Source: Lachnospiraceae bacterium UBA4364 (GTDB lineage: Bacteria; Bacillota; Clostridia; Lachnospirales; Lachnospiraceae). Taken from it: a stretch of 64,000 nucleotides of DNA. Below are positions 1 through 64,000 of the stretch, in pieces. The translations under genes were made by a program, and so were the position numbers. How positions within the stretch are numbered: the first letter of the stretch is position 1; each line of letters begins with the position of its first letter. The notes beneath the pieces were generated by a model. It saw only the letters and a list, made by a program, of their open reading frames with translations, did no database searches and was not told the origin of the DNA. The stretch is taken from the NCBI GenBank assembly GCA_002393955.1, contig DGSK01000003.1:18516-82515 (forward strand). The letters are read 5' to 3'.

Positions 1-1932
1 ACCCCGCTTGCAATACCTTATGAAAGAACCGATGAAAATGGTCATGGAGTATATTCTTTTTTAAGAAATCCTAAGGATAATATGCCGATGATTCCGGGAA
101 GTTCCCTTCGTGGTTGTATAAGGACGGTGTATGAAACTGTATCGGACTCGTGTCTTGTGACTGCTGATGTGGGTGGACAGTTTACGAAGCGAGCATCCAT
201 GGGCGAAGCCGGGAAGCCGGGGCTTCTGATTCGTGAGAAAAACGGATGGAAGCTATATGAAGCAGAAAGATTTCTTATCATAATTGATGATAAGGGATAT
301 AGGGAATTTAGAAGACCTGAGTTTAGTGCGGCAAAAAGGATTACAAGAAAGGAACTTGAAACATATGAGTATGGACAGAAGGTTTATTTCTGCCGTGGGA
401 ATATGTACAAAAAAAATAATTATGAGATTGGAACCGTCGTAAAATCATTTTCGCGGGACAAAAATGTGGAAAACAAGGAAGAAGGATATTTATATATTGG
501 CGAGGTTCCGTTAGCGAAAGACATAAAGACAAATAAACACTTTGAAAGCATCTTTAAAAGGAAAGAGGGAGATACAGCTTTAAATGTTGAAATAACAAAA
601 AAAGATATTGAAGGTCTTAAAACGATTGCTAGGATGTACAATGATTCGGGAATAAATAGAAATAAAATGGAGGGGGCCCGGGAATGGTATAAAGGTGTAG
701 AGGAAAAACTTAGCAGGGACGAAGAAGGAACGGTAGTGCCTTTATGGTTTAAAAGGGATGATTATACTCTTTCATTGGCTAGTATAGGAAGAATCGTTTA
801 CAAAAAAACAATGGATGATTTTGTGGATAAAAAAAGGCCATGTAAGAAACGTAACAGCTTATGTAAGGCCTGTGCCCTTTTTGGAATGAGCAAGGATGAA
901 AGTATAGGGAGCCGTGTAAGAATTACTGATGCAAAGATGCAGGATCCTGGATATAAAGGCGAAGAGGTTACTTTAAAAGAATTGGGCAGCCCGCGTACTT
1001 CCTATATTCCTTTTTATGCAACGATAAACGGAAATCCGTATACATTTATTTCTTCGTACGATGAAAAGGGTGTGAGATTACGTGGCAGGAAATTTTATTG
1101 GCATAATACACAGGAAAGGGCTTATGAGGCAGAACGTTCTCTGCCGGAAAAGGAGCGGAAAACGGAACGAAATGCCACTATGGAACTTGTTGAAAAAAAT
1201 AAGATTTTTAAATTCAAAGTCTATTTTGATGAAATAAGCAGGACTCAGTATGAGGAACTGAAATGGGCACTTACCTTGGGGGATAATCGGATTGATAGCA
1301 ATCTTTGTTACAAGATAGGGCATGGAAAACCGATCGGTCTTGGATCTGCTAAGATCGTAATTGTTAAGGAGAGCATTAGATCACTGAATCCGTATGAGAT
1401 TAAAAAAAATGATGAAATCCAGGTTGGAAATCCATTCGGAATAGATAAAGACAAAGATGAATTGCTTACGATACTGGATGTACGGTCTACGGAAGGAAAG
1501 CTGGTGTCATATCCATTTATAGTAAATAAGGGTGAGGGTAAGGAAAATGACACGGCATCCCATAAGTGGTTTTCGGACAATTGGGATATTAGGCCACGAA
1601 AAGAAAAGCTTGAGCAGGGACTTCTTTTTCCGGATAAGGCTAAGGATAAGGATAATCTTCTTAATGCGAAGATTTTTATTAGTGATGTACAAGCAAATGA
1701 CAGAAGGGAAATTTTGAAGTCTCAGAATCGTGAAAAAACAGAATATAATAAAGGTGAAATATATGAAGGAGAAGTTATTGGGTATAATAATAGCGGTAAA
1801 TTTGCACAGGTAAGGCTTAGTGGTGGTGGAAGGGCAAGTTTTTATGATGATAAACACGAATGGGATAGATGCAAAGTAAGGGTAAAGTATTTAGGGAAAA
1901 AAGATAATTATGATAAGTGGGAAAGAGTGTAA
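1..1932 (+). CDS. CRISPR-associated RAMP-superfamily protein (type III-like, Cas7/Cmr-like), 5'-truncated by the window edge, with a C-terminal S1/OB-like tail
   Basis: Frame 1 is open from nt 1, with no stop before the Met at 82, so the gene starts upstream. Motifs read directly: MIPGSSLRGCIR (RAMP signature); CKKRNSLCKACALFG zinc knuckle followed by RVRITDA; RGRKFYWH; and the G-rich loop GHGKPIGLGSAKI. The last 59 aa (GEIYEGEVIGYNNSGKFAQVRLSGGG...) fit the S1 OB-fold pattern. Confidence 0.75.
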   Translation, partial: TPLAIPYERTDENGHGVYSFLRNPKDNMPMIPGSSLRGCIRTVYETVSDSCLVTADVGGQFTKRASMGEAGKPGLLIREKNGWKLYEAERFLIIIDDKGYREFRRPEFSAAKRITRKELETYEYGQKVYFCRGNMYKKNNYEIGTVVKSFSRDKNVENKEEGYLYIGEVPLAKDIKTNKHFESIFKRKEGDTALNVEITKKDIEGLKTIARMYNDSGINRNKMEGAREWYKGVEEKLSRDEEGTVVPLWFKRDDYTLSLASIGRIVYKKTMDDFVDKKRPCKKRNSLCKACALFGMSKDESIGSRVRITDAKMQDPGYKGEEVTLKELGSPRTSYIPFYATINGNPYTFISSYDEKGVRLRGRKFYWHNTQERAYEAERSLPEKERKTERNATMELVEKNKIFKFKVYFDEISRTQYEELKWALTLGDNRIDSNLCYKIGHGKPIGLGSAKIVIVKESIRSLNPYEIKKNDEIQVGNPFGIDKDKDELLTILDVRSTEGKLVSYPFIVNKGEGKENDTASHKWFSDNWDIRPRKEKLEQGLLFPDKAKDKDNLLNAKIFISDVQANDRREILKSQNREKTEYNKGEIYEGEVIGYNNSGKFAQVRLSGGGRASFYDDKHEWDRCKVRVKYLGKKDNYDKWERV

Positions 1933-2022
1933 GACTTCAAAAAGATGAGAAAATTGGGTACTTTTAGATATTTGTCTTAATTAAAGACGAGAGTTAAATA
2001 AAGCAAGTGATGATAAATTGAG

Positions 2023-2052
2023 AAAATCGCATCGTTCTGATGCGATTTTTTA
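2023..2052 (+). terminator. Rho-independent terminator after the RAMP gene
   Basis: AAAATCGCATC-gttct-GATGCGATTTT stem-loop followed by a T-run. Confidence 0.7.
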
Positions 2053-2054
2053 TT

Positions 2055-2092
2055 TAAACAGTTAAAAAAAGTAAATGAATTATATAAGGAAG
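2055..2092 (+). promoter_or_regulatory. Promoter-like module, copy 1 (degenerate)
   Basis: AAACAGTTAAAAAAA-N-TATATAAGGAAG resembles copies 2 and 3. The downstream GAAAGGTAGCCGATAAGTTTACG aligns with the RBS and start of copy 3, but its ATG is decayed to ACG. Confidence 0.35.
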
Positions 2093-2140
2093 TGAAAGGT
2101 AGCCGATAAGTTTACGACCTTGGTAAAAAATATTTTTACA

Positions 2141-2184
2141 AAACGGTTAAAAAATAGGTTTTTGAATCTATAAGGTAATAGAAA
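2141..2184 (+). promoter_or_regulatory. Promoter-like module, copy 2 (GTTAAA-N17-TATAAG)
   Basis: AAACGGTTAAAAAATAGGTTTTTGAATCTATAAGGTAATAGAA is near-identical in its ends to copy 3. It lies upstream of the 68-aa ORF. Confidence 0.45.
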
Positions 2185-2194
2185 GGGGGGGGGG
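2185..2194. repeat. Homopolymeric G10 tract (followed by A6)
   Basis: Ten consecutive G counted at 2185-2194. The tract sits where copy 3 of the module has its AAAGGAGG ribosome-binding site. Confidence 0.9.
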
Positions 2195-2273
2195 AAAAAA
2201 CGAAAGTGAGGTGATAAGACGTAGAGAAAGAAAACCCAGTAGGCAGTGATAAAAAAGAAAAGGAGAAAATGAG

Positions 2274-2480
2274 ATGAGTAGAAAAGGAAATAGTGAACTC
2301 ACAATGGTAATACCGCAGTTAAATAAAAGGGAGGCATGTGCACTTAAAAATTCGTTGATTGAAGCAAAAAAAACTTATGCGCCTCATGCAAAGGCGAGCA
2401 TTGTAATCGGTAAAAAAGAAAATTTCAGCAAGATCGCACAAAAATGTAACCATCAATTAGATTTACAGAAAAACAGTTAA
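2274..2480 (+). CDS. Hypothetical small protein (68 aa), apparent paralogue of the 54-aa ORF at 2642
   Basis: RBS AAAGGAGAAAATGAG sits just before the ATG. It shares the pattern A..L....I.AK...AP.....IG with the 2642 ORF. Confidence 0.45.
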   Translation: MSRKGNSELTMVIPQLNKREACALKNSLIEAKKTYAPHAKASIVIGKKENFSKIAQKCNHQLDLQKNS

Positions 2481-2513
2481 AAAAAGGATACATTAGTCTA
2501 TAAGGTATAGAAC
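2471..2513 (+). promoter_or_regulatory. Promoter-like module, copy 3 (GTTAAA-N17-TATAAG)
   Basis: AAACAGTTAAAAAAAGGATACATTAGTCTATAAGGTATAGAA is followed by AAAGGAGG and the 22-codon ORF. It overlaps the stop codon of the 68-aa ORF. Confidence 0.45.
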
Positions 2514-2535
2514 GCAGAAAGGAGGTAATAAGAGT

Positions 2536-2604
2536 ATGGAAGCCAAAACAAAAACGATGATTCTGGTAGTGCTGGCAGTTATGGTTATTGTTATTTTACT
2601 CTAA
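2536..2604 (+). CDS. 22-aa hydrophobic peptide MEAKTKTMILVVLAVMVIVILL (below the ORF-track size cutoff)
   Basis: A perfect AAAGGAGG RBS lies 8 nt upstream of the ATG. The peptide has a charged N-terminus followed by a single 15-residue hydrophobic helix. Confidence 0.4.
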   Translation: MEAKTKTMILVVLAVMVIVILL

Positions 2605-2641
2605 GGGTTCGTGTAAATTTTGTAAGTGAAAGGAGAAGGTA

Positions 2642-2806
2642 ATGGGAAAATATGTACTGGTTTTTAAGGTTAAGGATGTTACAGTTAGTCAGGCAAATCG
2701 GCTTCAGGCAGAGAGTACTATAAGAGCAAAGCGAATTGCACCCGGTAGGCGCAACATAATAGGAATAGAGAACAAAGGAGGGGATAGCAAATGCAGATTA
2801 AAGTGA
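2642..2806 (+). CDS. Hypothetical small protein (54 aa)
   Basis: GAAAGGAGAAGG RBS precedes the start. The ORF was translated by hand as MGKYVLVFKVKDVTVSQANRLQAESTIRAKRIAPGRRNIIGIENKGGDSKCRLK. Its 3' end overlaps the next start by 16 nt, which suggests translational coupling. Confidence 0.45.
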   Translation: MGKYVLVFKVKDVTVSQANRLQAESTIRAKRIAPGRRNIIGIENKGGDSKCRLK

Positions 2807-3009
2807 TGAAAAAAGGCGAACAGTTTGTAGGAATTCAAGATGGTTGGATTGTTCTGAAGAGAAAGAGAGGTGATGTACGGCTGATCCGGATAGAGCAGGA
2901 TGAAGAGGGCTATCGCGTAATACCGGGGCAGGAGATTTTGATAACCTATGGAGATAATGAGGTAAGTATAGGCAATATGGACACAGAAGTGGAAATAACA
3001 AATTTTTGA
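2791..3009 (+). CDS. Hypothetical small protein (72 aa)
   Basis: RBS AAGGAGGGG lies upstream. The gene is packed tightly in the operon. I recognise no motif. Confidence 0.5.
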   Translation: MQIKVMKKGEQFVGIQDGWIVLKRKRGDVRLIRIEQDEEGYRVIPGQEILITYGDNEVSIGNMDTEVEITNF

Positions 3010-3023
3010 AGGAGGGATTACCT

Positions 3024-3392
3024 ATGAGTTTAAAATCAAGAATGTCATCAAAACAGTACGCAGAATGTCACGCAATTATTCATACAGCCAGCGCGGCGGC
3101 AGCCGGAGTGGGTACAGGATTGGCACAGATCCCACTTAGCGATACAGCAGTTATAACACCTATACAAATTGGAATGATTATGGCACTTGGAAAGGTTTTT
3201 GATTTGGAAATAACAGAGTCAATGGCAAAGGCGGGGATAGCTTCGGCTACTGCGGCCGGTTTGGGAAGGGCTGCCTCGCAGGTACTTATCGGATGGGTTC
3301 CGGGGATAGGTAATGCCATTAATGCATCGACTGCGGCTGCATTTACTGAAGGACTAGGTTGGGCTATGGTCAGTGACTTTTCAAGATATTAA
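3024..3392 (+). CDS. Gly/Ala-rich (glycine-zipper-like) membrane-associated protein, 122 aa
   Basis: The start was moved to ATG 3024, 6 nt after GAAGGAGGG. It has two long Ala/Gly-rich amphipathic or hydrophobic stretches: ASAAAAGVGTGLAQIP... and IASATAAGLGRAASQVLIGWVPGIGNAINAS. Confidence 0.55.
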   Translation: MSLKSRMSSKQYAECHAIIHTASAAAAGVGTGLAQIPLSDTAVITPIQIGMIMALGKVFDLEITESMAKAGIASATAAGLGRAASQVLIGWVPGIGNAINASTAAAFTEGLGWAMVSDFSRY

Positions 3393-3415
3393 TTTGTGTG
3401 AAGGAGGGAATTGTT

Positions 3416-3667
3416 ATGGCAAAAATCAGGTCAAATGGATTAGATAATTTCAAGGTGGATACAGGTAGATTTAGGTCTCTTACCAGGGAATCACTTAACG
3501 AAGCGGGCAAAGGGGGTGATAGTGTTAAAAATAATATGGTGCACCCATTTGGCAGTAAAGTAGGTTTTGGTTATTGTAGTTGTTGCAGGCGAAGGGTGCC
3601 GAATGTGATGCTTTTTGGTGGACCGTTTGAAAAAAGATGCAAAAAATGTATTGGAATCTATCGATAG
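3416..3667 (+). CDS. Small zinc-ribbon protein (83 aa)
   Basis: The start is ATG 3416 after GAAGGAGGG, the same RBS context as the preceding gene. Cys pairs are CSCC...CKKC. Confidence 0.55.
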   Translation: MAKIRSNGLDNFKVDTGRFRSLTRESLNEAGKGGDSVKNNMVHPFGSKVGFGYCSCCRRRVPNVMLFGGPFEKRCKKCIGIYR

Positions 3668-3678
3668 GGGGGATATGT

Positions 3679-3897
3679 ATGTCTAAAAGAAGTTCAGCTC
3701 ACACTAATGCACAGCGTCAGGGTCGTATGAGGGATTTAGGAACGTGTCAGATCTGCGGCAGCAGAAACCATCCGGAGGGGCATCATGCTATGGATTATCA
3801 GTTCGGCGGCTCGTCGAAGGTAAGCAATATCGTTACGCTGTGTCATAGCTGTCACCAAAAAGTCCATAGGGGAGAGATGGACATAAAAATACTTTAG
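3679..3897 (+). CDS. Small HNH endonuclease (72 aa)
   Basis: CQICGS...HPEGHH...N...LCHSCHQKVH matches the CxxC...HH...N...CxxCH HNH/zinc-finger layout. Confidence 0.75.
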   Translation: MSKRSSAHTNAQRQGRMRDLGTCQICGSRNHPEGHHAMDYQFGGSSKVSNIVTLCHSCHQKVHRGEMDIKIL

Positions 3898-3949
3898 GAA
3901 AAATTCACGGATATCAATTCGTGTTCTGCCGAGAGTGCGTGATGGTAAG

Positions 3950-4909
3950 TCACGCCTCCTTCAACGCTGATACCTTTTTTAAAATCTCCTCTTCATCATA
4001 TTCTGGGGCATAATCTTCCGCAATGTCACATATCATCTGAACACGGATTTCGTCTTCATCAAGATCCTCAGCTATTTGTTCTGCATCCTTACCCTTGCGG
4101 AGTTTGCGACAGACTATAGTAATTAGTTGCTTGTCCTCTCCTCGTGCCATACCTCTCTGTTCTATATAATCCAATGCTTCGCACATATTTTCAGGTTCTC
4201 CTTTCAGTTTCTTCCAATCACTATCATCGTATATTTTTGCAAATCTGCCGTCACCCGTCAACACTGACATTAACTGCAGCACTTCTCTTACATGTTTAAT
4301 TTTTTCTTTCGAGCCTGTGTAATGACCTGTACGCTGCATCTGTACAAAGTAGTCGGCTACGAAACGGAAGTCGCTCTTGAAACCTTTGAGCTGCTCGTCT
4401 GTAAGATAGGCTATCTCGTAAAGGTTTATCCGGTATTCCGGGATAAGCCTCTTAATCTTATCGTCAAGATTGTCGCCCAACGCTTCGTGAAGAGTCTTAG
4501 CCTTATCCCAATGTTTATTGTAACCAAAATACAGCACTAGCGTTATGACTGGATAACAGCTGACTGTCTTAATGCGTTTTCCTTCGGAATCTGTTTCATA
4601 TCTTATCTGATCCCTATATGCCGAACCATCATATCCTATAACACGGAGCGGCATATCATTCTCAGGTATGGTTTCGTTTTCTATTCCGAGCAGTGCGATC
4701 CTGATGTTTTTCTTTTTCCAGAATTTACTTACATCCCTTTCCAGTTCACGGAATGTTGTTTCACCATGATAGATGGAATGCGTTTTGGCGCCTTCCAGCT
4801 CGTTTTCTGCAACCCTTTGTTTCCCTTCAAAGACGAGATTGTTTACAATGTCCGCAAATACGTCATTCAGCTGTATTAGCGCCTTTTCCGTTATGTCCTT
4901 TTGACCCAT
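3950..4909 (-). CDS. Rpn-family recombination-promoting nuclease / putative transposase (PD-(D/E)xK, YhgA-like)
   Basis: This is the only convincing - strand gene. The N-terminus ...DVFADIVNNLVF...HSIYHGET..RELERDV...ALLGIENET and its ~320-aa length are typical of the family. RBS GGAGG precedes the start. Confidence 0.75.
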   Translation of the reverse strand: MGQKDITEKALIQLNDVFADIVNNLVFEGKQRVAENELEGAKTHSIYHGETTFRELERDVSKFWKKKNIRIALLGIENETIPENDMPLRVIGYDGSAYRDQIRYETDSEGKRIKTVSCYPVITLVLYFGYNKHWDKAKTLHEALGDNLDDKIKRLIPEYRINLYEIAYLTDEQLKGFKSDFRFVADYFVQMQRTGHYTGSKEKIKHVREVLQLMSVLTGDGRFAKIYDDSDWKKLKGEPENMCEALDYIEQRGMARGEDKQLITIVCRKLRKGKDAEQIAEDLDEDEIRVQMICDIAEDYAPEYDEEEILKKVSALKEA

Positions 4910-5154
4910 TATTACCTCCTTGCATGATCATTTTTGCAGGAGGTTTATAAGTATATCCCTCCCGCTTTTTTATACTTGGAATTTAAAGCACGGGAGACCC
5001 GAAGATTCTTTGAAAATAGAAATTCTTGAAATGTAATTCTTCCTTGCTTTGCGTCATATTATATCACAATCCTGTATGAAAAAACAGTGGCTAACGTCTA
5101 CGGTATAGTGGCAAAAACGGGTTCACTTAAAATAATGGACTGATTAAAATACAA

Positions 5155-5193
5155 AATTTCCCACTGTCCGGATGTGGGAAGTTTCCGCTGATT
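5155..5193. repeat. Inverted repeat AAATTTCCCAC-N9-GTGGGAAGTTT upstream of copA
   Basis: An 11-bp stem with one mismatch, read directly. The same arms occur separately at 15457-15476 and 16073-16094. Confidence 0.6.
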
Positions 5194-5273
5194 ATGGTAG
5201 AATACTCTTGCTGGTTAGCTGCGGATAACCGCAGAACGGCAAGACTATTTTCGCTAATTCATAGGAGCAGAAA

Positions 5274-7574
5274 TTGAAAGCATCTTTTAATGTGACGGGA
5301 ATGTCGTGTGCAAACTGTGTTTCCAATGTGGAAAGGGCAGTCGGTAAAATAAACGGTGTCGAGGAAGTCAGTGTCAATCTGATAGAAGAACTGATGATGG
5401 TGTCCTATGACGAATCTCTTACCGGGGAAAGCGAGATAATGGAGGCTGTAAAAAAAGCCGGTTACGGGGCGGAGAGCTGCAGCAGGCTGCAGGACCGTCC
5501 GGGTACTGCAGCCGGATCTTTGGAAAGGTCCTTTGAAAGATCCTCTAAAAAAGATAAGGATGACAAGGGAATCGGGCTGATAATATCGGTTATCCTTATG
5601 GTCATCCTTATGGTCATTGCCATGGGAGAAAAGCACAGCCTGTCCATGAATGCATTGACACAGCTATTGCTTGTGATCCCGGTCATGTTCATCAACAAAA
5701 GGTTCTATATTAATGCATTCAAGGCATTACGGTCAGGCGGCACGAATATGGATGTGCTGGTTTCCTTAAGCTCTTTGTGTGCTTTTGTTTACAGCCTGTA
5801 CGGACTGTATATGATACTTGCCTGCACCGAGAGCGGAGATATGGAATCGGCAATGCAGTACGCCCATAATCTGTTCTTTGATTCGGCTGGCATGATACTG
5901 ACTTTAGTATCCGTGGGAAAATTTCTGGAGGACAGGTCAAAGAAAAAAACAAAGGATGCCATCGACTCGCTTATCGATATCTGTCCCAAAAAGATCACTC
6001 GCATCATTACGGACAGGGATGGAAATGAGACGGAAGAAACGGTGGCTGCCGAAGATATACGGCAGGGCGACATTATCCTCATATCAAAAGGAGAGGCTTC
6101 GGCTGTTGACGGAATAGTAGTGAAAGGCAGTGCGAAATTTGATGAATCTGCAATCACCGGTGAAAGTGAAGCCATAGATAAGGCTGAGGGCGATGAGGTC
6201 ATTTCCGCCACTATGGCAATAGACGGGTATGTCAGGGTACGAGCCCAGGCGGTTGGTGAAGACTCTACACTTATGAAGATCGTCAGGATGACTAAGGAAG
6301 CTGGTGCGTCCAAGGCCCCTATTGCAAAGCTTGCAGACAGGATTTCAGCGGTGTTCGTTCCTGCTATAGTGATCATTTCCATCGTCACGTTTGCGATATG
6401 GTTCTTTGTGACGAGGAATTTTGCCACGGCCTTCTCATTTGGGATATGCGTGCTGGTAATATCCTGCCCCTGCGCCCTGGGACTTGCCACGCCTGTCGCT
6501 ATTACCGTCGGTATGGGAGTCGGTGCTAAAAACGGCATTCTTTTCAAAACAGCAGAATCGCTTCAGATGTTAAGCAGTATCGATACGGCAGTATTTGACA
6601 AGACCGGAACCATCACGAACGGTACGGTATCCGTGGAGGGAGAGGTAAGAAAAGATACCGTAAGAAAAACCTCCGCCCGGGCAATGGCAATTTTAAAAAA
6701 GCTGGGTATTGGAACAGTCATGCTCACCGGGGATAAAAAGGAGAAAGCGCTTGTCATAGCAAAGGAAGCCGGAGTTTCGGATGTAAGATATGAATTAAAG
6801 CCTGAGGACAAGGCCGGCAGTGTGAAAGAATTTCAGGAAAAAGGCAAAAAGGTTCTCGCAGTCGGCGACGGAATAAACGATGCACCGGCGCTTGCGGCCG
6901 CTGAGGTCGGGATGGCAATGGGAGCAGGAAAGGATATCGCCATAGAATGTGCAGATGTGGTCCTTATGCACAGTGACCTGCTGGATGTGGTCAGGGCCAT
7001 CAGGCTAAGCAAGGGGACTCTCCGCAACATTAAGGAAAATCTTTTCTGGGCGTTCTTTTATAATGTAGTTATGATACCTGTGGCTGCCGGGCTGGCCTAT
7101 CCAGTGTTCGGCCTTAAATTCAGTCCCATGATGGGTGCGGCATGCATGAGCCTCAGCAGTATATGTGTATGTCTGAATGCAGTAAGGCTCATGGGGATCA
7201 GACTTGATAGAGATATAGCGGCCGGTGGGAATACTGACGATTTTTCATCGGCCGGCAATAAAACAGACAGTATGCTATCATCAGATGAAGATACTGTTTG
7301 TGGTGTGAATTCTTCATCAAAAGAGTGTGAAGAGGTCGGAAAATGTAATTGTAATATAGCGAAAGGAGAAACAGAAATGATCAAATTCGGAGTAGAAGGA
7401 ATGATGTGTGCACATTGCAAGGGGCGTGTGGAGGATGCTCTCAAGGCTATTGACGGAGTAACGGGGGCAGTGGCTGACCTTGATGCAAAGTGTGTAACAA
7501 TAGAGGCCGGTGAAGGCGTGACAGAGGAAATGTGCAAAGAGGCAGTTACGGCAGCCGGCTACAAGGTGCAGTGA
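5274..7574 (+). CDS. copA: Heavy-metal (Cu+-type) P1B ATPase with N- and C-terminal HMA domains, but lacking the nucleotide-binding (N) domain
   Basis: TTG start 6 nt after AGGAG. Motifs: HMA GMSCANCV and GMMCAHCK; TGES; SCPCALGLATP; FDKTGTIT; MLTGD; GDGINDAPALA. Only ~40 residues separate DKTGT from TGD, against the ~180 usual for the family. Confidence 0.85.
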   Translation: MKASFNVTGMSCANCVSNVERAVGKINGVEEVSVNLIEELMMVSYDESLTGESEIMEAVKKAGYGAESCSRLQDRPGTAAGSLERSFERSSKKDKDDKGIGLIISVILMVILMVIAMGEKHSLSMNALTQLLLVIPVMFINKRFYINAFKALRSGGTNMDVLVSLSSLCAFVYSLYGLYMILACTESGDMESAMQYAHNLFFDSAGMILTLVSVGKFLEDRSKKKTKDAIDSLIDICPKKITRIITDRDGNETEETVAAEDIRQGDIILISKGEASAVDGIVVKGSAKFDESAITGESEAIDKAEGDEVISATMAIDGYVRVRAQAVGEDSTLMKIVRMTKEAGASKAPIAKLADRISAVFVPAIVIISIVTFAIWFFVTRNFATAFSFGICVLVISCPCALGLATPVAITVGMGVGAKNGILFKTAESLQMLSSIDTAVFDKTGTITNGTVSVEGEVRKDTVRKTSARAMAILKKLGIGTVMLTGDKKEKALVIAKEAGVSDVRYELKPEDKAGSVKEFQEKGKKVLAVGDGINDAPALAAAEVGMAMGAGKDIAIECADVVLMHSDLLDVVRAIRLSKGTLRNIKENLFWAFFYNVVMIPVAAGLAYPVFGLKFSPMMGAACMSLSSICVCLNAVRLMGIRLDRDIAAGGNTDDFSSAGNKTDSMLSSDEDTVCGVNSSSKECEEVGKCNCNIAKGETEMIKFGVEGMMCAHCKGRVEDALKAIDGVTGAVADLDAKCVTIEAGEGVTEEMCKEAVTAAGYKVQ

Positions 7575-7807
7575 CAGCTTATCTGTATGCTTAAACACCA
7601 TCAGGCAAGGCGAATACATATCGTTTTGCCCCATATTATTCATGTATACGGTCATGATGAAGAAAAAAGGTCACGTACTGATTACTTAAGTGCGGCAGAC
7701 CTTTTTTATTGTTCATAAAATGCAAAAAAAATGATTATCGTAAAATCCCTAAAATTATCTTGACATTCAAAATAAATTGTATTATCCTCAAATTCGTGGT
7801 TAAAAAC

Positions 7808-7837
7808 TTTGAAATTCAAAATACTTGAAAATCAAAC
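7808..7837. promoter_or_regulatory. Two tandem FabT-box-like palindromes (TTTGA-AAT-TCAAA and TTGA-AAA-TCAA) in the acpP leader
   Basis: The palindromes were read directly. The geometry TTTGA-N3-TCAAA matches the streptococcal FabT operator half-site arrangement. A MarR/FabT-like gene closes the cluster. Confidence 0.45.
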
Positions 7838-7851
7838 AAAGGAGAAGAAGA

Positions 7852-8082
7852 ATGGAAAAATTAATCGCTATCATTGAAGAGAAGTTAAATGTTGAAGGCA
7901 AGGAAATCACTGCTGAGAGCAGATTCAAGGAGGATCTTGAGGCAGATTCACTTGATCTTTTCGAGCTTGTAATGGCACTTGAAGAAGAGTACGGCGTAGA
8001 GATCCCTTCAGAGCAGCTTGAGAATTTCACAACTGTAGGCTCTGTTGTTGATTATCTTAAAGAGAAGAACATAGAGCTCTAA
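7852..8082 (+). CDS. acpP: Acyl carrier protein
   Basis: LEADSLDLFELVMALEE contains the phosphopantetheine Ser motif DSLD. The start was moved to ATG 7852 after GGAGAAGAAG. Confidence 0.9.
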   Translation: MEKLIAIIEEKLNVEGKEITAESRFKEDLEADSLDLFELVMALEEEYGVEIPSEQLENFTTVGSVVDYLKEKNIEL

Positions 8083-8201
8083 GAAACAGCTTGAAGATAG
8101 GATAAAAGCTCATGGGATAATCAAAATTGCGAGCAGCTCATGAGCTTTTAGTTTGTCTGAACATAGACGGATAAAAAGCGGCGGAAAGCAGAAAGAGAAA
8201 A

Positions 8202-9128
8202 ATGAAGAACAGGATAACAGATTTACTTAAAACTGAATACCCCATCATACAGGGGGGCATGGCATGGGTGGCTGAGCACAATCTGGCTGCAGCGGTATCG
8301 AATGCCGGCGGACTTGGAATCATCGGAGCTGCTTCTGCACCTGCAGAAGTGGTCCGCGAAGAAATAAAGAAATGTAAGGAGCTGACTGACAAGCCTTTCG
8401 GCGTCAATGTCATGCTTCTCAATCCCAACGCTGATGATGTAGCAAAGATCATCATAGAAGAAGGCGTTAAAGTTGTTACCACAGGTGCAGGAAACCCGGG
8501 CAAGTACATGGATGCATGGAAAGAGGCAGGAGTGGTAGTTATCCCCGTGGTAGCAAGTACGGCAATGGCTATTATGATGGAGCGTGCAGGTGCTGATGCG
8601 GTGGTAGCAGAAGGCATGGAAAGCGGCGGACATATAGGTGTGACCACTTCCTTCGCACTTATCCCTCAGGTAGTGGATGCGGTAAGCATTCCCGTAGTGG
8701 CCGCAGGCGGAATCGCAGACGGACGCGGCATGGCAGCAGCATTTATGCTTGGCGCAGAAGGCATACAGATGGGAACAAGATTCGTTGCAGCAAAGGAATC
8801 CATCGTGCATGCTGCATATAAGGAAAAGATAGTAAAGGCAAAGGATATCGACTCCGTAGTTACCGGAACTACAACAGGTCATCCCGTAAGATGTCTCAAG
8901 AACCGCATGACCAAGGAATATGTAAAGCTTGAGCGTGAGGGTGCTGATTTTATGGAGCTTGAGAAGCTGACATTGGGATCTCTCAGGAAGGCAGTTATAG
9001 ACGGAGACGTTGTAAACGGTACTCTTATGGCAGGACAGATCGCAGGTCTCATAAAGAGTGAAGAGAGCTGCGCAGATATTATTTCTTCCATATCGAATGA
9101 AGCAGAGAAGCTTTTAAAACTGGTATAA
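8202..9128 (+). CDS. fabK: Enoyl-ACP reductase II (FMN-dependent, NMO/NPD fold)
   Basis: YPIIQGGMAWV, GNPGKY, SGGHIG and GAEGIQMGTRF, together with its position after acpP. Confidence 0.85.
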   Translation: MKNRITDLLKTEYPIIQGGMAWVAEHNLAAAVSNAGGLGIIGAASAPAEVVREEIKKCKELTDKPFGVNVMLLNPNADDVAKIIIEEGVKVVTTGAGNPGKYMDAWKEAGVVVIPVVASTAMAIMMERAGADAVVAEGMESGGHIGVTTSFALIPQVVDAVSIPVVAAGGIADGRGMAAAFMLGAEGIQMGTRFVAAKESIVHAAYKEKIVKAKDIDSVVTGTTTGHPVRCLKNRMTKEYVKLEREGADFMELEKLTLGSLRKAVIDGDVVNGTLMAGQIAGLIKSEESCADIISSISNEAEKLLKLV

Positions 9129-9219
9129 CGGTCGCAAAATATCCGGATAAACGGGCAGGCATTGGGAACGGATATTTAAGAACCGTTATACAGGCATCAT
9201 AAAACAGAAAAGAGGAATC

Positions 9220-10155
9220 ATGGGAAAGACAGCATTTATATTCCCAGGCCAGGGGGCTCAGTATCCCGGCATGGGAAAGGATTTTTTTGAAAAATATGAA
9301 GAGTCACAGGAGATATTCAAAAAGTCTTCTGAGGCTACGGGGCTTGATATCGAGGCACTCTGCTTTAGTGAAAATGATGATCTGAATCAGACGGAGTATA
9401 CACAGATAGCCATGATCACTGCAGAGCTTGCCATGTGGAAAGCGGTAGTTTCAAAGGGAATAAAGGCTGATGTTTGTGCCGGCTTAAGTCTTGGTGAGTA
9501 CGCAGCACTTGCAGCATCAGGCGTAATGGAGCCTGCGGATATTTTCCCTGTAGTGCGTAAGCGCGGGATATATATGCAGAATGCTTATCCCAACGGAGGC
9601 GGTATGACAGCAGTGCTTGGACTTTCACCTGAGCAGGCCGACGCTGCGTGCAAAAAGATTGCCGGGGAAACAGGAAAGCCTGTATCCGTTGCAAACTACA
9701 ACTGTCCCGGACAGATTGTTATTACAGGTGCGAAGGAAGCTGTAGACAAGGCTGCTGAGGAATGTCAGGCAGCAGGCGCAAAGCGTTGTGTTCCACTGAA
9801 TGTAAGCGGCCCCTTCCATTCAGCGCTCCTTAAGGAAGCTTCAGAGCTTCTGGCAAAAGAGCTGGAGCAGGTAAGCCTTTCTGATCCTCAGATACCTTAT
9901 CTTACAAATGTGACTGCAGAGCCTGTTACAAAGGCTGATGGAATAAAGGAGCTTCTTGCGGCTCAGATCTGCTCACCCGTCAGGTGGCAGCAGAGTGTTG
10001 AGAAAATGATCGCTGACGGTGTGGACTGCTTTATAGAGATTGGTCCCGGCAAGACTCTGGCAGGATTTATGAAGCGTATTAATAAGGAAGTAAAAGTCTT
10101 CAATGTTGGAACCGTCGAAGAGCTTGAGGCATTGTCAGGATCTCTTGCGGGCTGA
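9220..10155 (+). CDS. fabD: Malonyl-CoA:ACP transacylase
   Basis: FPGQGAQYPGMG, active-site GLSLGEY, and SGPFHS. Confidence 0.9.
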   Translation: MGKTAFIFPGQGAQYPGMGKDFFEKYEESQEIFKKSSEATGLDIEALCFSENDDLNQTEYTQIAMITAELAMWKAVVSKGIKADVCAGLSLGEYAALAASGVMEPADIFPVVRKRGIYMQNAYPNGGGMTAVLGLSPEQADAACKKIAGETGKPVSVANYNCPGQIVITGAKEAVDKAAEECQAAGAKRCVPLNVSGPFHSALLKEASELLAKELEQVSLSDPQIPYLTNVTAEPVTKADGIKELLAAQICSPVRWQQSVEKMIADGVDCFIEIGPGKTLAGFMKRINKEVKVFNVGTVEELEALSGSLAG

Positions 10156-10186
10156 CAGTTACGGATAAGTTATTGGAGGAAATCGG

Positions 10187-10927
10187 ATGTTAAGCGGAAA
10201 GACAGCATTAGTCACAGGTGCAGGCAGAGGCATAGGAAAAGCCATTGCCAAGAAACTTGCTTCTCTTGGTGCTACAGTGGTAGTTAACTACAGCGGATCC
10301 AAAGAAAAAGCAGAGGAAACTGTGGCAGAGATAGTTGCAGCCGGCGGAAGTGCAGAAGCAATGCAGTGTGATGTTTCTGATTTTAAGGCCTGCGAGGAGT
10401 TTTCAAAGGCAGTAGTTGCAAAGTATGGAAAGCTGGATATCCTAGTAAATAATGCAGGTGTCACCAGGGACGGGCTTCTCATGGGCATGTCGGAAGAGGA
10501 CTATGACAAGGTGCTTGATACTAACCTTAAGGGTGCCTTCAATATGACAAGACATTTTTCAAGGGTGTTCTTAAAGCAGAGGTCAGGCAGGATCATAAAC
10601 ATCTCTTCCGTAAGCGGAGTCATGGGAAATGCCGGCCAGGCTAATTACAGCGCATCAAAGGCAGGTCTTATCGGATTGACCAAGAGTGTGGCCAGAGAGC
10701 TTGCGGGCAGGGGAGTATGTGTAAATGCCGTGGCACCGGGCTTCATCGAGACAGATATGACGAATGCCATGAAAGAAGATGCTAAGAAAAAACTTATAGA
10801 AAACATTCCACTGGGAAGGATAGGAAAGCCTGATGACATTGCTGAAGCAGTGGCTTTCCTGGCAGGAGATGCGTCCTCATATATCACGGGACAGGTATTG
10901 TGCGTAGACGGTGGAATGGCTATATAA
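10187..10927 (+). CDS. fabG: 3-oxoacyl-ACP reductase
   Basis: TGAGRGIGKAIA Rossmann motif, NNAG, and catalytic YSASKAG. Confidence 0.9.
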   Translation: MLSGKTALVTGAGRGIGKAIAKKLASLGATVVVNYSGSKEKAEETVAEIVAAGGSAEAMQCDVSDFKACEEFSKAVVAKYGKLDILVNNAGVTRDGLLMGMSEEDYDKVLDTNLKGAFNMTRHFSRVFLKQRSGRIINISSVSGVMGNAGQANYSASKAGLIGLTKSVARELAGRGVCVNAVAPGFIETDMTNAMKEDAKKKLIENIPLGRIGKPDDIAEAVAFLAGDASSYITGQVLCVDGGMAI

Positions 10928-10939
10928 ACGGGAGGAGAT

Positions 10940-12178
10940 ATGATGAACAGGAGAGTAGTTGTGACAGGCCTTGGTGCGGTGACGCCCATAGGCAATGATG
11001 TGGAAAGTTTCTGGTCCTCAGTAAAAGAGGGAAAGATTGGTTTTGGCCCCATCACTGCCTTTGACACTACTGATTACAAAGCAAAGCTTGCCGCTGAGGT
11101 AAAGGATTATGATCCCACTCTCAGTATGGATAAAAAGTCGTCAAAGCGTATGGAGCGTTTTTCCCAGTTTGCAGTGACTGCAGCAGGCGAGGCGCTTAAG
11201 GATTCGGGCCTGGATATTGAAAAAGAGGATCCTTTCCGTGTGGGATGTGCTATAAGCAGCGGAATTGGAAGCCTTGCGACAGTGGAAAGGGAGCATCAGA
11301 GGATCATAGACAGGGGGCCCGGAAAAGTGGGGCCGCTTATGGTTCCGCTCATGATATCCAATATGGCTGCAGGAAATGTAAGTATCGCATACGGCCTTAA
11401 AGGAAAAAATATAGATGTAGTGACTGCCTGTGCTTCAGGTACTCATTCTATAGGTGAGGCTATGCGTACCATCCAGTACGGCGATGCGGATGTTATGCTT
11501 GCAGGCGGAACGGAATCATGTATCAGTCCCGTGGGCGTGGCCGGCTTTACGGCACTTACTGCACTCAGCACTTCAGATGATCCGGAGAGCTGCTCGCTTC
11601 CCTTTGATGCGAGAAGAAGCGGTTTTGTAATGGGCGAAGGTGCAGGCATAGTAGTTCTGGAAGAATATGAGCATGCTAAGAATCGCGGTGCAAAGATACT
11701 TGCCGAGTTAGTCGGATATGGTGCAACAGCCGATGCTTATCACATTACTTCTCCTGCGGAAGACGGTTCAGGCGCTGCCATGGCGATGAAATTTGCAATG
11801 GCTGATGCCGGCATAAAGCCTGAGGATGTAGACTACATCAACGCTCATGGTACGGCAACTCATTATAACGATCTGTTTGAGACCAGGGCCATCAAGCTTG
11901 CGTTCGGCGAGCATGCATATAAGCTGAAAGTCAACTCTACCAAATCAATGATAGGCCATCTGTTAGGTGCAGCCGGAGCGGTGGAATTCGTGGTTACCGT
12001 AAAGGAGCTTCAGGAAGGCTTTTTGCACAGGACAGTCGGTTACAAAGAAAAGGATGAAGAGCTTGATCTTGACTACTGTGCAGAGGAATACAGGGGCGAT
12101 ATAAAGTATGCCCTGTCGGATTCACTGGGATTCGGTGGACACAATGCGGCAGTAGTTGTAAAGAAATTTTCGGAATAA
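10940..12178 (+). CDS. fabF: 3-oxoacyl-ACP synthase II
   Basis: VTACASGTHS active-site Cys, HGTATHYND and GHLLGAAG. Confidence 0.9.
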   Translation: MMNRRVVVTGLGAVTPIGNDVESFWSSVKEGKIGFGPITAFDTTDYKAKLAAEVKDYDPTLSMDKKSSKRMERFSQFAVTAAGEALKDSGLDIEKEDPFRVGCAISSGIGSLATVEREHQRIIDRGPGKVGPLMVPLMISNMAAGNVSIAYGLKGKNIDVVTACASGTHSIGEAMRTIQYGDADVMLAGGTESCISPVGVAGFTALTALSTSDDPESCSLPFDARRSGFVMGEGAGIVVLEEYEHAKNRGAKILAELVGYGATADAYHITSPAEDGSGAAMAMKFAMADAGIKPEDVDYINAHGTATHYNDLFETRAIKLAFGEHAYKLKVNSTKSMIGHLLGAAGAVEFVVTVKELQEGFLHRTVGYKEKDEELDLDYCAEEYRGDIKYALSDSLGFGGHNAAVVVKKFSE

Positions 12179-12230
12179 TCACAAAATCTTTTGCCGGTTA
12201 TGATGCCGGCCATGAAGAGAGGAGCGGACA

Positions 12231-12662
12231 ATGTCTGTTTACAGTACCAAAGAGATCATGGATATAATTCCTCACAGGTCACCGTTTTTACTCATCGATA
12301 CCATAGAGGAACTGGAGCCCGGTGTACGGGTTGTTGGGAAAAAATGCGTAAGCTTTAATGAACCGTATTTTGCCGGTCATTTTCCCGGAAATCCGGTAAT
12401 GCCCGGAGTACTTATTATAGAAGCAATGGCACAGACCGGTGCGGTGGCGCTTTTGGGACTTCCCCAGTGGAAGGGAAAGACTGCTTACTTTGTGGGTATA
12501 GACAAAGCAAGGTTCAGCAGGAAAGTGGTTCCCGGTGATGTGCTTATGTTTGAGGTAAATATCATAAAGCAGAAAGGCCCCTTCGGGATCGCAGAGGCTG
12601 TGGCAAAAGTAGATGGAGAAACAGCCGCAAAGGCAGAGCTTACATTTGCAGTGGGCGACTGA
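12231..12662 (+). CDS. fabZ: 3-hydroxyacyl-ACP dehydratase
   Basis: [11 protein letters not shown] and [19 protein letters not shown] hot-dog motifs. Confidence 0.9.
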
Positions 12663-12675
12663 TGAGGTGTGACAG

Positions 12676-14388
12676 ATGAATGTGATAATGGGTTTACAGA
12701 AATTTTTGGAAGACCGCAAGATCTTTAAAAAGGAAGAAGCGCCTGTTGAGACAGGCCTTATCAAATGCCCAAAGTGCGGCAAGATGGTGGATAAGGCAAT
12801 CGTTGCAAAGCGCAGGTATATCTGCTACGAATGCGAGGGGTATTTTCGTGTAAAGACCGGAAACCGTCTCAGGATGGTAGCCGATCCCGGAACTTTTGAG
12901 GAGTGGTTCACGGATATGGAAGTATCCAACCCTCTGGATTACAAGGGCTACGAGGAAAAGCTTGCGGAAGCCAGGGAAAAGACCGGTCTCAAGGAAGCCT
13001 TTACCGTAGGAAAGTGCAAAATATTTGGAGAGGAAGCTGTAGTTGGTGTTTGTGATTCCCGTTTCATGATGGCCAGCATGGGCCATGTGGTGGGAGAGCG
13101 TGTTACAGCAGCAATAGAACGTGCTACCAAAGAAAAGCTTCCTGTATTTATCTTCTGCTGCTCGGGCGGCGCCAGGATGCAGGAGGGCATCATCTCGCTC
13201 ATGCAGATGGCCAAGACATCGGCTGCCATAAAGAGGCACGGTGAGGCAGGGCTTTTCTACTGCTCTATACTGACTGATCCTACTACAGGCGGCGTGACTG
13301 CAAGCTTTGCGATGCTGGGTGACGTGATCATGGCTGAGCCCGGGGCACTTATCGGTTTCGCAGGTCCCAGAGTAATCAGGCAGACCATAGGTCAGGAGCT
13401 TCCTGAAGGTTTCCAGACTGCGGAGTTCCTTGTGGAGCATGGTTTTGTGGATGGCATAATACCCAGAAGAAGCCTTAAGAAGATAATGTATCTTTTGATA
13501 AGAGCACATAAATGTACCAATAAAAACACATGGTCAGATTTCCATGGTGAGGAATTCCATTTCCATATGACAGAGATCCTGAAGGAACGTGTATGGCTCG
13601 ACAGGTACAAGTCAGCATGGGAAAAGGTAAAGGGTGTACGCCGTATAGAGAGGGCATCGGCGCTTGACTATATGGAGCATATTTTTGACAGCTTTGTGGA
13701 GGCCCATGGTGACAGGTGTTTTGCGGATGACCCTGCTATTGTGGGCGGCGTCGGATTCCTGGCAGAGCAGCCCGTTACGGTAATAGCGGATATCCGCGGT
13801 TCAAATGCAAAGGAATGCCGTGAGAGGAATTTCGGAATGCCGAAGCCCGAGGGATACAGAAAGGCACTTCGTCTTATGAAGCAGGCTGAGAAATTCAACC
13901 GTCCCATTGTGAGCTTTGTAAATACAAGCGGTGCATTCTGCGGCATAGAAGCTGAGGAAAGAGGGCAGGGCGAGGCCATCGCAAGGAACCTCATGGAGAT
14001 GTCAGCCCTTAAAGTGCCTATCCTTGTAATCCTTATAGGAGAAGGCGGAAGCGGCGGAGCTCTTGCAACTGCAGTGGGAAATGAAGTGTGGATGCTGGAA
14101 AATGCTACATATTCGATCCTTTCCCCGGAAGGTTTTGCTTCCATACTGTGGAAGGATGCGGGCCGTGCCAAGGAAGCCAGTGAAGTGATGAATATCACTG
14201 CACAGGACTTAAAGCGCCTCAAGGTAATAGAGGAGATCATTCCGGAATTCGGCGGTGCCGACAAGGATACCGCAAAGGGAATCGGTGAGTATCTGAAGGA
14301 AAAGATCATGGACTTCTTAAGGAAGTACGACGGAATGACACCGGAAGAGATTGTTGCACAGAGATATGACAGATTCAGAGCATTCTGA
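12676..14388 (+). CDS. accDA: Acetyl-CoA carboxylase carboxyltransferase, fused beta (AccD) and alpha (AccA) subunits
   Basis: The N-terminal half has the AccD zinc ribbon CPKCG...CYECEGY and GGARMQEG. The C-terminal half is AccA-like ([20 protein letters not shown]). Both lie in a single 570-aa ORF. Confidence 0.85.
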
Positions 14389-14474
14389 TATAGCAGATAA
14401 TAAACATGAAAGGGAGTAACTATTCAGAACAGTTCGGAATAATTGCGAGGTTATGATTAGTTGCGAGGTGAATT

Positions 14475-15449
14475 ATGGCGATTACTGTAAAAGGAACAGG
14501 CAGCAGCCTGCCCCAAAAAGTATTAACGAATTTCGATCTGGAAAAAATGGTGGATACCTCCGACGCATGGATCCGTGAGCGTACGGGAATGTCGGAAAGG
14601 CATATTGCGGAGAATGAGACAGTGGCGTCACTGGCAGCAGAGGCGGCAAAAAAGGCACTGGAAGATGCCGGCAGACAGGCATCGGATGTGGACCTGATAA
14701 TCGTTGCCACCTGTACCGGTGAAGTGATGGTTCCCAGCACAGCCTGCAAGGTACAGGCAGACATTGGCGCAGACAACGCAGTGGCATTTGATATCAATTC
14801 GGCATGCTCGGGATTTCTTTTCGCCCTTCAGACCGCCAGCGCCTATATCACATCCGGAATGCATAAAAATGCACTGGTAATAGGAGCTGAGGTGCTGTCC
14901 AGCATAATAAACTGGGAGGACAGAAGCACCTGTGTGCTTTTCGGTGACGGAGCCGGAGCGGTATTCGTAGAAAACAGCGAGGAGGAAGGCAGAGGAATCC
15001 TCAGTATGGCCCAGGGAAGCAGCGGTTCAAAGGGCGGCGTGCTTTACTTCCGGAAAAGAGAAGCTGATCCGAATAAGGAAGATGAATATGAGGGCAAGGA
15101 TGCATTCGTTCATATGAATGGCGCCGAGGTATATAAATTTGCCGTACGACAGGTACCTGAATGTATTGAGAAAGCGCTTGCGGATGCAGGAATTAAGGCG
15201 GCTGATGTGGATCTGTTTGTATTGCATCAGGCAAATATCCGGATCATAGAGGCTATATCAAAACGCCTCGGAGCAGGCATGGAACATTTCCCGGTAAATA
15301 TCGACAAGACGGGCAATACTTCGTCAGCTTCGATCCCTCTGCTTCTTGATGAGCTTAACAGAGGCGGCAAGATCAAGTCCGGGGATACAGTAGTGCTGTC
15401 CGGATTTGGAGGTGGTCTTACCTACGGTGCCTGCGTGATGAAGTGGTAG
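14475..15449 (+). CDS. fabH: 3-oxoacyl-ACP synthase III
   Basis: TSDAWIRERTG, active-site INSACSGF, HQANIRI and GNTSSASIP. Confidence 0.9.
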   Translation: MAITVKGTGSSLPQKVLTNFDLEKMVDTSDAWIRERTGMSERHIAENETVASLAAEAAKKALEDAGRQASDVDLIIVATCTGEVMVPSTACKVQADIGADNAVAFDINSACSGFLFALQTASAYITSGMHKNALVIGAEVLSSIINWEDRSTCVLFGDGAGAVFVENSEEEGRGILSMAQGSSGSKGGVLYFRKREADPNKEDEYEGKDAFVHMNGAEVYKFAVRQVPECIEKALADAGIKAADVDLFVLHQANIRIIEAISKRLGAGMEHFPVNIDKTGNTSSASIPLLLDELNRGGKIKSGDTVVLSGFGGGLTYGACVMKW

Positions 15450-15456
15450 ATCGTAA

Positions 15457-15476
15457 TCATTAACTAAAACTTCCCA
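15457..15476. repeat. Left arm of the inverted repeat flanking the MarR gene (ATTAACTAAAACTTCCCATA)
   Basis: Its reverse complement matches 16073-16094 apart from a 4-nt insertion. It is related to the copA-upstream palindrome. Confidence 0.6.
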
Positions 15477-15605
15477 TATCGTGTAGTCTTGACGAAGGGC
15501 ATCACCGTCAGTCAGGCTGCCGATGTGAGGGAGTCGGTGGTATACAACAAGTGGAAGGTTCAAGTCCGGCAGGTTATGAACAGCCGGATGAGTGAGGGAC
15601 AGAGT

Positions 15606-16058
15606 ATGGCCAGACGGGGCGGTGCAGTAGAATTAAATGAATTACTGGTTAACCTTTTTAACCGTGTGATGAATGCGGAATCCAAAGCGGTCATTACTGA
15701 GGAATTTCGCGATATCTCGAATAATGACATGCACATTATGGAGGCTATCGGCGTGAAAGAACCTCAGAATGTATCCACTATCGCCGGCAAGCTTTTTGTG
15801 ACTGTAGGCACACTTACGGTCAATATGAACAGTCTTGAAAAAAAGGGATACATAGTGCGGACACGCAGTACGGAAGATAAGCGTGTGGTTCTGGTTACCC
15901 TTACCGAAAAAGGCAGAAAAGCATTTTTCCATCACAGGGATTTCCACAAGGCCATGATACATGCGGCAGTCAAGGATCTGGATCCGGATGAGATGAAAGC
16001 ACTGATCAATTGCCTGAACAAACTGAGTGTATTTTTTGAAGGAAAACTGAATGAATAA
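15606..16058 (+). CDS. MarR-family transcriptional regulator, FabT-like by context
   Basis: The winged-helix region is ...NDMHIMEAIG...VSTIAGKLFVTVGTLTVNMNSLEKKGYIVRTRSTEDKRVVLVTLTEKG. The start was placed at ATG 15606 (GAGGGA 8 nt upstream), giving ~150 aa. The track's TTG start at 15489 is unlikely. Confidence 0.7.
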   Translation: MARRGGAVELNELLVNLFNRVMNAESKAVITEEFRDISNNDMHIMEAIGVKEPQNVSTIAGKLFVTVGTLTVNMNSLEKKGYIVRTRSTEDKRVVLVTLTEKGRKAFFHHRDFHKAMIHAAVKDLDPDEMKALINCLNKLSVFFEGKLNE

Positions 16059-16072
16059 CCGGCACGCGGTGT

Positions 16073-16094
16073 GGGAAGTTTTAGTCAGTTAATT
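16073..16094. repeat. Right arm of the inverted repeat flanking the MarR gene (TGGGAAGTTTTAGTCAGTTAAT)
   Basis: See the left arm at 15457-15476. Confidence 0.6.
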
Positions 16095-16130
16095 ATCTAA
16101 CCATATTGACCGAAATAAATACTACAGGAG

Positions 16131-16161
16131 TATCCCTGTAGTGTTTTTTTTATCTGATATA
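16131..16161 (+). terminator. Rho-independent terminator at the end of the fab cluster
   Basis: ACTACAGG-agtat-CCCTGTAGT followed by T8. Confidence 0.75.
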
Positions 16162-16208
16162 ATGAAACCATAGTGGCAAATATCAAATGGTAATAGTGGG
16201 GTGTTTAC

Positions 16209-19200
16209 ATGAACGGCAACGAGATCGGCAGCATCATACAGCATAACAGGAACGGAAATAATTACAACGCAGATGCACTGACACATACATTGAATAATGT
16301 AAATAAGATAAAGGATCATGAGGCAGCAGCAAAGTCCGGTGCCGCAGGCTTTACCCTTAATATAGGGGATGGCATGGGGCAGGGAATGATGCCGCTTACA
16401 GATGCTGATAAGAAAAGTGCGGCATCTGCACTGAGACAGGTCACGTCAGGAGTGCCGGAAGATGTAATGAAGGACAGGATGATAGTCATGTCCAATACCA
16501 TGTCTGACGAAGCGTATAAAAAGGCGGCTGAGAACGGGTATTCCTTAAGCGGTATGGATCCGGAAGAAGCGGTTACCATTGCTGATGAGATAAAGATCAC
16601 GATGGCGAAAGCCGGAGTAGTGATAAAGGGCTACAATGACGACCTGACAACGGAGCAGCTTGAAGCTGTGACAGGCAGTGCGGCAATGGCAAATGAAATA
16701 TCTGAGAGTCTCCATGCTGCAGGGGTTCCTGCTACGGAATCCAATGTTAAGGATATGAAGGAGCTTGTGGATATGGCGGACAGCTTAAAGGCTCCTTCAC
16801 ATGAAGTAAAAAATTATCTTGTGGAAAATGAACTCCCTCCTACCATTCAGAATATCTATTATGCAGAGCACAGTGTGAGCGAGGCCTCTTCTTCGATGAG
16901 AAATCCCGGCGGAGCCGGGAATCCTGCCGCGGACCGGATGGACAGTGCGATAGACAGCAGCGAGACAATAAAAAAACAGATAGAAAAGATAATAAAATCT
17001 GCAGGATTTGAAGCTGACACTGAAAATTACGACATTGCAAGGCAGATGGTTCATGACGGCCTGGTTCTTGACGAAAAGAGCTTCACAGCCATGCATGATC
17101 TGCAGGATATGGATTTTCCCATCGGACGTGAAAGAATCCTTAAGTCCGGCGCAGATGCCATTGCTTCGGGACTCAGTGCCATGCAGGCAGATCCTGTCCA
17201 TGAAGGTTCCCTGATAGAAAGAGCCGTAAAGGCAGCGGATGTGGTGGAGACGGCAGCTTCCGATGCAAGGTATGTCCGTGAGCTTGTTGACAGGGACATG
17301 CTCCTTAATGTTAAAAACCTTGCTGCAGTTACAGAGAAATTACCCGCCATTGCTGAAGCAGATAAAGTTTCCGTAAGCAGTGCATTGACCGGTATTGATA
17401 ATGAACTGAATGAGTCCGTTCAGGATGAGTCTCAGGTATTGATGGCGGCTGCTGATAATTCCGGCAGTGACGCCAAGTATATCACTGCTTACCGCCGCAT
17501 GGAGGAAGCAAGGCTTTCCATGACCGTAGAGGCTAATCTTTCCATTTTGCGGATGGGCGTGGACATAGATATCACCGAGCTTTCAGACCTGGTAGACCGG
17601 CTTAAGCTGGCTGAAGCAGAGATAAATAAAAAGAAATTCGGAACGGATGACAGCGCTGCAGCTTCCGAAAGAGCATCTATTTATAATGAAACAATGCAGA
17701 CCGTATCGGAACTGCCGAAGCTACCGGTTTCCGTTATAGGCAGCATGGTTATTGCGGATAAAGAAGAGGCTCTCTTCCGTGCTGACTACGGGATAAATAA
17801 TGTCACTCTTGAAGATTTTTCCGCCCGCGGACGTGAGCAGAGGAACCGCTACGAGCTGGCAGGAGAAGCATACGAAAGCCTGCAGACGGAAGTGAGGGCT
17901 GACCTGGGCGATTCCATACAGAAGGCATTTGCACATGCGGATAGCCTGCTTAACGAGCTTGGAATAGAGGCAAGTGAAGGCAATCTCCGTGCAGCCAGAG
18001 TGCTGGGCTACAACCACATGGAGATAAGCAGTGAGAATATCGCGCTGGTTGATGAGGCCTGCAGTGTTGTTGACAATATAATAGAAAAGATGAACCCGGC
18101 GGCCACACTGGATATGATACGGAACGGTATCAATCCCATGAAGCTTTCCATGAAGGAGCTGGAGCAGCGGCTGGATGCCCTTGAGACCGAGGATACAGGT
18201 GAAAGGTACAGCGAGTATCTGGTCCGCATGCAGGACAGGGGCCTTATCACTGATGAAGAGGCAGAGTCCTTTGTGGGAATCTACCGCATGATGCACCAGA
18301 CAGAGCTTAAGGACGGGGCAGCCATAGGCGCACTTTTATCTCAGGGCAGGGAAATAAGCTTTACCAATATCCTTTCCGCAATCCGCAGCGCACACAGGGC
18401 CGGAATGGATATATCCGTTGATGACGGCTTCGGAGGGCTGGAAAGCAATATAGACAAAAATATCGAAGCACAGATAGAGACCGCTTTCAGGCAGGTACAG
18501 GCTGAAAGTATGTCAGATAATATAAAGGATGCGGCAGATGCTTCCGCTCAGATATACAGGGAGCTTGTGGAAAGTGAAGTGATAGCTACTGCTGAGCATG
18601 TAAGAGGACTTAAGCGTTTAAGGTCAGACCGGGGCGAGGTATTTGATGATATAAGGAAGATTGCTGCCTCAACCGGTGACGACTGGCTGGTAACCTCCGG
18701 TTACAAAAGAGTCCTGGATAATTTTGATAATGAGGATTCTGCCAAGTCCGTGTATAATGAGATCATGGATCTTATGGGGGCAGTGGTAAGGCAGTCTTTT
18801 GCATCCGAGGGTGAGGACATAGATGTAAGGCAGTACAGCCTGACGATGGCACAGCTGTCTGTGGCGGGCAGTCTTTCAAGGAATGAATCCTATGAGATAC
18901 CAATGGAGATAAACGGCGAGCTGACTGCTGTTACCGTAAAGATCCTGCATGGAAGCGGGAAGACACCGGCAGCGGACATTTCCCTTAAGACAGAAAAGTA
19001 CGGCAATATAAAGGCCCATTTTGAAATATCAGATGATGAATCCGGACTGACGGGATTTGCGGTAAGCGATAAAGAAGGATCGGATGTTATCTTCCGCGCA
19101 CTTTCAGCCAGGCTGTCAGCCCGCTTTGCGGAAAACGGTCTCAATGTTAAGGACTTCAGCTTTGCTGTATCGGCCCGGACAGATGTTAATTTATCCGGCA

Positions 19201-19292
19201 GAAATGCCGAAAAAAATAATAGCAATATCGATACGGCATCTCTCTACAGGACGGCGAAGACTTTCCTGCAGACTATCGGAGAGACGCAGTGA
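16209..19292 (+). CDS. Large acidic flagellar-locus protein (1027 aa) with a FliK-C-terminal-like domain
   Basis: A long uninterrupted ORF directly upstream of flagellin, with no hydrophobic segments. The C-terminal ~110 aa (IPMEINGELTAVTVKIL...GNIKAHFEIS...IFRALSARLSARFAENGLNVKDFSF) follow the beta-beta-helix pattern of hook-length-control C-domains. The assignment is tentative. Confidence 0.45.
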   Translation: MNGNEIGSIIQHNRNGNNYNADALTHTLNNVNKIKDHEAAAKSGAAGFTLNIGDGMGQGMMPLTDADKKSAASALRQVTSGVPEDVMKDRMIVMSNTMSDEAYKKAAENGYSLSGMDPEEAVTIADEIKITMAKAGVVIKGYNDDLTTEQLEAVTGSAAMANEISESLHAAGVPATESNVKDMKELVDMADSLKAPSHEVKNYLVENELPPTIQNIYYAEHSVSEASSSMRNPGGAGNPAADRMDSAIDSSETIKKQIEKIIKSAGFEADTENYDIARQMVHDGLVLDEKSFTAMHDLQDMDFPIGRERILKSGADAIASGLSAMQADPVHEGSLIERAVKAADVVETAASDARYVRELVDRDMLLNVKNLAAVTEKLPAIAEADKVSVSSALTGIDNELNESVQDESQVLMAAADNSGSDAKYITAYRRMEEARLSMTVEANLSILRMGVDIDITELSDLVDRLKLAEAEINKKKFGTDDSAAASERASIYNETMQTVSELPKLPVSVIGSMVIADKEEALFRADYGINNVTLEDFSARGREQRNRYELAGEAYESLQTEVRADLGDSIQKAFAHADSLLNELGIEASEGNLRAARVLGYNHMEISSENIALVDEACSVVDNIIEKMNPAATLDMIRNGINPMKLSMKELEQRLDALETEDTGERYSEYLVRMQDRGLITDEEAESFVGIYRMMHQTELKDGAAIGALLSQGREISFTNILSAIRSAHRAGMDISVDDGFGGLESNIDKNIEAQIETAFRQVQAESMSDNIKDAADASAQIYRELVESEVIATAEHVRGLKRLRSDRGEVFDDIRKIAASTGDDWLVTSGYKRVLDNFDNEDSAKSVYNEIMDLMGAVVRQSFASEGEDIDVRQYSLTMAQLSVAGSLSRNESYEIPMEINGELTAVTVKILHGSGKTPAADISLKTEKYGNIKAHFEISDDESGLTGFAVSDKEGSDVIFRALSARLSARFAENGLNVKDFSFAVSARTDVNLSGRNAEKNNSNIDTASLYRTAKTFLQTIGETQ

Positions 19293-19411
19293 CAGTAAAA
19301 GACGCAGCAGACCAAACAACTACCGAAGCAGTTATAAAACGGAAATCTTAGGATCGTCCGTGTAAGCCGCGGAACATCAGAATTCTGAGTGATCCCACAT
19401 AAGGAGGAAGC

Positions 19412-20551
19412 ATGAGAATAAATTACAATGCAAGCGCAATGCACACCAATAAGGCACTTAACCGTACCGATAATCTGATGACGCAGTCCATGCAGCGTCT
19501 TTCTTCGGGATTAAAGATCAATTATGCCAAGGATAATCCTGCAGGGCTTGCGATAGCAAACCGTATGAATGCGCAGATAGAAGGTCTGGGCGTAGGCTCA
19601 AGGAATACCAACGACGGCATATCGGTAGTGGAAACTGCAGACGGAGCCCTTTCGGAAGTTACTTCCATAATCCAGAGAATGAATGAGCTTGCTGTTCAGG
19701 CAGCTACGGATACCAAGACCGACTACGACAGAGGGATCATCCAGGCTGAGATAGAGCAGCTTCAGAAGGAGATCACACGTATCGCAAAGGATACGGAATT
19801 CAACGGACAGTCCCTTTTGGACGGTACATTTGATCTGAAGGGATATTCGGATAATCCGGATGTGAAGGTTGACTATTACACGGAGGATGTGGATCCCGGA
19901 AAATATACGGTAGATATAGGTGCCCTTCTCAATGCGGATGGTACGGTGAACCTGGGAGCCCTGGGACCGGAGTTCCCTAATGTGGGTACACTCAGCGGAA
20001 CTGCCGAGCAGGTATTCGATGTTAACGGTAATCTGGCAGAAACAAGGTATAAGATACTCGGCACCGGCGGATTCGAGCTTAACCTTACGGCTGCCGCAGG
20101 GGCTTCGGGAACGGTAGAACTGGATATTACCGGTATCGGTGCCATGAAGATACAGACCGGCGCAAACGAGGGCAACGAGCTGGCGATTCAGATCAGGACA
20201 GTCTCATTGGAAAAAATGGGTATCCCTGACGATCCCAAAAATCCCTTAAGAATGGATGTTTCCACTCAGGCGGGTGCATCAAATGCAATAGATGCCCTGT
20301 CAGGTGCCCTGGAATATATCAACAGTGTGCGGTCAAAGCTTGGTGCGTACCAGAACCGTCTGGAGCACAATGAGGCAAGTGTTAAGGTTTCAGAGGAAAA
20401 CATGACTTCATCCTACTCCAGGATAATGGATGTGGATATGGCTGAGGAGATGACAGAGTATACTACCCAGCAGGTACTCACCCAGGCCGGCATTTCCATG
20501 CTTGCCCAGGCTAACGAGAGACCTCAGCAGGTACTGCAGCTGCTGCAGTAA
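19412..20551 (+). CDS. fliC: Flagellin
   Basis: The N-terminus is MRINYNASAMHTNKALNRTDNLMTQSMQRLSSGLKINYAKDNPAGLAIANRM. The C-terminus is LGAYQNRLEH...MDVDMAEEMTEYTTQQVLTQAGISMLAQAN. A strong RBS AAGGAGGAAG precedes the start. Confidence 0.95.
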   Translation: MRINYNASAMHTNKALNRTDNLMTQSMQRLSSGLKINYAKDNPAGLAIANRMNAQIEGLGVGSRNTNDGISVVETADGALSEVTSIIQRMNELAVQAATDTKTDYDRGIIQAEIEQLQKEITRIAKDTEFNGQSLLDGTFDLKGYSDNPDVKVDYYTEDVDPGKYTVDIGALLNADGTVNLGALGPEFPNVGTLSGTAEQVFDVNGNLAETRYKILGTGGFELNLTAAAGASGTVELDITGIGAMKIQTGANEGNELAIQIRTVSLEKMGIPDDPKNPLRMDVSTQAGASNAIDALSGALEYINSVRSKLGAYQNRLEHNEASVKVSEENMTSSYSRIMDVDMAEEMTEYTTQQVLTQAGISMLAQANERPQQVLQLLQ

Positions 20552-20577
20552 CTATAACTGAACGAGCGGAACTACAT

Positions 20578-20780
20578 GGATGCTGCATCGAATTTATTTC
20601 TGAACGGTCACGATGCGGTTTTAGCTCCGGGGAAATCCATTGCCTACTGTGCCTTGGTGTCCGGTACAGGGCTGCGAGACAGCGGTTTTTGCTGGCTCGC
20701 ATGTGACGGACACGTAGGCACAGTTGGCAATTAGTTTCACGGGGCGTTGCATCGGTTCAGAAATAAATCGTGCAGCATCC
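20578..20780 (+). other. ~200-nt rod-like imperfect hairpin between fliC and fliS (structured RNA or palindromic element)
   Basis: Nested complementary segments read directly: GGATGCTGCA/TGCAGCATCC; ATTTATTTCTGAAC/GTTCAGAAATAAAT; CGATGC/GCATCG; TTGCCTACTGTGCC/GGCACAGTTGGCAA; GTGTCCG/CGGACAC; and an apical GCGAG-CAGC-ggttttt-GCTG-CTCGC. Confidence 0.7.
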
Positions 20781-20817
20781 GAGTGCACAGACTAATACAT
20801 TACAAGGAGGATCATAC

Positions 20818-21309
20818 ATGACAGGCGAGAAGAAACAGGAATTCATGCTGCGTATCAGCGAAGCCAACAGGAGCCGTATGGTTGTCATTCTCTACGATAT
20901 GTTTCTTACCTATGTAAAGGAGGCGGAGAACAGCCGCATGGGTGAAGTCTTTACCCTTGAAGACATGAATACATACAAGACCGGCATAAGGAATGCCAAG
21001 GCTGTACTCAGGGAACTGATAGATTCACTTAATATGGAATATGACCTGGCAAGACGCACTTATCAGATATACCGTTTCGTTGAAAGGGAACTGATAATGG
21101 CGGATATCCGCAGGGATCCCACAGGACTGGGAGAAGCTGAGAAAATAATGAAGAGCTTAAGGGATGCCTATGCAAGTGCTACGGAAGAGGATAGCGCAGA
21201 GCCTATTATGAAGAATACAGACACAATATACGCCGGCATGACCTATTCCAGAGGAAAGCTTGCTACAGACAGTGTGGCAAGCGGTACGAACCGGGGATTT
21301 TTGGCATAA
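20818..21309 (+). CDS. fliS: Flagellar export chaperone FliS (with a C-terminal extension)
   Basis: The start was moved to ATG 20818 after AAGGAGG. RMVVILYDMFLTYVKEA...NAKAVLRELIDSLN...YQIYRFVERELIMADIRRD...AEKIMKSLRDAY follows the four-helix FliS pattern. It sits directly after flagellin. Confidence 0.7.
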   Translation: MTGEKKQEFMLRISEANRSRMVVILYDMFLTYVKEAENSRMGEVFTLEDMNTYKTGIRNAKAVLRELIDSLNMEYDLARRTYQIYRFVERELIMADIRRDPTGLGEAEKIMKSLRDAYASATEEDSAEPIMKNTDTIYAGMTYSRGKLATDSVASGTNRGFLA

Positions 21310-21372
21310 AATAAAACCGGGTACGATATGGGTACGCTATGTAGTTGAAGAAGACGGATCGGTTTACAGAAA

Positions 21373-21416
21373 GAACACGGATATTGGATATTGTTTCCTA
21401 TATCCGTGTTTTTCTT
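21373..21416 (+). terminator. Rho-independent terminator after fliS
   Basis: ACACGGATAT-(15-nt loop)-ATATCCGTGT followed by TTTTTC. Confidence 0.7.
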
Positions 21417-21610
21417 TGTGTAGTATTAATAAAATTTTCGAATTGTTTTCTTTTTTTTTGGTAAAACCCACAAAAATAGTATAAAATTGTCATAATGGTA
21501 CGCTAAAGTCGGTTTTTATTCGGTTTTGGGTACGATAGGTTGTTTATACTGTAGCAGAAGCAAAAAGTTATTTTGGGCTGCAAAAGGTGAAGCGGAAGGA
21601 GGAAGCTTAC

Positions 21611-22438
21611 ATGAAGATTTTTAGTCCGAGCAGTGAACAGATTGAGGAAATGCGTGGCGTCTGGGATGACAGCCTGATCGAACAGGTGAACAGCGGTGAA
21701 TATCCTGCCCACGTATTTGTGGACGAAGAGGAAAATGAGCTGGTTGCATTATATGTGCTCAGTGTTAACTCTCAGATCGTCAATGTCGTAAATTATTATT
21801 GCAATTCGAAGTATGAGGATATGTTCGGAACACATGCTATGGTATTTGATGATATTTTAGATGTGGCTCAGAGCACAGGGATGAATTCGATAGTCGTGCC
21901 TGTTGAGGCATTTGGTTATAAAGCACTTGCGGAGTATCTTGAGGATTTCGGTTTTACTAAGGAAAAAATTTCTTCAAAGCTTTCTGCAACTGTTGACAAG
22001 GTGGTTTCCTCCATTTACAAGGGAAAAGTACCTGCCGGTGTTAAATCGCTTTCAGAAGCAACAAAGGACGAGAAAAAGGCTATACATGAAATAGCAGGTG
22101 CCGAGCTTGAAGCAAGCATCAGCATCAATACCATGGATATAGACTTTGATGGTGAGTGCAGCTCTGTTCTTGTGAAAAACGGTGAGGTCGCAGGTTTTGC
22201 CCTCTGTTCATATAAGGGCGATTACGTATATCTTGATTATCTTTATATCGCGAAAAAGAGTCAGGCAGCAGGCATGGAAATGCTGGGTGTATCGGCAAAC
22301 AAGGTTCTCGAAAAATATGGAAAGAAGATAAAGTTCGAGGCATTACTTGCAACCGATGAATCTGAAAAGCTTGCTAAGAAGCTGATACCGGGCGGAAAGT
22401 ATACGAATTTCACCCTTTATCGTTGGGATATAGCATAA
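21611..22438 (+). CDS. Hypothetical 275-aa protein, weakly GNAT-fold-like (two halves), co-operonic with the giant ORF
   Basis: ATG 21611 follows GGAAGGAGGAAG. The segment YLDYLYIAKKSQAAGMEMLGVSANKVLEKYG loosely resembles GNAT motif A, but the canonical R/Q-x-x-G-x-G/A is degenerate. The stop lies 18 nt before the next start. Confidence 0.35.
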   Translation: MKIFSPSSEQIEEMRGVWDDSLIEQVNSGEYPAHVFVDEEENELVALYVLSVNSQIVNVVNYYCNSKYEDMFGTHAMVFDDILDVAQSTGMNSIVVPVEAFGYKALAEYLEDFGFTKEKISSKLSATVDKVVSSIYKGKVPAGVKSLSEATKDEKKAIHEIAGAELEASISINTMDIDFDGECSSVLVKNGEVAGFALCSYKGDYVYLDYLYIAKKSQAAGMEMLGVSANKVLEKYGKKIKFEALLATDESEKLAKKLIPGGKYTNFTLYRWDIA

Positions 22439-22456
22439 AAACGGAGGACATATAAT

Positions 22457-25400
22457 ATGGATTTCAAAGAGAAAGAAAAAAAGGAAAATAAAGCGATCAA
22501 CGCCCAGAATGAGCAGAAAAACGAGCAGCAGAATGTAGCTAATCAGCCTATTCAGCAGAATCCTGTAAATCAGGCTCAGCCTATCCAGCAGCAGAATAAT
22601 AAAGATGCTAAAAAAGAGAAGGATAAGAAGAAAAGCAAGAAGAAGGATGCCAAGGCTGTTGAACGGGCAGAGGAAGAGGTAATCCCTGAGGTTAAAGCGG
22701 ATTCCATGGAGGCTGCTGAGGGTGAATACATGGACTTCCTGCTTAAGCAGAAAGGCTTCCAGAATACCAGCTATAAAGACAAGAAGTTCAGTGTGAGCAA
22801 CAAGCCCGATCTTCTCCGCGTCAATAGCTTTATGAATAATCAGCTTCATGAAGAAAATTATCTGGATGTAAGCTGGTCTCTTACCAAGAAGGAATTACAG
22901 ATGATCCGGGATAAGAGGAACAAGTGCTGGTTCTTTGCGGATTCAAGAGCTAATAAGCTTGAGAAGAAACTTAAGAAGAATCGAAATTTCCAGATTGCAG
23001 CAGGTATGTTTGCACAGCACAGAGAGATTCTTGAAACTGCAGCAAAGGAGCTTAAGAGCGGCAAGGAGTCAGAGTTTGAAAAGTTTGGTATGCGTTCATC
23101 AAAGGAAATGTATGCCGAAATGACAGAGCTTCTTAAGCAGACATATGTTAAGAGCCAGGGAAAGGCAGCTGTAAAGGGATTCTTTGGCTGGAAGCCTGAT
23201 AGTGAAGTCAATATGGCATATGTTGCAAAGCAGGCTACAATGAGTAATATTTTCTGTGAAAATAAGCTCAAGGAATTTGCAAATCTCAATATTGTAGCAA
23301 ACCGTGAAATAGATAAGACAGTCCAGGCCAGGATGCTGTCTTACTGTAAGCTCGGTTATAACAGCAACATGGTCCTGTATGAGTGCATGGAGAATAAAGG
23401 ACACAAGATGACTGCCAAGCTTAAGGAAGATGCAAAGAGAAGAGCAAGCCAATTTGAGATGATGCAGTTCTTTGTGGAAAATGCGCATAAGCCTGAATTT
23501 TTTGAGGCAGGAATAGTTACATGGGGTCAGATGTTCAAGGAGGCCAGTGAAGCGGCTGACTATGCAGGCGCCGGCAATATGGCTAAGGGCGAAAAGAATG
23601 CATATTATAACGCTCTCCTTAGCGGTATTCTTACCAACAAGATCCGTCAGGCTAAGATGAAGCTTAACGGCTGGTATGAGCTTAAGGATAAGACTGCAGA
23701 GGATGCCCAGATAGAAAATGCAGCTAAACAGGGCGAGAAGAAGGAAGAGAAGAAAGAAGAGAAAAAAGAAGAGAAGAACGTAGAAGGTAAGCAGGAAGAG
23801 AAGAAAGAAGAAAAGAAAGAAGAGGGCAAGAAGGACGAAAAGAAAGCCGAGAAAAAGAAGAAAGGGAAAGAGAAGCCCGATCCTTTCGGAAGAACCAAGG
23901 AACAGATAGCTTTCGATGCTGAGCTGTCTAGGGCTCATAATAAGCTTATTGGATATGGTGAGGAAAGACAGAAGCAGCAGGATGCGATGAAGAAGCAGGA
24001 GACATCCGTATGGAAAGCTGTATGGGGCTGCTGCAATACAATGAGCGAAAGCGTGGACGATGACACAAAGCTTGCTGATGAAAGATGGATAAGGGGTGTT
24101 ACTCACAATGATATCGATCTTATGAAGGATCGTCTTGATGATATAAATAATACTGTTACTAATTTTGTATTCTCAGATGAGATGATGACTGATCCTGAAA
24201 GTTATCTCAGGGGCAACCTGAAGGAATACCTGAAGCTTCGCGGATATTTCACAGCATACGAGAAGTTAAGTGACTTAAGCATGTTTGGAGAGACTAAAAA
24301 GTACTCTGCAATAGATAATTATTTCTCTCAGGCAAGAGGAAAGTACCTGTGGGTATTTGGCGACCAGCAGACCAGGGCGATCGACAAGAACCGTATTGCA
24401 CCCTGGAAGGCTTTCCAGGCATTTGCCGACAGGCTCCTTAAGCAGAAAGGGATCAATCCTGACAATACCGGCTTGGTAAGCGGTTATGCTACATTTGATC
24501 AGTGGAAAGATGCCCAGTTCAAGAATGAAGATGAAAAGAAGAAAGAGCTGGATAAGGTAGTAAAAACTATCAAGGAAAAGAATGCACTGATCCTGAAGGA
24601 TCAGTTCAGGATGAATTATGCCTATGTTTTCGGCTTTGAGGATGAAAAGGGCAATATTGATATAGGCTTTGAGAGGAAGATCAGAGAGGCATTCGGCAAG
24701 GATGTTACAAGCGTTGATGATACCCTGAAAACTCTCAGGGAGATGAAGCCTAATCTTCAGGGCGCTATCGAAAATATGGCGGGAATGCTTGAGTACATGA
24801 CCAAATATCCGGTTGAGGAGTTCCCGGCTATGTACAAGGGGCTGGATGTTTTTGACAGCAAGAAGGAAACCGCAGCATCCCTGATGAGGAAGCTTGAGGT
24901 TTGGAAGCTGAGATACGGCTCATATACAACCTTCATAGATAAGTATGACGCTGGTGACAAAAATGCGAAAAAGCTTGTTGAAGAAGGTATAGCAGAAAAG
25001 ATTGACTGCCAGGAGCTGCTTAAGAGAGCTGAGGAAACCGCAATTGCTGAAAATGCAGTAAAGGGCGGTGACTATAAGACCTTCCGCGGTGTTAACCGTA
25101 TGAGGGAGTATGTAGATACATTTAAGGAATATGGCTATCATAAGGACTATGCTACCGCAACGAAATTTGTGGCAGACTTTAAGTTCACTAAAGAATGGGA
25201 TAAGCCGGATTTTGTATATGCAAATATCGAGACATACTCACGCCTGATACTCAGTATCGATACGATAGAGAATTTTGGCAAAGAGGTTGTTGAAGAATCC
25301 ACACCTGCATACAAGAATAAGCTTTTATCGACTATTGAATTCTTTAAGGCTTACAGACGGCACATGAACCATCAGCTGGTACAGAAGTATAAGATCAATC

Positions 25401-28400
25401 CCGAACAGATGGCTTATGCTACGGATGAGATGGTTGAGAAGGCCAAGGCTTATCTGGCACCTGATCAGAAGAAGGAGCCTGAGCATAAGCGCTTTAAGAA
25501 TATCAGAAATGCATTTGGTTTAAAGTGCTGGCAGGAAGATCATGCTGAGGATGGCTTTAAGATGTCTGACTATGTATATGACAAGAAGCTCATAGAGTTC
25601 GGACGTCAGGAGCTTCAGCGTAAGGACTATGAGGCCAAGATACTTGAGGGCAAGGCAGAGTATATAGATTACCTGCGCCTGCTCGTAATCAAGACCAGAC
25701 AGCTTAATGCTAAGAATCTTCCGGAGAAGCAGAAGGAAGTATTCAAGGGTCAGATTAAGAACCTTGCATACAGGGCGTATACATGCATGGCAAACGAAAA
25801 GTTCAGCAGGCCCAGAAATGCCATTAAGTCGAGTGACAATGAAATAACCAATACGGTACTCATGGACTATATGTACAGGGATGAGCTTAAAGATGATGTG
25901 GACTATCTTGGAATCCTTGAAAAGGCATATAAGAGCGAGCTGACGAACAAGTGGCAGGGTGATGTTGAGAGACAGAATAAGCAGCAGGAATCCGCTACGA
26001 ATTATCATAATAGCCTTGGCATGAAACGCGAAAGAGAAAGCTCTAAGTTTGTAGACCGCAAGGAGGCAGAGCTTATAAGCATTGATGCGGATCTCAGGGC
26101 AAAGCTTGTAAAAGAACTGGAAAAAGAAATTGAAAAGCCTGAGAACGCTGAAGCAAAGGCAAAGTTTGAAGAAATAATTGCGGACATTAAGGCGGATAAT
26201 GATCATGGTCGGTTTGCAATATTTGTAATGTGCAATACTAAGGACAAGTTTATTAAAAAGTATGGCGCAGGACTGTCAGAAAAGACAAAGGATCTGATCA
26301 GAAAAGTACATGTTTCCTCGTATTATGCAGGTCAGCTCCAGTTTGATCCGGATGAAGTCAGGTCTGCGGATCAGAAGATTGAAGATCTGTGCAAGGCATT
26401 TTCGACTTTTGAGCAGATTGATAAAGTCAGAGAAATGGAAAAGAGCGGAAAAGACAAGACTGACTTTGAGGAGTATAACAGGCAGAAAGAAAAGCTTACA
26501 TTCATGTCTGATGTTGAAGATGATATGAACATGGCTAATAGACAGATTTCCGAGTCATCGCTTCCTACATATTACAAGCTGTGTAATGATGCGGATATTC
26601 TCAGTAACTTTGTAAACGAGCATTCATTTGTAAATGCTGAAGCAGAGGAATCCTTAAGGAAGCGTATTGCATCACTGGAGGAAGTAAATGCGGTAGCAAA
26701 CAGAAAGGAGAGGCTTGCTGTTTCAAAGTCAGCTAAGGATCTTGTCTTTGCACTGTCGAGAAAGGGACAGTTTAAGGATGGAAACAGCCTGAGCTTTGCA
26801 ATTGATAATCTCCTTCGTTTCAGAGGTGTTACACTGACACAGTCGACCATCGAGAACTGGAAGCCCGGCGTGGGTAATCTGCAGAAGCTTGATGATAAGC
26901 GTATGGCTGACCTGGATAAGATGGCTGAGAGACTGGCAAAGGGTGATGTTGAGATGGGCGACTATGCAGGAATGATCACCAAAGTAATGCCTGATGTGGT
27001 TATCCGTCAGAAGAAATTCGCCAGCAATAAGCTCACAGATGAGAATATCAACAACTTTAAGACCACTGTCATTGATGCACTGACAAAGGATAAGACACCC
27101 GTTGCCCTTAAGATGAACGGAAAGTATTATACTGTCACAAGTTATGATGAAAAGACCGGAGAAGTTAAGGTTGAATATCAGAATGAGGCGGCAAGGTCAA
27201 TAAAGCTTGAAGCTCTTTTCAACGAGGCTTCAATGAAAGCACCTGAGAATGCAACAGCTGAGGAGAAAAAGAAATACAACACCGGCATAGAGGTGACATG
27301 GCTTAAGGATATCCAGTTTGCTGAGGATACGATTGTGCACCTTAAGGATTATGAGGGCGGCAAAGATGGAGTGGGCGCTCATAAGAAGGGTGATATAGAA
27401 GAAAACTATAAGATATTCAGTGAAGAAGAAAAGGCAAAGTACCGTAAACTGGATCCGTCAAGCAATAAAATGTTTGCCTTGGAGGATCTTGTGCACAACA
27501 GCTTATTTGATCCGATATCCACAAAGGTAATAAAGGATGCTTCAGGTAATTTCATATACTTTGACAACGATGGCAAGGCTGTCATAAAGGACGATAAGCT
27601 TGCGAAGTATGGAAAGAATATACCTATGGACGCACTTTGCATAAAGGAACAGGGCCAGGATGATGTTGAGAGTGACATTACAATATATCCTGAAACCTAT
27701 GCCGAGACTACAAAGGTTAAGAGCAAAGATATAAGCAGGCTGAATGAGTATCTCTACAAGGACAATAAGTCAAAGGTTATTTATGAAGCTTCTGCATTAG
27801 CGCTTCAGGCACAGAGACAGTCTGTACCTCAGATTATTGAGAATCTGAAGCTGGAAGCTGTACAGAGAACCTTTATAGCTGCTCAGATGGAGGTAGACCG
27901 CTTAAAGGATGATAAGAAGAAGATCAGCGATACAGAGGGCTTTGATCTGACCTGCAATATGGTAAATACAGGTAAGGAGTATGATAAATACGAATCCACA
28001 AGGAAGCAGATGGATGAGTCTGCCAAGAATGCCAAGAATTCAAGAAAGCCTGCAATTACCGAAATTCCCAAGGTTAAACAGGAAGCTCTTGACTATGGCG
28101 AGAAATTCAAAATTGCATTAGAGGAAGGAAAAATTGAATATGCAGCGACCCTTTATTCCCTTGCTTTAAACAGGATCAATTCCCTTAATCAGGTGATGGG
28201 CTTCAAGGAAAGATGGAATTTCTCAGACCGTATTTCAAAGAAGATCATGGATAAGCTCTACAAGCAGAAATATGACGTGGTACGCAAAAATTACATTGAT
28301 GCAGCAGATAAGCTTGGTGAATATGATGCAAAGATGGCAAAAATCGACAAAAAGGTCGGCAAGCTGGAAGCTAATAATGTCAAAGGTGTAGCATACAAGT

Positions 28401-30946
28401 ATACTGTTCAGGATCTTCCGGAAATATTCAGAGTTACTGATGATCCGGCTATCATCAAAGCGCTGCTCAAGAGCAAGGTGCCTCTGCTGTCCGAGTCCAG
28501 GAAGGAACTTGAAAACCGTCTTGCTGCAATAAAGAAGATCAACGGAAGCAAGACGAGAGATGAATTCAGCGCAGATGTAAAATCTACGGTAGAGACAAGG
28601 GTAGAAGCTACCAAGCAGGCAAGTTCAAAGAACAGGAAGCTTCTGAATACTGCATCAGAGACAGACTTAAAGATCTGTGTTGAGATCAATAATATAAATA
28701 ATAGTCTGGATGCATTGAAAAAAGAAGTGTCCGTTAAGGAGGCTATTCTCAACGGTAAAGATAAGAAAGCTAAAAAGACCGTAGACAAGAAAGCTCTTGC
28801 AAAGCAGAAAAAACAGATTGAAGAACTGACAAAAGAACGTGATGCTAAGAGGGAAGAGCGGAAGGGACTGAATGAGGAGCTGGCAAATATTCCTGAAAAT
28901 GAAAAGAAAAACGTTATTGAATATAAGCTGCAGTATGATTTAAGCAAGCTGAAGAAGAAGCATGTGGCTAAACTGAATGGAGTGGCAGACACTGCAGGAA
29001 CGATGCTCATGCTGGTTACCGGAAAAGAAGTGGATTCAGAGCTGCTTTCCGCATACAGACCTGCTATGGATATCACAAAGGAAATGGATGATGATTGTAT
29101 CAAGTATCGTCAGGCGCTTTCAAACGGAAGATTAAACAGTCTGGGTGATTATGCAGATCTTACAAACAGCATACTTAATAATACCTGCCTGCAGCAGTAT
29201 GAATTTGATGTAAGGGAGCTCAGGGACAAGAAACGCGGAAATGAGGCAAAGATGCAGCTGCTTGCAAAGGTGAAGCAGTACATTACCCTTTCAATGCAGA
29301 ACTCCAAATCACCTATAGCTATCCAGAATCCCGGCGGAGGGTACAAGCTGATCGTCGGCTTTACAGACAAAGGTGATGTAATGGAAGACAAGGTGAAGTT
29401 TGTGGACATTGGTGAGGGTGGTCATCTCTACGAGTCGGATATGTACCTGGAAGACCTTACTGCCGGAATTAATATTAAGGGGACAGGTGACACCATATCA
29501 ATGTTTGCTTTCAACGATATAGAAAAGGGTAAAAACCTCCTTCCCTCTAACGGTAGTATCAAATATGATGCGAAGACCGGAGAAATCGCAAAAGTATCAG
29601 GCAATGAGGAAGGCAGTGCTCACCGCAGCCATACAGTGGAATTCTGCAACACTCAGGTCGAGGGATTAAAGATCAGGTCATTCTTCCCTAACACCATAAA
29701 AGGTGATAAGGGTGCAGAAGAGAGCCTTGAGAAGGTACCTGTTTCCGATCCTGAGGCAATAGAGGCACTTCTTATCAACAGGAAGGAAACTCCTGAGGAG
29801 AAGCGTGCGGATGAAGCAGCTCTTATGAGCAGCATCAGGCATTTTGCAGAAGGTGGAAGCAAGATGGAGATAAGAGATCTTCCTGATAACTACCGCCTGA
29901 CAGGCAATCTCGAAAAACTGAATTACCTTATCTCTCATCACTCAGACGCCTTTTCTGCTGAAGCGATCAAGGAGCTTAGGGATAGAAGGGATGCTATTGA
30001 AGAAATCAATATGCTTAAGTCCCAGTATAAGTACACGACTACCAAGACAAAGGAGAAACAGCTTGAGGGAGACATACATGAGGTAAGGCTTAACATAAAG
30101 TATGACGGATCAAATTCGAAAACCGCCGGAAGCTGGTCTGATGCCATGAGTTTCCTGCTCTCCTCAAGAGGACTTAAAGTGCCTGCCGAGCTGCTTTCAA
30201 AATGCAACCCGGATGTCAACTATCATATAAAGGTTAACACCAAGGACAGGTTTGAAAATGATCCTAAGAGAGACATGAAGAACTTAGAGAATCACGTAGA
30301 TATACTGGCAAGGGTAATGCAGGATGTAAGCCTGGAAGTTGCTGAATATGACATTGACAAGAATGTGGAAGAAGAGGATACTATCAGAGAAATCAAGAGT
30401 TATATTCTTGGGAGGATGCAGGAAGATGGAAGCTCCGTTGTACTGAAAATGCCTGAAGATGCCGAAATGTACCGTAATATCGTTGGTGTAAGAGGGGATT
30501 CACTGATAATCAGATCATCTGTTGGAATGGATTATGAAGATGTATATCAGGGCAATACTTACACGGACGAGTATATTGAAAAGACATTCGGCGGACAGTC
30601 TCTGGAGTATGAGATGCCTATAAGCGAACTGGCAGGAAAAAAGTTCTCATTAATGTCACTGTCAAAATCTTATGATGAAAAGAGTATGACAAATAAGCGC
30701 GGCGCTATGGTAACGCTGTCAAAAGCAATGTGCAAGCAGGATAAGTATAATGACGGTGCGATAGGTCAGATGAGAATGCATCACAAAGATAGTGCTCCTC
30801 AGGAACTCCAGATAGGTGGAAAAAAGACCGGTATCAAAGTAAAGACTGAAAGCTGGATATCCAGGCAGTACATAGTAGATCATTTTGATGACGCTGATGA
30901 TATGATGGATGTCGAAAAAAAGAAAGCAAAAAAGAGTGAGAAATAA
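22457..30946 (+). CDS. Giant (2829 aa) Lys/Glu-rich hydrophilic protein of unknown function
   Basis: An uninterrupted 8.5-kb ORF with RBS ACGGAGGA. The N-terminus is Q/N/K-rich and looks disordered. By eye I find no signal peptide, no TM segment, no Walker A and no HExxH. Confidence 0.85.
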   Translation: MDFKEKEKKENKAINAQNEQKNEQQNVANQPIQQNPVNQAQPIQQQNNKDAKKEKDKKKSKKKDAKAVERAEEEVIPEVKADSMEAAEGEYMDFLLKQKGFQNTSYKDKKFSVSNKPDLLRVNSFMNNQLHEENYLDVSWSLTKKELQMIRDKRNKCWFFADSRANKLEKKLKKNRNFQIAAGMFAQHREILETAAKELKSGKESEFEKFGMRSSKEMYAEMTELLKQTYVKSQGKAAVKGFFGWKPDSEVNMAYVAKQATMSNIFCENKLKEFANLNIVANREIDKTVQARMLSYCKLGYNSNMVLYECMENKGHKMTAKLKEDAKRRASQFEMMQFFVENAHKPEFFEAGIVTWGQMFKEASEAADYAGAGNMAKGEKNAYYNALLSGILTNKIRQAKMKLNGWYELKDKTAEDAQIENAAKQGEKKEEKKEEKKEEKNVEGKQEEKKEEKKEEGKKDEKKAEKKKKGKEKPDPFGRTKEQIAFDAELSRAHNKLIGYGEERQKQQDAMKKQETSVWKAVWGCCNTMSESVDDDTKLADERWIRGVTHNDIDLMKDRLDDINNTVTNFVFSDEMMTDPESYLRGNLKEYLKLRGYFTAYEKLSDLSMFGETKKYSAIDNYFSQARGKYLWVFGDQQTRAIDKNRIAPWKAFQAFADRLLKQKGINPDNTGLVSGYATFDQWKDAQFKNEDEKKKELDKVVKTIKEKNALILKDQFRMNYAYVFGFEDEKGNIDIGFERKIREAFGKDVTSVDDTLKTLREMKPNLQGAIENMAGMLEYMTKYPVEEFPAMYKGLDVFDSKKETAASLMRKLEVWKLRYGSYTTFIDKYDAGDKNAKKLVEEGIAEKIDCQELLKRAEETAIAENAVKGGDYKTFRGVNRMREYVDTFKEYGYHKDYATATKFVADFKFTKEWDKPDFVYANIETYSRLILSIDTIENFGKEVVEESTPAYKNKLLSTIEFFKAYRRHMNHQLVQKYKINPEQMAYATDEMVEKAKAYLAPDQKKEPEHKRFKNIRNAFGLKCWQEDHAEDGFKMSDYVYDKKLIEFGRQELQRKDYEAKILEGKAEYIDYLRLLVIKTRQLNAKNLPEKQKEVFKGQIKNLAYRAYTCMANEKFSRPRNAIKSSDNEITNTVLMDYMYRDELKDDVDYLGILEKAYKSELTNKWQGDVERQNKQQESATNYHNSLGMKRERESSKFVDRKEAELISIDADLRAKLVKELEKEIEKPENAEAKAKFEEIIADIKADNDHGRFAIFVMCNTKDKFIKKYGAGLSEKTKDLIRKVHVSSYYAGQLQFDPDEVRSADQKIEDLCKAFSTFEQIDKVREMEKSGKDKTDFEEYNRQKEKLTFMSDVEDDMNMANRQISESSLPTYYKLCNDADILSNFVNEHSFVNAEAEESLRKRIASLEEVNAVANRKERLAVSKSAKDLVFALSRKGQFKDGNSLSFAIDNLLRFRGVTLTQSTIENWKPGVGNLQKLDDKRMADLDKMAERLAKGDVEMGDYAGMITKVMPDVVIRQKKFASNKLTDENINNFKTTVIDALTKDKTPVALKMNGKYYTVTSYDEKTGEVKVEYQNEAARSIKLEALFNEASMKAPENATAEEKKKYNTGIEVTWLKDIQFAEDTIVHLKDYEGGKDGVGAHKKGDIEENYKIFSEEEKAKYRKLDPSSNKMFALEDLVHNSLFDPISTKVIKDASGNFIYFDNDGKAVIKDDKLAKYGKNIPMDALCIKEQGQDDVESDITIYPETYAETTKVKSKDISRLNEYLYKDNKSKVIYEASALALQAQRQSVPQIIENLKLEAVQRTFIAAQMEVDRLKDDKKKISDTEGFDLTCNMVNTGKEYDKYESTRKQMDESAKNAKNSRKPAITEIPKVKQEALDYGEKFKIALEEGKIEYAATLYSLALNRINSLNQVMGFKERWNFSDRISKKIMDKLYKQKYDVVRKNYIDAADKLGEYDAKMAKIDKKVGKLEANNVKGVAYKYTVQDLPEIFRVTDDPAIIKALLKSKVPLLSESRKELENRLAAIKKINGSKTRDEFSADVKSTVETRVEATKQASSKNRKLLNTASETDLKICVEINNINNSLDALKKEVSVKEAILNGKDKKAKKTVDKKALAKQKKQIEELTKERDAKREERKGLNEELANIPENEKKNVIEYKLQYDLSKLKKKHVAKLNGVADTAGTMLMLVTGKEVDSELLSAYRPAMDITKEMDDDCIKYRQALSNGRLNSLGDYADLTNSILNNTCLQQYEFDVRELRDKKRGNEAKMQLLAKVKQYITLSMQNSKSPIAIQNPGGGYKLIVGFTDKGDVMEDKVKFVDIGEGGHLYESDMYLEDLTAGINIKGTGDTISMFAFNDIEKGKNLLPSNGSIKYDAKTGEIAKVSGNEEGSAHRSHTVEFCNTQVEGLKIRSFFPNTIKGDKGAEESLEKVPVSDPEAIEALLINRKETPEEKRADEAALMSSIRHFAEGGSKMEIRDLPDNYRLTGNLEKLNYLISHHSDAFSAEAIKELRDRRDAIEEINMLKSQYKYTTTKTKEKQLEGDIHEVRLNIKYDGSNSKTAGSWSDAMSFLLSSRGLKVPAELLSKCNPDVNYHIKVNTKDRFENDPKRDMKNLENHVDILARVMQDVSLEVAEYDIDKNVEEEDTIREIKSYILGRMQEDGSSVVLKMPEDAEMYRNIVGVRGDSLIIRSSVGMDYEDVYQGNTYTDEYIEKTFGGQSLEYEMPISELAGKKFSLMSLSKSYDEKSMTNKRGAMVTLSKAMCKQDKYNDGAIGQMRMHHKDSAPQELQIGGKKTGIKVKTESWISRQYIVDHFDDADDMMDVEKKKAKKSEK
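23733..23877 (+). repeat. ~145-nt near-pure polypurine (GAA/GAG/AAG) tract encoding an (E/K)-repeat
   Basis: The DNA reads gagaagaaggaagagaagaaagaagagaaaaaagaagagaag... and encodes GEKKEEKKEEKKEEKNVEGKQEEKKEEKKEEGKKDEKKAEKKKKGKEK. Confidence 0.9.
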
Positions 30947-30962
30947 GAAGTAACCATCAAGA

Positions 30963-30998
30963 GGGCGGTCTCGCCGAGAGGGGAGACCGTCTTTTTTA
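30963..30998 (+). terminator. Rho-independent terminator after the giant ORF
   Basis: GGCGGTCTC-(loop)-GAGACCGTC followed by T6. Confidence 0.75.
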
Positions 30999-31066
30999 TA
31001 TTTATTATTTATTGTAAAATAGTTGTATAATTCATTTAGTATCGGCTTTGCAGCGGGGCACTTATC

Positions 31067-34000
31067 ATGGCAAACATATTTGAAAAGTTTAGTTTTCAGA
31101 TAAACAAGCGCAGTATAGCGATGATCGTCTTAGGGGTGATAATCAATATCATGGGGCGCAGCATAGCCTTGTATTATCATCTTCCATTATTCCTTGATTC
31201 CATAGGGACATTTCTTGTAGCCATAGTTTTAGGCCCTATAGGCGGGGCAATATCCGGAACAATTATGAATTTTATCGTAGCGGCATGGCCATCATGGGAA
31301 TGGTCCTACTGTCTGGTAAGTATTGTCGGCGCGATCGTGGTGGGGGTTATCCTGTATAAACGTGAACGGATGGATTCTTTTACCATAGTAGGCTGCAGCG
31401 TGCTTACAGGTATTGTGATGACTGTTGTATCTACGCCTCTTAATCTGCTCATTAGGGATGGTATGACAGGAAATGACTGGGGCAATGCCATGGTAGAGCT
31501 TCTTGAACAGTATATCAGTCTTAAGAGTCTGTGCTGTATAGCGGGTGAACTGATAGTGAATATTCCGGACAAGATGATCATACTTATATTTTTATCCTTT
31601 TGTATCGTTATGTTCAGGAAGGCCGGCATAACCATGATTCCGGAGGAAGCATCCAATAAGCTTCCGTTGGTGCTTCTTGCAATTGCTGTCCCTTTAGCGG
31701 CCTTAAGCTTTTCAAAGCCGGTAATGGCTTCTGTTGAGGATTTTGTGTCGGATTATGCGACCACTGTTTACGGAGTATACGAGGGCTTAAGCTCTGCGGA
31801 AATCAATACGGTGACTCAGACCGGTGACGGATACATCTGGGCCGGGGCATATTCGGGATTATACCGGTACAACGGTACTGATTTTGAGCAGATCGACCTT
31901 GATCCCAGGATCAGCAATGCCATAGTGCTCCGCACCGATAAAAAGGGACGTCTGTGGATAGGAACCAACGACAGCGGTGTGGCCTGCTACGACACCTACC
32001 GGGATACTATCAGATTTTTTACTTCTGAGGATGGACTTCCATCCGATTCCATAAGGGAAATATGCGAAGACGAGCAGGGTAATATCTATGTGGCAACTGC
32101 ATCATATATCTGCAGGATAGATGCACTTTCCGGGAGTCAGACTGCCGGAGACTCGGATGCAGAGTCAGAGATCATAGAAAACAATGACGATGTGGATATA
32201 ACGGTTTACGATTCCCTGACGGATATCACATCGGTATATTCAATGGTATGCGTAGAGGACGGCGGCCTCTGCGGCGTCACTGCCGCAGGAAAACTTTTCC
32301 TTATGAGAGACGGAAAAATAGTATATTCCCTTGATAGTGATATAGAGGGACAGCCCTATACCTGTGTGGCCTGCAGGGGGGATGGGCATTATCTGGCAGG
32401 AACTGCCGGCAATACCCTGGAGTTCATTCATCTGGAAGATGACGGGTTTGTAAAGACAAAGACAATTAATACGGATATGTCGGGCTTTAACCGTATGTAC
32501 TATTCAGACCGTTACGGCGGATATTTTGTGACTGCTGTTTCCGGTTTATGCTTTGTGAGTGCAGGCGGTGTGGTTCAGGATCTTTCGATGGAAGGATTCA
32601 ATACCTCGGTGGAAGACCTGCTGACGGACCGGCAGGGGAATATATGGTTTTCTTCCAGCAAGCAGGGCATTTTAAAGCTGTCAAAAAATCCTTTTTCCGA
32701 CCTGTACAAACGTATAGGCCAGCCGGCCCAGGTGGTAAATGCCATAATCATGGACGGGGATTATGCTTATATAGGAACCGACAATGGTGCGGTAAAGGCA
32801 GATCTTAAGAACAACATAAGGCTGAGCGACAGCCGTCTCGAAGCACTGGGTGAGGTACGTATCCGTGATATCATGAAGGATTCAAAGGGAAACCTCTGGT
32901 TCTGCACATATGGTGAAGACGGACTGGTGCGTATCGATCCCAATGGGAAAATAAAATCGTTTACGGAAGAAACGGACAGCTCGGTACTGGGATCAAGATT
33001 CCGCCTTGCAAAAGAGCTGAGTGACGGCAGGATATTTGCGGTATCCACATCCGGTATAAATTATATTGACGGTGACAGAGTGGTGCTGACCATAGGTGCC
33101 GACGATGGCATGGCGGTGCCCAAGGCACTTTCCGTTCTGGAAGATGAGGACGGCACTCTCTGGGTGGGAACCGACGGTGACGGAGTATATACCATAGTCG
33201 ATGATAAGGTGAAGGATCACTGGGGGAGGGATGAAGGTCTTTTGTCCGGCGTCATAATGAAGATTGTTGATTGCAGGGACGGAAGGCTTTATGTGACCAG
33301 CAACGGTCTTTATTATCATTCGGACAAGGGCATAATCAAGCTGGATAATTTTCCTTATAAAAATGTATATGATGCGTATATAACGGAAGATGGTACGGCG
33401 TACATTACTTCGAGCGCAGGTCTCTATGTCACCAGGGAGGATGATCTGCTTAAAAATGATGAGGATTACACTTTTGCACTTTTAAACAGCAAAAGAGGTC
33501 TTACTACCACCTTTACGGCTAATTCCTACAACTGTGTGGATGGTGAGAGGATGCTCTTCTGCTGTACGGACGGTGTGCAGATACTTAATACCGATGCATA
33601 CAGGAATTTTGACCAGCATTACCAGATCGTCATAAAGGACATATCAAAAGAAGGTGTTCCCATAAAGATCGAGAATGGTGTATATAATATACCGCCCGGA
33701 GCCGGCAGCGTGATGATCACTCCGGGAATACTTAACTATACCGTTTCTGATCCTTTGATAAAAGTGACTCTTGTGGGGGTGGATACCGAGGGCAGGATAA
33801 TGCGGCAGTCTGCAATGGAAAGCATCTATTATCCGTCATTAGCTCCGGGAGACTACAAGCTTTCTGTACAGGTGATGGATGAATCCGGGCTGATGCCGGA
33901 AAAGGAAATGGATTTTCTTATACACAAGGATGCCAGGCTTTACGAACAGCCCTATTACAAGACCTATATAGTGGTCGTAATAACGATCATGATCGGCTTT

Positions 34001-35980
34001 ATAGTCTGGCTTATATCCAAGATGGGAAATATGGCTGTCATCAACCGTCAGTATGACCAGATACGTGCGGCAAAGGAAGAGGCTGAATATGCCAACCGGG
34101 CAAAGTCCAAATTCCTGGCTCAGATGTCCCACGAGATCAGGACTCCCATAAATGCCGTGATGGGAATGGATGAGATGATACTCAGGGAGAGCCGGGATCC
34201 CGACATCAGGGGATATGCCAGAGACATATATGATGCCGGCAATGTGCTACTTTCGCTTATTAATGATATCCTGGATACTACCAAGATAGAGTCAGGCAAG
34301 ATGGAGATCGTGCCTGTTGAGTATGGAACGAAGAAGATGATCCAGGATCTGGTGAATCTGACATCACAGCGTGCGCAGGCCAAGGATATAAAGCTTGAAC
34401 TGGAGATAGATCCCGATCTGCCAAAGGTCATGTACGGTGATGATGTACGCATCAGGCAGGTAATAACCAATATCCTTACGAATGCCGTGAAGTATACAAT
34501 GACAGGTACCGTATGGTTCAGGATAAAAGGTGCAAGGGGCGGTGAAAAGATACGCCTGCATGTGGAAGTGGAAGATACAGGCATCGGTATAAAGGAAGAA
34601 GACCTGCCGAAACTTTTTGAGGAGTACCGCAGGATCGAGGAGGGCAGGAACCGAAGTATAGAGGGCACGGGGCTTGGTATGAGCATAACCGTGAAGCTTC
34701 TTAAGCTTATGGACAGCAGACTTGAGGTAAGCAGCATATACGGAAAAGGTTCAAAATTTTATTTTGACCTGGATCAGAAAGTAATAGACAGCACGCCCAT
34801 AGGCTATATAGGGACTAAAAACCGCAAGGAAGAAGTATATACGGAGAGCTGCGAGCCTTTTACTGCGGAAGAAGCCAAAGTGCTAGTGGTTGATGACAAT
34901 TCCATGAACCGCAAGGTATTCAGGAATCTTTTGAAACCTACGAAAGTAAGGGTAAGCGAGGCTGCCAGCGGTCCGGAGTCCCTTGTAATGGTAGAAAACG
35001 AGCATTACGATGTGATATTTATGGACCACATGATGCCGGAAATGGACGGTGTGGAAGCTATGCAGCGCATGAGGAAAATGGAGTGCTGCAAGGGGATTCC
35101 CATCTATGTCCTTACTGCAAATGTTATGTCAGGTGCAAAAGAGTCATATATATCAATGGGATTTGACGGCTTTGTCTCAAAGCCTATAATTGCAGGCAAT
35201 CTGGAAGATACGCTTCGTGAGGCTCTTCCTGCGGAATATGTCCATCCCCTGTCGGAGGAGGAAAAGGAGCTCCTTAAGTCTGACAGCCGTACTGCATCCA
35301 ATCCGGTGCCGGATGACCTGCCTGAGGTAGAGGGACTGGACTGGAATTACGCTTGGCTCCATCTTCCGGAGAGGGATATGCTGCGGGGAAGTGTTGAGTC
35401 TTTTTACGAAGTGATCACTGCCCAGGCAGACAGGCTGCAGGCGCTCTATGTGGACCTTGTAACCTATGCCGGAAACAGGAATGCTTCCACGCTTAAGGGA
35501 GATGCTGAGTCCGGAAGCAGCGATGCGGATGATCCCATAGCAGCGTACAGGATACAGGTTCACAGCATGAAGAGCTCGGCTGCAACCATTGGTATAGTGC
35601 CGCTTGCCGGTATGGCCAATGTCCTTGAGTCGGCTGCCAGAAATAATGATACCGAGACAGTCAGGGCTCTGCACGGTCCGTTCATAAAGGAATGGAAATC
35701 CTATGAGGAAAAAATGCGCGGCGCCTTCGGACTGGGACTGAGATCAAAAGCCGGAACCATAAAGGGAGACGTGGAACTGCTGAAGGCAATGCTTGATCTG
35801 CTGGAGCCGAAGATCACAGAGCTGGATGTAGACGGTGCGGATGAAATAATGGAAAAGATGAAGAAATACAGTTTTGCTCCGGAAGTGGATGAACTGATAC
35901 CGAAGCTGGGAGCAGCGGTTATGGATCTTAATGAGGAACTTGCGGTCACGATCATAAATGAAATGCGCGGGCTGGTATAA
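31067..35980 (+). CDS. Hybrid sensor histidine kinase
   Basis: Domain order is an N-terminal ECF-S-component-like 5-6 TM module, a periplasmic beta-propeller/Y_Y_Y region, HisKA-HATPase, REC and HPt. Propeller-type repeats include GDGYIWAGAYSGLYRYNG, GRLWIGTNDSGVACYD, GNIWFSS and GTLWVGTDGDGVY. The H-box is SHEIRTPINAV and the G-boxes are DTGIGI and GTGLGMSI. REC reads VLVVDDNSMN...FMDHMMPEMDG...SKP and HPt reads VHSMKSSAATIG. The N-terminal LFLDSIGTFLVAIVLGPIGGAISG resembles ECF S components. Confidence 0.85.
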   Translation: MANIFEKFSFQINKRSIAMIVLGVIINIMGRSIALYYHLPLFLDSIGTFLVAIVLGPIGGAISGTIMNFIVAAWPSWEWSYCLVSIVGAIVVGVILYKRERMDSFTIVGCSVLTGIVMTVVSTPLNLLIRDGMTGNDWGNAMVELLEQYISLKSLCCIAGELIVNIPDKMIILIFLSFCIVMFRKAGITMIPEEASNKLPLVLLAIAVPLAALSFSKPVMASVEDFVSDYATTVYGVYEGLSSAEINTVTQTGDGYIWAGAYSGLYRYNGTDFEQIDLDPRISNAIVLRTDKKGRLWIGTNDSGVACYDTYRDTIRFFTSEDGLPSDSIREICEDEQGNIYVATASYICRIDALSGSQTAGDSDAESEIIENNDDVDITVYDSLTDITSVYSMVCVEDGGLCGVTAAGKLFLMRDGKIVYSLDSDIEGQPYTCVACRGDGHYLAGTAGNTLEFIHLEDDGFVKTKTINTDMSGFNRMYYSDRYGGYFVTAVSGLCFVSAGGVVQDLSMEGFNTSVEDLLTDRQGNIWFSSSKQGILKLSKNPFSDLYKRIGQPAQVVNAIIMDGDYAYIGTDNGAVKADLKNNIRLSDSRLEALGEVRIRDIMKDSKGNLWFCTYGEDGLVRIDPNGKIKSFTEETDSSVLGSRFRLAKELSDGRIFAVSTSGINYIDGDRVVLTIGADDGMAVPKALSVLEDEDGTLWVGTDGDGVYTIVDDKVKDHWGRDEGLLSGVIMKIVDCRDGRLYVTSNGLYYHSDKGIIKLDNFPYKNVYDAYITEDGTAYITSSAGLYVTREDDLLKNDEDYTFALLNSKRGLTTTFTANSYNCVDGERMLFCCTDGVQILNTDAYRNFDQHYQIVIKDISKEGVPIKIENGVYNIPPGAGSVMITPGILNYTVSDPLIKVTLVGVDTEGRIMRQSAMESIYYPSLAPGDYKLSVQVMDESGLMPEKEMDFLIHKDARLYEQPYYKTYIVVVITIMIGFIVWLISKMGNMAVINRQYDQIRAAKEEAEYANRAKSKFLAQMSHEIRTPINAVMGMDEMILRESRDPDIRGYARDIYDAGNVLLSLINDILDTTKIESGKMEIVPVEYGTKKMIQDLVNLTSQRAQAKDIKLELEIDPDLPKVMYGDDVRIRQVITNILTNAVKYTMTGTVWFRIKGARGGEKIRLHVEVEDTGIGIKEEDLPKLFEEYRRIEEGRNRSIEGTGLGMSITVKLLKLMDSRLEVSSIYGKGSKFYFDLDQKVIDSTPIGYIGTKNRKEEVYTESCEPFTAEEAKVLVVDDNSMNRKVFRNLLKPTKVRVSEAASGPESLVMVENEHYDVIFMDHMMPEMDGVEAMQRMRKMECCKGIPIYVLTANVMSGAKESYISMGFDGFVSKPIIAGNLEDTLREALPAEYVHPLSEEEKELLKSDSRTASNPVPDDLPEVEGLDWNYAWLHLPERDMLRGSVESFYEVITAQADRLQALYVDLVTYAGNRNASTLKGDAESGSSDADDPIAAYRIQVHSMKSSAATIGIVPLAGMANVLESAARNNDTETVRALHGPFIKEWKSYEEKMRGAFGLGLRSKAGTIKGDVELLKAMLDLLEPKITELDVDGADEIMEKMKKYSFAPEVDELIPKLGAAVMDLNEELAVTIINEMRGLV

Positions 35981-35983
35981 CAT

Positions 35984-36754
35984 ATGAAGAAACTTTTTAT
36001 CATCGGAAAAATGAATGACGTCATGAAGAACCTTGCGGAGTATATGCAGCAGCACTTCCGGGTTCAGCTATGCATGGAAAATACACAGCACGCGGCCGCA
36101 TTAATGAAAGTCGTGGAGCCTGACCTTGTGATCATACTGCTTGTGGGTGTATACGAGATAGATATGAATATTTTTAATGCACTGTCAAAGGATTGCAAGG
36201 GACTGCCGGTGATCACTATAGGAACCCAGAGGGAATACGACAGTTTCTCTGCTCATCTTAAAGGTGTGAACTGTGAAAACATCATAAGGCCTGTAAATAA
36301 CAGCGATATACTGGAGGCTGTATGCAGGAGGCTCGGCATGAGCAAAGAGGAAGCCGGTCTGATGGCAGTTGAGGAAAAAGACCGGCGCAGGCATGTGCTG
36401 CTCGTAGATGATGATCCGGTATCACTTCGCAGCATCAAGTCCATGCTTGAAGACAGATACCGTATCAGTCTGGCCAATTCCGGAACAAAGGCGATGATAG
36501 CAATAGGAAAGGACAGACCGGACCTGATACTGTTAGATTATGAGATGCCTGTGTGCGACGGACGGCAGACTCTCACTATGATAAGGGAAGACGAAGATCT
36601 GAAAGACATTCCCGTTATTTTTCTTACGGGTGTCAATGACAGAAAGAATATTGAGGCGGTGCTTACGCTGAAGCCGGCAGGCTATATACTGAAGCCGCCG
36701 GTGCCGGAGAGGCTTAAGGCTTCTATTGATAAGGCTCTTTCGGAAAACAGTTGA
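35984..36754 (+). CDS. Stand-alone response regulator with a degenerate N-terminal REC-like half and a canonical C-terminal REC
   Basis: HVLLVDDDPVSLRS...DLILLDYEMPVCDG...IPVIFLTG...KP. There is no output domain. The start lies 4 nt after the kinase stop. Confidence 0.8.
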   Translation: MKKLFIIGKMNDVMKNLAEYMQQHFRVQLCMENTQHAAALMKVVEPDLVIILLVGVYEIDMNIFNALSKDCKGLPVITIGTQREYDSFSAHLKGVNCENIIRPVNNSDILEAVCRRLGMSKEEAGLMAVEEKDRRRHVLLVDDDPVSLRSIKSMLEDRYRISLANSGTKAMIAIGKDRPDLILLDYEMPVCDGRQTLTMIREDEDLKDIPVIFLTGVNDRKNIEAVLTLKPAGYILKPPVPERLKASIDKALSENS

Positions 36755-36791
36755 TACCATTTATGTATGATATCGGGAGGCATAAACGTAT

Positions 36792-38942
36792 ATGGGAAAA
36801 AATACGGATAACAGCAAAGACAATAATAAAGAAAAAAATAAAGTGAAACGTCCTGATTATATGAAGAACATGCACAGATGGCAGCTGGTTCTGCCGCTGG
36901 TTCTGTGTGTGCTCGGCATAATGCTCAATCTTGGCGGAAAGATGACGGCCGCATATATGGGACTTCCTTTCTATCTGGAGTGTGCAGGAACCATACTGGC
37001 ATCTGCCCTGGGCGGATATATCCCCGGCATACTGGCAGCTCTTGTTACCAACCAGATAATCTTTATCACAGATCCGGATTATATATATCTGGCGCCCATA
37101 TCCATAATCATAGCTATCATTACTGCTATGGCTTATTCAAAAGGATACCTGTTGAAATTCAGGTATCTGGTTCTGTACATCTTTCTTATATCCGCTGTTT
37201 CACTGGGAATAGGTGCTATTGCCGAATGGGTACCGGATGGTTCCGGGGATAACTTTTTCTCCTGGTTTACCGGAAAAGCGCTGATGGAATTTGCGGATAA
37301 GATAATATCAGTCTGCTTTGTCCGTCTGATCCTGTTTCTGATACCCAAAAACCTTTGGTCCAGATTTGAGATGACTCTGTGGATGCAGGATCCCGACGCA
37401 GTCAAAAAGGAGGACAGTGATGATAAGTCCGGAGTATTCGGACACAATCTGTCTGTTAAGGCTAAGCTGGTTACCTGCCTGATAGTGATATCCATTACGA
37501 TAGCTACATGCGGCGTCAGCATCTGCCTGATGCTTTTCAGGGATTATTCGGTGCAGCAGCATACATATCTGGCTGAAGGCGTTGCTGCGCTGGCATCAAC
37601 TGTTATAGACGGAGACCGGATAGATGACTACCTGAATAACGGTGAAGATACGGATGGGTATAAAGAAACGCAGAAGCTCCTTGAGAATATCCAGAAGAAT
37701 ACGGCGGACGTTGAATATGTATATGTATATAAGATACAGACTGACGGATGCCACGTGGTATTTGATACGGATCCCGATCTCCGGACGCGCGGCAAAGTGG
37801 GAGCTGTCATTCCCTTTGACGAATCGTTTATGCCGGTGGTTCCGGATCTTCTGAGCGGGAAGCGTATAGATCCGCTGATAACCGATGACACATACGGCTG
37901 GCTTCTGACCGCTTATGAACCGGTATATGATTTAAGCGGAGAGTGCGTATGCTACGCGGCAGCAGACATTACCATGAAAGGGCTGGCGGGGTATGAGAAG
38001 GATTTCTTTTATCGGCAGATATGTATTTTCATCGGATTCTTTGCACTGATCGTCGCTGTTACACTATGGATAGCACATTACTTTCTGCTGCTTCCTCTTA
38101 ATACCATGGCGCGTGTGGCATCGGGATTTGGCTATGATGACGAATTCGCAAGGCGTGAGAATATACAGAAGATCACACAGCTTGATATAGGTACCGGAGA
38201 TGAAGTTGAAAATCTGTACCGTGCCCTTATCAAGACCACAGAAGAAAGCACCAGGTTCTTTGAAGAGAACAAGCAGAATAATGAAAAGATATCAGCTCTG
38301 CAGAATGGCCTTGTGCTTGTGCTTGCCGACATGGTTGAAAACAGGGACGGCTCAACCGGTGATCATGTAAGAAAGACGGCAGCCTATGTGAATATTACTG
38401 CAAAGAAGATGAAGGAACTCGGATACTACAAAGATAAGCTGACGGACCAGTTTATTGATGATATCACGCGTTCGGCTCCACTGCATGATATAGGCAAGAT
38501 CGCTATTCCGGATGCAGTACTAAATGCACCCAGGAAGCTGACGGATAAAGAATTCGAGATCATGAAGACGCACGCTGCAAGAGGCCGCAAGGTTATCGAG
38601 CAGGTTATAGCATCGATCCCGGATGCAGACTATCTGGAGGAAGCCAAGAACGTTGCCGGTTATCACCATGAGAAATGGAATGGCAAAGGCTACCCGGAAG
38701 GACTGGCAGGTGAGGACATCCCTCTTGCAGCCAGGATAATGGCTGTTGCTGATGTGTTTGACGCACTTGTGTCAAAGAGATGTTATAAGGAATCATTTGA
38801 TTACAGCAAGGCCTTTAACATAATAAGAGAAGATGCAGGCAGCCATTTTGATCCGCTGGTCGTGGATGCGTTCCTTAAGGCTGAAGAGGACGTGCTGGAG
38901 ATAGCGGAGCGTTTCAAGGAAAATGATGGAAAGATAGTGTAG
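36792..38942 (+). CDS. Membrane HD-GYP domain protein (c-di-GMP phosphodiesterase family) with an ECF-S-like N-terminal module and an extracytoplasmic sensor domain
   Basis: APLHDIGKIAIP, GYHHEKWNGKGYPEGL and ADVFDALVSKRCYK. N-terminal TM bundle: LGIMLNLGGK...LPFYLECAGTILASALGGYIPG. A second pair of TM segments brackets a ~150-aa external domain. Confidence 0.85.
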   Translation: MGKNTDNSKDNNKEKNKVKRPDYMKNMHRWQLVLPLVLCVLGIMLNLGGKMTAAYMGLPFYLECAGTILASALGGYIPGILAALVTNQIIFITDPDYIYLAPISIIIAIITAMAYSKGYLLKFRYLVLYIFLISAVSLGIGAIAEWVPDGSGDNFFSWFTGKALMEFADKIISVCFVRLILFLIPKNLWSRFEMTLWMQDPDAVKKEDSDDKSGVFGHNLSVKAKLVTCLIVISITIATCGVSICLMLFRDYSVQQHTYLAEGVAALASTVIDGDRIDDYLNNGEDTDGYKETQKLLENIQKNTADVEYVYVYKIQTDGCHVVFDTDPDLRTRGKVGAVIPFDESFMPVVPDLLSGKRIDPLITDDTYGWLLTAYEPVYDLSGECVCYAAADITMKGLAGYEKDFFYRQICIFIGFFALIVAVTLWIAHYFLLLPLNTMARVASGFGYDDEFARRENIQKITQLDIGTGDEVENLYRALIKTTEESTRFFEENKQNNEKISALQNGLVLVLADMVENRDGSTGDHVRKTAAYVNITAKKMKELGYYKDKLTDQFIDDITRSAPLHDIGKIAIPDAVLNAPRKLTDKEFEIMKTHAARGRKVIEQVIASIPDADYLEEAKNVAGYHHEKWNGKGYPEGLAGEDIPLAARIMAVADVFDALVSKRCYKESFDYSKAFNIIREDAGSHFDPLVVDAFLKAEEDVLEIAERFKENDGKIV

Positions 38943-38949
38943 TGTACAG

Positions 38950-38983
38950 GCGGCTTACCCGAACAGGTAAGCTGCTTTTTTTT
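38950..38983 (+). terminator. Rho-independent terminator
   Basis: GCGGCTTACC-cgaaca-GGTAAGCTGC followed by T8. Confidence 0.8.
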
Positions 38984-39176
38984 AAGTTGTAGTTTATTTG
39001 CAATTATGAACAATGTGTGATTTTTATGTAAATCATATTGAAAACAAATATCAGGTGTTTATAATAGGAAAATGTGATATTTCGGCTTAAGTGCCTGGGC
39101 TTACGCAGGTACAGCCTGCAAATGAGAGCTTGCAGATGAGACGGAAATAAAGATGTATTTATGAGAGAGGGAGAGT

Positions 39177-40688
39177 ATGAAAAAGAAAAAGAAATTTAAG
39201 ATCAGATGGATCGTGATCCCGGTGATACTTATAGTGATCATTGTGCTGGTAGTGGCGGGGCTTGCAGGTGCCTCCCAGGGTATGATGGCTACGGAGACTG
39301 TCACCAACAGGGATATTGTGACATATCACAGTTTTACCGGTGTGGTAAAGCCTGTTGATGAAGAAGAGCTGATGCCTGCTGCTGCGGATATGAAGATCTT
39401 AAGCATTGAAGTGGAAGAAGGCGATATGGTAAAGGCGGGCGACGTTATCATGTACCTGGACCGTAAGTCCATAGAGGATCAGATAGCGGAGCTTGAGACT
39501 TCCATGTCGGTGAATGCAGCCAACTCGGCTCTTACCGTACAGCAGGCAAGGACGAATTATACAAATTACAAAAAGGATCTTGAGGAAGGGCTTAACTCAC
39601 AGATAATTGCTGCAGAACAGACTATGAAAAGTGCGGAGACAGCGATGAACAGTGCCGTGCGTAAATATGAAGATACTGTCAGCATGAATTCTGCGGGGAT
39701 AAACCAGGCGCTTCTCAGTGCAAAATCAAATGTGGACAGTGCCTACATAAATGTCCGTAATGCCCAGGAAGCTCTTTATCTGGCAGATTACAACAAGCGC
39801 CATAGCAATACTAAGCTTACACAGACCGAATATGAAAATGCGGAGCGTAGTCTTGAAAAGGCGTGGATAAACTATAATGACGCTGTTGCAGCTTCAAAGG
39901 CAGCTTCCATCACCGAGGAAACCAATCTGGAAAACCTTTACGATCAGATGGTATCTGCCCAGAGTTCGTACCTGTCAGCTGTGGATTCATATAATGCGAC
40001 GGTAAGGGCCACGGAAGAACAGCTTGAAAACTACAGACTTCAGTACCAGGTGGCGCTTGCAGGATCCGATACTTCAGTAAATGATCTCAAGCTTGCAAAG
40101 CTTTATGAAAAGCTTGATGACTGCACCATAAGGGCTTCCATAGACGGAGAAGTGACAAGCATACCCGTAGAGGAAGGCTCATTAACAGTAGCCAGCAAGT
40201 CGGTTGCTACAGTTACCAATTTTTCAAAATTAAAGATAGACATCAAGATCAACGAGTATGACATCAAGGGTGCATCTGTAGGCGAAGATGTCACTGTTAT
40301 ATTAAATGCCGTAGGAACAGAGTATGACGGAAAGATCACAAAGATCAGCCGTAATGCGAAATCTGAAAATGGTGTTTCATATTTTGAATCCGAAGTAGAG
40401 TTTGCCGGAGATGAGGATGTGCGGAGCGGAATGAGTGTGGAAGTACATCTTATCACTAATGAGCTTCATGATGTACCCACGCTTCCTACTGATCTGATAC
40501 AGCTTCGTGATGACGGTACAGCATATGTTACGGTATATACAGAGGACCATAAGACTACCGAGGAGCGTGACATTGAGTGTGGCGCAACAGACGGAACATA
40601 CACGGAGATCACATCCGGACTTAAGACAGGGGATGAGATCGTGTATATGCCGATACTGACAGGTGGTGATATGGAAGTGATGTATTAA
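39177..40688 (+). CDS. HlyD/MacA-type periplasmic adaptor (membrane fusion protein)
   Basis: It has an N-terminal TM anchor, a lipoyl-like segment (GDMVKAGDVIMYLD), a long coiled coil and a beta-barrel C-terminus. MacB-like genes follow. Confidence 0.75.
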   Translation: MKKKKKFKIRWIVIPVILIVIIVLVVAGLAGASQGMMATETVTNRDIVTYHSFTGVVKPVDEEELMPAAADMKILSIEVEEGDMVKAGDVIMYLDRKSIEDQIAELETSMSVNAANSALTVQQARTNYTNYKKDLEEGLNSQIIAAEQTMKSAETAMNSAVRKYEDTVSMNSAGINQALLSAKSNVDSAYINVRNAQEALYLADYNKRHSNTKLTQTEYENAERSLEKAWINYNDAVAASKAASITEETNLENLYDQMVSAQSSYLSAVDSYNATVRATEEQLENYRLQYQVALAGSDTSVNDLKLAKLYEKLDDCTIRASIDGEVTSIPVEEGSLTVASKSVATVTNFSKLKIDIKINEYDIKGASVGEDVTVILNAVGTEYDGKITKISRNAKSENGVSYFESEVEFAGDEDVRSGMSVEVHLITNELHDVPTLPTDLIQLRDDGTAYVTVYTEDHKTTEERDIECGATDGTYTEITSGLKTGDEIVYMPILTGGDMEVMY

Positions 40689-40734
40689 AGAAGCAGCGGG
40701 ATCCCGCTGTGTGCGTGAGGGTGCAGGGATAGAT

Positions 40735-41937
40735 ATGATCGGAATTTCAGTAATACGGCAGAGCATAAAAATGGCTCTGCAGAATATAAAAGCGAATAAG
40801 ATGAGATCCTTTCTGACTATGCTGGGTATTGTCATCGGTGTTGCGGCGGTTATCGCCCTGATGACCATAGTACAGATGGTTTCTGAAAACGTTATGGGAC
40901 AGATGTCAGGACTGGGGGCAGGCACGCTTACCATTGCGACTGCGCCGTCTCCCATGAAGGAAGGCCTGTCGGAAAAAGATATAAAGATCCTGGATGAGAT
41001 AGACGGAGTAGATGGGATATCGCCAACGCTTTCATTCACCTCAACTTCTGTTTATGACGGTGAGGTCTATGACAAAACGGACATCCAGGGCAAGACAGAT
41101 CTTTATTTCAAACATAATGCGGATATCATGGGCGGCGGCAGGAGCCTGAATGCGATGGACATGTCGGGCGAGGTATATGTGTGCATTGTGGATCCACAGT
41201 ATGTAAAAAAAGTCCTGCTGGGAAAAAAGGTGATAGGAAATAAGATCCTCATAGGCGGATCGGAATATACCATAGTGGGAGTGCGAAAAACCGACGAGAG
41301 TATTTCAAGCTATATGTCGGATACCAGTGCCCATGACGGTACAGTCATTATCCCATATAAGAACGCTCAGTCAATGTCCGGAAAAGGTTTTGTTGATAGC
41401 GCTGAAGTATATATAGAAGAAGGGCACAACGCTGCTGACGTGGAGAAAGCCCTGAGGCAGGGCCTGAAAAACATATACAACGGTAACGAGGATTTCTTCT
41501 ATATCATCAATATGGAATCTCTTATGGTAATGATGGAGTCTGTTCAGGGAATGATGGGAACGCTGCTTGGGGGTATCGCTTCGATCTCACTGGTGGTTGG
41601 CGGCATAGGCATAATGAATATGATGCTTACCACGGTAACGGAGAGGACTAAGGAGATCGGCCTGCGTAAAGCCCTTGGTGCGGAGCCTTACAGGATACAG
41701 GCACAGTTCCTTATTGAATCTGTGGTTCTCTCAGTGTGTGGCGGCATAATAGGTATCATTCTCGGACTGTTGATAGCTCTGGTGGCAGCAAAGCTTTTAA
41801 AGACGGATTTTTCACTTTCAATGACTGCCATACTTTTAGGCTTCGGATTTTCCGGAGGCGTGGGTATTGTATTCGGATGGATGCCGGCAAAGCGCGCCAG
41901 CGAGCTGAATCCTATTGATGCGCTCAGGGCAGACTGA
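40735..41937 (+). CDS. ABC transporter permease, MacB/FtsX family
   Basis: QNIKANKMRSFLTMLGIVIGVAAV at the N-terminus, a large periplasmic domain, and C-terminal FtsX TM helices with RTKEIGLRKALGA. Confidence 0.8.
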   Translation: MIGISVIRQSIKMALQNIKANKMRSFLTMLGIVIGVAAVIALMTIVQMVSENVMGQMSGLGAGTLTIATAPSPMKEGLSEKDIKILDEIDGVDGISPTLSFTSTSVYDGEVYDKTDIQGKTDLYFKHNADIMGGGRSLNAMDMSGEVYVCIVDPQYVKKVLLGKKVIGNKILIGGSEYTIVGVRKTDESISSYMSDTSAHDGTVIIPYKNAQSMSGKGFVDSAEVYIEEGHNAADVEKALRQGLKNIYNGNEDFFYIINMESLMVMMESVQGMMGTLLGGIASISLVVGGIGIMNMMLTTVTERTKEIGLRKALGAEPYRIQAQFLIESVVLSVCGGIIGIILGLLIALVAAKLLKTDFSLSMTAILLGFGFSGGVGIVFGWMPAKRASELNPIDALRAD

Positions 41938-41969
41938 TGGCGGTTTGCTAAGACAGAGATTAATAGAAA

Positions 41970-42686
41970 ATGACGGAAAAAGGAAATATGGAAAACGGAG
42001 AAGTAATACTCAGCATGAAAAATATAGTCAAGGAATATGAGATGGGTGAGGAAATCTTTCGCACTCTGGATGACGTATCCCTTGAGGTGAGAAAGGGAGA
42101 GTTCTTAGCGGTTCTCGGTCCATCGGGATCCGGCAAGTCTACGCTTATGAATATAATAGGCTGCCTTGATTCACCTACATCAGGTGAATATATCCTGAAC
42201 GGTGAACCGGTGGCTGACCTGGACGAAAGGCAGCTGGCCCATATCAGGAATAAAGAAATAGGCTTTATATTTCAGTCATTCCACCTCCTGCAGAGGCAGA
42301 CGGCGCAGGAAAATGTTGAGCTTGCCCTTATATATGCCAATCAGGACGGCAAGAAAATGCATAAGCGTTCTGAAGAGCTGCTCACCAAGGTAGGGCTTGA
42401 GGACAAGATAAAGAGTCTTCCGAATCAGTTGTCCGGAGGCCAGCAGCAGAGAGTGGCCATAGCCCGTGCTATTGCCAATAATCCCACCATACTCCTTGCG
42501 GATGAGCCTACCGGTGCGCTGGATCAGAAGACCGGCGCCCAGGTCATGCAGCTTTTCCATGAGCTGAATGATGAAGGCCGTACCATAATAATGATCACCC
42601 ACGACTCAAAGATCGCGTCTCATGCCGGGAGGATAGTGAAGATCCTGGACGGCCGCATCAGTGAGGGCGAGCTTGAGGATGCTTAA
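41970..42686 (+). CDS. ABC transporter ATP-binding protein (MacB-type ATPase)
   Basis: Walker [10 protein letters not shown], signature [14 protein letters not shown], and Walker [13 protein letters not shown]. The start could instead be ATG 41988. Confidence 0.9.
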
Positions 42687-42702
42687 CCTTTGAGGACATA
42701 TT

Positions 42703-42732
42703 ACCCGTTACAGATATTGTGACGGGTTTTTT
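42703..42732 (+). terminator. Rho-independent terminator
   Basis: ACCCGTTACA-gatat-TGTGACGGGT followed by T6. Confidence 0.75.
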
Positions 42733-42852
42733 GTTGACATATCAATGTGACGGATAATGGTTCATAAAAACACTTGACATAGTATTCAAAACTACATATG
42801 ATTTAGTCGGTTGGAAATAACTATAGAAATAAATCATATGAGGTGCAAAACT

Positions 42853-43773
42853 ATGAGCCGCTATTCTTATGAGATATTCACTGATTCTGCAAGCAATCTT
42901 ACGGATGACCTGATAAAGAACGGAAACATCCGGATGATAAGCTATATCAGCACAATAGACGGTAAAAAGTTCCTGTGCTATAAGGAAGGGCGCAATTATG
43001 AGGAAGCAGGACGCAGGTTTTACAATGCTATGCGTCGCGGAGCTGACGTGCGCACTTCCCTTATAGATATGGATACATTGAGGAATGCCTTTGAGCCTGT
43101 GGTTAAGGATGGCAGGGATATCATTTTTGTAGGAATTTCCGGCGGGTTGTCAGGTACGGTGCAGGCTGCTCGCATTGTGGCCGATGACCTTATGGAGGAG
43201 TATGCAGGCCGCACCATCCGCTGCATAGATTCAATGTCGGCATCATTGGGAGAGGGAATGCTTGTAATGCAGCTTTCGAGGCTTCGGGAATCCGGAGCAA
43301 GCCTTGATGAAGCAGCTGATTACTATGAAAGCCACAAGATGAAGATGAACCATATTTTCACCGTTGGTGACCTGGCTTATCTTAAAAAAGGCGGCCGTAT
43401 TTCACCGGCTGAAGCCCTGATCGGCAACCTGATAGGAATAAAGCCCATACTTAAGGCAAATGATGACGGTAAGATAGTGGTGCATGGAAAGGTGCGTATG
43501 CGCAAGAAAGCACTGGACTATCTGGTGGATATGACCTGCGAACGGATCGTGCGTCCGGAGGCACAGATCATTTCCATCTGTCACTGCGATGCGCCCTCGG
43601 ATGCGGCATATGTGGCAGACAGACTCCGCACAGCCCTTCCCGTAAAGGATATAATTGTCAGATACTACGACCTGTGCACCGGCTCCCATGTGGGTCCCGG
43701 TACCGTCGCCGTATTCTTCATGGGGGAGAACCGCATGGAGAGCATGAAGGCGGCCGGAACAACCGTGGCGTGA
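42853..43773 (+). CDS. DegV-family fatty-acid-binding protein
   Basis: YEIFTDSASNL start, ...GISGGLSGT... and typical DegV length. The start was moved to ATG 42853. Confidence 0.8.
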   Translation: MSRYSYEIFTDSASNLTDDLIKNGNIRMISYISTIDGKKFLCYKEGRNYEEAGRRFYNAMRRGADVRTSLIDMDTLRNAFEPVVKDGRDIIFVGISGGLSGTVQAARIVADDLMEEYAGRTIRCIDSMSASLGEGMLVMQLSRLRESGASLDEAADYYESHKMKMNHIFTVGDLAYLKKGGRISPAEALIGNLIGIKPILKANDDGKIVVHGKVRMRKKALDYLVDMTCERIVRPEAQIISICHCDAPSDAAYVADRLRTALPVKDIIVRYYDLCTGSHVGPGTVAVFFMGENRMESMKAAGTTVA

Positions 43774-43849
43774 GATAATAAAATTTCCGCCGGCTAAATT
43801 TGTTATAATAAGTCTGTTGCGTTGTATGTAAAGTACGGGAGGATAAAGC

Positions 43850-44329
43850 GTGACTTTCAGACAGATCGTACCCGGTGACAATACTGCTCTTGCGGAGCTT
43901 ATAAGGCATAATCTCAGGACATACAGACTTGATATCCCGGGAACTGTGTATTTTGATGAAAATCTGTATCATCTGAGTGATTTCTACCTCGCAGAGCCCA
44001 AAAAGCGGACATATATTATACTGGCTGATGATGAAGACAAAGTGATCGGAGGTGTAGGCATAGCTGAGTTTGACGGTTTTTCCGGCTGTGCGGAGCTTCA
44101 GAAGCTGTATCTTGATGACAGCTGTAAGGGACGGAGACTCGGCTACGAACTGATGAAGCATGCGGAGGAAGCGGCAGCAGAGCGCGGATATAAGAGAGTT
44201 TATCTTGAAACGCATGATAATCTGGACATAGCGATACACCTGTATGAAAAGTGCGGCTACAAAGAAATAGAGCGTCCGGCATCTGTAGTCCACAGTACCA
44301 TGAACAGATTTTTTCTGAAGGAATTCTGA
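43850..44329 (+). CDS. GNAT-family N-acetyltransferase
   Basis: LQKLYLDDSCKGRRLGYELMKHAEEAAAERGY matches motif A (R-x-x-G-x-G/A-like). It is 159 aa, with a GTG start. Confidence 0.75.
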   Translation: MTFRQIVPGDNTALAELIRHNLRTYRLDIPGTVYFDENLYHLSDFYLAEPKKRTYIILADDEDKVIGGVGIAEFDGFSGCAELQKLYLDDSCKGRRLGYELMKHAEEAAAERGYKRVYLETHDNLDIAIHLYEKCGYKEIERPASVVHSTMNRFFLKEF

Positions 44330-44491
44330 AGGAATTGTAACTCGAATTGTAACTCTCATAACAGTTTTCTGTGGCAGTTCTGCTTAAACCAAAATCAAAA
44401 TTAGTTTACATAAAAGGTGTTCATATAATACAAATAGTGGTATCATATAACAGGTTATCAAAAAACTACTTTTGGCGAGTTGATCATTTTT

Positions 44492-45124
44492 ATGTTTTCA
44501 TATATGAGTGGCGGCTGTGAAAAAAAGCATGCCGGAAAAAAAATCATATACAGGGCAGCAGTGCTGCTGTCTGCGCTGGTACTTTCGGCAGGTGCCATGG
44601 CATGTGAGCGAAACGGGGCAGGTGTTTCCGACAATTCTGCTGTTTCAGGGAATGCGGTATCAGAGAATGTCACATTGAATCTTCCTGCACCGGTGCAGTA
44701 TTCGGAGCTGTATTTTACAGTGCCGGAAGGTTTTACCGAGTCATCGGGCAATACCGAAGAAAGCAGGGTTTACAAAGCTCCCATGTCTGCCGATGACTCC
44801 TACATAGCCTATACGGCAGGAGAAAAAGATCCCGGTGATGATTATGACATCATGACAAAAGAGGACATGCAGGCCGAGCTCAATCAGGATGTGGATAAAA
44901 ATGCTGCAGTTACTGATTTTGCAAATGAGGATCTTGGAGACGGAGTAAGACGGATAAAGACCCATGTGGTATACCGTAAGGATGAAAAAGACTATAACAT
45001 GGTCATGTACATTTACGTTACGGACAAAAAAGTATTTACACTGATCTACGTGGCCGAACTGGGATCCAAGTGGGCGGCTGATTATGAACAGAGCCAGAAA
45101 GAGATCCAGCTTGTTGCTGAGTAG
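44492..45124 (+). CDS. Probable secreted protein or lipoprotein, function unknown
   Basis: The signal-like segment is KKIIYRAAVLLSALVLSAGAMAC with Cys after the hydrophobic core. The start is uncertain (44480, 44492 or 44504). Confidence 0.5.
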   Translation: MFSYMSGGCEKKHAGKKIIYRAAVLLSALVLSAGAMACERNGAGVSDNSAVSGNAVSENVTLNLPAPVQYSELYFTVPEGFTESSGNTEESRVYKAPMSADDSYIAYTAGEKDPGDDYDIMTKEDMQAELNQDVDKNAAVTDFANEDLGDGVRRIKTHVVYRKDEKDYNMVMYIYVTDKKVFTLIYVAELGSKWAADYEQSQKEIQLVAE

Positions 45125-45141
45125 CTGTTTTTTGAGACTGC

Positions 45142-45214
45142 GGGAGCGCGTGGCGCGAAACAATCCGTGCGAATCCCGAAAGCTGTTTAAAGCTTCTTTG
45201 AATGAGTTGATCAC
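45142..45214 (+). repeat. Dispersed structured intergenic repeat, copy A (core plus tail)
   Basis: The core GGGAGCGCGTGGCGCGAAACAATCCGTGCGAATC matches 49423-49456 at 28 of 34 positions. The tail CTTTGAATGAGTTGATCAC resembles 49467-49486. Confidence 0.65.
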
Positions 45215-45242
45215 AGAATAAAGAACGTGGAGGATAGAAAAT

Positions 45243-46169
45243 ATGGGTGATAAACCGACTTTAGTGATTCTTGCCGCCGGGCTTGGCAGCCGTTACGGAG
45301 GTCTTAAGCAGATCGATCCCGTAGATGCGGAAGGACACAAGATAATTGATTTTTCCATTTTTGACGCCCTTCGTGCCGGTTTCGGCAAGGTTGTATTCAT
45401 AATAAAAGAGGAAAATGAGGCAGATTTCCGTTCATGCATAGGCGATCAGGTAAGCCGCAAGATGCCGGTGGAATACGTCTATCAGAAGATGGATGCCATT
45501 CCCGAAGGAACTGTTATTCCCGAAGGCAGGGTAAAGCCCTGGGGAACGGCTCATGCTATCTACTGCTGCAGGGATGTGGTAAAGGAGCCTTTCGCAGTCA
45601 TCAATTCCGATGACTACTATGGCGTGAGCGCATATAAGACACTGGCCGGTTTCCTTAACAACCCTGTTTCAAAGAAAGACGGACAGGCAGCGTACTGCAT
45701 GGTGGGCTATCTTCTCGGCAATACCCTTACGGATAACGGATATGTGTCCAGAGGGTGCTGCAGGAGTGATGAAGAGGGCTTCCTCTCAAAGATTGATGAG
45801 CTTACCCATATTGAAAAGGGGGGCGACGGAGCAGTCTATACCCTGGCAGACGGTACTACCGGCAGCCTGGGACTTGATACACTTGTATCGATGAATATGT
45901 GGGGCTTTGAACCGTCAATATTCCCGAAGCTTGGAAAGGCATTGGATGAGTTCTTTAAGACCGGTATCGAAGCCGATCCCCTTAAGTCAGAGTGCTTCCT
46001 GCCTATAGAAGTGGGCAAAATGGTAAATGAGGGTGATGTTTCCGTAAAGGTGCTTTCATCTGAGGATAAGTGGTTCGGTGTTACCTATAAGGAAGACAAG
46101 CCCGGCGTAATGGCATCCATTGCAGACCTCAAGGCAAAGGGGGTATATCCGGATAAACTCTGGGAATAA
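45243..46169 (+). CDS. Sugar-phosphate nucleotidyltransferase family protein
   Basis: LAAGLGSRYGGLKQ matches the G-x-G-T/S-R-x loop of the NTP-transferase fold. Confidence 0.65.
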   Translation: MGDKPTLVILAAGLGSRYGGLKQIDPVDAEGHKIIDFSIFDALRAGFGKVVFIIKEENEADFRSCIGDQVSRKMPVEYVYQKMDAIPEGTVIPEGRVKPWGTAHAIYCCRDVVKEPFAVINSDDYYGVSAYKTLAGFLNNPVSKKDGQAAYCMVGYLLGNTLTDNGYVSRGCCRSDEEGFLSKIDELTHIEKGGDGAVYTLADGTTGSLGLDTLVSMNMWGFEPSIFPKLGKALDEFFKTGIEADPLKSECFLPIEVGKMVNEGDVSVKVLSSEDKWFGVTYKEDKPGVMASIADLKAKGVYPDKLWE

Positions 46170-46209
46170 AAGGGAATAAATTAAAAGCGGCGGCGGAAAA
46201 GAGAAAGAT

Positions 46210-47604
46210 ATGTATCAAGTGGATTTTGACAAACCTATACATGTGCACTTCATGGGTATCGGCGGCATAAGTATGAGCGGACTGGCGGAGATACTTCTGT
46301 CCGAAGGCTTTACCGTATCCGGTTCCGATATGAAAGAAAGCGGGCTGACAAAGCACCTGGAGGAAAAGGGTGCAAAGGTTTTTATAGGTCAGAAAAAGGA
46401 AAATATCAGTGATGGAATAGACCTGATGGTTTATACCGCAGCCATATCCCCGGATAACGAGGAATATAAAGAGGTTCTTGGCAGAGGGATACCCACTCTC
46501 ACAAGGGCTGAGCTCCTGGGGCAGATAATGCGGAACTATAAGCTTCCCATAGCTGTCAGCGGAACCCACGGCAAGACCACTACTACATCCATGGTATCCG
46601 AGATCCTTTTAAAAGCTGACGATGATCCTACCATTACTGTTGGTGGCATACTCAAGGACATAGGTGGAAACCTGCGTATAGGCTCCAACGAATTTTTTGT
46701 GGCAGAGGCCTGTGAGTATACCAACAGCTTCCTTTCATTTTTTCCCAAGGTTGAGATCATACTCAATATCGAGGAGGATCATCTGGATTTCTTTAAGGAT
46801 ATAAATGACATCCGTTCATCTTTCAGGAAGTTTGCTTCGCTTTTGCCTGAGGACGGCACACTGATAATAAACTCACAGATTGAAGATTACAGGGAAATAA
46901 CAAAGGATCTTTCCTGCAAGGTTATCACGTATGGCAGGGATGACAGCGCCGACTACTATGCAACGGATATTTCCTATGATGATATGGGACATGGCCGTTA
47001 CACCCTGCATAAAAAGAATCCTGACGGCAGCGAGGAGACTGCGGAGGTAGCTCTTTCTGTCGTGGGCGAGCATAATATCTTCAACTCGCTGGCAGCCCTG
47101 GCAGCAGGCGATGTGGCAGGCGTGGACAGAGCGACAGCGATAGAAGCACTTAAAGGGTTCCATGGCACTGACAGGCGCTTTGAGAAAAAGGGAGAGATCC
47201 ACGGCGTGACGGTAATTGATGACTATGCGCATCATCCGACGGAAATAAGAGCTACATTAAAGGCAGCCAAAAACTATCCCCATAAAAAACTCTGGGTGGT
47301 TTTCCAGCCGCATACATATACCAGGACCAAAGCTTTTCTGGATGATTTTGCGGATGCATTGAGTGCGGCCGATGTGGTGCTGCTTACGGATATATATGCA
47401 GCGAGGGAGAAGAATACCATAGGAATATCTTCAAAGGACCTCTTAAAAAAGCTTAAGGATAAGGGACAGGAAGCGTATCATTACAGCTATTTTGATGATG
47501 TAGAAAATCATATCCTGCTCAATGTATCAGAGGGAGATCTGGTGATGACCATAGGCGCAGGGGATGTTTACAAGATAGGTGAACATATACTGGGAGAAAA
47601 TTAA
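46210..47604 (+). CDS. murC: UDP-N-acetylmuramate--L-alanine ligase
   Basis: HFMGIGGISMSGLAEIL, GTHGKTTTTSM, and the Mur ligase C-terminal DDYAHHP. Confidence 0.9.
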   Translation: MYQVDFDKPIHVHFMGIGGISMSGLAEILLSEGFTVSGSDMKESGLTKHLEEKGAKVFIGQKKENISDGIDLMVYTAAISPDNEEYKEVLGRGIPTLTRAELLGQIMRNYKLPIAVSGTHGKTTTTSMVSEILLKADDDPTITVGGILKDIGGNLRIGSNEFFVAEACEYTNSFLSFFPKVEIILNIEEDHLDFFKDINDIRSSFRKFASLLPEDGTLIINSQIEDYREITKDLSCKVITYGRDDSADYYATDISYDDMGHGRYTLHKKNPDGSEETAEVALSVVGEHNIFNSLAALAAGDVAGVDRATAIEALKGFHGTDRRFEKKGEIHGVTVIDDYAHHPTEIRATLKAAKNYPHKKLWVVFQPHTYTRTKAFLDDFADALSAADVVLLTDIYAAREKNTIGISSKDLLKKLKDKGQEAYHYSYFDDVENHILLNVSEGDLVMTIGAGDVYKIGEHILGEN

Positions 47605-47716
47605 AACTTCAGTAAAATCAAGGCTTTCCGGGCTTCAATTGACATTTTTGACGAATTTTAACATTTCCCGCAGCGTAATTTTGGGAAGATTTTTTTTAAC
47701 AAAAATGATGTTGATG

Positions 47717-47745
47717 AAAAAGTGCGCAACTACGCACTTTTTTTG
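47717..47745 (+). terminator. Rho-independent terminator after murC
   Basis: AAAAAGTGCG-caacta-CGCACTTTTTTT. Confidence 0.8.
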
Positions 47746-47757
47746 ATTTTTTTGGGG

Positions 47758-47775
47758 TTATCCACATTATCCACA
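47758..47775 (+). promoter_or_regulatory. Two abutting perfect DnaA boxes (TTATCCACA TTATCCACA)
   Basis: Read directly. They lie ~45 nt upstream of a TTGATT-N16-TATACT promoter candidate (47822-47849) for the DnaD-like gene. Confidence 0.7.
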
Positions 47776-47898
47776 TCGGCACAAACCCTTATTTTATGCG
47801 GTGTTGTGTACATTGGTCCGGTTGATTTTGGCACACAAGGTGGTATACTTTTTTTGCGGTGAAGGGCATGCATATAAACATGCCTGTTTCATCCGGAT

Positions 47899-49293
47899 AT
47901 GCCACAGGCATTTATGCTCCGGCGTGAGCGGAATGCAATGGCTGTTATGACTAAACTACAAGGGGATACACGGACAGCTATGTCGGAAATTAGTCTTATC
48001 GCTGATACAGAAAGCGGCGTTACGGAATTATCAAATATATTCATAGAGCATTACATGAGCGATGCCAATGAAGTCCAGCTCAAGTTATATATATACCTTC
48101 TCAAACTCCGAAGCACAGGGAGCAGTGTGGAATTTTCGGATATAGTGGATTTTCTGGATTTTTCCGAGAGGGATGTTATGCGCGCTCTCCACTATTGGGA
48201 GGAGAAGCGGCTTATATATGTGGGATACAGGAGGGATCTCTCCGGTGAGGATGATATACATAGGTCAGGCAGGAGGAGCTCCCGGGCATATGCAAAGAAG
48301 GCTGAATCCATAAAGTCGATCCGTTTTGCGGATCCGGCAGAGCTTCTTTACCGTTTGGATGCAGACAGTGACAGACTTATGAGCGTGGGAGAGGAAGAAA
48401 CGGTTGATGATCATGATGCCGTAGATCAGGATTGCTATTCAGAGCGTGCAGTGGAAAAAGATTTAGCAGCTCATGCACAGGATGAAGGATGCAGTGAAGA
48501 TGCCGCTTCTGCTGATAAGGCTTCTTTACGCGGTACAGCTGAGAATGAAAAAAGTGAGAAAGATATGGAAATGGATCCGGACAAGATAAAAGGCGCATAT
48601 ACAGTTGCGGATGTAAAGGAATATAAAAAGAGCAAGGATGCCAAGACACTTGTTACGGCAGCGCAGCTTTATTTCGGAAGGCCCATGGGCAGCACTGAGA
48701 TTACATCCATTATGTTCCTTTCATACAGTCTGAAGATGCCCTCCGATCTGATCGACTATCTGATGCAGCACTGTGCCGAGAATAAAAAAGAGTTTTACGC
48801 TGTGGAAAAGACGGCCCTGCAGTGGTATGAAAACGGCGTTGACAGCGTTGAAAAGGCCAAGGAATTCTGCCGTATGCAGATAAAGGCTCCTGATGACAGA
48901 GAGCGTGCTGTGCTTTCGCTGCTTGGAAGAAACGGAAATTTCGCACAGGGCGAGCTTGATGCCGTGCACAGATGGTTTACGACATACGGTTTTTCTGAGG
49001 AAATCATCAGGGAAGCCTGCAACAGGACCGTTGTGAATGTTGAGGATCATCGCATAGCCTATGCGGAAAAAATACTGAAAGACTGGTTCAACAGCGGTGT
49101 CAGCGTAGTTGGGGATATAGAATCCCTTGATGAAGAGTACCGAAAAAAGAAGGAAGTTGCGAAGGCTGCATCATCAGCCCGTACTCCGTCCGCCGGTCAG
49201 GCAAAGGCCGTGAAAAAGAATGGAACATTCGGTAATTTTGAAGAAAGACAGGATGATTACGATCTTCTCGTGAAGAAGCTTTCGAAGAAATGA
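47899..49293 (+). CDS. DnaD/DnaB_2-domain replication initiation protein (Bacillus DnaB/DnaD-like)
   Basis: The N-terminus is winged-helix-like (LKLYIYLL...FSERDVMRALHYWEEKRLI). The C-terminus has two DnaB_2-type repeats (...EKTALQWYENGVDSVEKAKEF and IAYAEKILKDWFNSGV). The start is uncertain. Confidence 0.7.
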   Translation: MPQAFMLRRERNAMAVMTKLQGDTRTAMSEISLIADTESGVTELSNIFIEHYMSDANEVQLKLYIYLLKLRSTGSSVEFSDIVDFLDFSERDVMRALHYWEEKRLIYVGYRRDLSGEDDIHRSGRRSSRAYAKKAESIKSIRFADPAELLYRLDADSDRLMSVGEEETVDDHDAVDQDCYSERAVEKDLAAHAQDEGCSEDAASADKASLRGTAENEKSEKDMEMDPDKIKGAYTVADVKEYKKSKDAKTLVTAAQLYFGRPMGSTEITSIMFLSYSLKMPSDLIDYLMQHCAENKKEFYAVEKTALQWYENGVDSVEKAKEFCRMQIKAPDDRERAVLSLLGRNGNFAQGELDAVHRWFTTYGFSEEIIREACNRTVVNVEDHRIAYAEKILKDWFNSGVSVVGDIESLDEEYRKKKEVAKAASSARTPSAGQAKAVKKNGTFGNFEERQDDYDLLVKKLSKK

Positions 49294-49497
49294 TTCACCA
49301 GCCGAAAGTACTTTCTCACACGCAAGCTTGCTTGCGGTGGGAGAAGAGTACTGGAGGCGCCACCCTCATGAGGACGAAGTGGAGCCTAAGCTCCACGAGA
49401 GTCCGAATGTGGGTAGGATTGTGGGAGTGCGTAGCACGGAACAATCCGTGTGAATCAAAAAAAGATACTTTTGGCGAGTTAGTCATAAGGAGAACAG
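49294..49497 (+). repeat. Structured intergenic element splitting the DnaD-like and DnaI-like genes; it contains copy B of the dispersed repeat
   Basis: Several local hairpins: GAAAGTACTTTC, GCAAGC-tt-GCTTGC, GGAGC-ctaa-GCTCC and GCACGG-aacaat-CCGTGT. The core is at 49423-49456 and the tail at 49467-49486. A tail-only copy lies at 44467-44487. Confidence 0.65.
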
Positions 49498-50496
49498 ATG
49501 CTTACCGGCAGACAGTATGACAAGATAAAACTGATATATGAGGAACGCCGCAGAAACAGGGACAGGCTCAAGCTTAAGCGGCAGACGGAAGTGTTCGGAA
49601 AGCTTCCCGGCTACAGGGAGCTTGATACTGCTATCCGCAATCTTTCAATAAATACGGCGCTTAAGTCTTTCGATATAGAGGACGAAGAGGAACGCAGGCA
49701 GTTTACCGGTGCTACGATACTCAGGATGCGCCAGATGGAGAATGAAAAGAAGCAGCTTCTTTTAGCGGCCGGATACCCGGAGGATTATCTGGATCCCCCT
49801 TATGAGTGTCCGGACTGTAAGGACACCGGCTATATAGGAAATGAAAAGTGCAGCTGCCTGCGTCAGCTTGAGATAGAGCAGTTATATGAGAGTCTGAATA
49901 TGAAGGCGTGGCTGGACGGGAAGAGCTTTGATCTTGCCGACGAGTCATATTATGAGGGCGAAGACTTAGAGAATTTCCACTACGTCCTGGAAGTCAGCCA
50001 TGAGATGGTGGATCACTTTGATGAGGACCACAGGGGCATGGTGCTGTACGGGAATGTGGGTACCGGCAAGACTTTTATGGCAGGGTGTATCGCCAGGGCG
50101 CTTATGGAGGAAGGATATCTGGTGCTTTCCTTCAGCGCATCGGGGCTTTTTGAGCAGATATCCAATGCAATGTACGGTTCAAATAAAAATGAGCTTAATT
50201 CTTTAAACGAGATGCTGTATAATTGTGACCTGTTGGTGATAGATGATCTGGGAACGGAGTATCCCAATGATTTTACCAAGTCCTGCCTGTTCAGGATATA
50301 TAATAAGAGACTGGACAGCGGCAAACCGATCCTTATCACTACGAATATGTCTCCTTCAGTTTTAAAGGATACTTATACCGAGAGATTTGCCTCCCGTCTG
50401 TTTTCTGTTGACAACAGGCTCTGCGAGATGACCGGAAGGGACATAAGGGGATTGAAAGCCTTAAGGACCAGGATGGCGGAGTTAAACGGCAGCTGA
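49498..50496 (+). CDS. DnaI/DnaC-type helicase loader (IstB-like AAA+ ATPase)
   Basis: N-terminal zinc module CPDCKDTGY...CSC, Walker A GNVGTGKTF, and Walker B LLVIDDLG. Confidence 0.8.
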   Translation: MLTGRQYDKIKLIYEERRRNRDRLKLKRQTEVFGKLPGYRELDTAIRNLSINTALKSFDIEDEEERRQFTGATILRMRQMENEKKQLLLAAGYPEDYLDPPYECPDCKDTGYIGNEKCSCLRQLEIEQLYESLNMKAWLDGKSFDLADESYYEGEDLENFHYVLEVSHEMVDHFDEDHRGMVLYGNVGTGKTFMAGCIARALMEEGYLVLSFSASGLFEQISNAMYGSNKNELNSLNEMLYNCDLLVIDDLGTEYPNDFTKSCLFRIYNKRLDSGKPILITTNMSPSVLKDTYTERFASRLFSVDNRLCEMTGRDIRGLKALRTRMAELNGS

Positions 50497-50733
50497 TCGG
50501 GGTGCCGGGCTGCATTGGCTTACTGCAAAGGCCTGCTATAAAGAATTGTTACACGAGCTTGCTGCCCGGATCTGCCATAGGGGCCTGCCATACAGGCTTA
50601 CGATATTGACTTACGATAAAGAACGATTTCAGGGAAAGCAATAAACGGATTTCCATGGCAGATCGATCCTGCCATTGAAAATATAAGGAACTGTTACAAA
50701 CAGCGAATCTCACATCAGAAAGAGAGGAAAACT

Positions 50734-51924
50734 ATGTCGCCTGTATCAAAAGATGAGATCAGAAATCTTAACACCATTCCCGTAGGCTCACTGGGACTTA
50801 TACCCCTTGAAGGATGCAAAGCCATGGGAGAAAAGGTAGATCAGTACCTTGTAAGATGGCGTAAAGAAAGGGAAAACGAGCACGCCGACACACTGGCATT
50901 CTCGGGCTATGAAAGGGAAACATACATACTGAATGCTGCTGTTCCACGTTTCGGCTCGGGTGAGGCGAAGGGCATAATAAAAGAGTCAGTCAGAGGTACG
51001 GACCTTTTCCTGATGGTGGATGTGTGCAATTTCAGCATGACATATAAGCTTTTCGGTCAGGTTAACCACTATTCCCCTGACGATCACTATGCAGATTTAA
51101 AGAGAGTGATCGCCGCAGTAGGCGGCAAAGCAAGAAGGATCACTGTGATCATGCCTTTCCTTTATGAGAGCAGACAGCATAAGCGTACTGCAAGAGAGTC
51201 GCTTGACTGTGCATATGCTCTTCAGGAGCTTACGGCAATGGGCGTTGACAATATCATAACATTTGACGCTCATGATCCCAGGGTTCAGAATGCTATTCCC
51301 CTCAAGGGATTTGAGACTGTGCAGCCTGCATACCAGTTCATCAAGGCTATGTGCAGGAAGCACAAGGATCTGAATTTCGATGTGGATCATATGATGGTGA
51401 TAAGCCCGGATGAAGGCGGTATGAGCAGGGCTATATACATGGCTAACGTGCTCGGTCTGGATGTGGGTATGTTCTACAAGAGACGTGATTATACCAAGAT
51501 CGTTGACGGGCGTAATCCCATTGTGGCCCATGAGTTTCTGGGCTCCAGCGTAGAAGGCAAAGATATGATCATCGTGGACGACATGATCGCTTCCGGTGAA
51601 AGCATGCTGGAGGTTGCGAAGGAGCTTAAGAAGCGCAAGGCAGGCAGGATATTCTGCTGCTCGACTTTCGGTCTTTTCACTAGCGGGCTTGATCTTTTCG
51701 ACAAGGCATACGAAGAAGGAACGATATGCAGCATCCTTACTACCAATCTGATCTACCAGACACCTGAACTGCTCAGCCGTGACTGGTATATCAACTGTGA
51801 TATGAGCAAGTATATTGCATATATAATCGATACACTCAATCACGACGTATCAATAAGCGATCTTCTTGATCCCAGTGAGCGTATCCAGAACCTGATCACA
51901 AGGTACAAGGCTGAAAATTCGTAA
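50734..51924 (+). CDS. prs: Ribose-phosphate pyrophosphokinase (long form)
   Basis: PRPP-binding loop MIIVDDMIASGESM. It is Prs-like throughout (...RITVIMPFLYESRQHKR...). Confidence 0.8.
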   Translation: MSPVSKDEIRNLNTIPVGSLGLIPLEGCKAMGEKVDQYLVRWRKERENEHADTLAFSGYERETYILNAAVPRFGSGEAKGIIKESVRGTDLFLMVDVCNFSMTYKLFGQVNHYSPDDHYADLKRVIAAVGGKARRITVIMPFLYESRQHKRTARESLDCAYALQELTAMGVDNIITFDAHDPRVQNAIPLKGFETVQPAYQFIKAMCRKHKDLNFDVDHMMVISPDEGGMSRAIYMANVLGLDVGMFYKRRDYTKIVDGRNPIVAHEFLGSSVEGKDMIIVDDMIASGESMLEVAKELKKRKAGRIFCCSTFGLFTSGLDLFDKAYEEGTICSILTTNLIYQTPELLSRDWYINCDMSKYIAYIIDTLNHDVSISDLLDPSERIQNLITRYKAENS

Positions 51925-52012
51925 ATCCGGATTCTGAAAATTGACTGTCTGGATGCGGTTGAGCATGGGGCAGTCTCATGTAAGAACATGAGGGTTATGA
52001 CATAGTAAAATG

Positions 52013-52055
52013 ACCGGCAGCAGCTGAATAAATTCGGCGGGCTGCCGGTTTTTTG
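52013..52055 (+). terminator. Rho-independent terminator after prs
   Basis: ACCGGCAGC-(19-nt loop)-GCTGCCGGT followed by T6. Confidence 0.7.
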
Positions 52056-52182
52056 TTCCTTTTCACATAAGAAAACCGGTGCTTTTCAGCTTGGATTTGT
52101 ACAATATTTTGGGTACTTTTCACAAGATATGGTGTATTTTGTGAAAAGATACCACAAAAATCAAAAAAATAACAAACTTTTT

Positions 52183-52222
52183 TGTGAAAAATATTCACAT
52201 TCGCTTTTTCCTATGCTATAAT
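52183..52222 (+). promoter_or_regulatory. glgC promoter candidate (TTCACA-N17-TATAAT with TG extension) overlapped by the palindrome TGTGAA-N5-TTCACA
   Basis: The -35 is at 52194-52199 and the -10 at 52217-52222. The palindrome spans 52183-52199. Confidence 0.55.
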
Positions 52223-52311
52223 ATCTTTCGTTAAGCAGTAACCATTCGGGACGGGGAGTTTTGAATGGTTACGTTAAGTATTCATTTTCAAAAACAGCAT
52301 GAGGTGACGAG

Positions 52312-53586
52312 ATGGTAAAAAAAGAGATGATTGCTATGCTTCTGGCAGGTGGCCAGGGCAGCAGACTGGGCGTACTGACCAGGAAGGTTGCAAAGCCTGC
52401 TGTTTCTTTTGGCGGAAAGTACAGGATCATAGACTTTCCCCTGAGTAACTGTATCGATTCCGGTGTTGATACTGTAGGTGTTCTTACACAGTATCAGCCT
52501 TTGCGTCTGAACACGCATATCGGTATCGGTATTCCCTGGGATCTGGACCGCAATGTGGGCGGCGTGACTGTACTTCCTCCTTATGAGAAGAGCACCAACA
52601 GTGAGTGGTATACCGGTACGGCTAATGCCATATATCAGAATATCGATTATATGGAAAGCTTCAATCCGGAATATGTCCTGATACTTTCAGGCGACCATAT
52701 CTACAAGATGGATTATCAGGTTATGCTTGATTTCCATAAGAAGAACGGTGCAGAGGTTACTTTGGCAGTTATGCCTGTACCTATGGAAGAAGCTAAGCGT
52801 TTCGGTATCGTCATTACTGATGACAATTCCAAGATCCAGGAATTCGAAGAAAAACCGGAGCATCCTCATTCCAATCTTGCATCCATGGGAATCTATATCT
52901 TCAACTGGAAGACTCTTAAGGAAGCACTGATAGCAAAGGCTGACCAGCCTGCGCTTGATTTCGGTAAGCATGTAATCCCTTACTGCCACAGCAAGCAGGC
53001 ACCCATATATGCATATGAGTACAACGGCTATTGGAAGGATGTAGGAACCCTTCATTCTTACTGGGAAGCAAATATGGAACTCATCGACATCATCCCTGAG
53101 TTTAATCTGTATGAAGAATACTGGAAGATCTATACCAAGTCCGATGCGCTTACACCTCAGTACATTTCTTCGGAAAGCAAGGTGGAAAGATGCCTTATCG
53201 GTGAAGGCGCCGAGATACACGGTGAAGTATACAGCTCCATCATCGGCTGCAACGTAGAGATCGGCAAGGGTGCCGTGGTTCGTGATTCCATTATCATGAA
53301 CGATACCGTTATCGGCGAGGGCTGTGAGATCAATAAGACCATAATCGCAGAGAACACCGTACTTGGTAAAGGCGTAAAGACCGGTACCGGTGATGAGGTT
53401 GAAAACGAGACGGATCCTCATATCTACAATAATGGTCTGGTCTGCATAGGTGAGAAGACTACCATTCCCGATAACGTTACTATCGGTAAGAATTCCGTTG
53501 TATATGGCAAGACTGATGCATCTGATTATCCGGGCGGAGATCTTGGCAGCGGCAAGACATTGATCAAGGAGGGTGAGAAGGCATGA
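52312..53586 (+). CDS. glgC: Glucose-1-phosphate adenylyltransferase
   Basis: [32 protein letters not shown], with a left-handed beta-helix C-terminus. Confidence 0.9.
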
Positions 53587-54707
53587 GAGCAATGGGTATC
53601 ATCCTCGCCGGCGGCGGGATGAAAAACAGCAGGATGGGTGAATTGGCAGCAAAGAGAGCCGTTGCGGCTATGCCTGTGGCAGGAAGCTACAGAAGTATCG
53701 ATTTCGCGCTCAGTAATATGAGCAACTCACACATCCAGAAGGTCGCCGTACTTACACAGGACAACGCAAGAAGCCTTAATGAGCACTTAAGCTCATCCAA
53801 GTGGTGGGATTTCGGACGCAAGCAGGGTGGAATGTATGTATTCACACCGACCAGGACACTGGATAATACCGATTGGTATCGTGGAACTGCTGATTCCATC
53901 GCACAGAATATCGAGTTCATCAAGGACAGCCATGAGCCTTACGTTGTGATCGCATCAGGTGACTGTGTATACAAGATGGACTATGGCAAAGTACTTGAGT
54001 ACCATATTGAAAAAAAGGCTGACATTACGGTAGTATGCAAGGAAATGCCGGAAAATGTAAATGTGGACCGTTTCGGCTGCGTACAGACCGACGCTGACGG
54101 AAGGATCACTGATTTTGAAGAAAAGCCCGTACAGGCTAAGTCAAATACCATTTCCTGTGGTATCTATATCATCAGGAGAAGACAGCTTGTTGAGATGATC
54201 GAGAAGGCTGCTCTTGAGAACAGATACGATTTCGTAAAGGACGTTCTTATCAGATACAAAGACATCAAGCGTATTTACGCATACAAGATGGATGATTACT
54301 GGAAGAATATCTCTACGATTCAGGATTATTACGATACAAATATGGATTTCCTTAATCCTGAGATCCGCAAATATTTCTTCAGGACATTCCCGGATATCTA
54401 TTCCAAGGTGGATGACCTTCCTCCCGCAAAGTACAATGTGGGTGTTGAAGTAAGGAACAGTCTGATCGCCAGCGGAAGCATCATAAACGGTGTGGTTGAG
54501 AATTCGGTCATCTTTAAGAAGGCGTTTATCGGAAGCAACTGCACGATAAAGAATTCCATTATCCTGAATGATGTTTATATCGGGGACAATTCTTATATCG
54601 AGAACTGCATCGTCGAAAGCCGCAGCACCATAAGGGCTAATTCAGTCCAGAAGGGTGAGGAAGGCATCAAGATCGTAGTTGAGAAGAACGAAAGATATGT
54701 AATTTAA
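53583..54707 (+). CDS. glgD: Glucose-1-phosphate adenylyltransferase regulatory subunit GlgD
   Basis: It is a paralogue of GlgC with a degenerate G-loop ([15 protein letters not shown]), and overlaps the glgC stop by 4 nt. Confidence 0.85.
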
Positions 54708-54752
54708 GGATAAAATTTTCAGAGAAAGGAAACATAGGGGGCAAACGGGGTT

Positions 54753-55025
54753 ATGAATGTAACAGATGTACGCATCAGAATGGTTGACAAGGAAAAGGAG
54801 GGAAAGCTCAGGGCTGTAGCTTCCATCACTATTGATGATTGCTTTGTGATTCATGATATCAAGATCATTGAGGGCGATCATGGGCTGTTCATAGCAATGC
54901 CCAGCCGCAAGGCTCAGGATGGAACCTACAAGGATATTGCTCATCCTATTAATTCTTCTACCAGGACTGAATTGCAGGAGCTTATCCTGAAGCGCTATGA
55001 GGCAGCTGCTCAGGAGAGTGTTTAA
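54753..55025 (+). CDS. spoVG: Septation protein SpoVG
   Basis: MNVTDVRIRMVDKEKEGKLRAVASITIDDCFVIHDIKIIEGDHGLFIAMPSRK. Confidence 0.95.
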   Translation: MNVTDVRIRMVDKEKEGKLRAVASITIDDCFVIHDIKIIEGDHGLFIAMPSRKAQDGTYKDIAHPINSSTRTELQELILKRYEAAAQESV

Positions 55026-55118
55026 AAAGAGTTTATTGCGGACGCTTAATTTTCAGAGAAGAACCGCATGGGGAAGGTGTGCACAGGCGCACTGATGAAA
55101 AGGGGTTAAAAGCAGGAG

Positions 55119-55177
55119 GACCGGAATGTACCGGTCTTTTTGCGTTTATTGAGACCGGGAGTGTTCCCGGTCTTTTA
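55119..55177 (+). terminator. Two tandem Rho-independent terminators after spoVG
   Basis: GACCGG-aatgta-CCGGTC followed by T5, then GAGACCGGG-agtgtt-CCCGGTCT followed by a T-run. Confidence 0.75.
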
Positions 55178-55243
55178 TTATGTGTGGTTGCATATTTTCC
55201 GGGCGGTTATGCTATAATACATATGTTTGCATGGAGGATTAAT

Positions 55244-55840
55244 ATGTATATGGTAGCCGGCCTGGGAAATCCAGGGAAAAAATATGATGGAACAAGGCAT
55301 AACTGCGGTTTTGAGACCCTGGATATCCTTATGAAAAAATATGATGTGACTCTGACAGACACACGCAGTAAAGCGTTTTTCGGTAAGTGCATCATAGAGG
55401 GGCAAAAGACTATGCTGGTTAAGCCTCAGACATATATGAATTTAAGCGGTGATGCGATCAGGGGACTCTGCGATTATTACAAAATAGATCCTGAAAATGA
55501 GCTCATAGTCATATGCGATGACATAAGCCTTGTACCCGGAAACATCCGTGTCCGCAGCGCCGGTTCTGCAGGAGGCCATAACGGGCTAAAGGATATTATT
55601 GCAAAGCTGGGGACAGATGCTTTTACCAGGGTAAGGATAGGTGTAGGTGAAAAGCCTGCGGGCTGGGATCTGGCTGATTTCGTGTTGGGGCACTTTTCCG
55701 GAGACGATGTGAAGCTTGCTGAAAAAGGCAGGGAGCTCGGGGCGGAAGCCATAGAGCGGATCATCAGCGGTGAGAGTATGGATAAGATAATGAGCAGATA
55801 CAATGTAAAGCAGCATCCGGTGAAAGAAACCAAAGTCTGA
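55244..55840 (+). CDS. pth: Peptidyl-tRNA hydrolase
   Basis: The start was moved to ATG 55244 (GGAGGA RBS; TATAAT at 55213-55218). Motifs: VAGLGNPGKKYDGTRHNCGF and GGHNGLKDI. Confidence 0.9.
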   Translation: MYMVAGLGNPGKKYDGTRHNCGFETLDILMKKYDVTLTDTRSKAFFGKCIIEGQKTMLVKPQTYMNLSGDAIRGLCDYYKIDPENELIVICDDISLVPGNIRVRSAGSAGGHNGLKDIIAKLGTDAFTRVRIGVGEKPAGWDLADFVLGHFSGDDVKLAEKGRELGAEAIERIISGESMDKIMSRYNVKQHPVKETKV

Positions 55841-55900
55841 CAGAAATGTCTGATAGATTTTTCTTAACACTGATGTCAAAATGAGGCAGCAAAGGGAAGC

Positions 55901-58900
55901 ATGAAGATTTTGAACGAACCGCTGCATGGCCTGGGCTGGTTTGACGATGCCCTTTCCATGATAGACGAGGGGGAGGCAAGGCTCTCGGTATCGGGAGTGG
56001 CGGATTCCGGAAAACTCCATATGATAAGTGCACTGAGTGAGGCAACGGATGTCTCACTGGTTTTGACGTACTCAGATGTGCGGGCCGGACAGTTCGCTGA
56101 GGAGTATCGTTTCTTCGACAGGAACTCGTGCAGATATCCTGCAAAGGATCTTATTTTTTACCAGGCAGACATAAACGGCGGGCAGATGCAGGGCGAGCGC
56201 CTTGGTGTGATGCGCAAGCTCATCGCCGGAGAAAAGGTGACTATATTTACCACTCTTGATGCCCTGCTTGAAAGATGCATTCCCCTTAGTATCATAGAAG
56301 AACATATACTGAAGATAAGCAAAGGCGGCCTGCTGGAAGAGAGGGCGGCAGAGATCCTGCTTACGGAGATGGGGTATACCAGGACCGGAGGTACCGTGGA
56401 GGTACCCGGTGAATTTTCCGTAAGGGGAGGCATCATAGATATTTTCGATGCCACAGGGACTGTTCCATACAGAATAGAACTGTGGGGGGACGAGGTAGAG
56501 TCCATACGCAGCTTTGACGTGAACAGTCAGCGATCAATAGAGGAGCTTGAAGAGGTTACGGTTTTTCCTGCCAGGGAGCTGATACTGGACCGGGAGAAAA
56601 AAGGCGATGGTTATGCTGCCATCAGGGAAGAGATGGAAACTGCGATAAAGGAATTTATGGATGCCATGAAGCCTGAAGAAGCAAGCAGGCTGAAGGTCCG
56701 TCTCGGTGAACTTGAAAACGCCCTGCTTCATGATATTGGAAGTATAAACTATGACAGCTATATAAATTATTTTTATGACGAGACCATATCCCTGCTGGAT
56801 ATCCTTGCAAAGCGAAAGCACTGTATATTCATTGATGAGCCGGACCGGACCGTGGAGCACGGCAATCTTACGGTGCAGGAGTTTGAGGAGAGCATGAAGA
56901 ACCGCCTGAAAGCGGGATATGTCACAAAGGGACAGACTGACATACTGTACTCCGTAAATGACACGATGCACAGGCTGGCTAAGGACAATACGGTCCAGCT
57001 TTCTGACATGGAGCCCCTATCGCCCCTTTTTGAAAATGAAACACATGAGTTCGTAAACATAGTTACCCTCGCTCCGTACAATAATTCTTTCCATGCACTT
57101 GTGAGCAATCTGAAAAAAATGCGGGACGAAGGCTACAGGGTGGTGATACTTTCGGGATCAAGGTCAAGAGCAAAGCGTCTGGCGGATGACCTGGGGTATG
57201 AGGATGTGATCTGTGCCTATACCGAAAGGACTGATGTGCCCCTTAAACCAAGGGAGATCATGACGGTATACGGCCATGTGCAGAAAGGCTTTACCTATCC
57301 GGGGCTTAAGTTTACCGTCATCGCAGAAACGGACATCTTTGGTGCAAGGCAGAAGGGTGTTAAGAAAAAGAAAGCAAAATACAGTCCCGGCAAGCGATTG
57401 AGGGATCTGTCGGAGCTGCATGTAGGCGACTATGTGATAAATGAGGATTGTGGCGTAGGGATCTACCGTGGCATAGAAGAGGTGGAGGTCGAGTATATCC
57501 GTAAGGATTACATGAAGATCGAGTATCGTGACGGTGCGTTCCTTTATGTGCCGGCTACGGATTTCGACAAGGTATCTCTCTTTGCGGACAAGGATGCGAA
57601 GAAGCCGAAGCTGAACAAGCTGGGAACCGAGGAGTGGCATCACACCAGGGAAAAAGCAAAGCGGGCAGTGGATGCCATTGCGCAGGAGCTGGTGGATCTT
57701 TATGCGGAACGCATGCAGAGCAACGGCTACTGCTACAGTACTGACAGCGTGTGGCAGCAGGAATTTGAGGAGATGTTCCCTTATGATGAGACGGAGGACC
57801 AGCTGAATGCCATCGATGCGGTGAAGGCTGATATGGAAAGCTCCAAGATAATGGACAGGCTGATCTGCGGAGATGTGGGATTCGGTAAAACAGAGGTCGC
57901 CATCCGTGCGGCTTTCAAAGCAGTACAGGAAAATAAGCAGGTGGCTTACCTGGTTCCCACTACCATACTCGCAGAGCAGCATTACACCACCTTCACAGAC
58001 CGTATGAAGGGGTATCCCGTGCGTATCGAGATGATCTCCCGCTTCAGGACTGCAGGTGAGATAAAAAAGGTGATCGCAGCGCTTAAAGCCGGCGAGGTAG
58101 ATATAGTGATAGGAACCCACAGGCTTTTGTCAAAGGATGTGCAGTATGCGGATCTGGGACTGCTCATCATCGATGAGGAGCAGCGCTTTGGCGTATCCCA
58201 CAAGGAGAAGATAAAGCAGCTTAAGAAAAATGTGGATGTGCTTACACTTACGGCGACACCTATTCCCCGTACCCTTCACATGAGCCTTACGGGTATAAGG
58301 GACATGAGCCTTTTAGAGGAAGCGCCGCAGAACCGCCAGCCCATACAGACTTACCTCAGTGAGTACAATGACGAGATGGTAAGGGATGCCATTAACAGGG
58401 AGCTTAACAGGGGCGGTCAGGTGTACTATGTTTCCAACAGAGTAAAGACCATAACCGATGTGGCAGCAGAAGTACAGATGTTAGTTCCAAATGCTAGGGT
58501 GTCATTTGCCCATGGTCAGATGTCGGAAAACAGTCTGGAAGATATCATGCTTTCATTCATACATCATGAGATTGATGTGCTGGTTTCCACCACTATCATA
58601 GAGACAGGCTTGGATATACCGAATGTTAATACTATAATAATAAGGGATTCGGACAAACTTGGGCTTTCGCAGCTCTATCAGCTTCGCGGCCGTGTGGGGC
58701 GATCAGACCGAACAGCATATGCGTTCCTTATGTATGACAGGAACCGTATACTGAGGGAAACAGCGGAAAAAAGGCTCAGTGCCATCCGTCAGTATACGGA
58801 GCTGGGGAGCGGATTCAAGATTGCCATGAGTGATCTGGAGATCAGGGGTGCCGGGAACGTATTGGGCAAGGCTCAGCACGGGCAGGTGGAAGCTATAGGC

Positions 58901-59461
58901 TATGATCTTTACTGCAAGATGCTTGAAGGCGCAGTGCTTGAAAAGCGCGGCATCGAGATAGAGAAAAAGGTTGACTGCGAGATAGAGCTAAAGGTCGATG
59001 CATATCTTCCGGCGGAATACATTCCGGACGAGATGCAGAAGCTCGATATCTATAAAAGGATTGCGGGCATAAGGAGCGAAGCTGACAGAGAAGACATATG
59101 TGATGAGCTGGAAGACCGTTTCGGAAAGATACCTCCACAGGCGGATAATCTGCTTAAAGTTTCCACACTTAAGGAAAAGGGCTGCAGGAAATATATCACA
59201 CGGATAAGCGGACGTGAGGGTCACATTACTTTCAGGATGGAGCGTAATGCTCCCGTGGATGTGGCGGAGATCCCTATTTTTCTGAACAGCTTTGACGGCG
59301 ATCTGAGATTAAAAACTGTTGGCGATCCAATTTTTACTTTGGTATATAATGACAGCAGCGAGAGCGGACCGCATGGAAGTGCGCTGATGCTGGAAATGGC
59401 TGATAAGGTACTTAACGGGTTTGACAGTATATTGAAAAAAGAAAGAAAAGAGAGCCGCTAA
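55901..59461 (+). CDS. mfd: Transcription-repair coupling factor
   Basis: 1186 aa. Helicase motifs GDVGFGKTEVA, LIIDEEQRFG and LTLTATPIPRT. It has the CarD-like/RID region and a TRCF C-terminus. The pth-mfd synteny is conserved. Confidence 0.95.
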   Translation: MKILNEPLHGLGWFDDALSMIDEGEARLSVSGVADSGKLHMISALSEATDVSLVLTYSDVRAGQFAEEYRFFDRNSCRYPAKDLIFYQADINGGQMQGERLGVMRKLIAGEKVTIFTTLDALLERCIPLSIIEEHILKISKGGLLEERAAEILLTEMGYTRTGGTVEVPGEFSVRGGIIDIFDATGTVPYRIELWGDEVESIRSFDVNSQRSIEELEEVTVFPARELILDREKKGDGYAAIREEMETAIKEFMDAMKPEEASRLKVRLGELENALLHDIGSINYDSYINYFYDETISLLDILAKRKHCIFIDEPDRTVEHGNLTVQEFEESMKNRLKAGYVTKGQTDILYSVNDTMHRLAKDNTVQLSDMEPLSPLFENETHEFVNIVTLAPYNNSFHALVSNLKKMRDEGYRVVILSGSRSRAKRLADDLGYEDVICAYTERTDVPLKPREIMTVYGHVQKGFTYPGLKFTVIAETDIFGARQKGVKKKKAKYSPGKRLRDLSELHVGDYVINEDCGVGIYRGIEEVEVEYIRKDYMKIEYRDGAFLYVPATDFDKVSLFADKDAKKPKLNKLGTEEWHHTREKAKRAVDAIAQELVDLYAERMQSNGYCYSTDSVWQQEFEEMFPYDETEDQLNAIDAVKADMESSKIMDRLICGDVGFGKTEVAIRAAFKAVQENKQVAYLVPTTILAEQHYTTFTDRMKGYPVRIEMISRFRTAGEIKKVIAALKAGEVDIVIGTHRLLSKDVQYADLGLLIIDEEQRFGVSHKEKIKQLKKNVDVLTLTATPIPRTLHMSLTGIRDMSLLEEAPQNRQPIQTYLSEYNDEMVRDAINRELNRGGQVYYVSNRVKTITDVAAEVQMLVPNARVSFAHGQMSENSLEDIMLSFIHHEIDVLVSTTIIETGLDIPNVNTIIIRDSDKLGLSQLYQLRGRVGRSDRTAYAFLMYDRNRILRETAEKRLSAIRQYTELGSGFKIAMSDLEIRGAGNVLGKAQHGQVEAIGYDLYCKMLEGAVLEKRGIEIEKKVDCEIELKVDAYLPAEYIPDEMQKLDIYKRIAGIRSEADREDICDELEDRFGKIPPQADNLLKVSTLKEKGCRKYITRISGREGHITFRMERNAPVDVAEIPIFLNSFDGDLRLKTVGDPIFTLVYNDSSESGPHGSALMLEMADKVLNGFDSILKKERKESR

Positions 59462-59480
59462 AGTGGCAGAAAGGGGAATA

Positions 59481-61295
59481 ATGGACGATACAAAGTTTTG
59501 CCCCAGTTGCGGGGATCAGGTTCCGGTAACTACAAAGTATTGTGACAACTGCGGATATGCTTTCCCTAAGGAGACCATACCCGGGGCATCGGTTTACACA
59601 CCTCCGGTGATGAATGTACAGCCGGCAGTAAACAATGCGCCGGTGGCAAATGCACAGCCGACGGTAAACAATACACCGACAGTGAATGAACAGCCAATGG
59701 CAAATGCACAGCCGGCGGTAAATAATGTGCCGGAAGCAAATGTACAAACTGCGGTAAATAATATATCTGCAGAAAGTGCACAGCCGGTGGTAAACAATGC
59801 TCCGACAGTGAATGAACAGCCGGCGGTAAACAATGCTCCGATAGTGAATGAACAGCCGGCGGAAGATAATACTCCTGCAGCAAATACACCGTCGATGGCA
59901 AATATTACTCCGACAGAAAATATCAACGCAGCACAGATAGAAACTGCGAAGCCGGTAGTGAATGAAATACCTGCAGCAAATACACAGTCGATGGCAAATA
60001 TTACTCCGACGGAAAATATCAACGCAGCGCCGATGGAAACCGCGAAAACGGTAGCGAATGATACATCTGCGGAAATTGCACAGCCGGTGGTAAACAGCTC
60101 ACCTGTTATGAGTACCGCTTCGATAGATAACGGTATGCCGGAAGTTAGTAATACACAGCCTGTAGCCGACAGTATGTCAAATATCACCATACCCGGGGAG
60201 AACATGCAGGGTAATCAGTTTGACCCACAGGTGCCTACAGGTCAGATGAATGGTCCTCAGATGTCAGGTGTTCAGCAAAATGGTTCTCAGATGAATGGGC
60301 AGCAGCAGGGTGGTCCGGCACTCATGAATCCGGCATATGCCACAGCTACTCCACCTGAAAAGCCGAAGGGGAATGGCTGTCTGATTGCTATTCTTGTGGC
60401 TATAATGATCGTAGTGATAGTGGCAGCACTTGTCGCATCAGCAGCACTGGCCACACAGATTGAAGGACTTGACGACCTGATTTCCGGCAATCCCATAGGC
60501 GGAACGCATAGTTTGGTATTATCAGACACAGAGACTGTTTACATGGAAGTAGGTGATACACATACTATAACAGTTGAAAATATAGATGATTTTTCAAGCC
60601 CACGGGATATAGATTGGGAAGTTGCGGGAGGCGGATATTATTCAAATGATGTAGTACGCATATCAGATAATTATGACGGTTCGGTGACTGTTACGGCAAT
60701 GAATCCGGGCAAGACATCGATTATCGTTACCGGGAAAAATGTTGATAAGGAAGAAGGCTATGTTGTAAAGATAGATGTTTCGGAAAAGAACATTGAATAC
60801 GGCAGTTCCCTGTCAGGCGGTGAATTTGCTTATGCAGGTACAGCATGGGAGACTGAGTGGGCACAGTATTATTTTGTCGGTCCTGAGTCAACGGATCCTG
60901 TAATTGGGCAGCTTGAGAATGACTGGGGAATAAACATAATGAACGTAAACGATGGCTGTCTTATGATTTCGGATTATATGAATGATTATGCATATGGAGA
61001 TGTGACCTGCACCAAAGTTTCCGAAAATGACCTGTATGCGTCGTCATATTATAATGATATCGCCGGCAGTATCGTTCCCGGGGCAGAGTACTACTGGTTT
61101 ACCTATGTGCCGGAAGTGGAAGTGCTGGGCAATAGTGTTGCATCCGGAAATTTATATGATCTAATATTTATGTTCCAGCCGGATGGAACATTAGTAATCT
61201 ATGACAGCGGTTTCGGAATGTTAAGTGCGGCAGAGGAGACTTCGGAATGGCCGAGCTACGCTGATCTGGATAGAAGATTTAATATTGTTTATTAA
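59481..61295 (+). CDS. Zinc-ribbon membrane protein with a tandem-repeat linker and an extracytoplasmic C-terminal domain
   Basis: FCPSCGDQV...YCDNCGY zinc ribbon; ~170 aa of (A/T)QPxVNNxP-type repeats; a Q/G/M-rich stretch; one TM (CLIAILVAIMIVVIVAALVASAALA); then ~270 aa outside. Confidence 0.7.
   Translation: MDDTKFCPSCGDQVPVTTKYCDNCGYAFPKETIPGASVYTPPVMNVQPAVNNAPVANAQPTVNNTPTVNEQPMANAQPAVNNVPEANVQTAVNNISAESAQPVVNNAPTVNEQPAVNNAPIVNEQPAEDNTPAANTPSMANITPTENINAAQIETAKPVVNEIPAANTQSMANITPTENINAAPMETAKTVANDTSAEIAQPVVNSSPVMSTASIDNGMPEVSNTQPVADSMSNITIPGENMQGNQFDPQVPTGQMNGPQMSGVQQNGSQMNGQQQGGPALMNPAYATATPPEKPKGNGCLIAILVAIMIVVIVAALVASAALATQIEGLDDLISGNPIGGTHSLVLSDTETVYMEVGDTHTITVENIDDFSSPRDIDWEVAGGGYYSNDVVRISDNYDGSVTVTAMNPGKTSIIVTGKNVDKEEGYVVKIDVSEKNIEYGSSLSGGEFAYAGTAWETEWAQYYFVGPESTDPVIGQLENDWGINIMNVNDGCLMISDYMNDYAYGDVTCTKVSENDLYASSYYNDIAGSIVPGAEYYWFTYVPEVEVLGNSVASGNLYDLIFMFQPDGTLVIYDSGFGMLSAAEETSEWPSYADLDRRFNIVY
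59600..60095 (+). repeat. In-frame tandem repeats (27-36-nt units plus a ~93-nt duplication)
   Basis: The cagccggcggtaaacaatgc-type unit recurs. PAANT(P/Q)SMANITPTENINAA.(I/M)ETAK occurs twice. Confidence 0.85.
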
Positions 61296-61395
61296 ATTTC
61301 TCACATACAGTCGTGGGAATCCCTTTGCAACTGAACAGAAATACTTCGGCAAATCCGTAAATATATTTGTGAACAGTTCCTAAAAGCGACATAAG

Positions 61396-62580
61396 ATGAA
61401 GAAAGTTCTCATATTTGTTACCAGATATTTAGCGTATGCTTCCAATATAGTATTTGCCCATGAATGCAGAGTGGCACTTACACAGTTGGGGATTGATGTT
61501 GAGATCTGCGACATAATGAACGAGGAAGATGCAGAACAGATATTGTTGTCTTATGTGGGAAAGAAGTACGATGCTGTACTTGATTTTAATTCTGTTCTGC
61601 CGCGTGTGATGGCTGACAAGGAGCACTTTATCGATATGATAGATGCTCCTTTTTTTGATTATATCGTCGATCATCCATTGTATCATGATCCTATACTGAA
61701 ACAGCCGGTTAAAAATTTCAATGTTATCTGCATAGACCGTGATCATGCAGACTATGTCAGAAAATACTACCCGCATATCAAAAGAGTAAGCTTTCTTCCT
61801 GTGCCGGTGGGACTTCATTCATCTCTTATGCCTTTTGAACGGCGCAGGAATACATTGCTTTTTACAGGATCATACTATCCGCCTGAAAAGTTTGAAAAGA
61901 TAATGAATGAATTGCCTGATGATATAAAAAAAATGTGTGAATCAATGACAGAAATCCTTATTGCTGAAAACGGGGAAAATATTGTATGCGCACCGGAGGA
62001 GGCTTTTGACAAAGCACTGAACGACATGGGAAAGACAGTGGAGGAACTTGCCATGCAGGTGGTCACTGAGGGCTGTTATAGTGATGATATAACAATATAC
62101 AGGACTCTCTTGAATAAGTGTTTTGTGGCGGATATCTATGCCAGGGCCATACTTCGCAGAAAGGCTGTATATAAAGCAGCAGATACAGGCGTGCCTTTAT
62201 TGCTATGCGGAAATGAATGGGACATCTCCGAATTATGCAACAGAAAAAATGTCGAGTGGATAAAAGATGTAGATTACCGTGAGGTATCAGGCTTGATCTC
62301 GTCGTGCAGGGCTGTTATGAATGTTCTCCCAGGCTTTACCAATGGAATACACGACAGAGTCACCATGGGCATGATGACAGGAACTGCCGTGGTCACAAAT
62401 TCCAATAAATATATTGATGAGTTTTTCGCTGAAGGTGAGGATTATCTGAACTTATCCCATATTACTGACGATGATGCAGTCCTTGAAAGCGTAGCAAAGC
62501 ATAGCTTCGAAACGGCGCGAAAAATGTTCTCAAGGGAAGCCTTTGCAGAAAAGCTGGTGAAAGCGATGGGGATGTTATAG
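61396..62580 (+). CDS. Hypothetical protein, glycosyltransferase-like (CgeB/DUF3880-like) by weak resemblance
   Basis: A 394-aa soluble protein. The C-terminal half (LLLCGNEW...NVLPGFTNGIHDRVTMGMMTGTAVVTN) resembles the GT-B C-terminal fold. The functional call is low confidence. Confidence 0.35.
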   Translation: MKKVLIFVTRYLAYASNIVFAHECRVALTQLGIDVEICDIMNEEDAEQILLSYVGKKYDAVLDFNSVLPRVMADKEHFIDMIDAPFFDYIVDHPLYHDPILKQPVKNFNVICIDRDHADYVRKYYPHIKRVSFLPVPVGLHSSLMPFERRRNTLLFTGSYYPPEKFEKIMNELPDDIKKMCESMTEILIAENGENIVCAPEEAFDKALNDMGKTVEELAMQVVTEGCYSDDITIYRTLLNKCFVADIYARAILRRKAVYKAADTGVPLLLCGNEWDISELCNRKNVEWIKDVDYREVSGLISSCRAVMNVLPGFTNGIHDRVTMGMMTGTAVVTNSNKYIDEFFAEGEDYLNLSHITDDDAVLESVAKHSFETARKMFSREAFAEKLVKAMGML

Positions 62581-62765
62581 CAGAGATATTTTAATCATTG
62601 CTTTCGGAAAAATCAAGCTGAATTAGTGATAGGGACCTATTGAGGGTTATAAATGGGACTCAATAATGATGAGGGGTTGATGTAGAATTACTTTTTTTTT
62701 ATAATTATACGCAGAGAAATAATGGTATAAATTAGGGGAAGGATATAGTGAATATGGAGGATAAA

Positions 62766-62864
62766 ATAAAAAAAGACTTTGAAAGTCTTTTTTAAAATCC
62801 GCACAATGCGGTCCATAAACGGTGAATTCGGTTAAACCTTATTTGCACTCGCCTTGTTAATTCT
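62766..62864 (-). ncRNA. tracrRNA candidate (antisense, immediately upstream of cas9)
   Basis: The - strand reads ...AACAAGGCGAGUGCAAAUAAGGUUUAACCG... The nexus-like AAUAAGG-UUUAA-CCG compares with AAUAAGGCUAGUCCG in S. pyogenes. It is followed by the hairpin CCGCA-uug-UGCGG, a terminal hairpin AAAAGACU-uucaa-AGUCUUUU and a U-tract. A - strand promoter TTGACT (62893-62898) -N17- TAAATT (62870-62875) lies upstream. Confidence 0.6.
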
Positions 62865-62938
62865 CATACAATTTAACATACAACATAGAAACAGTCAAGT
62901 ATAAAATTCAAAATCAGTGGCTATAGGAGGATATAAGA

Positions 62939-64000
62939 ATGGAAAAACAGAACTACTACATAGGATTGGATATGGGAACATCCTCTGTGGGTTGGGCAGT
63001 TACAGATGATAGTTATCATATTATCAGACGAAAAGGCAAAGATATGTGGGGGATTCGTGAGTTTGAAGAGGCTAAAACTTCTGCTGAAAGAAGGTCTCAT
63101 AGAATAAGCAGAAGGAGGCTTCAGCGCTCTAAGGTCAGGATCGGATTGATCAAGATGTATTTTGATGAAGAAATACGGAAGGTCGATCCATTTTTTTATG
63201 AAAGACTGGACAATAGCAAGTACTATCAGGAGGACAAGGATGAAATCGTAAAGAGTCCCAACGGGGTGTTTAACGATAAGGAATATACAGATAAAGATTA
63301 TTACAATCAGTATCCCACAATATTTCATTTGAGAAAAGAACTTATAAATAACGAAAATGCACCATATGATGTAAGGATAGTGTATCTGGCCGTATTAAAT
63401 CTGTTTAAGAGGCGAGGCCATTTCCTTAATTCGAGTTTAAGGTTGGATGATGAGAGTGCAGAGTTTAGTCTTAAAGATGCATATTCAAATTTGCTGACGA
63501 TAATGGCTGATAATTTACCAGAGGAGTTATCAATAGCATTTCCTGAGATTGATTCCGATAATACATATTTGGAATTGCAGAACATACTTGGTACAAGGGA
63601 ATTCGGAAGAAAACAGAAGGGGGAGAAGGTTGCCAAGTTACTTGGTATAGATAGAAAACAGAAAAAAGAAATGGAAATAGTCAATGGAATGGTTGGTCTA
63701 TCCATAGACTGTTGTAAACTGTTTGATATAGAGGCTGATAGTAAGATAACTGCAAAGTTTTCTGATTTTGGGTATGCAGAAAAAGAACCGGAAATACTTG
63801 ATCAGTTAGGTGATAACTATGGTTCAATTCTTATGGCTATAAAGACGGTTTATGATATAGGATCATTAACTGAAATATTGAAGGGACAGAAATATCTGTC
63901 ATTTGCGAGAGTGGAGGATTATGAACAACACAAGGCTGACTTGAGAAAACTGAAAAAAGTAGTGAAGAAATATGCACTGGAACGTTATGATTATTTCTTT
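62939..64000 (+). CDS. cas9: Cas9 (type II CRISPR effector), N-terminal 354 codons; the ORF runs off the window
   Basis: ATG 62939 follows AGGAGGA. The translation begins MEKQNYYIGLDMGTSSVGWAVTDDSYHIIRRKGKDMWGIREFEEAKTSAERRSHRISRRRLQRSKVRI. It contains the RuvC-I motif and the Arg-rich bridge helix, followed by a REC-lobe-like sequence (YPTIFHLRKELI). There is no stop through nt 64000. Confidence 0.9.
   Translation, partial: MEKQNYYIGLDMGTSSVGWAVTDDSYHIIRRKGKDMWGIREFEEAKTSAERRSHRISRRRLQRSKVRIGLIKMYFDEEIRKVDPFFYERLDNSKYYQEDKDEIVKSPNGVFNDKEYTDKDYYNQYPTIFHLRKELINNENAPYDVRIVYLAVLNLFKRRGHFLNSSLRLDDESAEFSLKDAYSNLLTIMADNLPEELSIAFPEIDSDNTYLELQNILGTREFGRKQKGEKVAKLLGIDRKQKKEMEIVNGMVGLSIDCCKLFDIEADSKITAKFSDFGYAEKEPEILDQLGDNYGSILMAIKTVYDIGSLTEILKGQKYLSFARVEDYEQHKADLRKLKKVVKKYALERYDYFF

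Follow-up and report, generated by a model that had tools for sequence, protein, structure and literature searches.

CreTA-type modules guard CRISPR loci, and the cassette described here, with its putative nuclease toxin, can be likened to them. The other known systems closest to it are the type III CRISPR-Cas ancillary genes (Csm6/Csx1, Csx19 and comparable families defined by neighbourhood), operons with BrxR/CapW-type or CRISPR-associated WYL regulators, toxin-antitoxin and abortive-infection modules at large, and the DUF697 family (PF05128). The locus lies in a window of 64,000 nucleotides, the whole stretch of DNA that was analysed, and proves to be a genuine group of tiny genes, centred on an HNH nuclease of 72 residues with three partner proteins that lack annotation.

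Small genes and their neighbours

The seven small open reading frames proposed by a first-pass annotation were all confirmed in place. Their ribosome-binding sites are of the AGGAGG type, the gaps are 11-23 nt, and g54 overlaps the start of g72 by 16 nt. The genes and their flanks are as follows.

82-1932, + strand: Cas7-like RAMP gene, last large gene of a type III-D operon (PADLOC Cas7_IIId, E 6.4e-99)
2023-2051, + strand: hairpin plus T run, resembling an intrinsic terminator (RNA fold -16 kcal/mol, z -4.5)
2274-2480, + strand: g68, basic 68-residue protein (dN/dS 0.03-0.07 against L099 and L097)
2536-2604, + strand: g22, tentative 22-residue hydrophobic mini-protein (73% identity in L099)
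2642-2806, + strand: g54, basic 54-residue paralogue of g68 (dN/dS 0.09-0.16; alignment A6; hhalign)
2791-3009, + strand: g72, acidic all-beta 72-residue protein, core marker gene (dN/dS 0.08)
3024-3392, + strand: g122, DUF697-like four-helix protein rich in small residues (AlphaFold2 pLDDT 80.6)
3416-3667, + strand: g83, 83-residue zinc ribbon, CxCC...CxxC (found only in the window and L099)
3679-3897, + strand: minimal 72-residue HNH endonuclease, core, presumed effector (PF01844, 34.5 bits)
3898-3958, no strand assigned: hairpin pair where the HNH and Rpn-like genes converge (RNA fold -21.8 kcal/mol, z -3.2)
3950-4909, - strand: YhgA/Rpn-like PD-(D/E)xK gene, convergent with the cassette (PF04754, 21.9 bits)

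The window start truncates the RAMP gene (TIGR03986, 212 bits), whose product has an S1-like tail at its C-terminus; upstream of this gene, in L001, are genes for an MJ1674-like protein, Cas10, two Cas7 proteins and Csx19. The hairpin at 2023-2051, not listed by a simple terminator scan, is also present in L099 (2383-2420), ahead of a copy of the module described below. The hairpins at 3898-3958 overlap the 3' end of the Rpn-like gene and are likely a bidirectional terminator region. The convergent position of that gene was as first described and is the same in L099, while its identity as Rpn is borderline (21.9 bits against a cut-off of 21); in L103 an Rpn-like fragment adjoins the WYL gene.

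Six of the seven small genes are kept in related loci. Absence of purifying selection had been named as a finding that would speak against a functional cassette; dN/dS values of 0.02-0.16 for g68, g54, g72 and g122 indicate strong purifying selection instead. The g83 gene is 100% identical between the window and L099 and hence falls outside this evidence, and g22, shortened in L097, has a dN/dS of 0.47 over very few sites in the L099 comparison; analogous hydrophobic mini-ORFs of 24-36 residues, also with strong ribosome-binding sites, are present in L103, L105 and L113. The conserved core is composed of the g68/g54 pair (in some loci a single copy of this protein type), the all-beta g72 and the 72-residue HNH nuclease; the DUF697-like g122, the zinc-ribbon g83 and the 22-residue g22 are accessory.

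The g68 and g54 proteins have an invariant A-P motif, and alignment A5 of g68 has nine homologues. The suspected paralogy of g68 with g54 was borne out by alignment of the two families (hhalign probability 93.9%, E 1.5e-7, 46 columns), and zinc-knuckle extensions on some of their relatives hint at nucleic-acid binding. The g72 family is rare, with 8 clusters among 5.8 billion proteins and 58 representatives among 1.84 billion; its AlphaFold2 model is all beta (pLDDT 81), and the family is unannotated, without a match in Pfam or the PDB. In profile searches the small partners of the HNH nuclease matched no known antitoxin, immunity, sensor or defence family. The nuclease itself, described at first as a minimal HNH protein, is well above the PF01844 cut-off of 21.4 bits, and among solved structures the HNH domains of IscB are nearest to it. 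The CxxC, GHH, N, CxxCH and H positions are retained in eight cassette orthologues, and from these invariant catalytic and zinc ligands the enzyme is predicted to be catalytically intact.

Of the accessory products, g122 had been taken for a glycine-zipper-like protein, an assignment replaced by the DUF697-like four-helix protein on the basis of profiles and the AlphaFold2 model. Searches with the g122 and g72 models gave no PDB neighbour. The g122 family is large and crosses phyla (475 homologues; 177 genome loci in many phyla), and it also occurs in a separate cassette type, where its partners are a small nuclease of the GIY-YIG class and again this WYL regulator. The zinc-ribbon reading of g83 holds, and zinc-ribbon ORFs flank g122 homologues elsewhere, in L106 and, as a 66-residue double ribbon, in 12 loci.

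What varies around the core are DUF697-like g122 proteins, glycine-zipper proteins and hydrophobic peptides of 22-36 residues. The cassette might encode membrane-active peptides, be they leaderless bacteriocins, modulin-like peptides or a lysis/holin-like set, with the remaining genes serving immunity or regulation. Strong ribosome-binding sites precede tandem genes for short hydrophobic or glycine-zipper proteins (two in L103, two in L045, and in L105 a 217-nt unit repeated 2.5 times); these genes, the presence of g22 in the window and the small-residue-rich g122 are consistent with this explanation. We consider it very unlikely, given that the membrane proteins vary while the invariant part consists of soluble proteins and the HNH nuclease, that no exporter, leader peptidase, endolysin or known immunity gene was found, and that there are no matches in phages.

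A repeated predicted promoter and Shine-Dalgarno module

A module of ~45 nt is predicted to be a promoter plus Shine-Dalgarno unit. Its triplication, as first described, is supported by the 13-mer AAACNGTTAAAAA, exact at 2056, 2141 and 2471 and at no other site in the 64 kb; tolerating one mismatch raises the number of matches to four, against 0.44 expected, and four or more occurred in none of 100 shuffles. A repeat search paired the copies at 2140 and 2470 (38 nt at 76% identity).

2056-2099, + strand: module copy 1, orphan promoter and ribosome-binding-site unit (exact 13-mer match)
2141-2194, + strand: module copy 2, with a G10 run (2185-2194) at its end (alignments A3, of the window, L099 and L097, and A8)
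2471-2529, + strand: module copy 3, internal promoter and Shine-Dalgarno site (repeat and 13-mer searches, A8)

The module is conserved among ten aligned copies from four loci (alignment A8). Their geometry is sigma-70-like (TTAAAA, 16-17 nt, TATAAG, plus a Shine-Dalgarno site) and the layout lineage-specific: GTTAAAAA, 12-13 nt, TCTATAAG, about 8-10 nt, GAAAGGAGG. It is not a strong sigma-70 consensus, and a simple promoter scan did not list it.

The first two copies had been described as decayed duplicates. Descent by decay from copy 3 is ruled out by the relatives, in which the genes once driven by each copy are retained. Around copy 1, window positions 2017-2107 match L099 2383-2465 at 75%; the gene driven by the module in L099, which encodes a membrane protein of 122 residues (L099 2526-2894), is deleted in the window. 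Copy 2 precedes, in relatives, mini-ORFs and a 69-residue glycine-zipper gene, both likewise deleted. The deletions mapped in the window comprise the WYL regulator, 122-residue membrane-protein and 69-residue glycine-zipper genes, all present in relatives, and they left copy 1 as an orphan promoter.

Copy 3 consists of GTTAAAAA, 13 nt, TCTATAAG and GAAAGGAGG; it overlaps the g68 stop codon and has the orthologous position in L099 and L097. In place of the single seven-gene operon first proposed, at least two transcription units are predicted from the module copies: copy 2 is likely the promoter of g68, and copy 3 is predicted to serve g22 through the HNH gene. Three rumen metatranscriptome runs contained no contig covering the cassette region.

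Genomic contexts of the conserved core

The core was found in twelve informative contexts, in which gene order is shuffled and accessories vary. The number is small, access to the contexts was by way of the longest contigs to be had, and most of them belong to Clostridia of rumen and gut. Half of the twelve are within type III CRISPR-Cas loci. Apart from the window these include L064, with Csx1-type genes on one side and an array on the other, L045, flanked by two arrays, L106, amid array segments, L109-L111, where the cassette is placed after the III-D effector genes and before Csm6-Cas1-Cas2-RT, and L112, where it is flanked by MJ1674 and Csm6. In three type III contexts the position is the same in deeply diverged III-D operons: although their RAMPs are only 27% identical, the window and L109 both have the cassette behind this gene.

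This fixed place after the last Cas7 gene is an argument for a dedicated type III ancillary module working with the CRISPR system itself. Such a module could act as a DNase for III-D effectors with a minimal HD-less Cas10, and the Cas10 of this locus, of 533 residues, has palm motifs and no HD domain; alternatively, the module's task could be nucleic-acid processing on behalf of the neighbouring adaptation genes (RT-Cas1-Cas2). Csx1/Csm6 genes adjoin the cassette in L064, L045, L109 and L112, and in L112 it keeps the position between MJ1674 and Csm6(-Cas1-Cas2-RT). Against this role, the cassette is kept in L112 without the effector genes, the contigs of half the contexts carry neither cas genes nor arrays, and profile searches of the cassette proteins revealed no domain that senses cyclic oligoadenylates, be it CARF, SAVED or another. 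We regard a dedicated ancillary role as rather unlikely.

In four of the twelve contexts there is a divergent WYL/WCX regulator of 329-360 residues with GTTAC-N7-GTAAC palindromes upstream, which scores above the cut-off for WCX in Pfam and is recognised by PADLOC's model for CRISPR-associated WYL proteins (E 1e-14 to 1e-16). It is absent from all CRISPR-embedded versions, the window included, so that a toxic module would there be unregulated unless its partners neutralise it. One further context has a resolvase, and one is an island in Photobacterium that contains integrase fragments and a gene for a Phd antitoxin. Other neighbours outside CRISPR loci look like defence genes: a fusion of a HamB-like helicase with a kinase of the PD-T4-6 type, and an ATPase that weakly matches AAA and HEPN_Swt1, all under Pfam cut-offs. 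The suggested tie to this RAMP family or to Rpn specifically is not found, the core lying elsewhere beside WYL, resolvase or integrase/antitoxin genes. The broader guess, an island linked to CRISPR or to defence and so far uncharacterised, stands up to the refuting finding named beforehand: homologues have conserved partners, and none was found in the phage and plasmid collections searched. Linkage to CRISPR and defence islands in general is supported.

The resolvase and the Photobacterium island also suit a purely selfish element of no benefit to the host, whether an addiction module resembling toxin-antitoxin systems or an HNH element of the homing type, which would accumulate in CRISPR loci, integron-like arrays and islands as recombination hot spots. 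Translational coupling (the g54/g72 overlap; g68 overlapping or abutting HNH in L105, L107 and L109), a recombination breakpoint that comparison of the window with L099 places within the cassette, and a published Treponema integron amplicon in which an HNH gene adjoins a DUF697 gene (PMC9137128) point the same way. Known toxin-antitoxin families gave no match, however, no target-site duplications or element ends were found, and WYL control and defence-type neighbours suit a defence role at least equally. We doubt that the element is purely selfish, an explanation which in any case overlaps the preferred one, addiction and defence not being exclusive.

The acr-like role suggested at first, in which a mobile element would have left behind an island directed against CRISPR or other defences, would account for small unannotated proteins adjoining cas genes and for a regulator gene nearby in relatives. 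It is scarcely credible: g72 has no homologue in 2.9 million IMG/VR viral contigs, 50,697 GenBank phage records or 72,556 PLSDB plasmids, nor g122 in phages; the place within host CRISPR loci is stable over deep divergence, and an intact nuclease is atypical for an anti-CRISPR protein.

We tentatively favour a mobile small-gene unit of defence islands, an abortive-infection or addiction-type nuclease module alongside type III CRISPR-Cas. Such a compact, horizontally mobile cassette would be transcribed from the promoter and Shine-Dalgarno modules, with the HNH nuclease as effector or toxin, co-translated small partners that restrain or direct it, and membrane proteins that may contribute a second damaging activity. 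In relatives retaining WYL, phage infection or DNA damage would turn the operon on; riding with type III loci, the cassette may stabilise them or back them up.

Comparison with known systems

Like Csm6/Csx1 and Csx19, the cassette recurs in deeply diverged type III loci; unlike these ancillary genes it has no sensor domain such as CARF or SAVED, its proteins are far smaller, and about half of its occurrences are outside CRISPR loci. Its proteins match no cas or PADLOC profile except generic HNH. The resemblance to BrxR/CapW-type and CRISPR-associated WYL operons is in the relatives, where a divergent WYL/WCX gene and inverted repeats precede a nuclease operon, but the genes under predicted WYL control are new families, and the window and all CRISPR-embedded copies are without the regulator. 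The g122 family aligns with DUF697, and a Sel1-repeat-fused relative is above the Pfam cut-off of 27.7 bits (28.1), whereas the window protein is below it (17.1); DUF697 has no known function, and the match therefore gives no mechanism. With toxin-antitoxin and abortive-infection modules the cassette shares tiny, translationally coupled, mobile genes, a potentially toxic nuclease, and residence in integron-like arrays, islands and cas loci; in distinction to a toxin-antitoxin pair or an RNA pair, it is a protein trio or quartet without similarity to known toxin or antitoxin families.

Gene content of the cassette

The cassette is composed of seven small genes, named here by the residue length of their products or, for the nuclease, as HNH. 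It is bordered 5' by a RAMP gene and 3' by a convergent YhgA/Rpn-like gene. All seven ORFs have a strong Shine-Dalgarno sequence, the intergenic gaps measure 11-23 nt and g54 and g72 overlap by 16 nt; the smallest ORFs were called solely from conservation and ribosome-binding sites.

Features of the cassette and its borders (window coordinates)
82-1932, RAMP gene, type III-D Cas7 (PADLOC Cas7_IIId, E 6e-99; TIGR03986)
2274-2480, + strand, g68
2536-2604, + strand, g22
2642-2806, + strand, g54
2791-3009, + strand, g72
3024-3392, + strand, g122
3416-3667, + strand, g83
3679-3897, + strand, HNH
3950-4909, - strand, YhgA/Rpn-like gene, convergent with the cassette

All seven proteins were searched against Pfam, PHROGs, NCBIfam and PADLOC, the kind of profile search proposed in the first-pass annotation, which identified HNH, gave a weak DUF697 match for g122 and found nothing for the other products. 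HNH scores 34.5 bits with PF01844 (cut-off 21.4), its CxxC, GHH, N, CxxCH and H residues are invariant in eight cassette orthologues, and the closest solved structures are the HNH domains of IscB. It is thus a predicted nuclease of the His-Me finger endonuclease family.

The g122 protein reaches 17.1 bits with DUF697 (PF05128), below the cut-off of 27.7, and a homologue that is fused to Sel1 repeats reaches 28.1. The g122 family is large (475 proteins in a word-indexed search, 177 genome loci) and crosses phyla, including Clostridia, Synergistota, Treponema, Methylococcaceae and Acidobacteriota; 32 columns are invariant in an alignment of 32 sequences, and the AlphaFold2 model has four long helices (pLDDT 80.6). 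A domain of this type is also found C-terminally in proteins of 766-897 residues with 9-13 Sel1 repeats (loci L021, 3943-6636, and L036, 4054-6354).

The g72 family is seldom seen: a search of 5.8 billion proteins gave 8 clusters, and one of 1.84 billion gave 58 representatives. Its members are mostly stand-alone proteins of 57-107 residues, a few reaching 183, a Pfam scan of 18 homologues gave no recurrent family, and the model is all beta (pLDDT 81). Foldseek comparison of the g122 and g72 models with the PDB gave no match with E <0.4. By sequence, the PDB contained nothing similar to g122, and the sole match of g72, to eIF5A, was not significant.

The g68 and g54 proteins are basic with an invariant A-P motif, and their paralogy, noticed at first pass, was confirmed by hhalign (probability 93.9%, E 1.5e-7). 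A word-indexed search for g68 retrieved two close relatives only. An N-terminal CCHC zinc knuckle is present in a g68 relative from Photobacterium, and a cysteine-rich extension in a g54 relative of locus L109, motifs which hint at nucleic-acid binding.

In comparison with the related loci L097 and L099, at 76-93% amino-acid identity, dN/dS is 0.03-0.07 for g68, 0.09-0.16 for g54 and 0.08 for g72; for g122 it is 0.02 against L099 (amino-acid identity 99%). All reading frames stay open in more distant loci. The predicted g83 gene is seen in the window and L099 only, with identical sequences. The g22 gene is tentative: it has 73% identity in L099, is shortened in L097, and unrelated hydrophobic mini-ORFs (24-36 residues, strong ribosome-binding sites) lie at similar places in three loci (L103, L105 and L113). 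Directly 5' of the g54-g72-g68-HNH genes of L105, at 9295-9845, 2.5 copies of a 217-nt unit (93% matches) carry alternating 25- and 36-residue hydrophobic mini-ORFs, each with an AGGAGG site.

The remaining window is ordinary clostridial chromosome. It includes copA, as we label the gene of a P-type heavy-metal ATPase with HMA and E1-E2 ATPase domains; the gene of an acyl carrier protein, after which come genes of fatty-acid-synthesis type; and a Clostridiales-1 small RNA at 49291-49457 (Rfam RF01699, 128.6 bits), which confirms the clostridial host. Two very large ORFs are present on the + strand, at 22457-30946 (2829 residues) and 31067-35980 (1637 residues). A peptide or lysis cassette is a weak explanation of the small genes. 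No endolysin is present, HNH gives the sole PHROG match and the flanks are chromosomal, in agreement with the first-pass annotation, which had recognised no phage lysis cassette.

Promoter modules and exchange between two alleles

The sequence AAACNGTTAAAAA occurs exactly at 2056, 2141 and 2471 (copies 1 to 3) and nowhere else in the 64 kb, and a repeat search agrees on three copies; allowing one mismatch raises the number to 4, where 0.44 would be expected, and none of 100 shuffles had as many. Ten copies from four loci (the window, L099, L097 and L064) align as GTTAAAAA, which is invariant, 12-13 nt, TCTATA(A/T), about 8-10 nt and GAAAGG(AGG). The geometry, TTAAAA, 16-17 nt, TATAAG and immediately a ribosome-binding site, fits a putative sigma-70-type promoter of weak consensus with a very short leader. 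A simple sigma-70 and terminator scan of the window listed neither the modules, whose -10 hexamer escapes it by ending in G, nor a hairpin at 2023-2051, which RNA folding supports. The module palindrome TCTAT...ATAGA was also considered as an RNA structure and rejected, since it folds at -2.3 to -2.6 kcal/mol with z near 0; it is more likely a -10 or operator element acting at the DNA level. Three metatranscriptome runs of the same samples gave no contig over window positions 1900-4000.

The origin of the three copies becomes evident by comparison with L099, which has the same species-level background and the same downstream Rpn and copA genes. L099 carries three modules, one before each of three units: the gene of a 122-residue membrane protein; the gene of a 69-residue glycine-zipper protein and then g68; and g22-g54-g72 onward. 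Between the first two units, on the opposite strand, lies a gene for a WYL/WCX regulator, and GTTAC-N7-GTAAC palindromes were spotted by eye in the nearby intergenic region. Window positions 2017-2107, comprising the terminator and copy 1, align with the L099 segment preceding the membrane-protein gene, and copy 2 aligns with the promoter preceding the glycine-zipper gene, the intervening genes being absent from the window. Copies 1 and 2, at first taken for decayed duplicates of copy 3, are therefore remnants of gene deletions. Copy 2 is placed so as to drive g68, and copy 3, which overlaps the g68 stop codon, is predicted to drive the remaining genes. Just after copy 2 lies a G10 homopolymer (2185-2194), replaced in relatives by GGAGG or a G6 run, whose length could vary through slippage.

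The same comparison (window 2261-7533 against L099 4622-9979) is mosaic. From 3023 onward, through g122, g83, HNH, Rpn and copA, identity is 94.4%, whereas it is 79.4% over 2261-3015, from g68 to g72; dS is correspondingly 0.4-1.4 for g68-g72 versus 0.02-0.16 for the downstream genes. Upstream the content is fully different, with III-D cas genes in the window and an HD-AAA_28 protein, the membrane protein and the WYL regulator in L099. The two are thus alleles of one chromosomal site which differ by exchange, and the alignment puts the right-hand crossover between g72 and g122. The incoming segment comprised III-D and the left half of a cassette, which makes the linkage to III-D older than this genome.

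Genomic contexts of the core

The core, defined as g72, the g68/g54 pair and HNH, occurs in 12 informative contexts, few in number and mostly from rumen and gut Clostridia. Six of the twelve lie inside type III CRISPR-Cas loci.

Contexts of the core inside type III CRISPR-Cas loci
Window: cassette right behind the last Cas7 gene of III-D
L064: RAMP, Csx1 (CARF-HEPN), two unknown genes, cassette, CRISPR array
L045: RAMP, Cas6, Csx1-like gene, array, cassette, array
L106: cassette between array segments
L109-L111: III-D effector genes, cassette, Csm6, Cas1, Cas2, RT-primase fusion
L112: MJ1673, Cas6, MJ1674, cassette, Csm6, Cas1, Cas2, RT

Over their full length, the last RAMP protein of the window and that of L109 have only 27% identity, and the cassette stands behind the same gene in both; L112 has no effector genes and yet keeps the slot. 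In L109, the segment 8096-8669, which separates the last III-D RAMP gene from the cassette, resembles by eye the C-terminal end of an IS66-type transposase, in which case this junction was once an insertion site. The metagenome contig L106 (1-2428, 2.4 kb) consists of array, cassette and array, its last 126 nt being identical to nt 13-138 and including two spacers; this could reflect a circle, a tandem duplication or an assembly loop via CRISPR repeats.

The III-D locus of the window continues upstream in L001, a contig of the same organism from a sheep rumen metagenome, in the order MJ1674-like gene, Cas10, two Cas7 genes, Csx19 and the Cas7 gene of the window. In the region L001 1-2897, the MJ1674-like protein has a HEPN-like motif, RNVFAHN, and Cas10 has 533 residues and the palm motifs DGNNMG and SAGDE. 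Type III CRISPR loci collect ancillary effectors, and a genuine ancillary function is an attractive reading for so small a Cas10, which lacks the HD domain. Recurrent co-location with cas genes or arrays in diverged loci speaks for it; the six contexts whose contigs carry neither cas genes nor arrays show that the association is not near-exclusive, and we consider this reading unlikely.

Four contexts (L097, L099, L103 and L105) have a divergent WYL regulator. The L099 regulator scores above the Pfam WCX cut-off, those of L099 and L105 match the PADLOC model for CRISPR-associated WYL proteins (E 1e-14 to 1e-16), and phmmer shows those of L097 and L103 to be homologous to these (E 1e-163 and 3e-112). 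The neighbours look like defence-type genes, by their predicted domains: in L105 a fusion of a HamB-like helicase with a PD-T4-6-type kinase, and in L097 an ATPase weakly matched by AAA and HEPN_Swt1, all below Pfam cut-offs.

In another context (L113-L116) a resolvase, a serine recombinase, is present between proS and aroA. In Photobacterium leiognathi (L117, 8460-9753) a trio of g72-like (78 residues), g68-like (94 residues, with the CCHC knuckle) and HNH (75 residues) genes stands amid integrase fragments and a Phd antitoxin gene, the latter elements downstream; a LexA-box-like sequence, CTGTATGTTTATCCAG, was seen by eye about 410 nt upstream. A purely selfish toxin-antitoxin or homing-type cassette might be imagined in such places; apart from the generic HNH, the proteins have no similarity to known toxin or antitoxin families in Pfam, PHROGs, NCBIfam and PADLOC, and we hold this explanation to be improbable.

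The g122 family was considered as the defining gene and rejected, since most of its 80 genome loci carry no other cassette gene and several core cassettes are without g122. With a detector threshold of three repeats, arrays were found in 3 of the 80 (L045, L051 and L075); L064 also borders an array, missed by the detector. g122 has varied partners: a small GIY-YIG nuclease is seen with it in 11 loci and a WYL regulator in 8, and others are Xre-type regulators and a double zinc ribbon of 66 residues. A sister cassette in L008 (6129-9201) and 10 further g122 loci has a GIY-YIG nuclease of 97 residues instead of HNH, with a divergent WYL gene, two 63-residue glycine-zipper genes, the g122 homologue and two small genes.

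Possible function and comparison with known systems

The cassette thus appears as a conserved mobile core with an apparently intact HNH nuclease and small partners predicted to be translationally coupled, with predicted promoter modules of its own, to which relatives add a putative WYL regulator. It resides in defence islands, with type III CRISPR loci in strong excess. The first guess of a CRISPR-linked or defence island was right in these respects; a specific link to Rpn did not hold, Rpn-like genes being near some loci only.

Our tentative reading, possible and short of probable, is an inducible nuclease-based defence or addiction module; the type III ancillary function and the selfish cassette are its main rivals, both less likely. 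HNH would be the effector, the small partners may restrain or direct it, and the membrane proteins could provide an optional second activity. WYL-type control would couple expression to infection or DNA damage, as the WYL regulators BrxR, CapW, PafBC and DriD suggest. Such a defence or addiction module would extend the defence repertoire by a nuclease system of very small size, and, as a breakpoint within the cassette divides two alleles of the locus, would help to account for the upkeep or exchange of CRISPR loci.

A bolder and quite doubtful proposal is that g68/g54-g72-HNH is an unrecognised partner of HD-less III-D and Csx1-type systems, the WYL-controlled stand-alone copies being its free-living form. 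A tiny nuclease complex would then perform the DNA or RNA cutting, or the prespacer processing, that a minimal Cas10 cannot, and a missing nuclease of HD-less Cas10 proteins would be named. Either way, two cassette families are entirely unannotated and the sole recognisable enzyme is a 72-residue HNH nuclease; the same slot is occupied in III-D operons of 27% identity, and the module also occurs free, with a WYL regulator of CRISPR type, and in an island of a gammaproteobacterium.

To our knowledge, the described type III ancillary effectors are large proteins with sensor domains. In contrast, the cassette proteins have 50-120 residues, and neither CARF/SAVED nor any other cyclic oligoadenylate sensor was found in them with Pfam, NCBIfam and PADLOC. 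WYL-regulated defence operons of the BrxR/CapW type differ from the window, where the divergent WYL/WCX gene is absent through the mapped deletion, and are matched in this respect by the relatives L097, L099, L103, L105 and L008. In distinction to an Acr-Aca locus, phage carriage is lacking: relatives of g72 and g122 are absent from 2.9 million viral contigs (IMG/VR) and 50,697 GenBank phage records, and those of g72 from 72,556 plasmids (PLSDB), the plasmid matches of g122 being seven very large replicons only. The early suggestion of an acr-like island finds no support, and anti-CRISPR activity is a weak candidate.

Judged by gene content and neighbourhood, the cassette resembles both the ancillary genes of CRISPR that are defined by neighbourhood and the defence operons under WYL control. 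It appears to fit neither, being without a sensor, not exclusive to CRISPR, without a regulator in the window and without similarity to known toxin-antitoxin or defence proteins. Literature searches on DUF697, on HlpB with HNH and on WYL with glycine zippers gave no description of it, the only related record being a Treponema integron amplicon in which HNH and DUF697 genes are adjacent (PMC9137128). It is a nuclease cassette linked to defence islands and CRISPR and made of unannotated families.

What the first reader, a model, noticed from the sequence alone, without database searches (positions are those of the whole stretch)
21611..30946. Two-gene operon in the flagellar neighbourhood: a degenerate GNAT-like protein and a 2829-aa ORFan
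An 8.5-kb ORF follows a 275-aa ORF after an 18-nt gap. Both lie downstream of fliC-fliS and are bounded by clear terminators.
- The giant product is extremely Lys/Glu-rich.
- It begins with a Q/N/K-rich low-complexity N-terminus (NAQNEQKNEQQNVANQPIQQNPVNQAQPIQQQNN).
- It contains an (E/K) repeat.
- By eye it has no signal peptide, TM helix, Walker A, HExxH or other catalytic signature.
- Three short beta-looking segments may be repeats of one small module: VALKMNGKYYTVTSYDEKTGEVKVEY, IAIQNPGGGYKLIVGFTDKGDVMEDKVKF and VVLKMPEDAEMYRNIVGVRGDSLIIRS.

The disordered N-terminus, the lack of a Sec signal and the location next to a flagellar chaperone gene suggest a hypothesis. The protein may be a non-flagellin substrate of the flagellar type III export apparatus, or a giant cytoskeletal or surface protein, with the upstream protein acting as modifier or chaperone. 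I cannot assign it to any described family.
Basis: partly seen in the sequence, partly recalled or inferred. Interest (0 to 1): 0.7.

Follow-up and report, generated by a model that had tools for sequence, protein, structure and literature searches.

The report
Giant orphan protein with partner gene
An uncultured sheep-rumen Lachnospiraceae carries a real, conserved two-gene unit encoding a small acidic protein and a 325-kDa protein of no described family that holds three copies of what looks like a switched-off cysteine-protease domain; its function, and any link to the neighbouring flagellar genes, is unproven.

Summary
A 275-aa ORF (21611-22438) and a 2829-aa ORF (22457-30946) form a terminator-bounded pair downstream of flagellin and fliS.

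- **Real gene:** dN/dS is 0.34 against a 99%-identical strain. A 39%-identical paralogue stays colinear and open over more than 2855 aa.
- **Orphan:** Pfam, NCBIfam, PHROGs, PADLOC, PDB, phages and plasmids give nothing. An exhaustive HMMER scan of 1.84 billion representatives found three clusters.
- **Repeats:** The three "beta segments" are the ends of three true repeats of a 260-380-aa module. That module is clearly homologous (63.5 bits) to the N-domain of one unrelated 804-aa protein, P0004.
- **Dead protease lead:** P0004 keeps a Gln/Cys/His/Asp set that aligns in register with genuine C39 peptidases. The giant's modules have lost Cys and His. The papain/C39 fold is only weakly supported.
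- **Partner:** Sister strains carry a second, diverged cassette (274 aa plus giant) in tandem, so the small gene travels with the giant. Its GNAT likeness is marginal.
- **Flagellar link:** This rests on adjacency within one lineage only.

Best reading: a non-enzymatic, multivalent binding scaffold with a dedicated partner. Export route is unknown. It is a new family with moderate interest.

The parts
21375..21417 (+). Intrinsic terminator after fliS. Stem ACACGGATAT / ATATCCGTGT, 15-nt loop, then TTTTCTTT. It is the upstream boundary of the cassette.
   Evidence: Read from the sequence. The simple scanner did not list it.
21458..21487 (+). Sigma-70-like promoter candidate: TTGGTA, 18 nt, TAAAAT (within TATAAAAT). 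An equivalent TTGTAA / TATACAAT pair stands upstream of the paralogous cassette.
   Evidence: This is a consensus match plus conservation between paralogous upstream regions. Function is inferred.
21518..21536 (+). Conserved block ATTCGGwTTTGGGTACGmT in the predicted 5' leader, invariant between the upstream regions of both paralogous cassettes. It overlaps one of four GGTACGMTA copies: 21320, 21331, 21497 and 21529.
   Evidence: alignment A8. One search found 4 copies in the window, all in this intergenic region, against 0.46 expected. There is no Rfam hit and no significant RNA fold.
21611..22438 (+). Partner gene: 275 aa, acidic (pI 4.7), no TM segment. It has a marginal GNAT signature at residues 177-220 and always lies immediately upstream of a giant gene.
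22457..30946 (+). Giant gene: 2829 aa, 324.8 kDa, pI 8.1.
   Evidence: dN/dS is 0.34. The paralogue is colinear over the whole length.
22457..22741 (+). N-terminal low-complexity region (residues 1-95). The first 9 residues, M[DE]FKEKEKK, are invariant between paralogues. The Q/N/K-rich part that follows varies in length and sequence.
23717..23890 (+). E/K-rich linker (residues 421-478), encoded by a 12-nt tandem array. Its length differs between strains: an 8-aa indel, EKKEEKNV, against L001.
23954..24556 (+). The stretch best conserved between paralogues (residues ~500-700, 56-61% identity against 39% overall). It contains WKAVWGxCNT, DERWIRGV and EYLKLRGYFxAYEKLxDLS. No known family matches.
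26552..27340 (+). Module 1 (residues ~1366-1628): helical leader (SLPTYYKL...LRKRIASLEEVN) plus core. Ser stands at the Cys column and Lys/Tyr at the His column.
28409..29539 (+). Module 2 (residues ~1985-2361): leader (DLPEIFRVTDDPAII...RLAAIKKING), a long K-rich helical insert, then the core. Both catalytic columns are degenerate (Val at the Cys column, Gly/Tyr at the His column).
29870..30688 (+). Module 3 (residues ~2472-2744): leader plus core. The Cys column holds Ser in the window type and Lys in the paralogue. The His column holds Met/Tyr.
30689..30943 (+). C-terminal tail (residues 2745-2829), basic at its end. It is poorly conserved in the paralogue, which is longer.
30964..30998 (+). 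Intrinsic terminator after the giant: GGCGGTCTC...GAGACCGTC followed by TTTTTT.
   Evidence: Read from the sequence. It is conserved in L002.
16209..21309 (+). Flagellar neighbours, given as context and not shown to be part of the unit: a DUF6240 protein with a weak FliK-like C-terminus (16209-19292), flagellin (19412-20551) and FliS (20818-21309).

Best explanation
The cassette encodes a lineage-restricted pair: a small acidic partner protein and a soluble 325-kDa protein.

**Architecture**
- The giant consists of long, mostly helical, K/E-rich regions and three copies of one 260-380-aa module.
- Each module has a conserved helical leader and an alpha+beta core.
- The core is homologous to the N-terminal domain of P0004. 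That domain retains a Gln-x5-Cys ... His ... Asp arrangement like a C39 (papain-fold) peptidase.
- In all three modules of the giant, and in its paralogue, the Cys and His positions are replaced by varied residues.

**Proposed mechanism**
- The modules most likely act as catalytically dead peptide- or protein-binding domains.
- The model for this is the degenerate C39-like domain of HlyB-type transporters, which binds substrate instead of cleaving it.
- I therefore think the giant is a non-enzymatic, multivalent tether or scaffold offering up to three binding sites on long spacers.
- The upstream protein is its specific partner, either a chaperone or solubility factor or a degenerate acyl-transferase-like modifier.
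- The pair is transcribed from its own housekeeping-type promoter.

**Shown**
- The gene is real.
- The repeat structure is real.
- The module is homologous to P0004.
- The candidate catalytic residues are lost.
- The partner gene is co-duplicated with the giant.

**Inferred**
- The papain/C39 fold.
- The binding function.
- The role of the partner.
- Localisation: cytoplasmic by default, with non-Sec export possible.
For: **Real, selected gene**
- 99% nucleotide identity to L001, with 32 synonymous and 44 non-synonymous differences; dN/dS 0.34.
- The paralogue g2 in L018 is 39% identical, colinear over about 2740 aligned residues, and open for at least 2855 codons.

**Repeats**
- z = 7.3-9.0 between the three modules.
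- Shared motifs run through all copies: G...A...LL..RG......RP...DYA...SPV.LK..G.Y..VG...EY.

**Homology to P0004**
- phmmer E = 5.5e-4 against 1.84 billion proteins.
- An HMM built from six giant modules, without P0004, scores P0004 at 63.5 bits over 200 positions. The maximum in 3000 shuffles is 7.2 bits.

**C39 lead**
- An HMM of ten genuine C39 domains aligns P0004 in two colinear pieces, with Gln/Cys and His/Asp in register. The score is 3.8 bits and 2 of 300 shuffles reach it.
- The best (non-significant) hhalign segment between the module family and C39 is the His strand in register.
- The highest-TM PDB match of the module 3 model is the ComA C39 peptidase domain 5xe8_A (TM 0.56 on the target, probability 0.25).

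**Dead sites**
- The Cys column holds S/S/V in the window and S/I/K in the paralogue. The His column holds K-Y/G-Y/M.
- Only 9 Cys and 3 His are invariant between paralogues, and none lies at those columns.

**No other catalytic or membrane signature**.

**Partner**
- Full-length 44% identity between the two partner paralogues. Each lies directly upstream of its own giant.

**Precedent**
- Non-catalytic C39-like domains with Cys replaced are described in PMC8277102.
Against: - The fold assignment is weak. The AlphaFold models are low confidence: module 3 has pLDDT 52 and pTM 0.59, and the P0004 core has pLDDT 42.
- Foldseek gave no match with E <= 0.001.
- hhalign of the module family against C39 gave probability 0.6%.
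- Pfam and PDB sequence searches of P0004 and of the modules are empty.
- The spacing between the Cys and His columns is 105-130 residues, much longer than the roughly 80 of C39 domains.
- No ligand is known and nothing shows binding.
- About 1900 residues outside the modules are unexplained. The stretch best conserved between paralogues (residues 500-700) is not in a module and could carry an unrecognised activity.
- Ser at the Cys column of modules 1 and 3 could in principle be a nucleophile, although it is Lys in the paralogue's module 3.
Confidence: 0.35

Rival explanations
1. The giant is a non-flagellar cargo of the flagellar type III export apparatus, recognised through its disordered N-terminus, and the 275-aa acidic protein is its export chaperone. 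It is compatible with the module interpretation, because it concerns the export route and not the fold.
For: - The giant lies immediately downstream of fliC-fliS in every context where upstream DNA is visible.
- There is no Sec signal, TM segment or cell-wall anchor.
- The N-terminus is low-complexity, with an invariant M[DE]FKEKEKK start in both paralogues.
- The partner is small, acidic (pI 4.7) and co-inherited.
- Non-flagellar proteins exported by the flagellar apparatus through N-terminal signals are documented in Campylobacter jejuni (PMC2764114 and PMC5223770, abstracts only).
Against: - All linked contexts come from one narrow lineage, so adjacency counts as a single observation.
- The cassette has its own terminator-isolated transcription unit and a sigma-70-like promoter.
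- No sigma-28 consensus rises above background, although none does for flagellin either.
- There is no similarity to flagellin, FliS or the DUF6240 protein.
- The partner has no FliS, FlgN or FliT signature.
- The remote relative P0004 is not near flagellar genes.
- Between the window and L001 a recombination breakpoint separates fliC (86.7% identity) from fliS-cassette-HK (98.4%). The cassette therefore does not co-evolve with flagellin.
Confidence: 0.15
2. The pair is a pro-toxin or effector plus its activating acyltransferase, analogous to hlyC-hlyA or rtxC-rtxA. The GNAT-like partner would acylate lysines of the giant, which would then be released and act on other cells.
For: - The gene order is small gene first, then giant gene, 18 nt apart.
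- There is a marginal GNAT hit in the partner.
- The giant is very Lys-rich.
- The tandem, fast-diverging paralogous cassette with presence/absence variation between strains resembles effector or toxin loci.
Against: - The GNAT signal is not reproduced in the paralogue or by profile methods.
- The Q/RxxGxG/A acyl-CoA loop is not conserved between the partner paralogues.
- There are no RTX nonapeptides and no hydrophobic segment for membrane insertion, and Pfam finds no toxin domain above its cut-off.
- No HlyC-family match was found.
- There is no adjacent dedicated exporter. The HlyD/FtsX/ABC genes at 39177-42686 lie 8 kb away, beyond a two-component system.
- tblastn finds no similarity to anything in 72,556 plasmids or 50,697 phages.
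Confidence: 0.1
3. The cassette belongs to a mobile element or an anti-phage or anti-plasmid system that happened to insert next to fliS.
For: - The second cassette is present in some strains and absent in others.
- P0004 lies beside a TraG/VirB4-like ATPase.
- GC is slightly lower than in the neighbours.
Against: - There are no PADLOC or PHROG hits and no phage, plasmid or viral-contig relatives.
- No integrase, transposase or repeat boundary is visible around 21.3-31.1 kb.
- GC3 (0.476 and 0.424) falls within or just below the range of neighbouring genes (0.44-0.57), and the low GC is explained by GC2, that is by amino-acid composition.
- No NTPase or nuclease domain was found.
Confidence: 0.05
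4. The ORF is not a functional gene. It would be a chance ORF, a decaying pseudogene or an assembly artefact.
For: One relative (L002) has an in-frame TAG at the position matching residue ~1007 in the paralogous giant.
Against: - The 8.5-kb open frame recurs in independent assemblies.
- dN/dS is 0.34.
- The paralogue at 39% identity remains open and colinear, and the same gene is intact in L018.
- Both genes have strong RBSs.
Confidence: 0.02

Closest known systems
C39 bacteriocin-processing peptidase domains, and the degenerate C39-like domain (CLD) of HlyB-type ABC transporters
   Same: - The module's relative P0004 has Gln-x5-Cys at the start of a helix (KQDTSLGCWSCAFSMLLKGRG). This compares with the C39 motif Q...C[GA]xA[CA]LxM[IL]...[YF]G.
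- P0004 then has a His strand followed by Asp (YHWTTIVGI...VVDS). This compares with the C39 motif HFVVV...DP.
- All four residues align in register with genuine C39 domains.
- As in the HlyB CLD, the giant's copies have lost the Cys (CLD precedent: PMC8277102).
- The best structural match by TM-score is the ComA C39 domain.
   Different: - No significant sequence, profile or structure match was obtained.
- The modules are not fused to an ABC transporter.
- They occur three times inside a 325-kDa soluble protein.
- They carry a 50-residue helical leader and a 105-130-residue Cys-to-His spacing with a helical insert.
- His is lost as well as Cys.
Non-flagellar substrates of the flagellar type III export apparatus, such as the Campylobacter jejuni Cia, FlaC and FspA proteins
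   Same: There is no Sec signal, the N-terminus is disordered, and the gene sits next to flagellar genes. The export principle is described in PMC2764114 and PMC5223770.
   Different: - Those cargos are small, tens of kDa (my own knowledge). This protein is 325 kDa.
- No secretion data exist for it.
- No flagellar-type promoter was recognised.
- Flagellar linkage is seen in only one lineage.
Acyltransferase-protoxin pairs (hlyC-hlyA, rtxC-rtxA of MARTX toxins)
   Same: A small gene sits immediately upstream of a very large, Lys-rich, signal-less protein. The small protein has a possibly GNAT-related fold. That HlyC-type acyltransferases are GNAT-like is my own knowledge.
   Different: - There are no RTX repeats, no HlyC-family signature and no adjacent type I secretion genes.
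- The host is Gram-positive.
- The GNAT signal is marginal and not conserved.
Giant signal-less effectors carrying a papain-fold cysteine-protease motif (lymphostatin LifA/Efa1/ToxB; large clostridial toxins). This comparison comes from my own knowledge.
   Same: Size class of about 300 kDa, no Sec signal, and presence of a clan-CA-like module.
   Different: - tblastn against 72,556 plasmids found no sequence similarity.
- Pfam finds no glycosyltransferase domain.
- The protease-like modules here are triplicated and inactive.
P0004: an 804-aa hypothetical protein from metagenomes (JGI 3300020112 and Logan SRR1221442)
   Same: It is the only detectable relative outside the family. The whole module, leader plus core, is homologous at 63.5 bits.
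   Different: - It has a single module with Cys, His and Asp intact.
- The rest of the protein is unrelated, including a P/E/A/K-rich linker.
- It lies in a cluster of unknown genes beside a TraG/VirB4-like ATPase and has no 275-aa partner.

Membership tests
GNAT acetyltransferase (Pfam Acetyltransf_1), tested on the 275-aa protein | Profile match above the curated threshold | tested here: inconclusive
   The window protein scores 22.5 bits against a cut-off of 20.7, E 1.4e-4, with no single stretch passing. The 44%-identical paralogue has no hit. NCBIfam gives none.
GNAT acetyltransferase, tested on the 275-aa protein | Conserved acyl-CoA pyrophosphate-binding loop Q/R-x-x-G-x-G/A after strand beta-4 | tested here: not met
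   The window has Q-A-A-G-M-E. The paralogue has G-T-A-V-M-A in the same columns of alignment A1. The motif definition comes from my own knowledge.
GNAT acetyltransferase, tested on the 275-aa protein | Detectable profile similarity to bona fide GNATs, or to solved GNAT structures | tested here: not met
   hhalign of A1 against the genuine GNAT at window 43850-44329 (Acetyltransf_1 9e-21) gives probability 0.3%. The PDB profile search gave no GNAT.
GNAT acetyltransferase, tested on the 275-aa protein | GNAT fold | not tested
C39 / clan CA papain-fold cysteine peptidase, tested on the modules of the giant | Catalytic Cys at the N-terminus of a helix | tested here: not met
   The column aligned with Cys137 of P0004 holds Ser (module 1), Val (module 2) and Ser (module 3) in the window. 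In the paralogue it holds Ser, Ile and Lys.
C39 / clan CA peptidase, tested on the modules | Catalytic His on a beta-strand, followed by Asp/Asn | tested here: not met
   The His242 column of P0004 holds Lys/Tyr, Gly/Tyr and Met in modules 1-3. Asp is retained only in module 2 (FVDIG).
C39 / clan CA peptidase, tested on the modules and P0004 | Significant sequence or profile similarity to the family | tested here: inconclusive
   Pfam gives none. hhalign against ten real C39 domains gives probability 0.6%. The C39 HMM scores P0004 at 3.8 bits, and 2 of 300 shuffles reach that, but Gln, Cys, His and Asp are all in register.
C39 / clan CA peptidase, tested on the modules | Papain-like alpha+beta fold | tested here: inconclusive
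   The AF2 model of module 3 has pLDDT 52 and pTM 0.59. Foldseek found no match with E <= 0.001. The ComA C39 domain gives TM 0.56 (on the target) and probability 0.25. The P0004 model is unusable.
HlyB-type C39-like domain (CLD) | Degenerate active site on a C39 fold, placed at the N-terminus of an ABC exporter, where it binds the substrate | tested here: not met
   A degenerate site is present. However, the domain is internal, triplicated and not fused to a transporter. Binding cannot be tested here.
Flagellar type III export substrate | FlhA/FliI-dependent secretion | not testable with these tools
   This needs culture and mutants.
Flagellar type III export substrate | Membership of the flagellar regulon (late-class promoter) | tested here: inconclusive
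   No TAAA-N14-17-GCCGATAT match rises above background upstream of the cassette. The same is true upstream of flagellin. A sigma-70-like promoter is conserved upstream of both paralogous cassettes.
Flagellar type III export substrate | Conserved linkage with flagellar genes across independent lineages | tested here: inconclusive
   Linkage is seen in the window, L001, L007 and L018, which all belong to one clade. Only one species among 185,579 GTDB representatives matched the 275-aa partner probe.
Flagellin or axial-protein family | Flagellin N- and C-terminal helical domains | tested here: not met
   There is no Pfam hit and no BLAST similarity to the window's flagellin.
RTX / MARTX toxin | GGxGxD nonapeptide repeats, an HlyC-type activator and type I secretion genes | tested here: not met
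   The regex finds none in the giant or its paralogue. There is no Pfam hit. The neighbours are a two-component system.
Gram-positive surface adhesin | Sec signal peptide and an LPXTG, SLH or cell-wall-binding anchor | tested here: not met
   The N-terminus is MDFKEKEKKEN. The maximum 19-residue hydropathy is 1.02. There is no LPXTG motif and no Pfam anchor domain.
Phage tape-measure or other phage giant protein | Similarity to phage protein families or phage genomes | tested here: not met
   PHROGs gives none. tblastn against 50,697 phage records gives none. The viral contig scan gives none.

The most novel reading that the evidence does not exclude
The giant would be a 325-kDa non-flagellar cargo of the flagellar type III export apparatus of a Gram-positive gut commensal, escorted by its own co-evolving acidic chaperone. 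Once outside the cell, its three inactivated protease-like modules would bind peptides of other microbes or of the host. The tandem, rapidly diverging second cassette would reflect diversifying selection on that interaction.
Probability: 0.1. Interest if true: 0.85.

Novelty: categorically new. Interest (0 to 1): 0.45.

Why it matters
The label 'categorically new' applies to the protein family and its architecture. No curated library (Pfam, NCBIfam, PHROGs, PADLOC, PDB) recognises any part of either protein, and an exhaustive scan of 1.84 billion representatives finds only three clusters. It does not mean that a new mechanism has been shown.

If the module is confirmed as an inactivated C39/papain-fold domain, this would be the first case I know of where such domains are used as repeated internal building blocks of a giant soluble protein. 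Until now they are known as a single N-terminal appendage of an exporter. P0004 would then define an undescribed active peptidase family.

If the flagellar-export idea were confirmed, it would extend flagellum-dependent secretion of non-flagellar cargo to Clostridia and to a cargo of unprecedented size.

The tandem, diverged, strain-variable second cassette gives a natural handle for comparative and selection analyses. The host comes from the sheep rumen datasets of PMC4158751. According to its abstract and title, that study analysed gene expression in the same microbiome, so expression may be checked without a culture.

As it stands, the finding is a well-delimited orphan with a partial structural lead, and not a solved function.

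Tried and rejected
**Homology searches**
1. Whole-protein and segment searches in the 5.8-billion word-indexed database returned only P0001 (98% identity) and P0002, the N-terminal part of the paralogue.
   - That index is clearly lossy for this K/E-rich query. The second search missed P0001.
   - The profile search with A4 returned nothing at all. Its negatives therefore carry little weight.
   - The exhaustive representative search is the reliable negative.
2. Pfam in roughly 400-aa windows at E <= 1 gave only sub-threshold noise: SRI 18.9 bits, Tox-REase-3 12.9 bits.
3. PDB sequence and profile searches were all empty. They covered the giant, the family profile A9, the module profile A4, P0004 and the partner profile A1.

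**Structure prediction**
4. Two AlphaFold jobs both gave low confidence, because only window sequences and a few P-proteins were accepted as alignment rows. The Foldseek results are therefore only hints.
5. hhalign of the module family against ten real C39 domains fetched from plasmids was not significant.

**Partner protein**
6. hhalign of the partner against a genuine GNAT of the same genome was negative. A test for internal duplication of the partner was also negative.

**Regulatory signals**
7. Sigma-28 promoter scans were at background level everywhere, including upstream of flagellin, so they are uninformative.
8. Rfam and RNA folding of the leader found nothing.

**Origin and wider distribution**
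9. The horizontal-transfer test by GC3 gave no clear signal.
10. Scans of GTDB genomes, JGI metagenomes and viral contigs found only the same organism or nothing.

**Readings rejected**
- Surface adhesin: no signal or anchor.
- Pore-forming or RTX toxin: no hydrophobic or RTX elements.
- Tape-measure or other phage protein: no phage relatives.
- Giant flagellin: no flagellin domains.
- Pseudogene: the ORF is conserved and under selection.
Full report
**1. Checking the observation**

The ORF table shows a 283-codon frame (GTG 21587; the RBS-preceded ATG at 21611 gives 275 aa) ending at 22438, and a 2829-codon frame at 22457-30946. Both are on the + strand and 18 nt apart. Upstream lie a 1027-aa DUF6240 protein with a weak FliK-like C-terminus, a flagellin (Flagellin_N 2.4e-45, Flagellin_C 7e-26) and FliS (3.5e-16).

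A perfect 10-bp hairpin with a T-run follows fliS at 21375-21417. A GC-rich hairpin with a T-run follows the giant at 30964-30998.

The giant has K 13.4% and E 9.8%, a mass of 324.8 kDa and pI 8.1. Its Q/N/K-rich N-terminus is as described. The E/K repeat is a 12-nt tandem DNA array at 23735-23875. No 19-residue window is hydrophobic enough for a TM helix or signal peptide; the maximum is 1.02. Walker A, HExxH, LPXTG and RTX motifs are all absent.

**2. Where the window comes from**

The rest of the window is an ordinary Firmicute chromosome. It holds a fab operon, a MarR regulator, the flagellin locus, then a hybrid histidine kinase, a response regulator, an HD-GYP-type protein, a MacB-like exporter, murC, dnaB/dnaI-like genes, prs, pth and mfd.

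The only genome among 185,579 GTDB species representatives that matched the 275-aa partner probe is 'uncultured Lachnospiraceae bacterium SRR873603_bin.3'. The only JGI metagenome hit is AUXO010518865. Both accessions belong to the sheep rumen study PMC4158751.

**3. It is a real gene**
- Against the near-identical strain L001, the giant differs at 32 synonymous and 44 non-synonymous positions, giving dN/dS 0.34. There is also one 8-aa indel inside the E/K array.
- A 20.5-kb contig, L018, shows the order FliS, 275-aa gene, a 2827-aa giant (92% identical to the window's), a 274-aa paralogue of the small gene, and a second giant of at least 2855 aa.
- That second giant is 39% identical to the window protein, colinear over about 2740 aligned residues, and contains no stop.
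- In another assembly (L002) the second giant carries one in-frame TAG at the position of residue ~1007. Since L018 is intact, this is strain-specific or an error.
- The window and L001 have only one cassette, followed directly by the histidine kinase.

**4. It is an orphan**
- Pfam, NCBIfam, PHROGs and PADLOC give nothing for the giant, its paralogue or its segments.
- PDB sequence and profile searches are empty.
- tblastn against 50,697 phage and 72,556 plasmid records, and a viral-contig scan, are empty.
- HMMER of the C-terminal 1200 residues against 1.84 billion cluster representatives found three proteins:
  - P0001, the near-identical orthologue from a sister strain.
  - P0003, a 148-aa fragment of the paralogue type.
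  - P0004, an 804-aa protein at E = 5.5e-4.

**5. The repeats**

Stretches of 260 residues around them align pairwise with z = 7.3-9.0.

Each module has two parts:
- A conserved helical leader. It reads SLPTYYKLCNDADIL...LRKRIASLEEVN in module 1, DLPEIFRVTDDPAII...LENRLAAIKKING in module 2 and DLPDNYRLTGNLEKL...LRDRRDAIEEIN in module 3.
- A core of about 200 residues with shared motifs G...A...LL..RG......RP, DYA.L, SPV.LK..G.Y..VG and a terminal hydrophobic strand.

Approximate limits are residues 1366-1628, 1985-2361 (with a long K-rich insert) and 2472-2744.

**6. What the module is related to**

An HMM built from six modules of the giant family, without P0004, scores P0004 at 63.5 bits over 200 positions. 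The best of 3000 shuffles reaches 7.2 bits. This homology is solid.

P0004 reads KQDTSLGCWSCAFSMLLKGRG ... NGYHWTTIVGISDDNSTFYVVDS. From memory this resembles the Gln-x5-Cys helix and the His strand/Asp of C39 bacteriocin-processing peptidases, so I tested the resemblance.
- I fetched ten genuine, diverse C39 domains from annotated plasmids.
- Their HMM aligns P0004 in two colinear pieces with Gln, Cys, His and Asp all in register. The score is only 3.8 bits, and 2 of 300 shuffles reach it.
- hhalign of the module family against C39 is not significant (probability 0.6%). Its single reported segment is the His strand in register.
- An AlphaFold model of module 3 plus the tail is low confidence (pLDDT 52, pTM 0.59; the core blocks reach 60-77). 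Foldseek against the PDB gives no significant hit. The hit with the highest TM-score is the ComA C39 peptidase domain (TM 0.56 on the target, probability 0.25).
- A model of the P0004 core was unusable.

Three weak lines of evidence point the same way. I rate the papain/C39-like fold at roughly 60%, and it is not established.

**7. The modules are catalytically dead if that fold is right**

The column of P0004 Cys137 holds Ser, Val and Ser in the window, and Ser, Ile and Lys in the paralogue. The His242 column holds Lys/Tyr, Gly/Tyr and Met. Between the two paralogous giants only 9 Cys and 3 His are invariant, and none sits at those columns.

Degenerate C39-like domains that have lost the Cys and bind rather than cleave their substrate are known from HlyB-type exporters (PMC8277102). 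This is the functional analogy I adopt. The membership test for that family fails, because the modules are not part of a transporter, are internal and are triplicated.

**8. The partner**
- The 275-aa protein is acidic (pI 4.7) and soluble.
- Its paralogue is 44% identical over the full length and again lies directly upstream of a giant. The two genes are therefore inherited and duplicated as a unit, which argues for a specific functional pairing. This is an inference.
- The GNAT idea rests on a 22.5-bit Pfam hit against a cut-off of 20.7.
- That hit is absent in the paralogue.
- It is also absent in PDB profile searches and in hhalign against a real GNAT of the same genome.
- The acyl-CoA loop is not conserved.
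- 'Degenerate GNAT-like' remains possible but unproven, and I cannot say whether the partner is a chaperone or a modifier.

**9. Regulation and the flagellar link**

Upstream of both paralogous cassettes there is a conserved sigma-70-like pair: TTGGTA or TTGTAA, then 17-18 nt, then TATAAAAT or TATACAAT. There is also an invariant leader block, ATTCGGwTTTGGGTACGmT. No Rfam family or significant fold matches the leader.

A sigma-28 consensus scan is at background level both for the cassette and for flagellin itself, so it decides nothing.

The giant shows no similarity to flagellin, FliS or the DUF6240 protein. Between the window and L001, identity is 98.4% from fliS through the cassette into the kinase gene. 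It is only 86.7% for flagellin and 90.7% for MarR-DUF6240. The cassette therefore shares its recent history with fliS and the downstream genes and not with flagellin.

P0004 lies among unknown genes beside a TraG/VirB4-like ATPase.

Flagellar export thus remains a hypothesis based on adjacency in a single lineage, on the lack of a Sec signal, and on a low-complexity N-terminus whose first nine residues are invariant between paralogues.

**10. Verdict**

The feature is real and well delimited, and it belongs to no described family. My committed reading, at confidence 0.35, is a non-enzymatic multivalent binding scaffold built from three inactivated papain/C39-like modules on long helical spacers, working with a co-evolving acidic partner.

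The main rival concerns the route rather than the fold: export through the flagellar apparatus (0.15). An acylated toxin or effector (0.10) and a mobile or defence element (0.05) are less likely. An artefact is excluded.

About 1900 residues remain unexplained, including the segment best conserved between paralogues (residues 500-700).

Noticed in passing
L018 1-19437; L002 1-8057; L019: Sister strains carry a second, diverged copy of the whole cassette (274-aa gene plus a giant of at least 2855 aa, 39% identical) directly downstream of the first. The window and L001 have a single cassette followed by the hybrid histidine kinase. This is a strain-level presence/absence polymorphism.
   Followed up: yes
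L002 4901-4903: A single in-frame TAG splits the paralogous giant into 972-aa and >=1049-aa ORFs in one assembly. The same gene is uninterrupted in L018. It could be a strain-specific nonsense mutation, a sequencing error or a read-through site.
   Followed up: partly
window 21320-21339 and 21497-21537: The motif GGTACGMTA occurs four times in the window, against 0.46 expected and 0 of 100 shuffles. All four copies lie in the fliS-to-cassette intergenic region: two adjacent copies before the fliS terminator and two in the cassette's leader. This may be an operator for an unknown regulator.
   Followed up: partly
window 15461-20552 compared with 20818-33049 (against L001): There is a sharp change in strain-to-strain identity. 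MarR-DUF6240 is 90.7% identical and flagellin 86.7%, but everything from fliS onward is 98.4%. This suggests recombination or diversifying selection at the flagellin and DUF6240 genes.
   Followed up: partly
window 23735-23875: The E/K-rich linker is encoded by about 10 copies of a 12-nt tandem repeat. It differs by an 8-codon indel between the window and L001, so it is a contingency-like length polymorphism inside the giant gene.
   Followed up: partly
window 16209-19292: A 1027-aa DUF6240 protein (4.8e-98) with a weak FliK hook-length-control C-terminal match (E 0.0064) lies directly upstream of flagellin. The full-text search found no paper that mentions DUF6240.
   Followed up: partly
L003 1891-14305 (JGI 3300020112): P0004 is the only remote relative of the module and has an apparently intact Gln/Cys/His/Asp set. 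It sits in a cluster of unannotated genes (749, 352 and 844 aa) next to a 1229-aa TraG/VirB4/DUF87-type ATPase. It may be an undescribed peptidase family on a conjugative element.
   Followed up: partly
window 82-1932 and 3950-4909: The low-GC (38-40%) start of the window holds a 616-aa ORF with a weak RAMP-superfamily match (6.4e-6). On the opposite strand there is a YhgA-like transposase (1.4e-4). No CRISPR array was found by the tandem-repeat scan.
   Followed up: no
window 59463-61295: A 610-aa protein has an N-terminal zinc ribbon and long imperfect tandem repeats (36-, 90- and 96-nt units at 59611-60094) that encode a repetitive region.
   Followed up: no
window 31067-38942: Directly downstream of the cassette lie a 1637-aa hybrid histidine kinase with Reg_prop/Y_Y_Y sensor repeats, a response regulator and an HD-GYP-type (HD_5) protein. 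This is a possible c-di-GMP/motility signalling unit, and no link to the cassette was tested.
   Followed up: no
tool behaviour: The word-indexed protein search missed P0001 (98% identical) when queried with residues 481-1640, and returned nothing for a profile that contained the modules. Its negatives for this K/E-rich protein are unreliable.
   Followed up: yes
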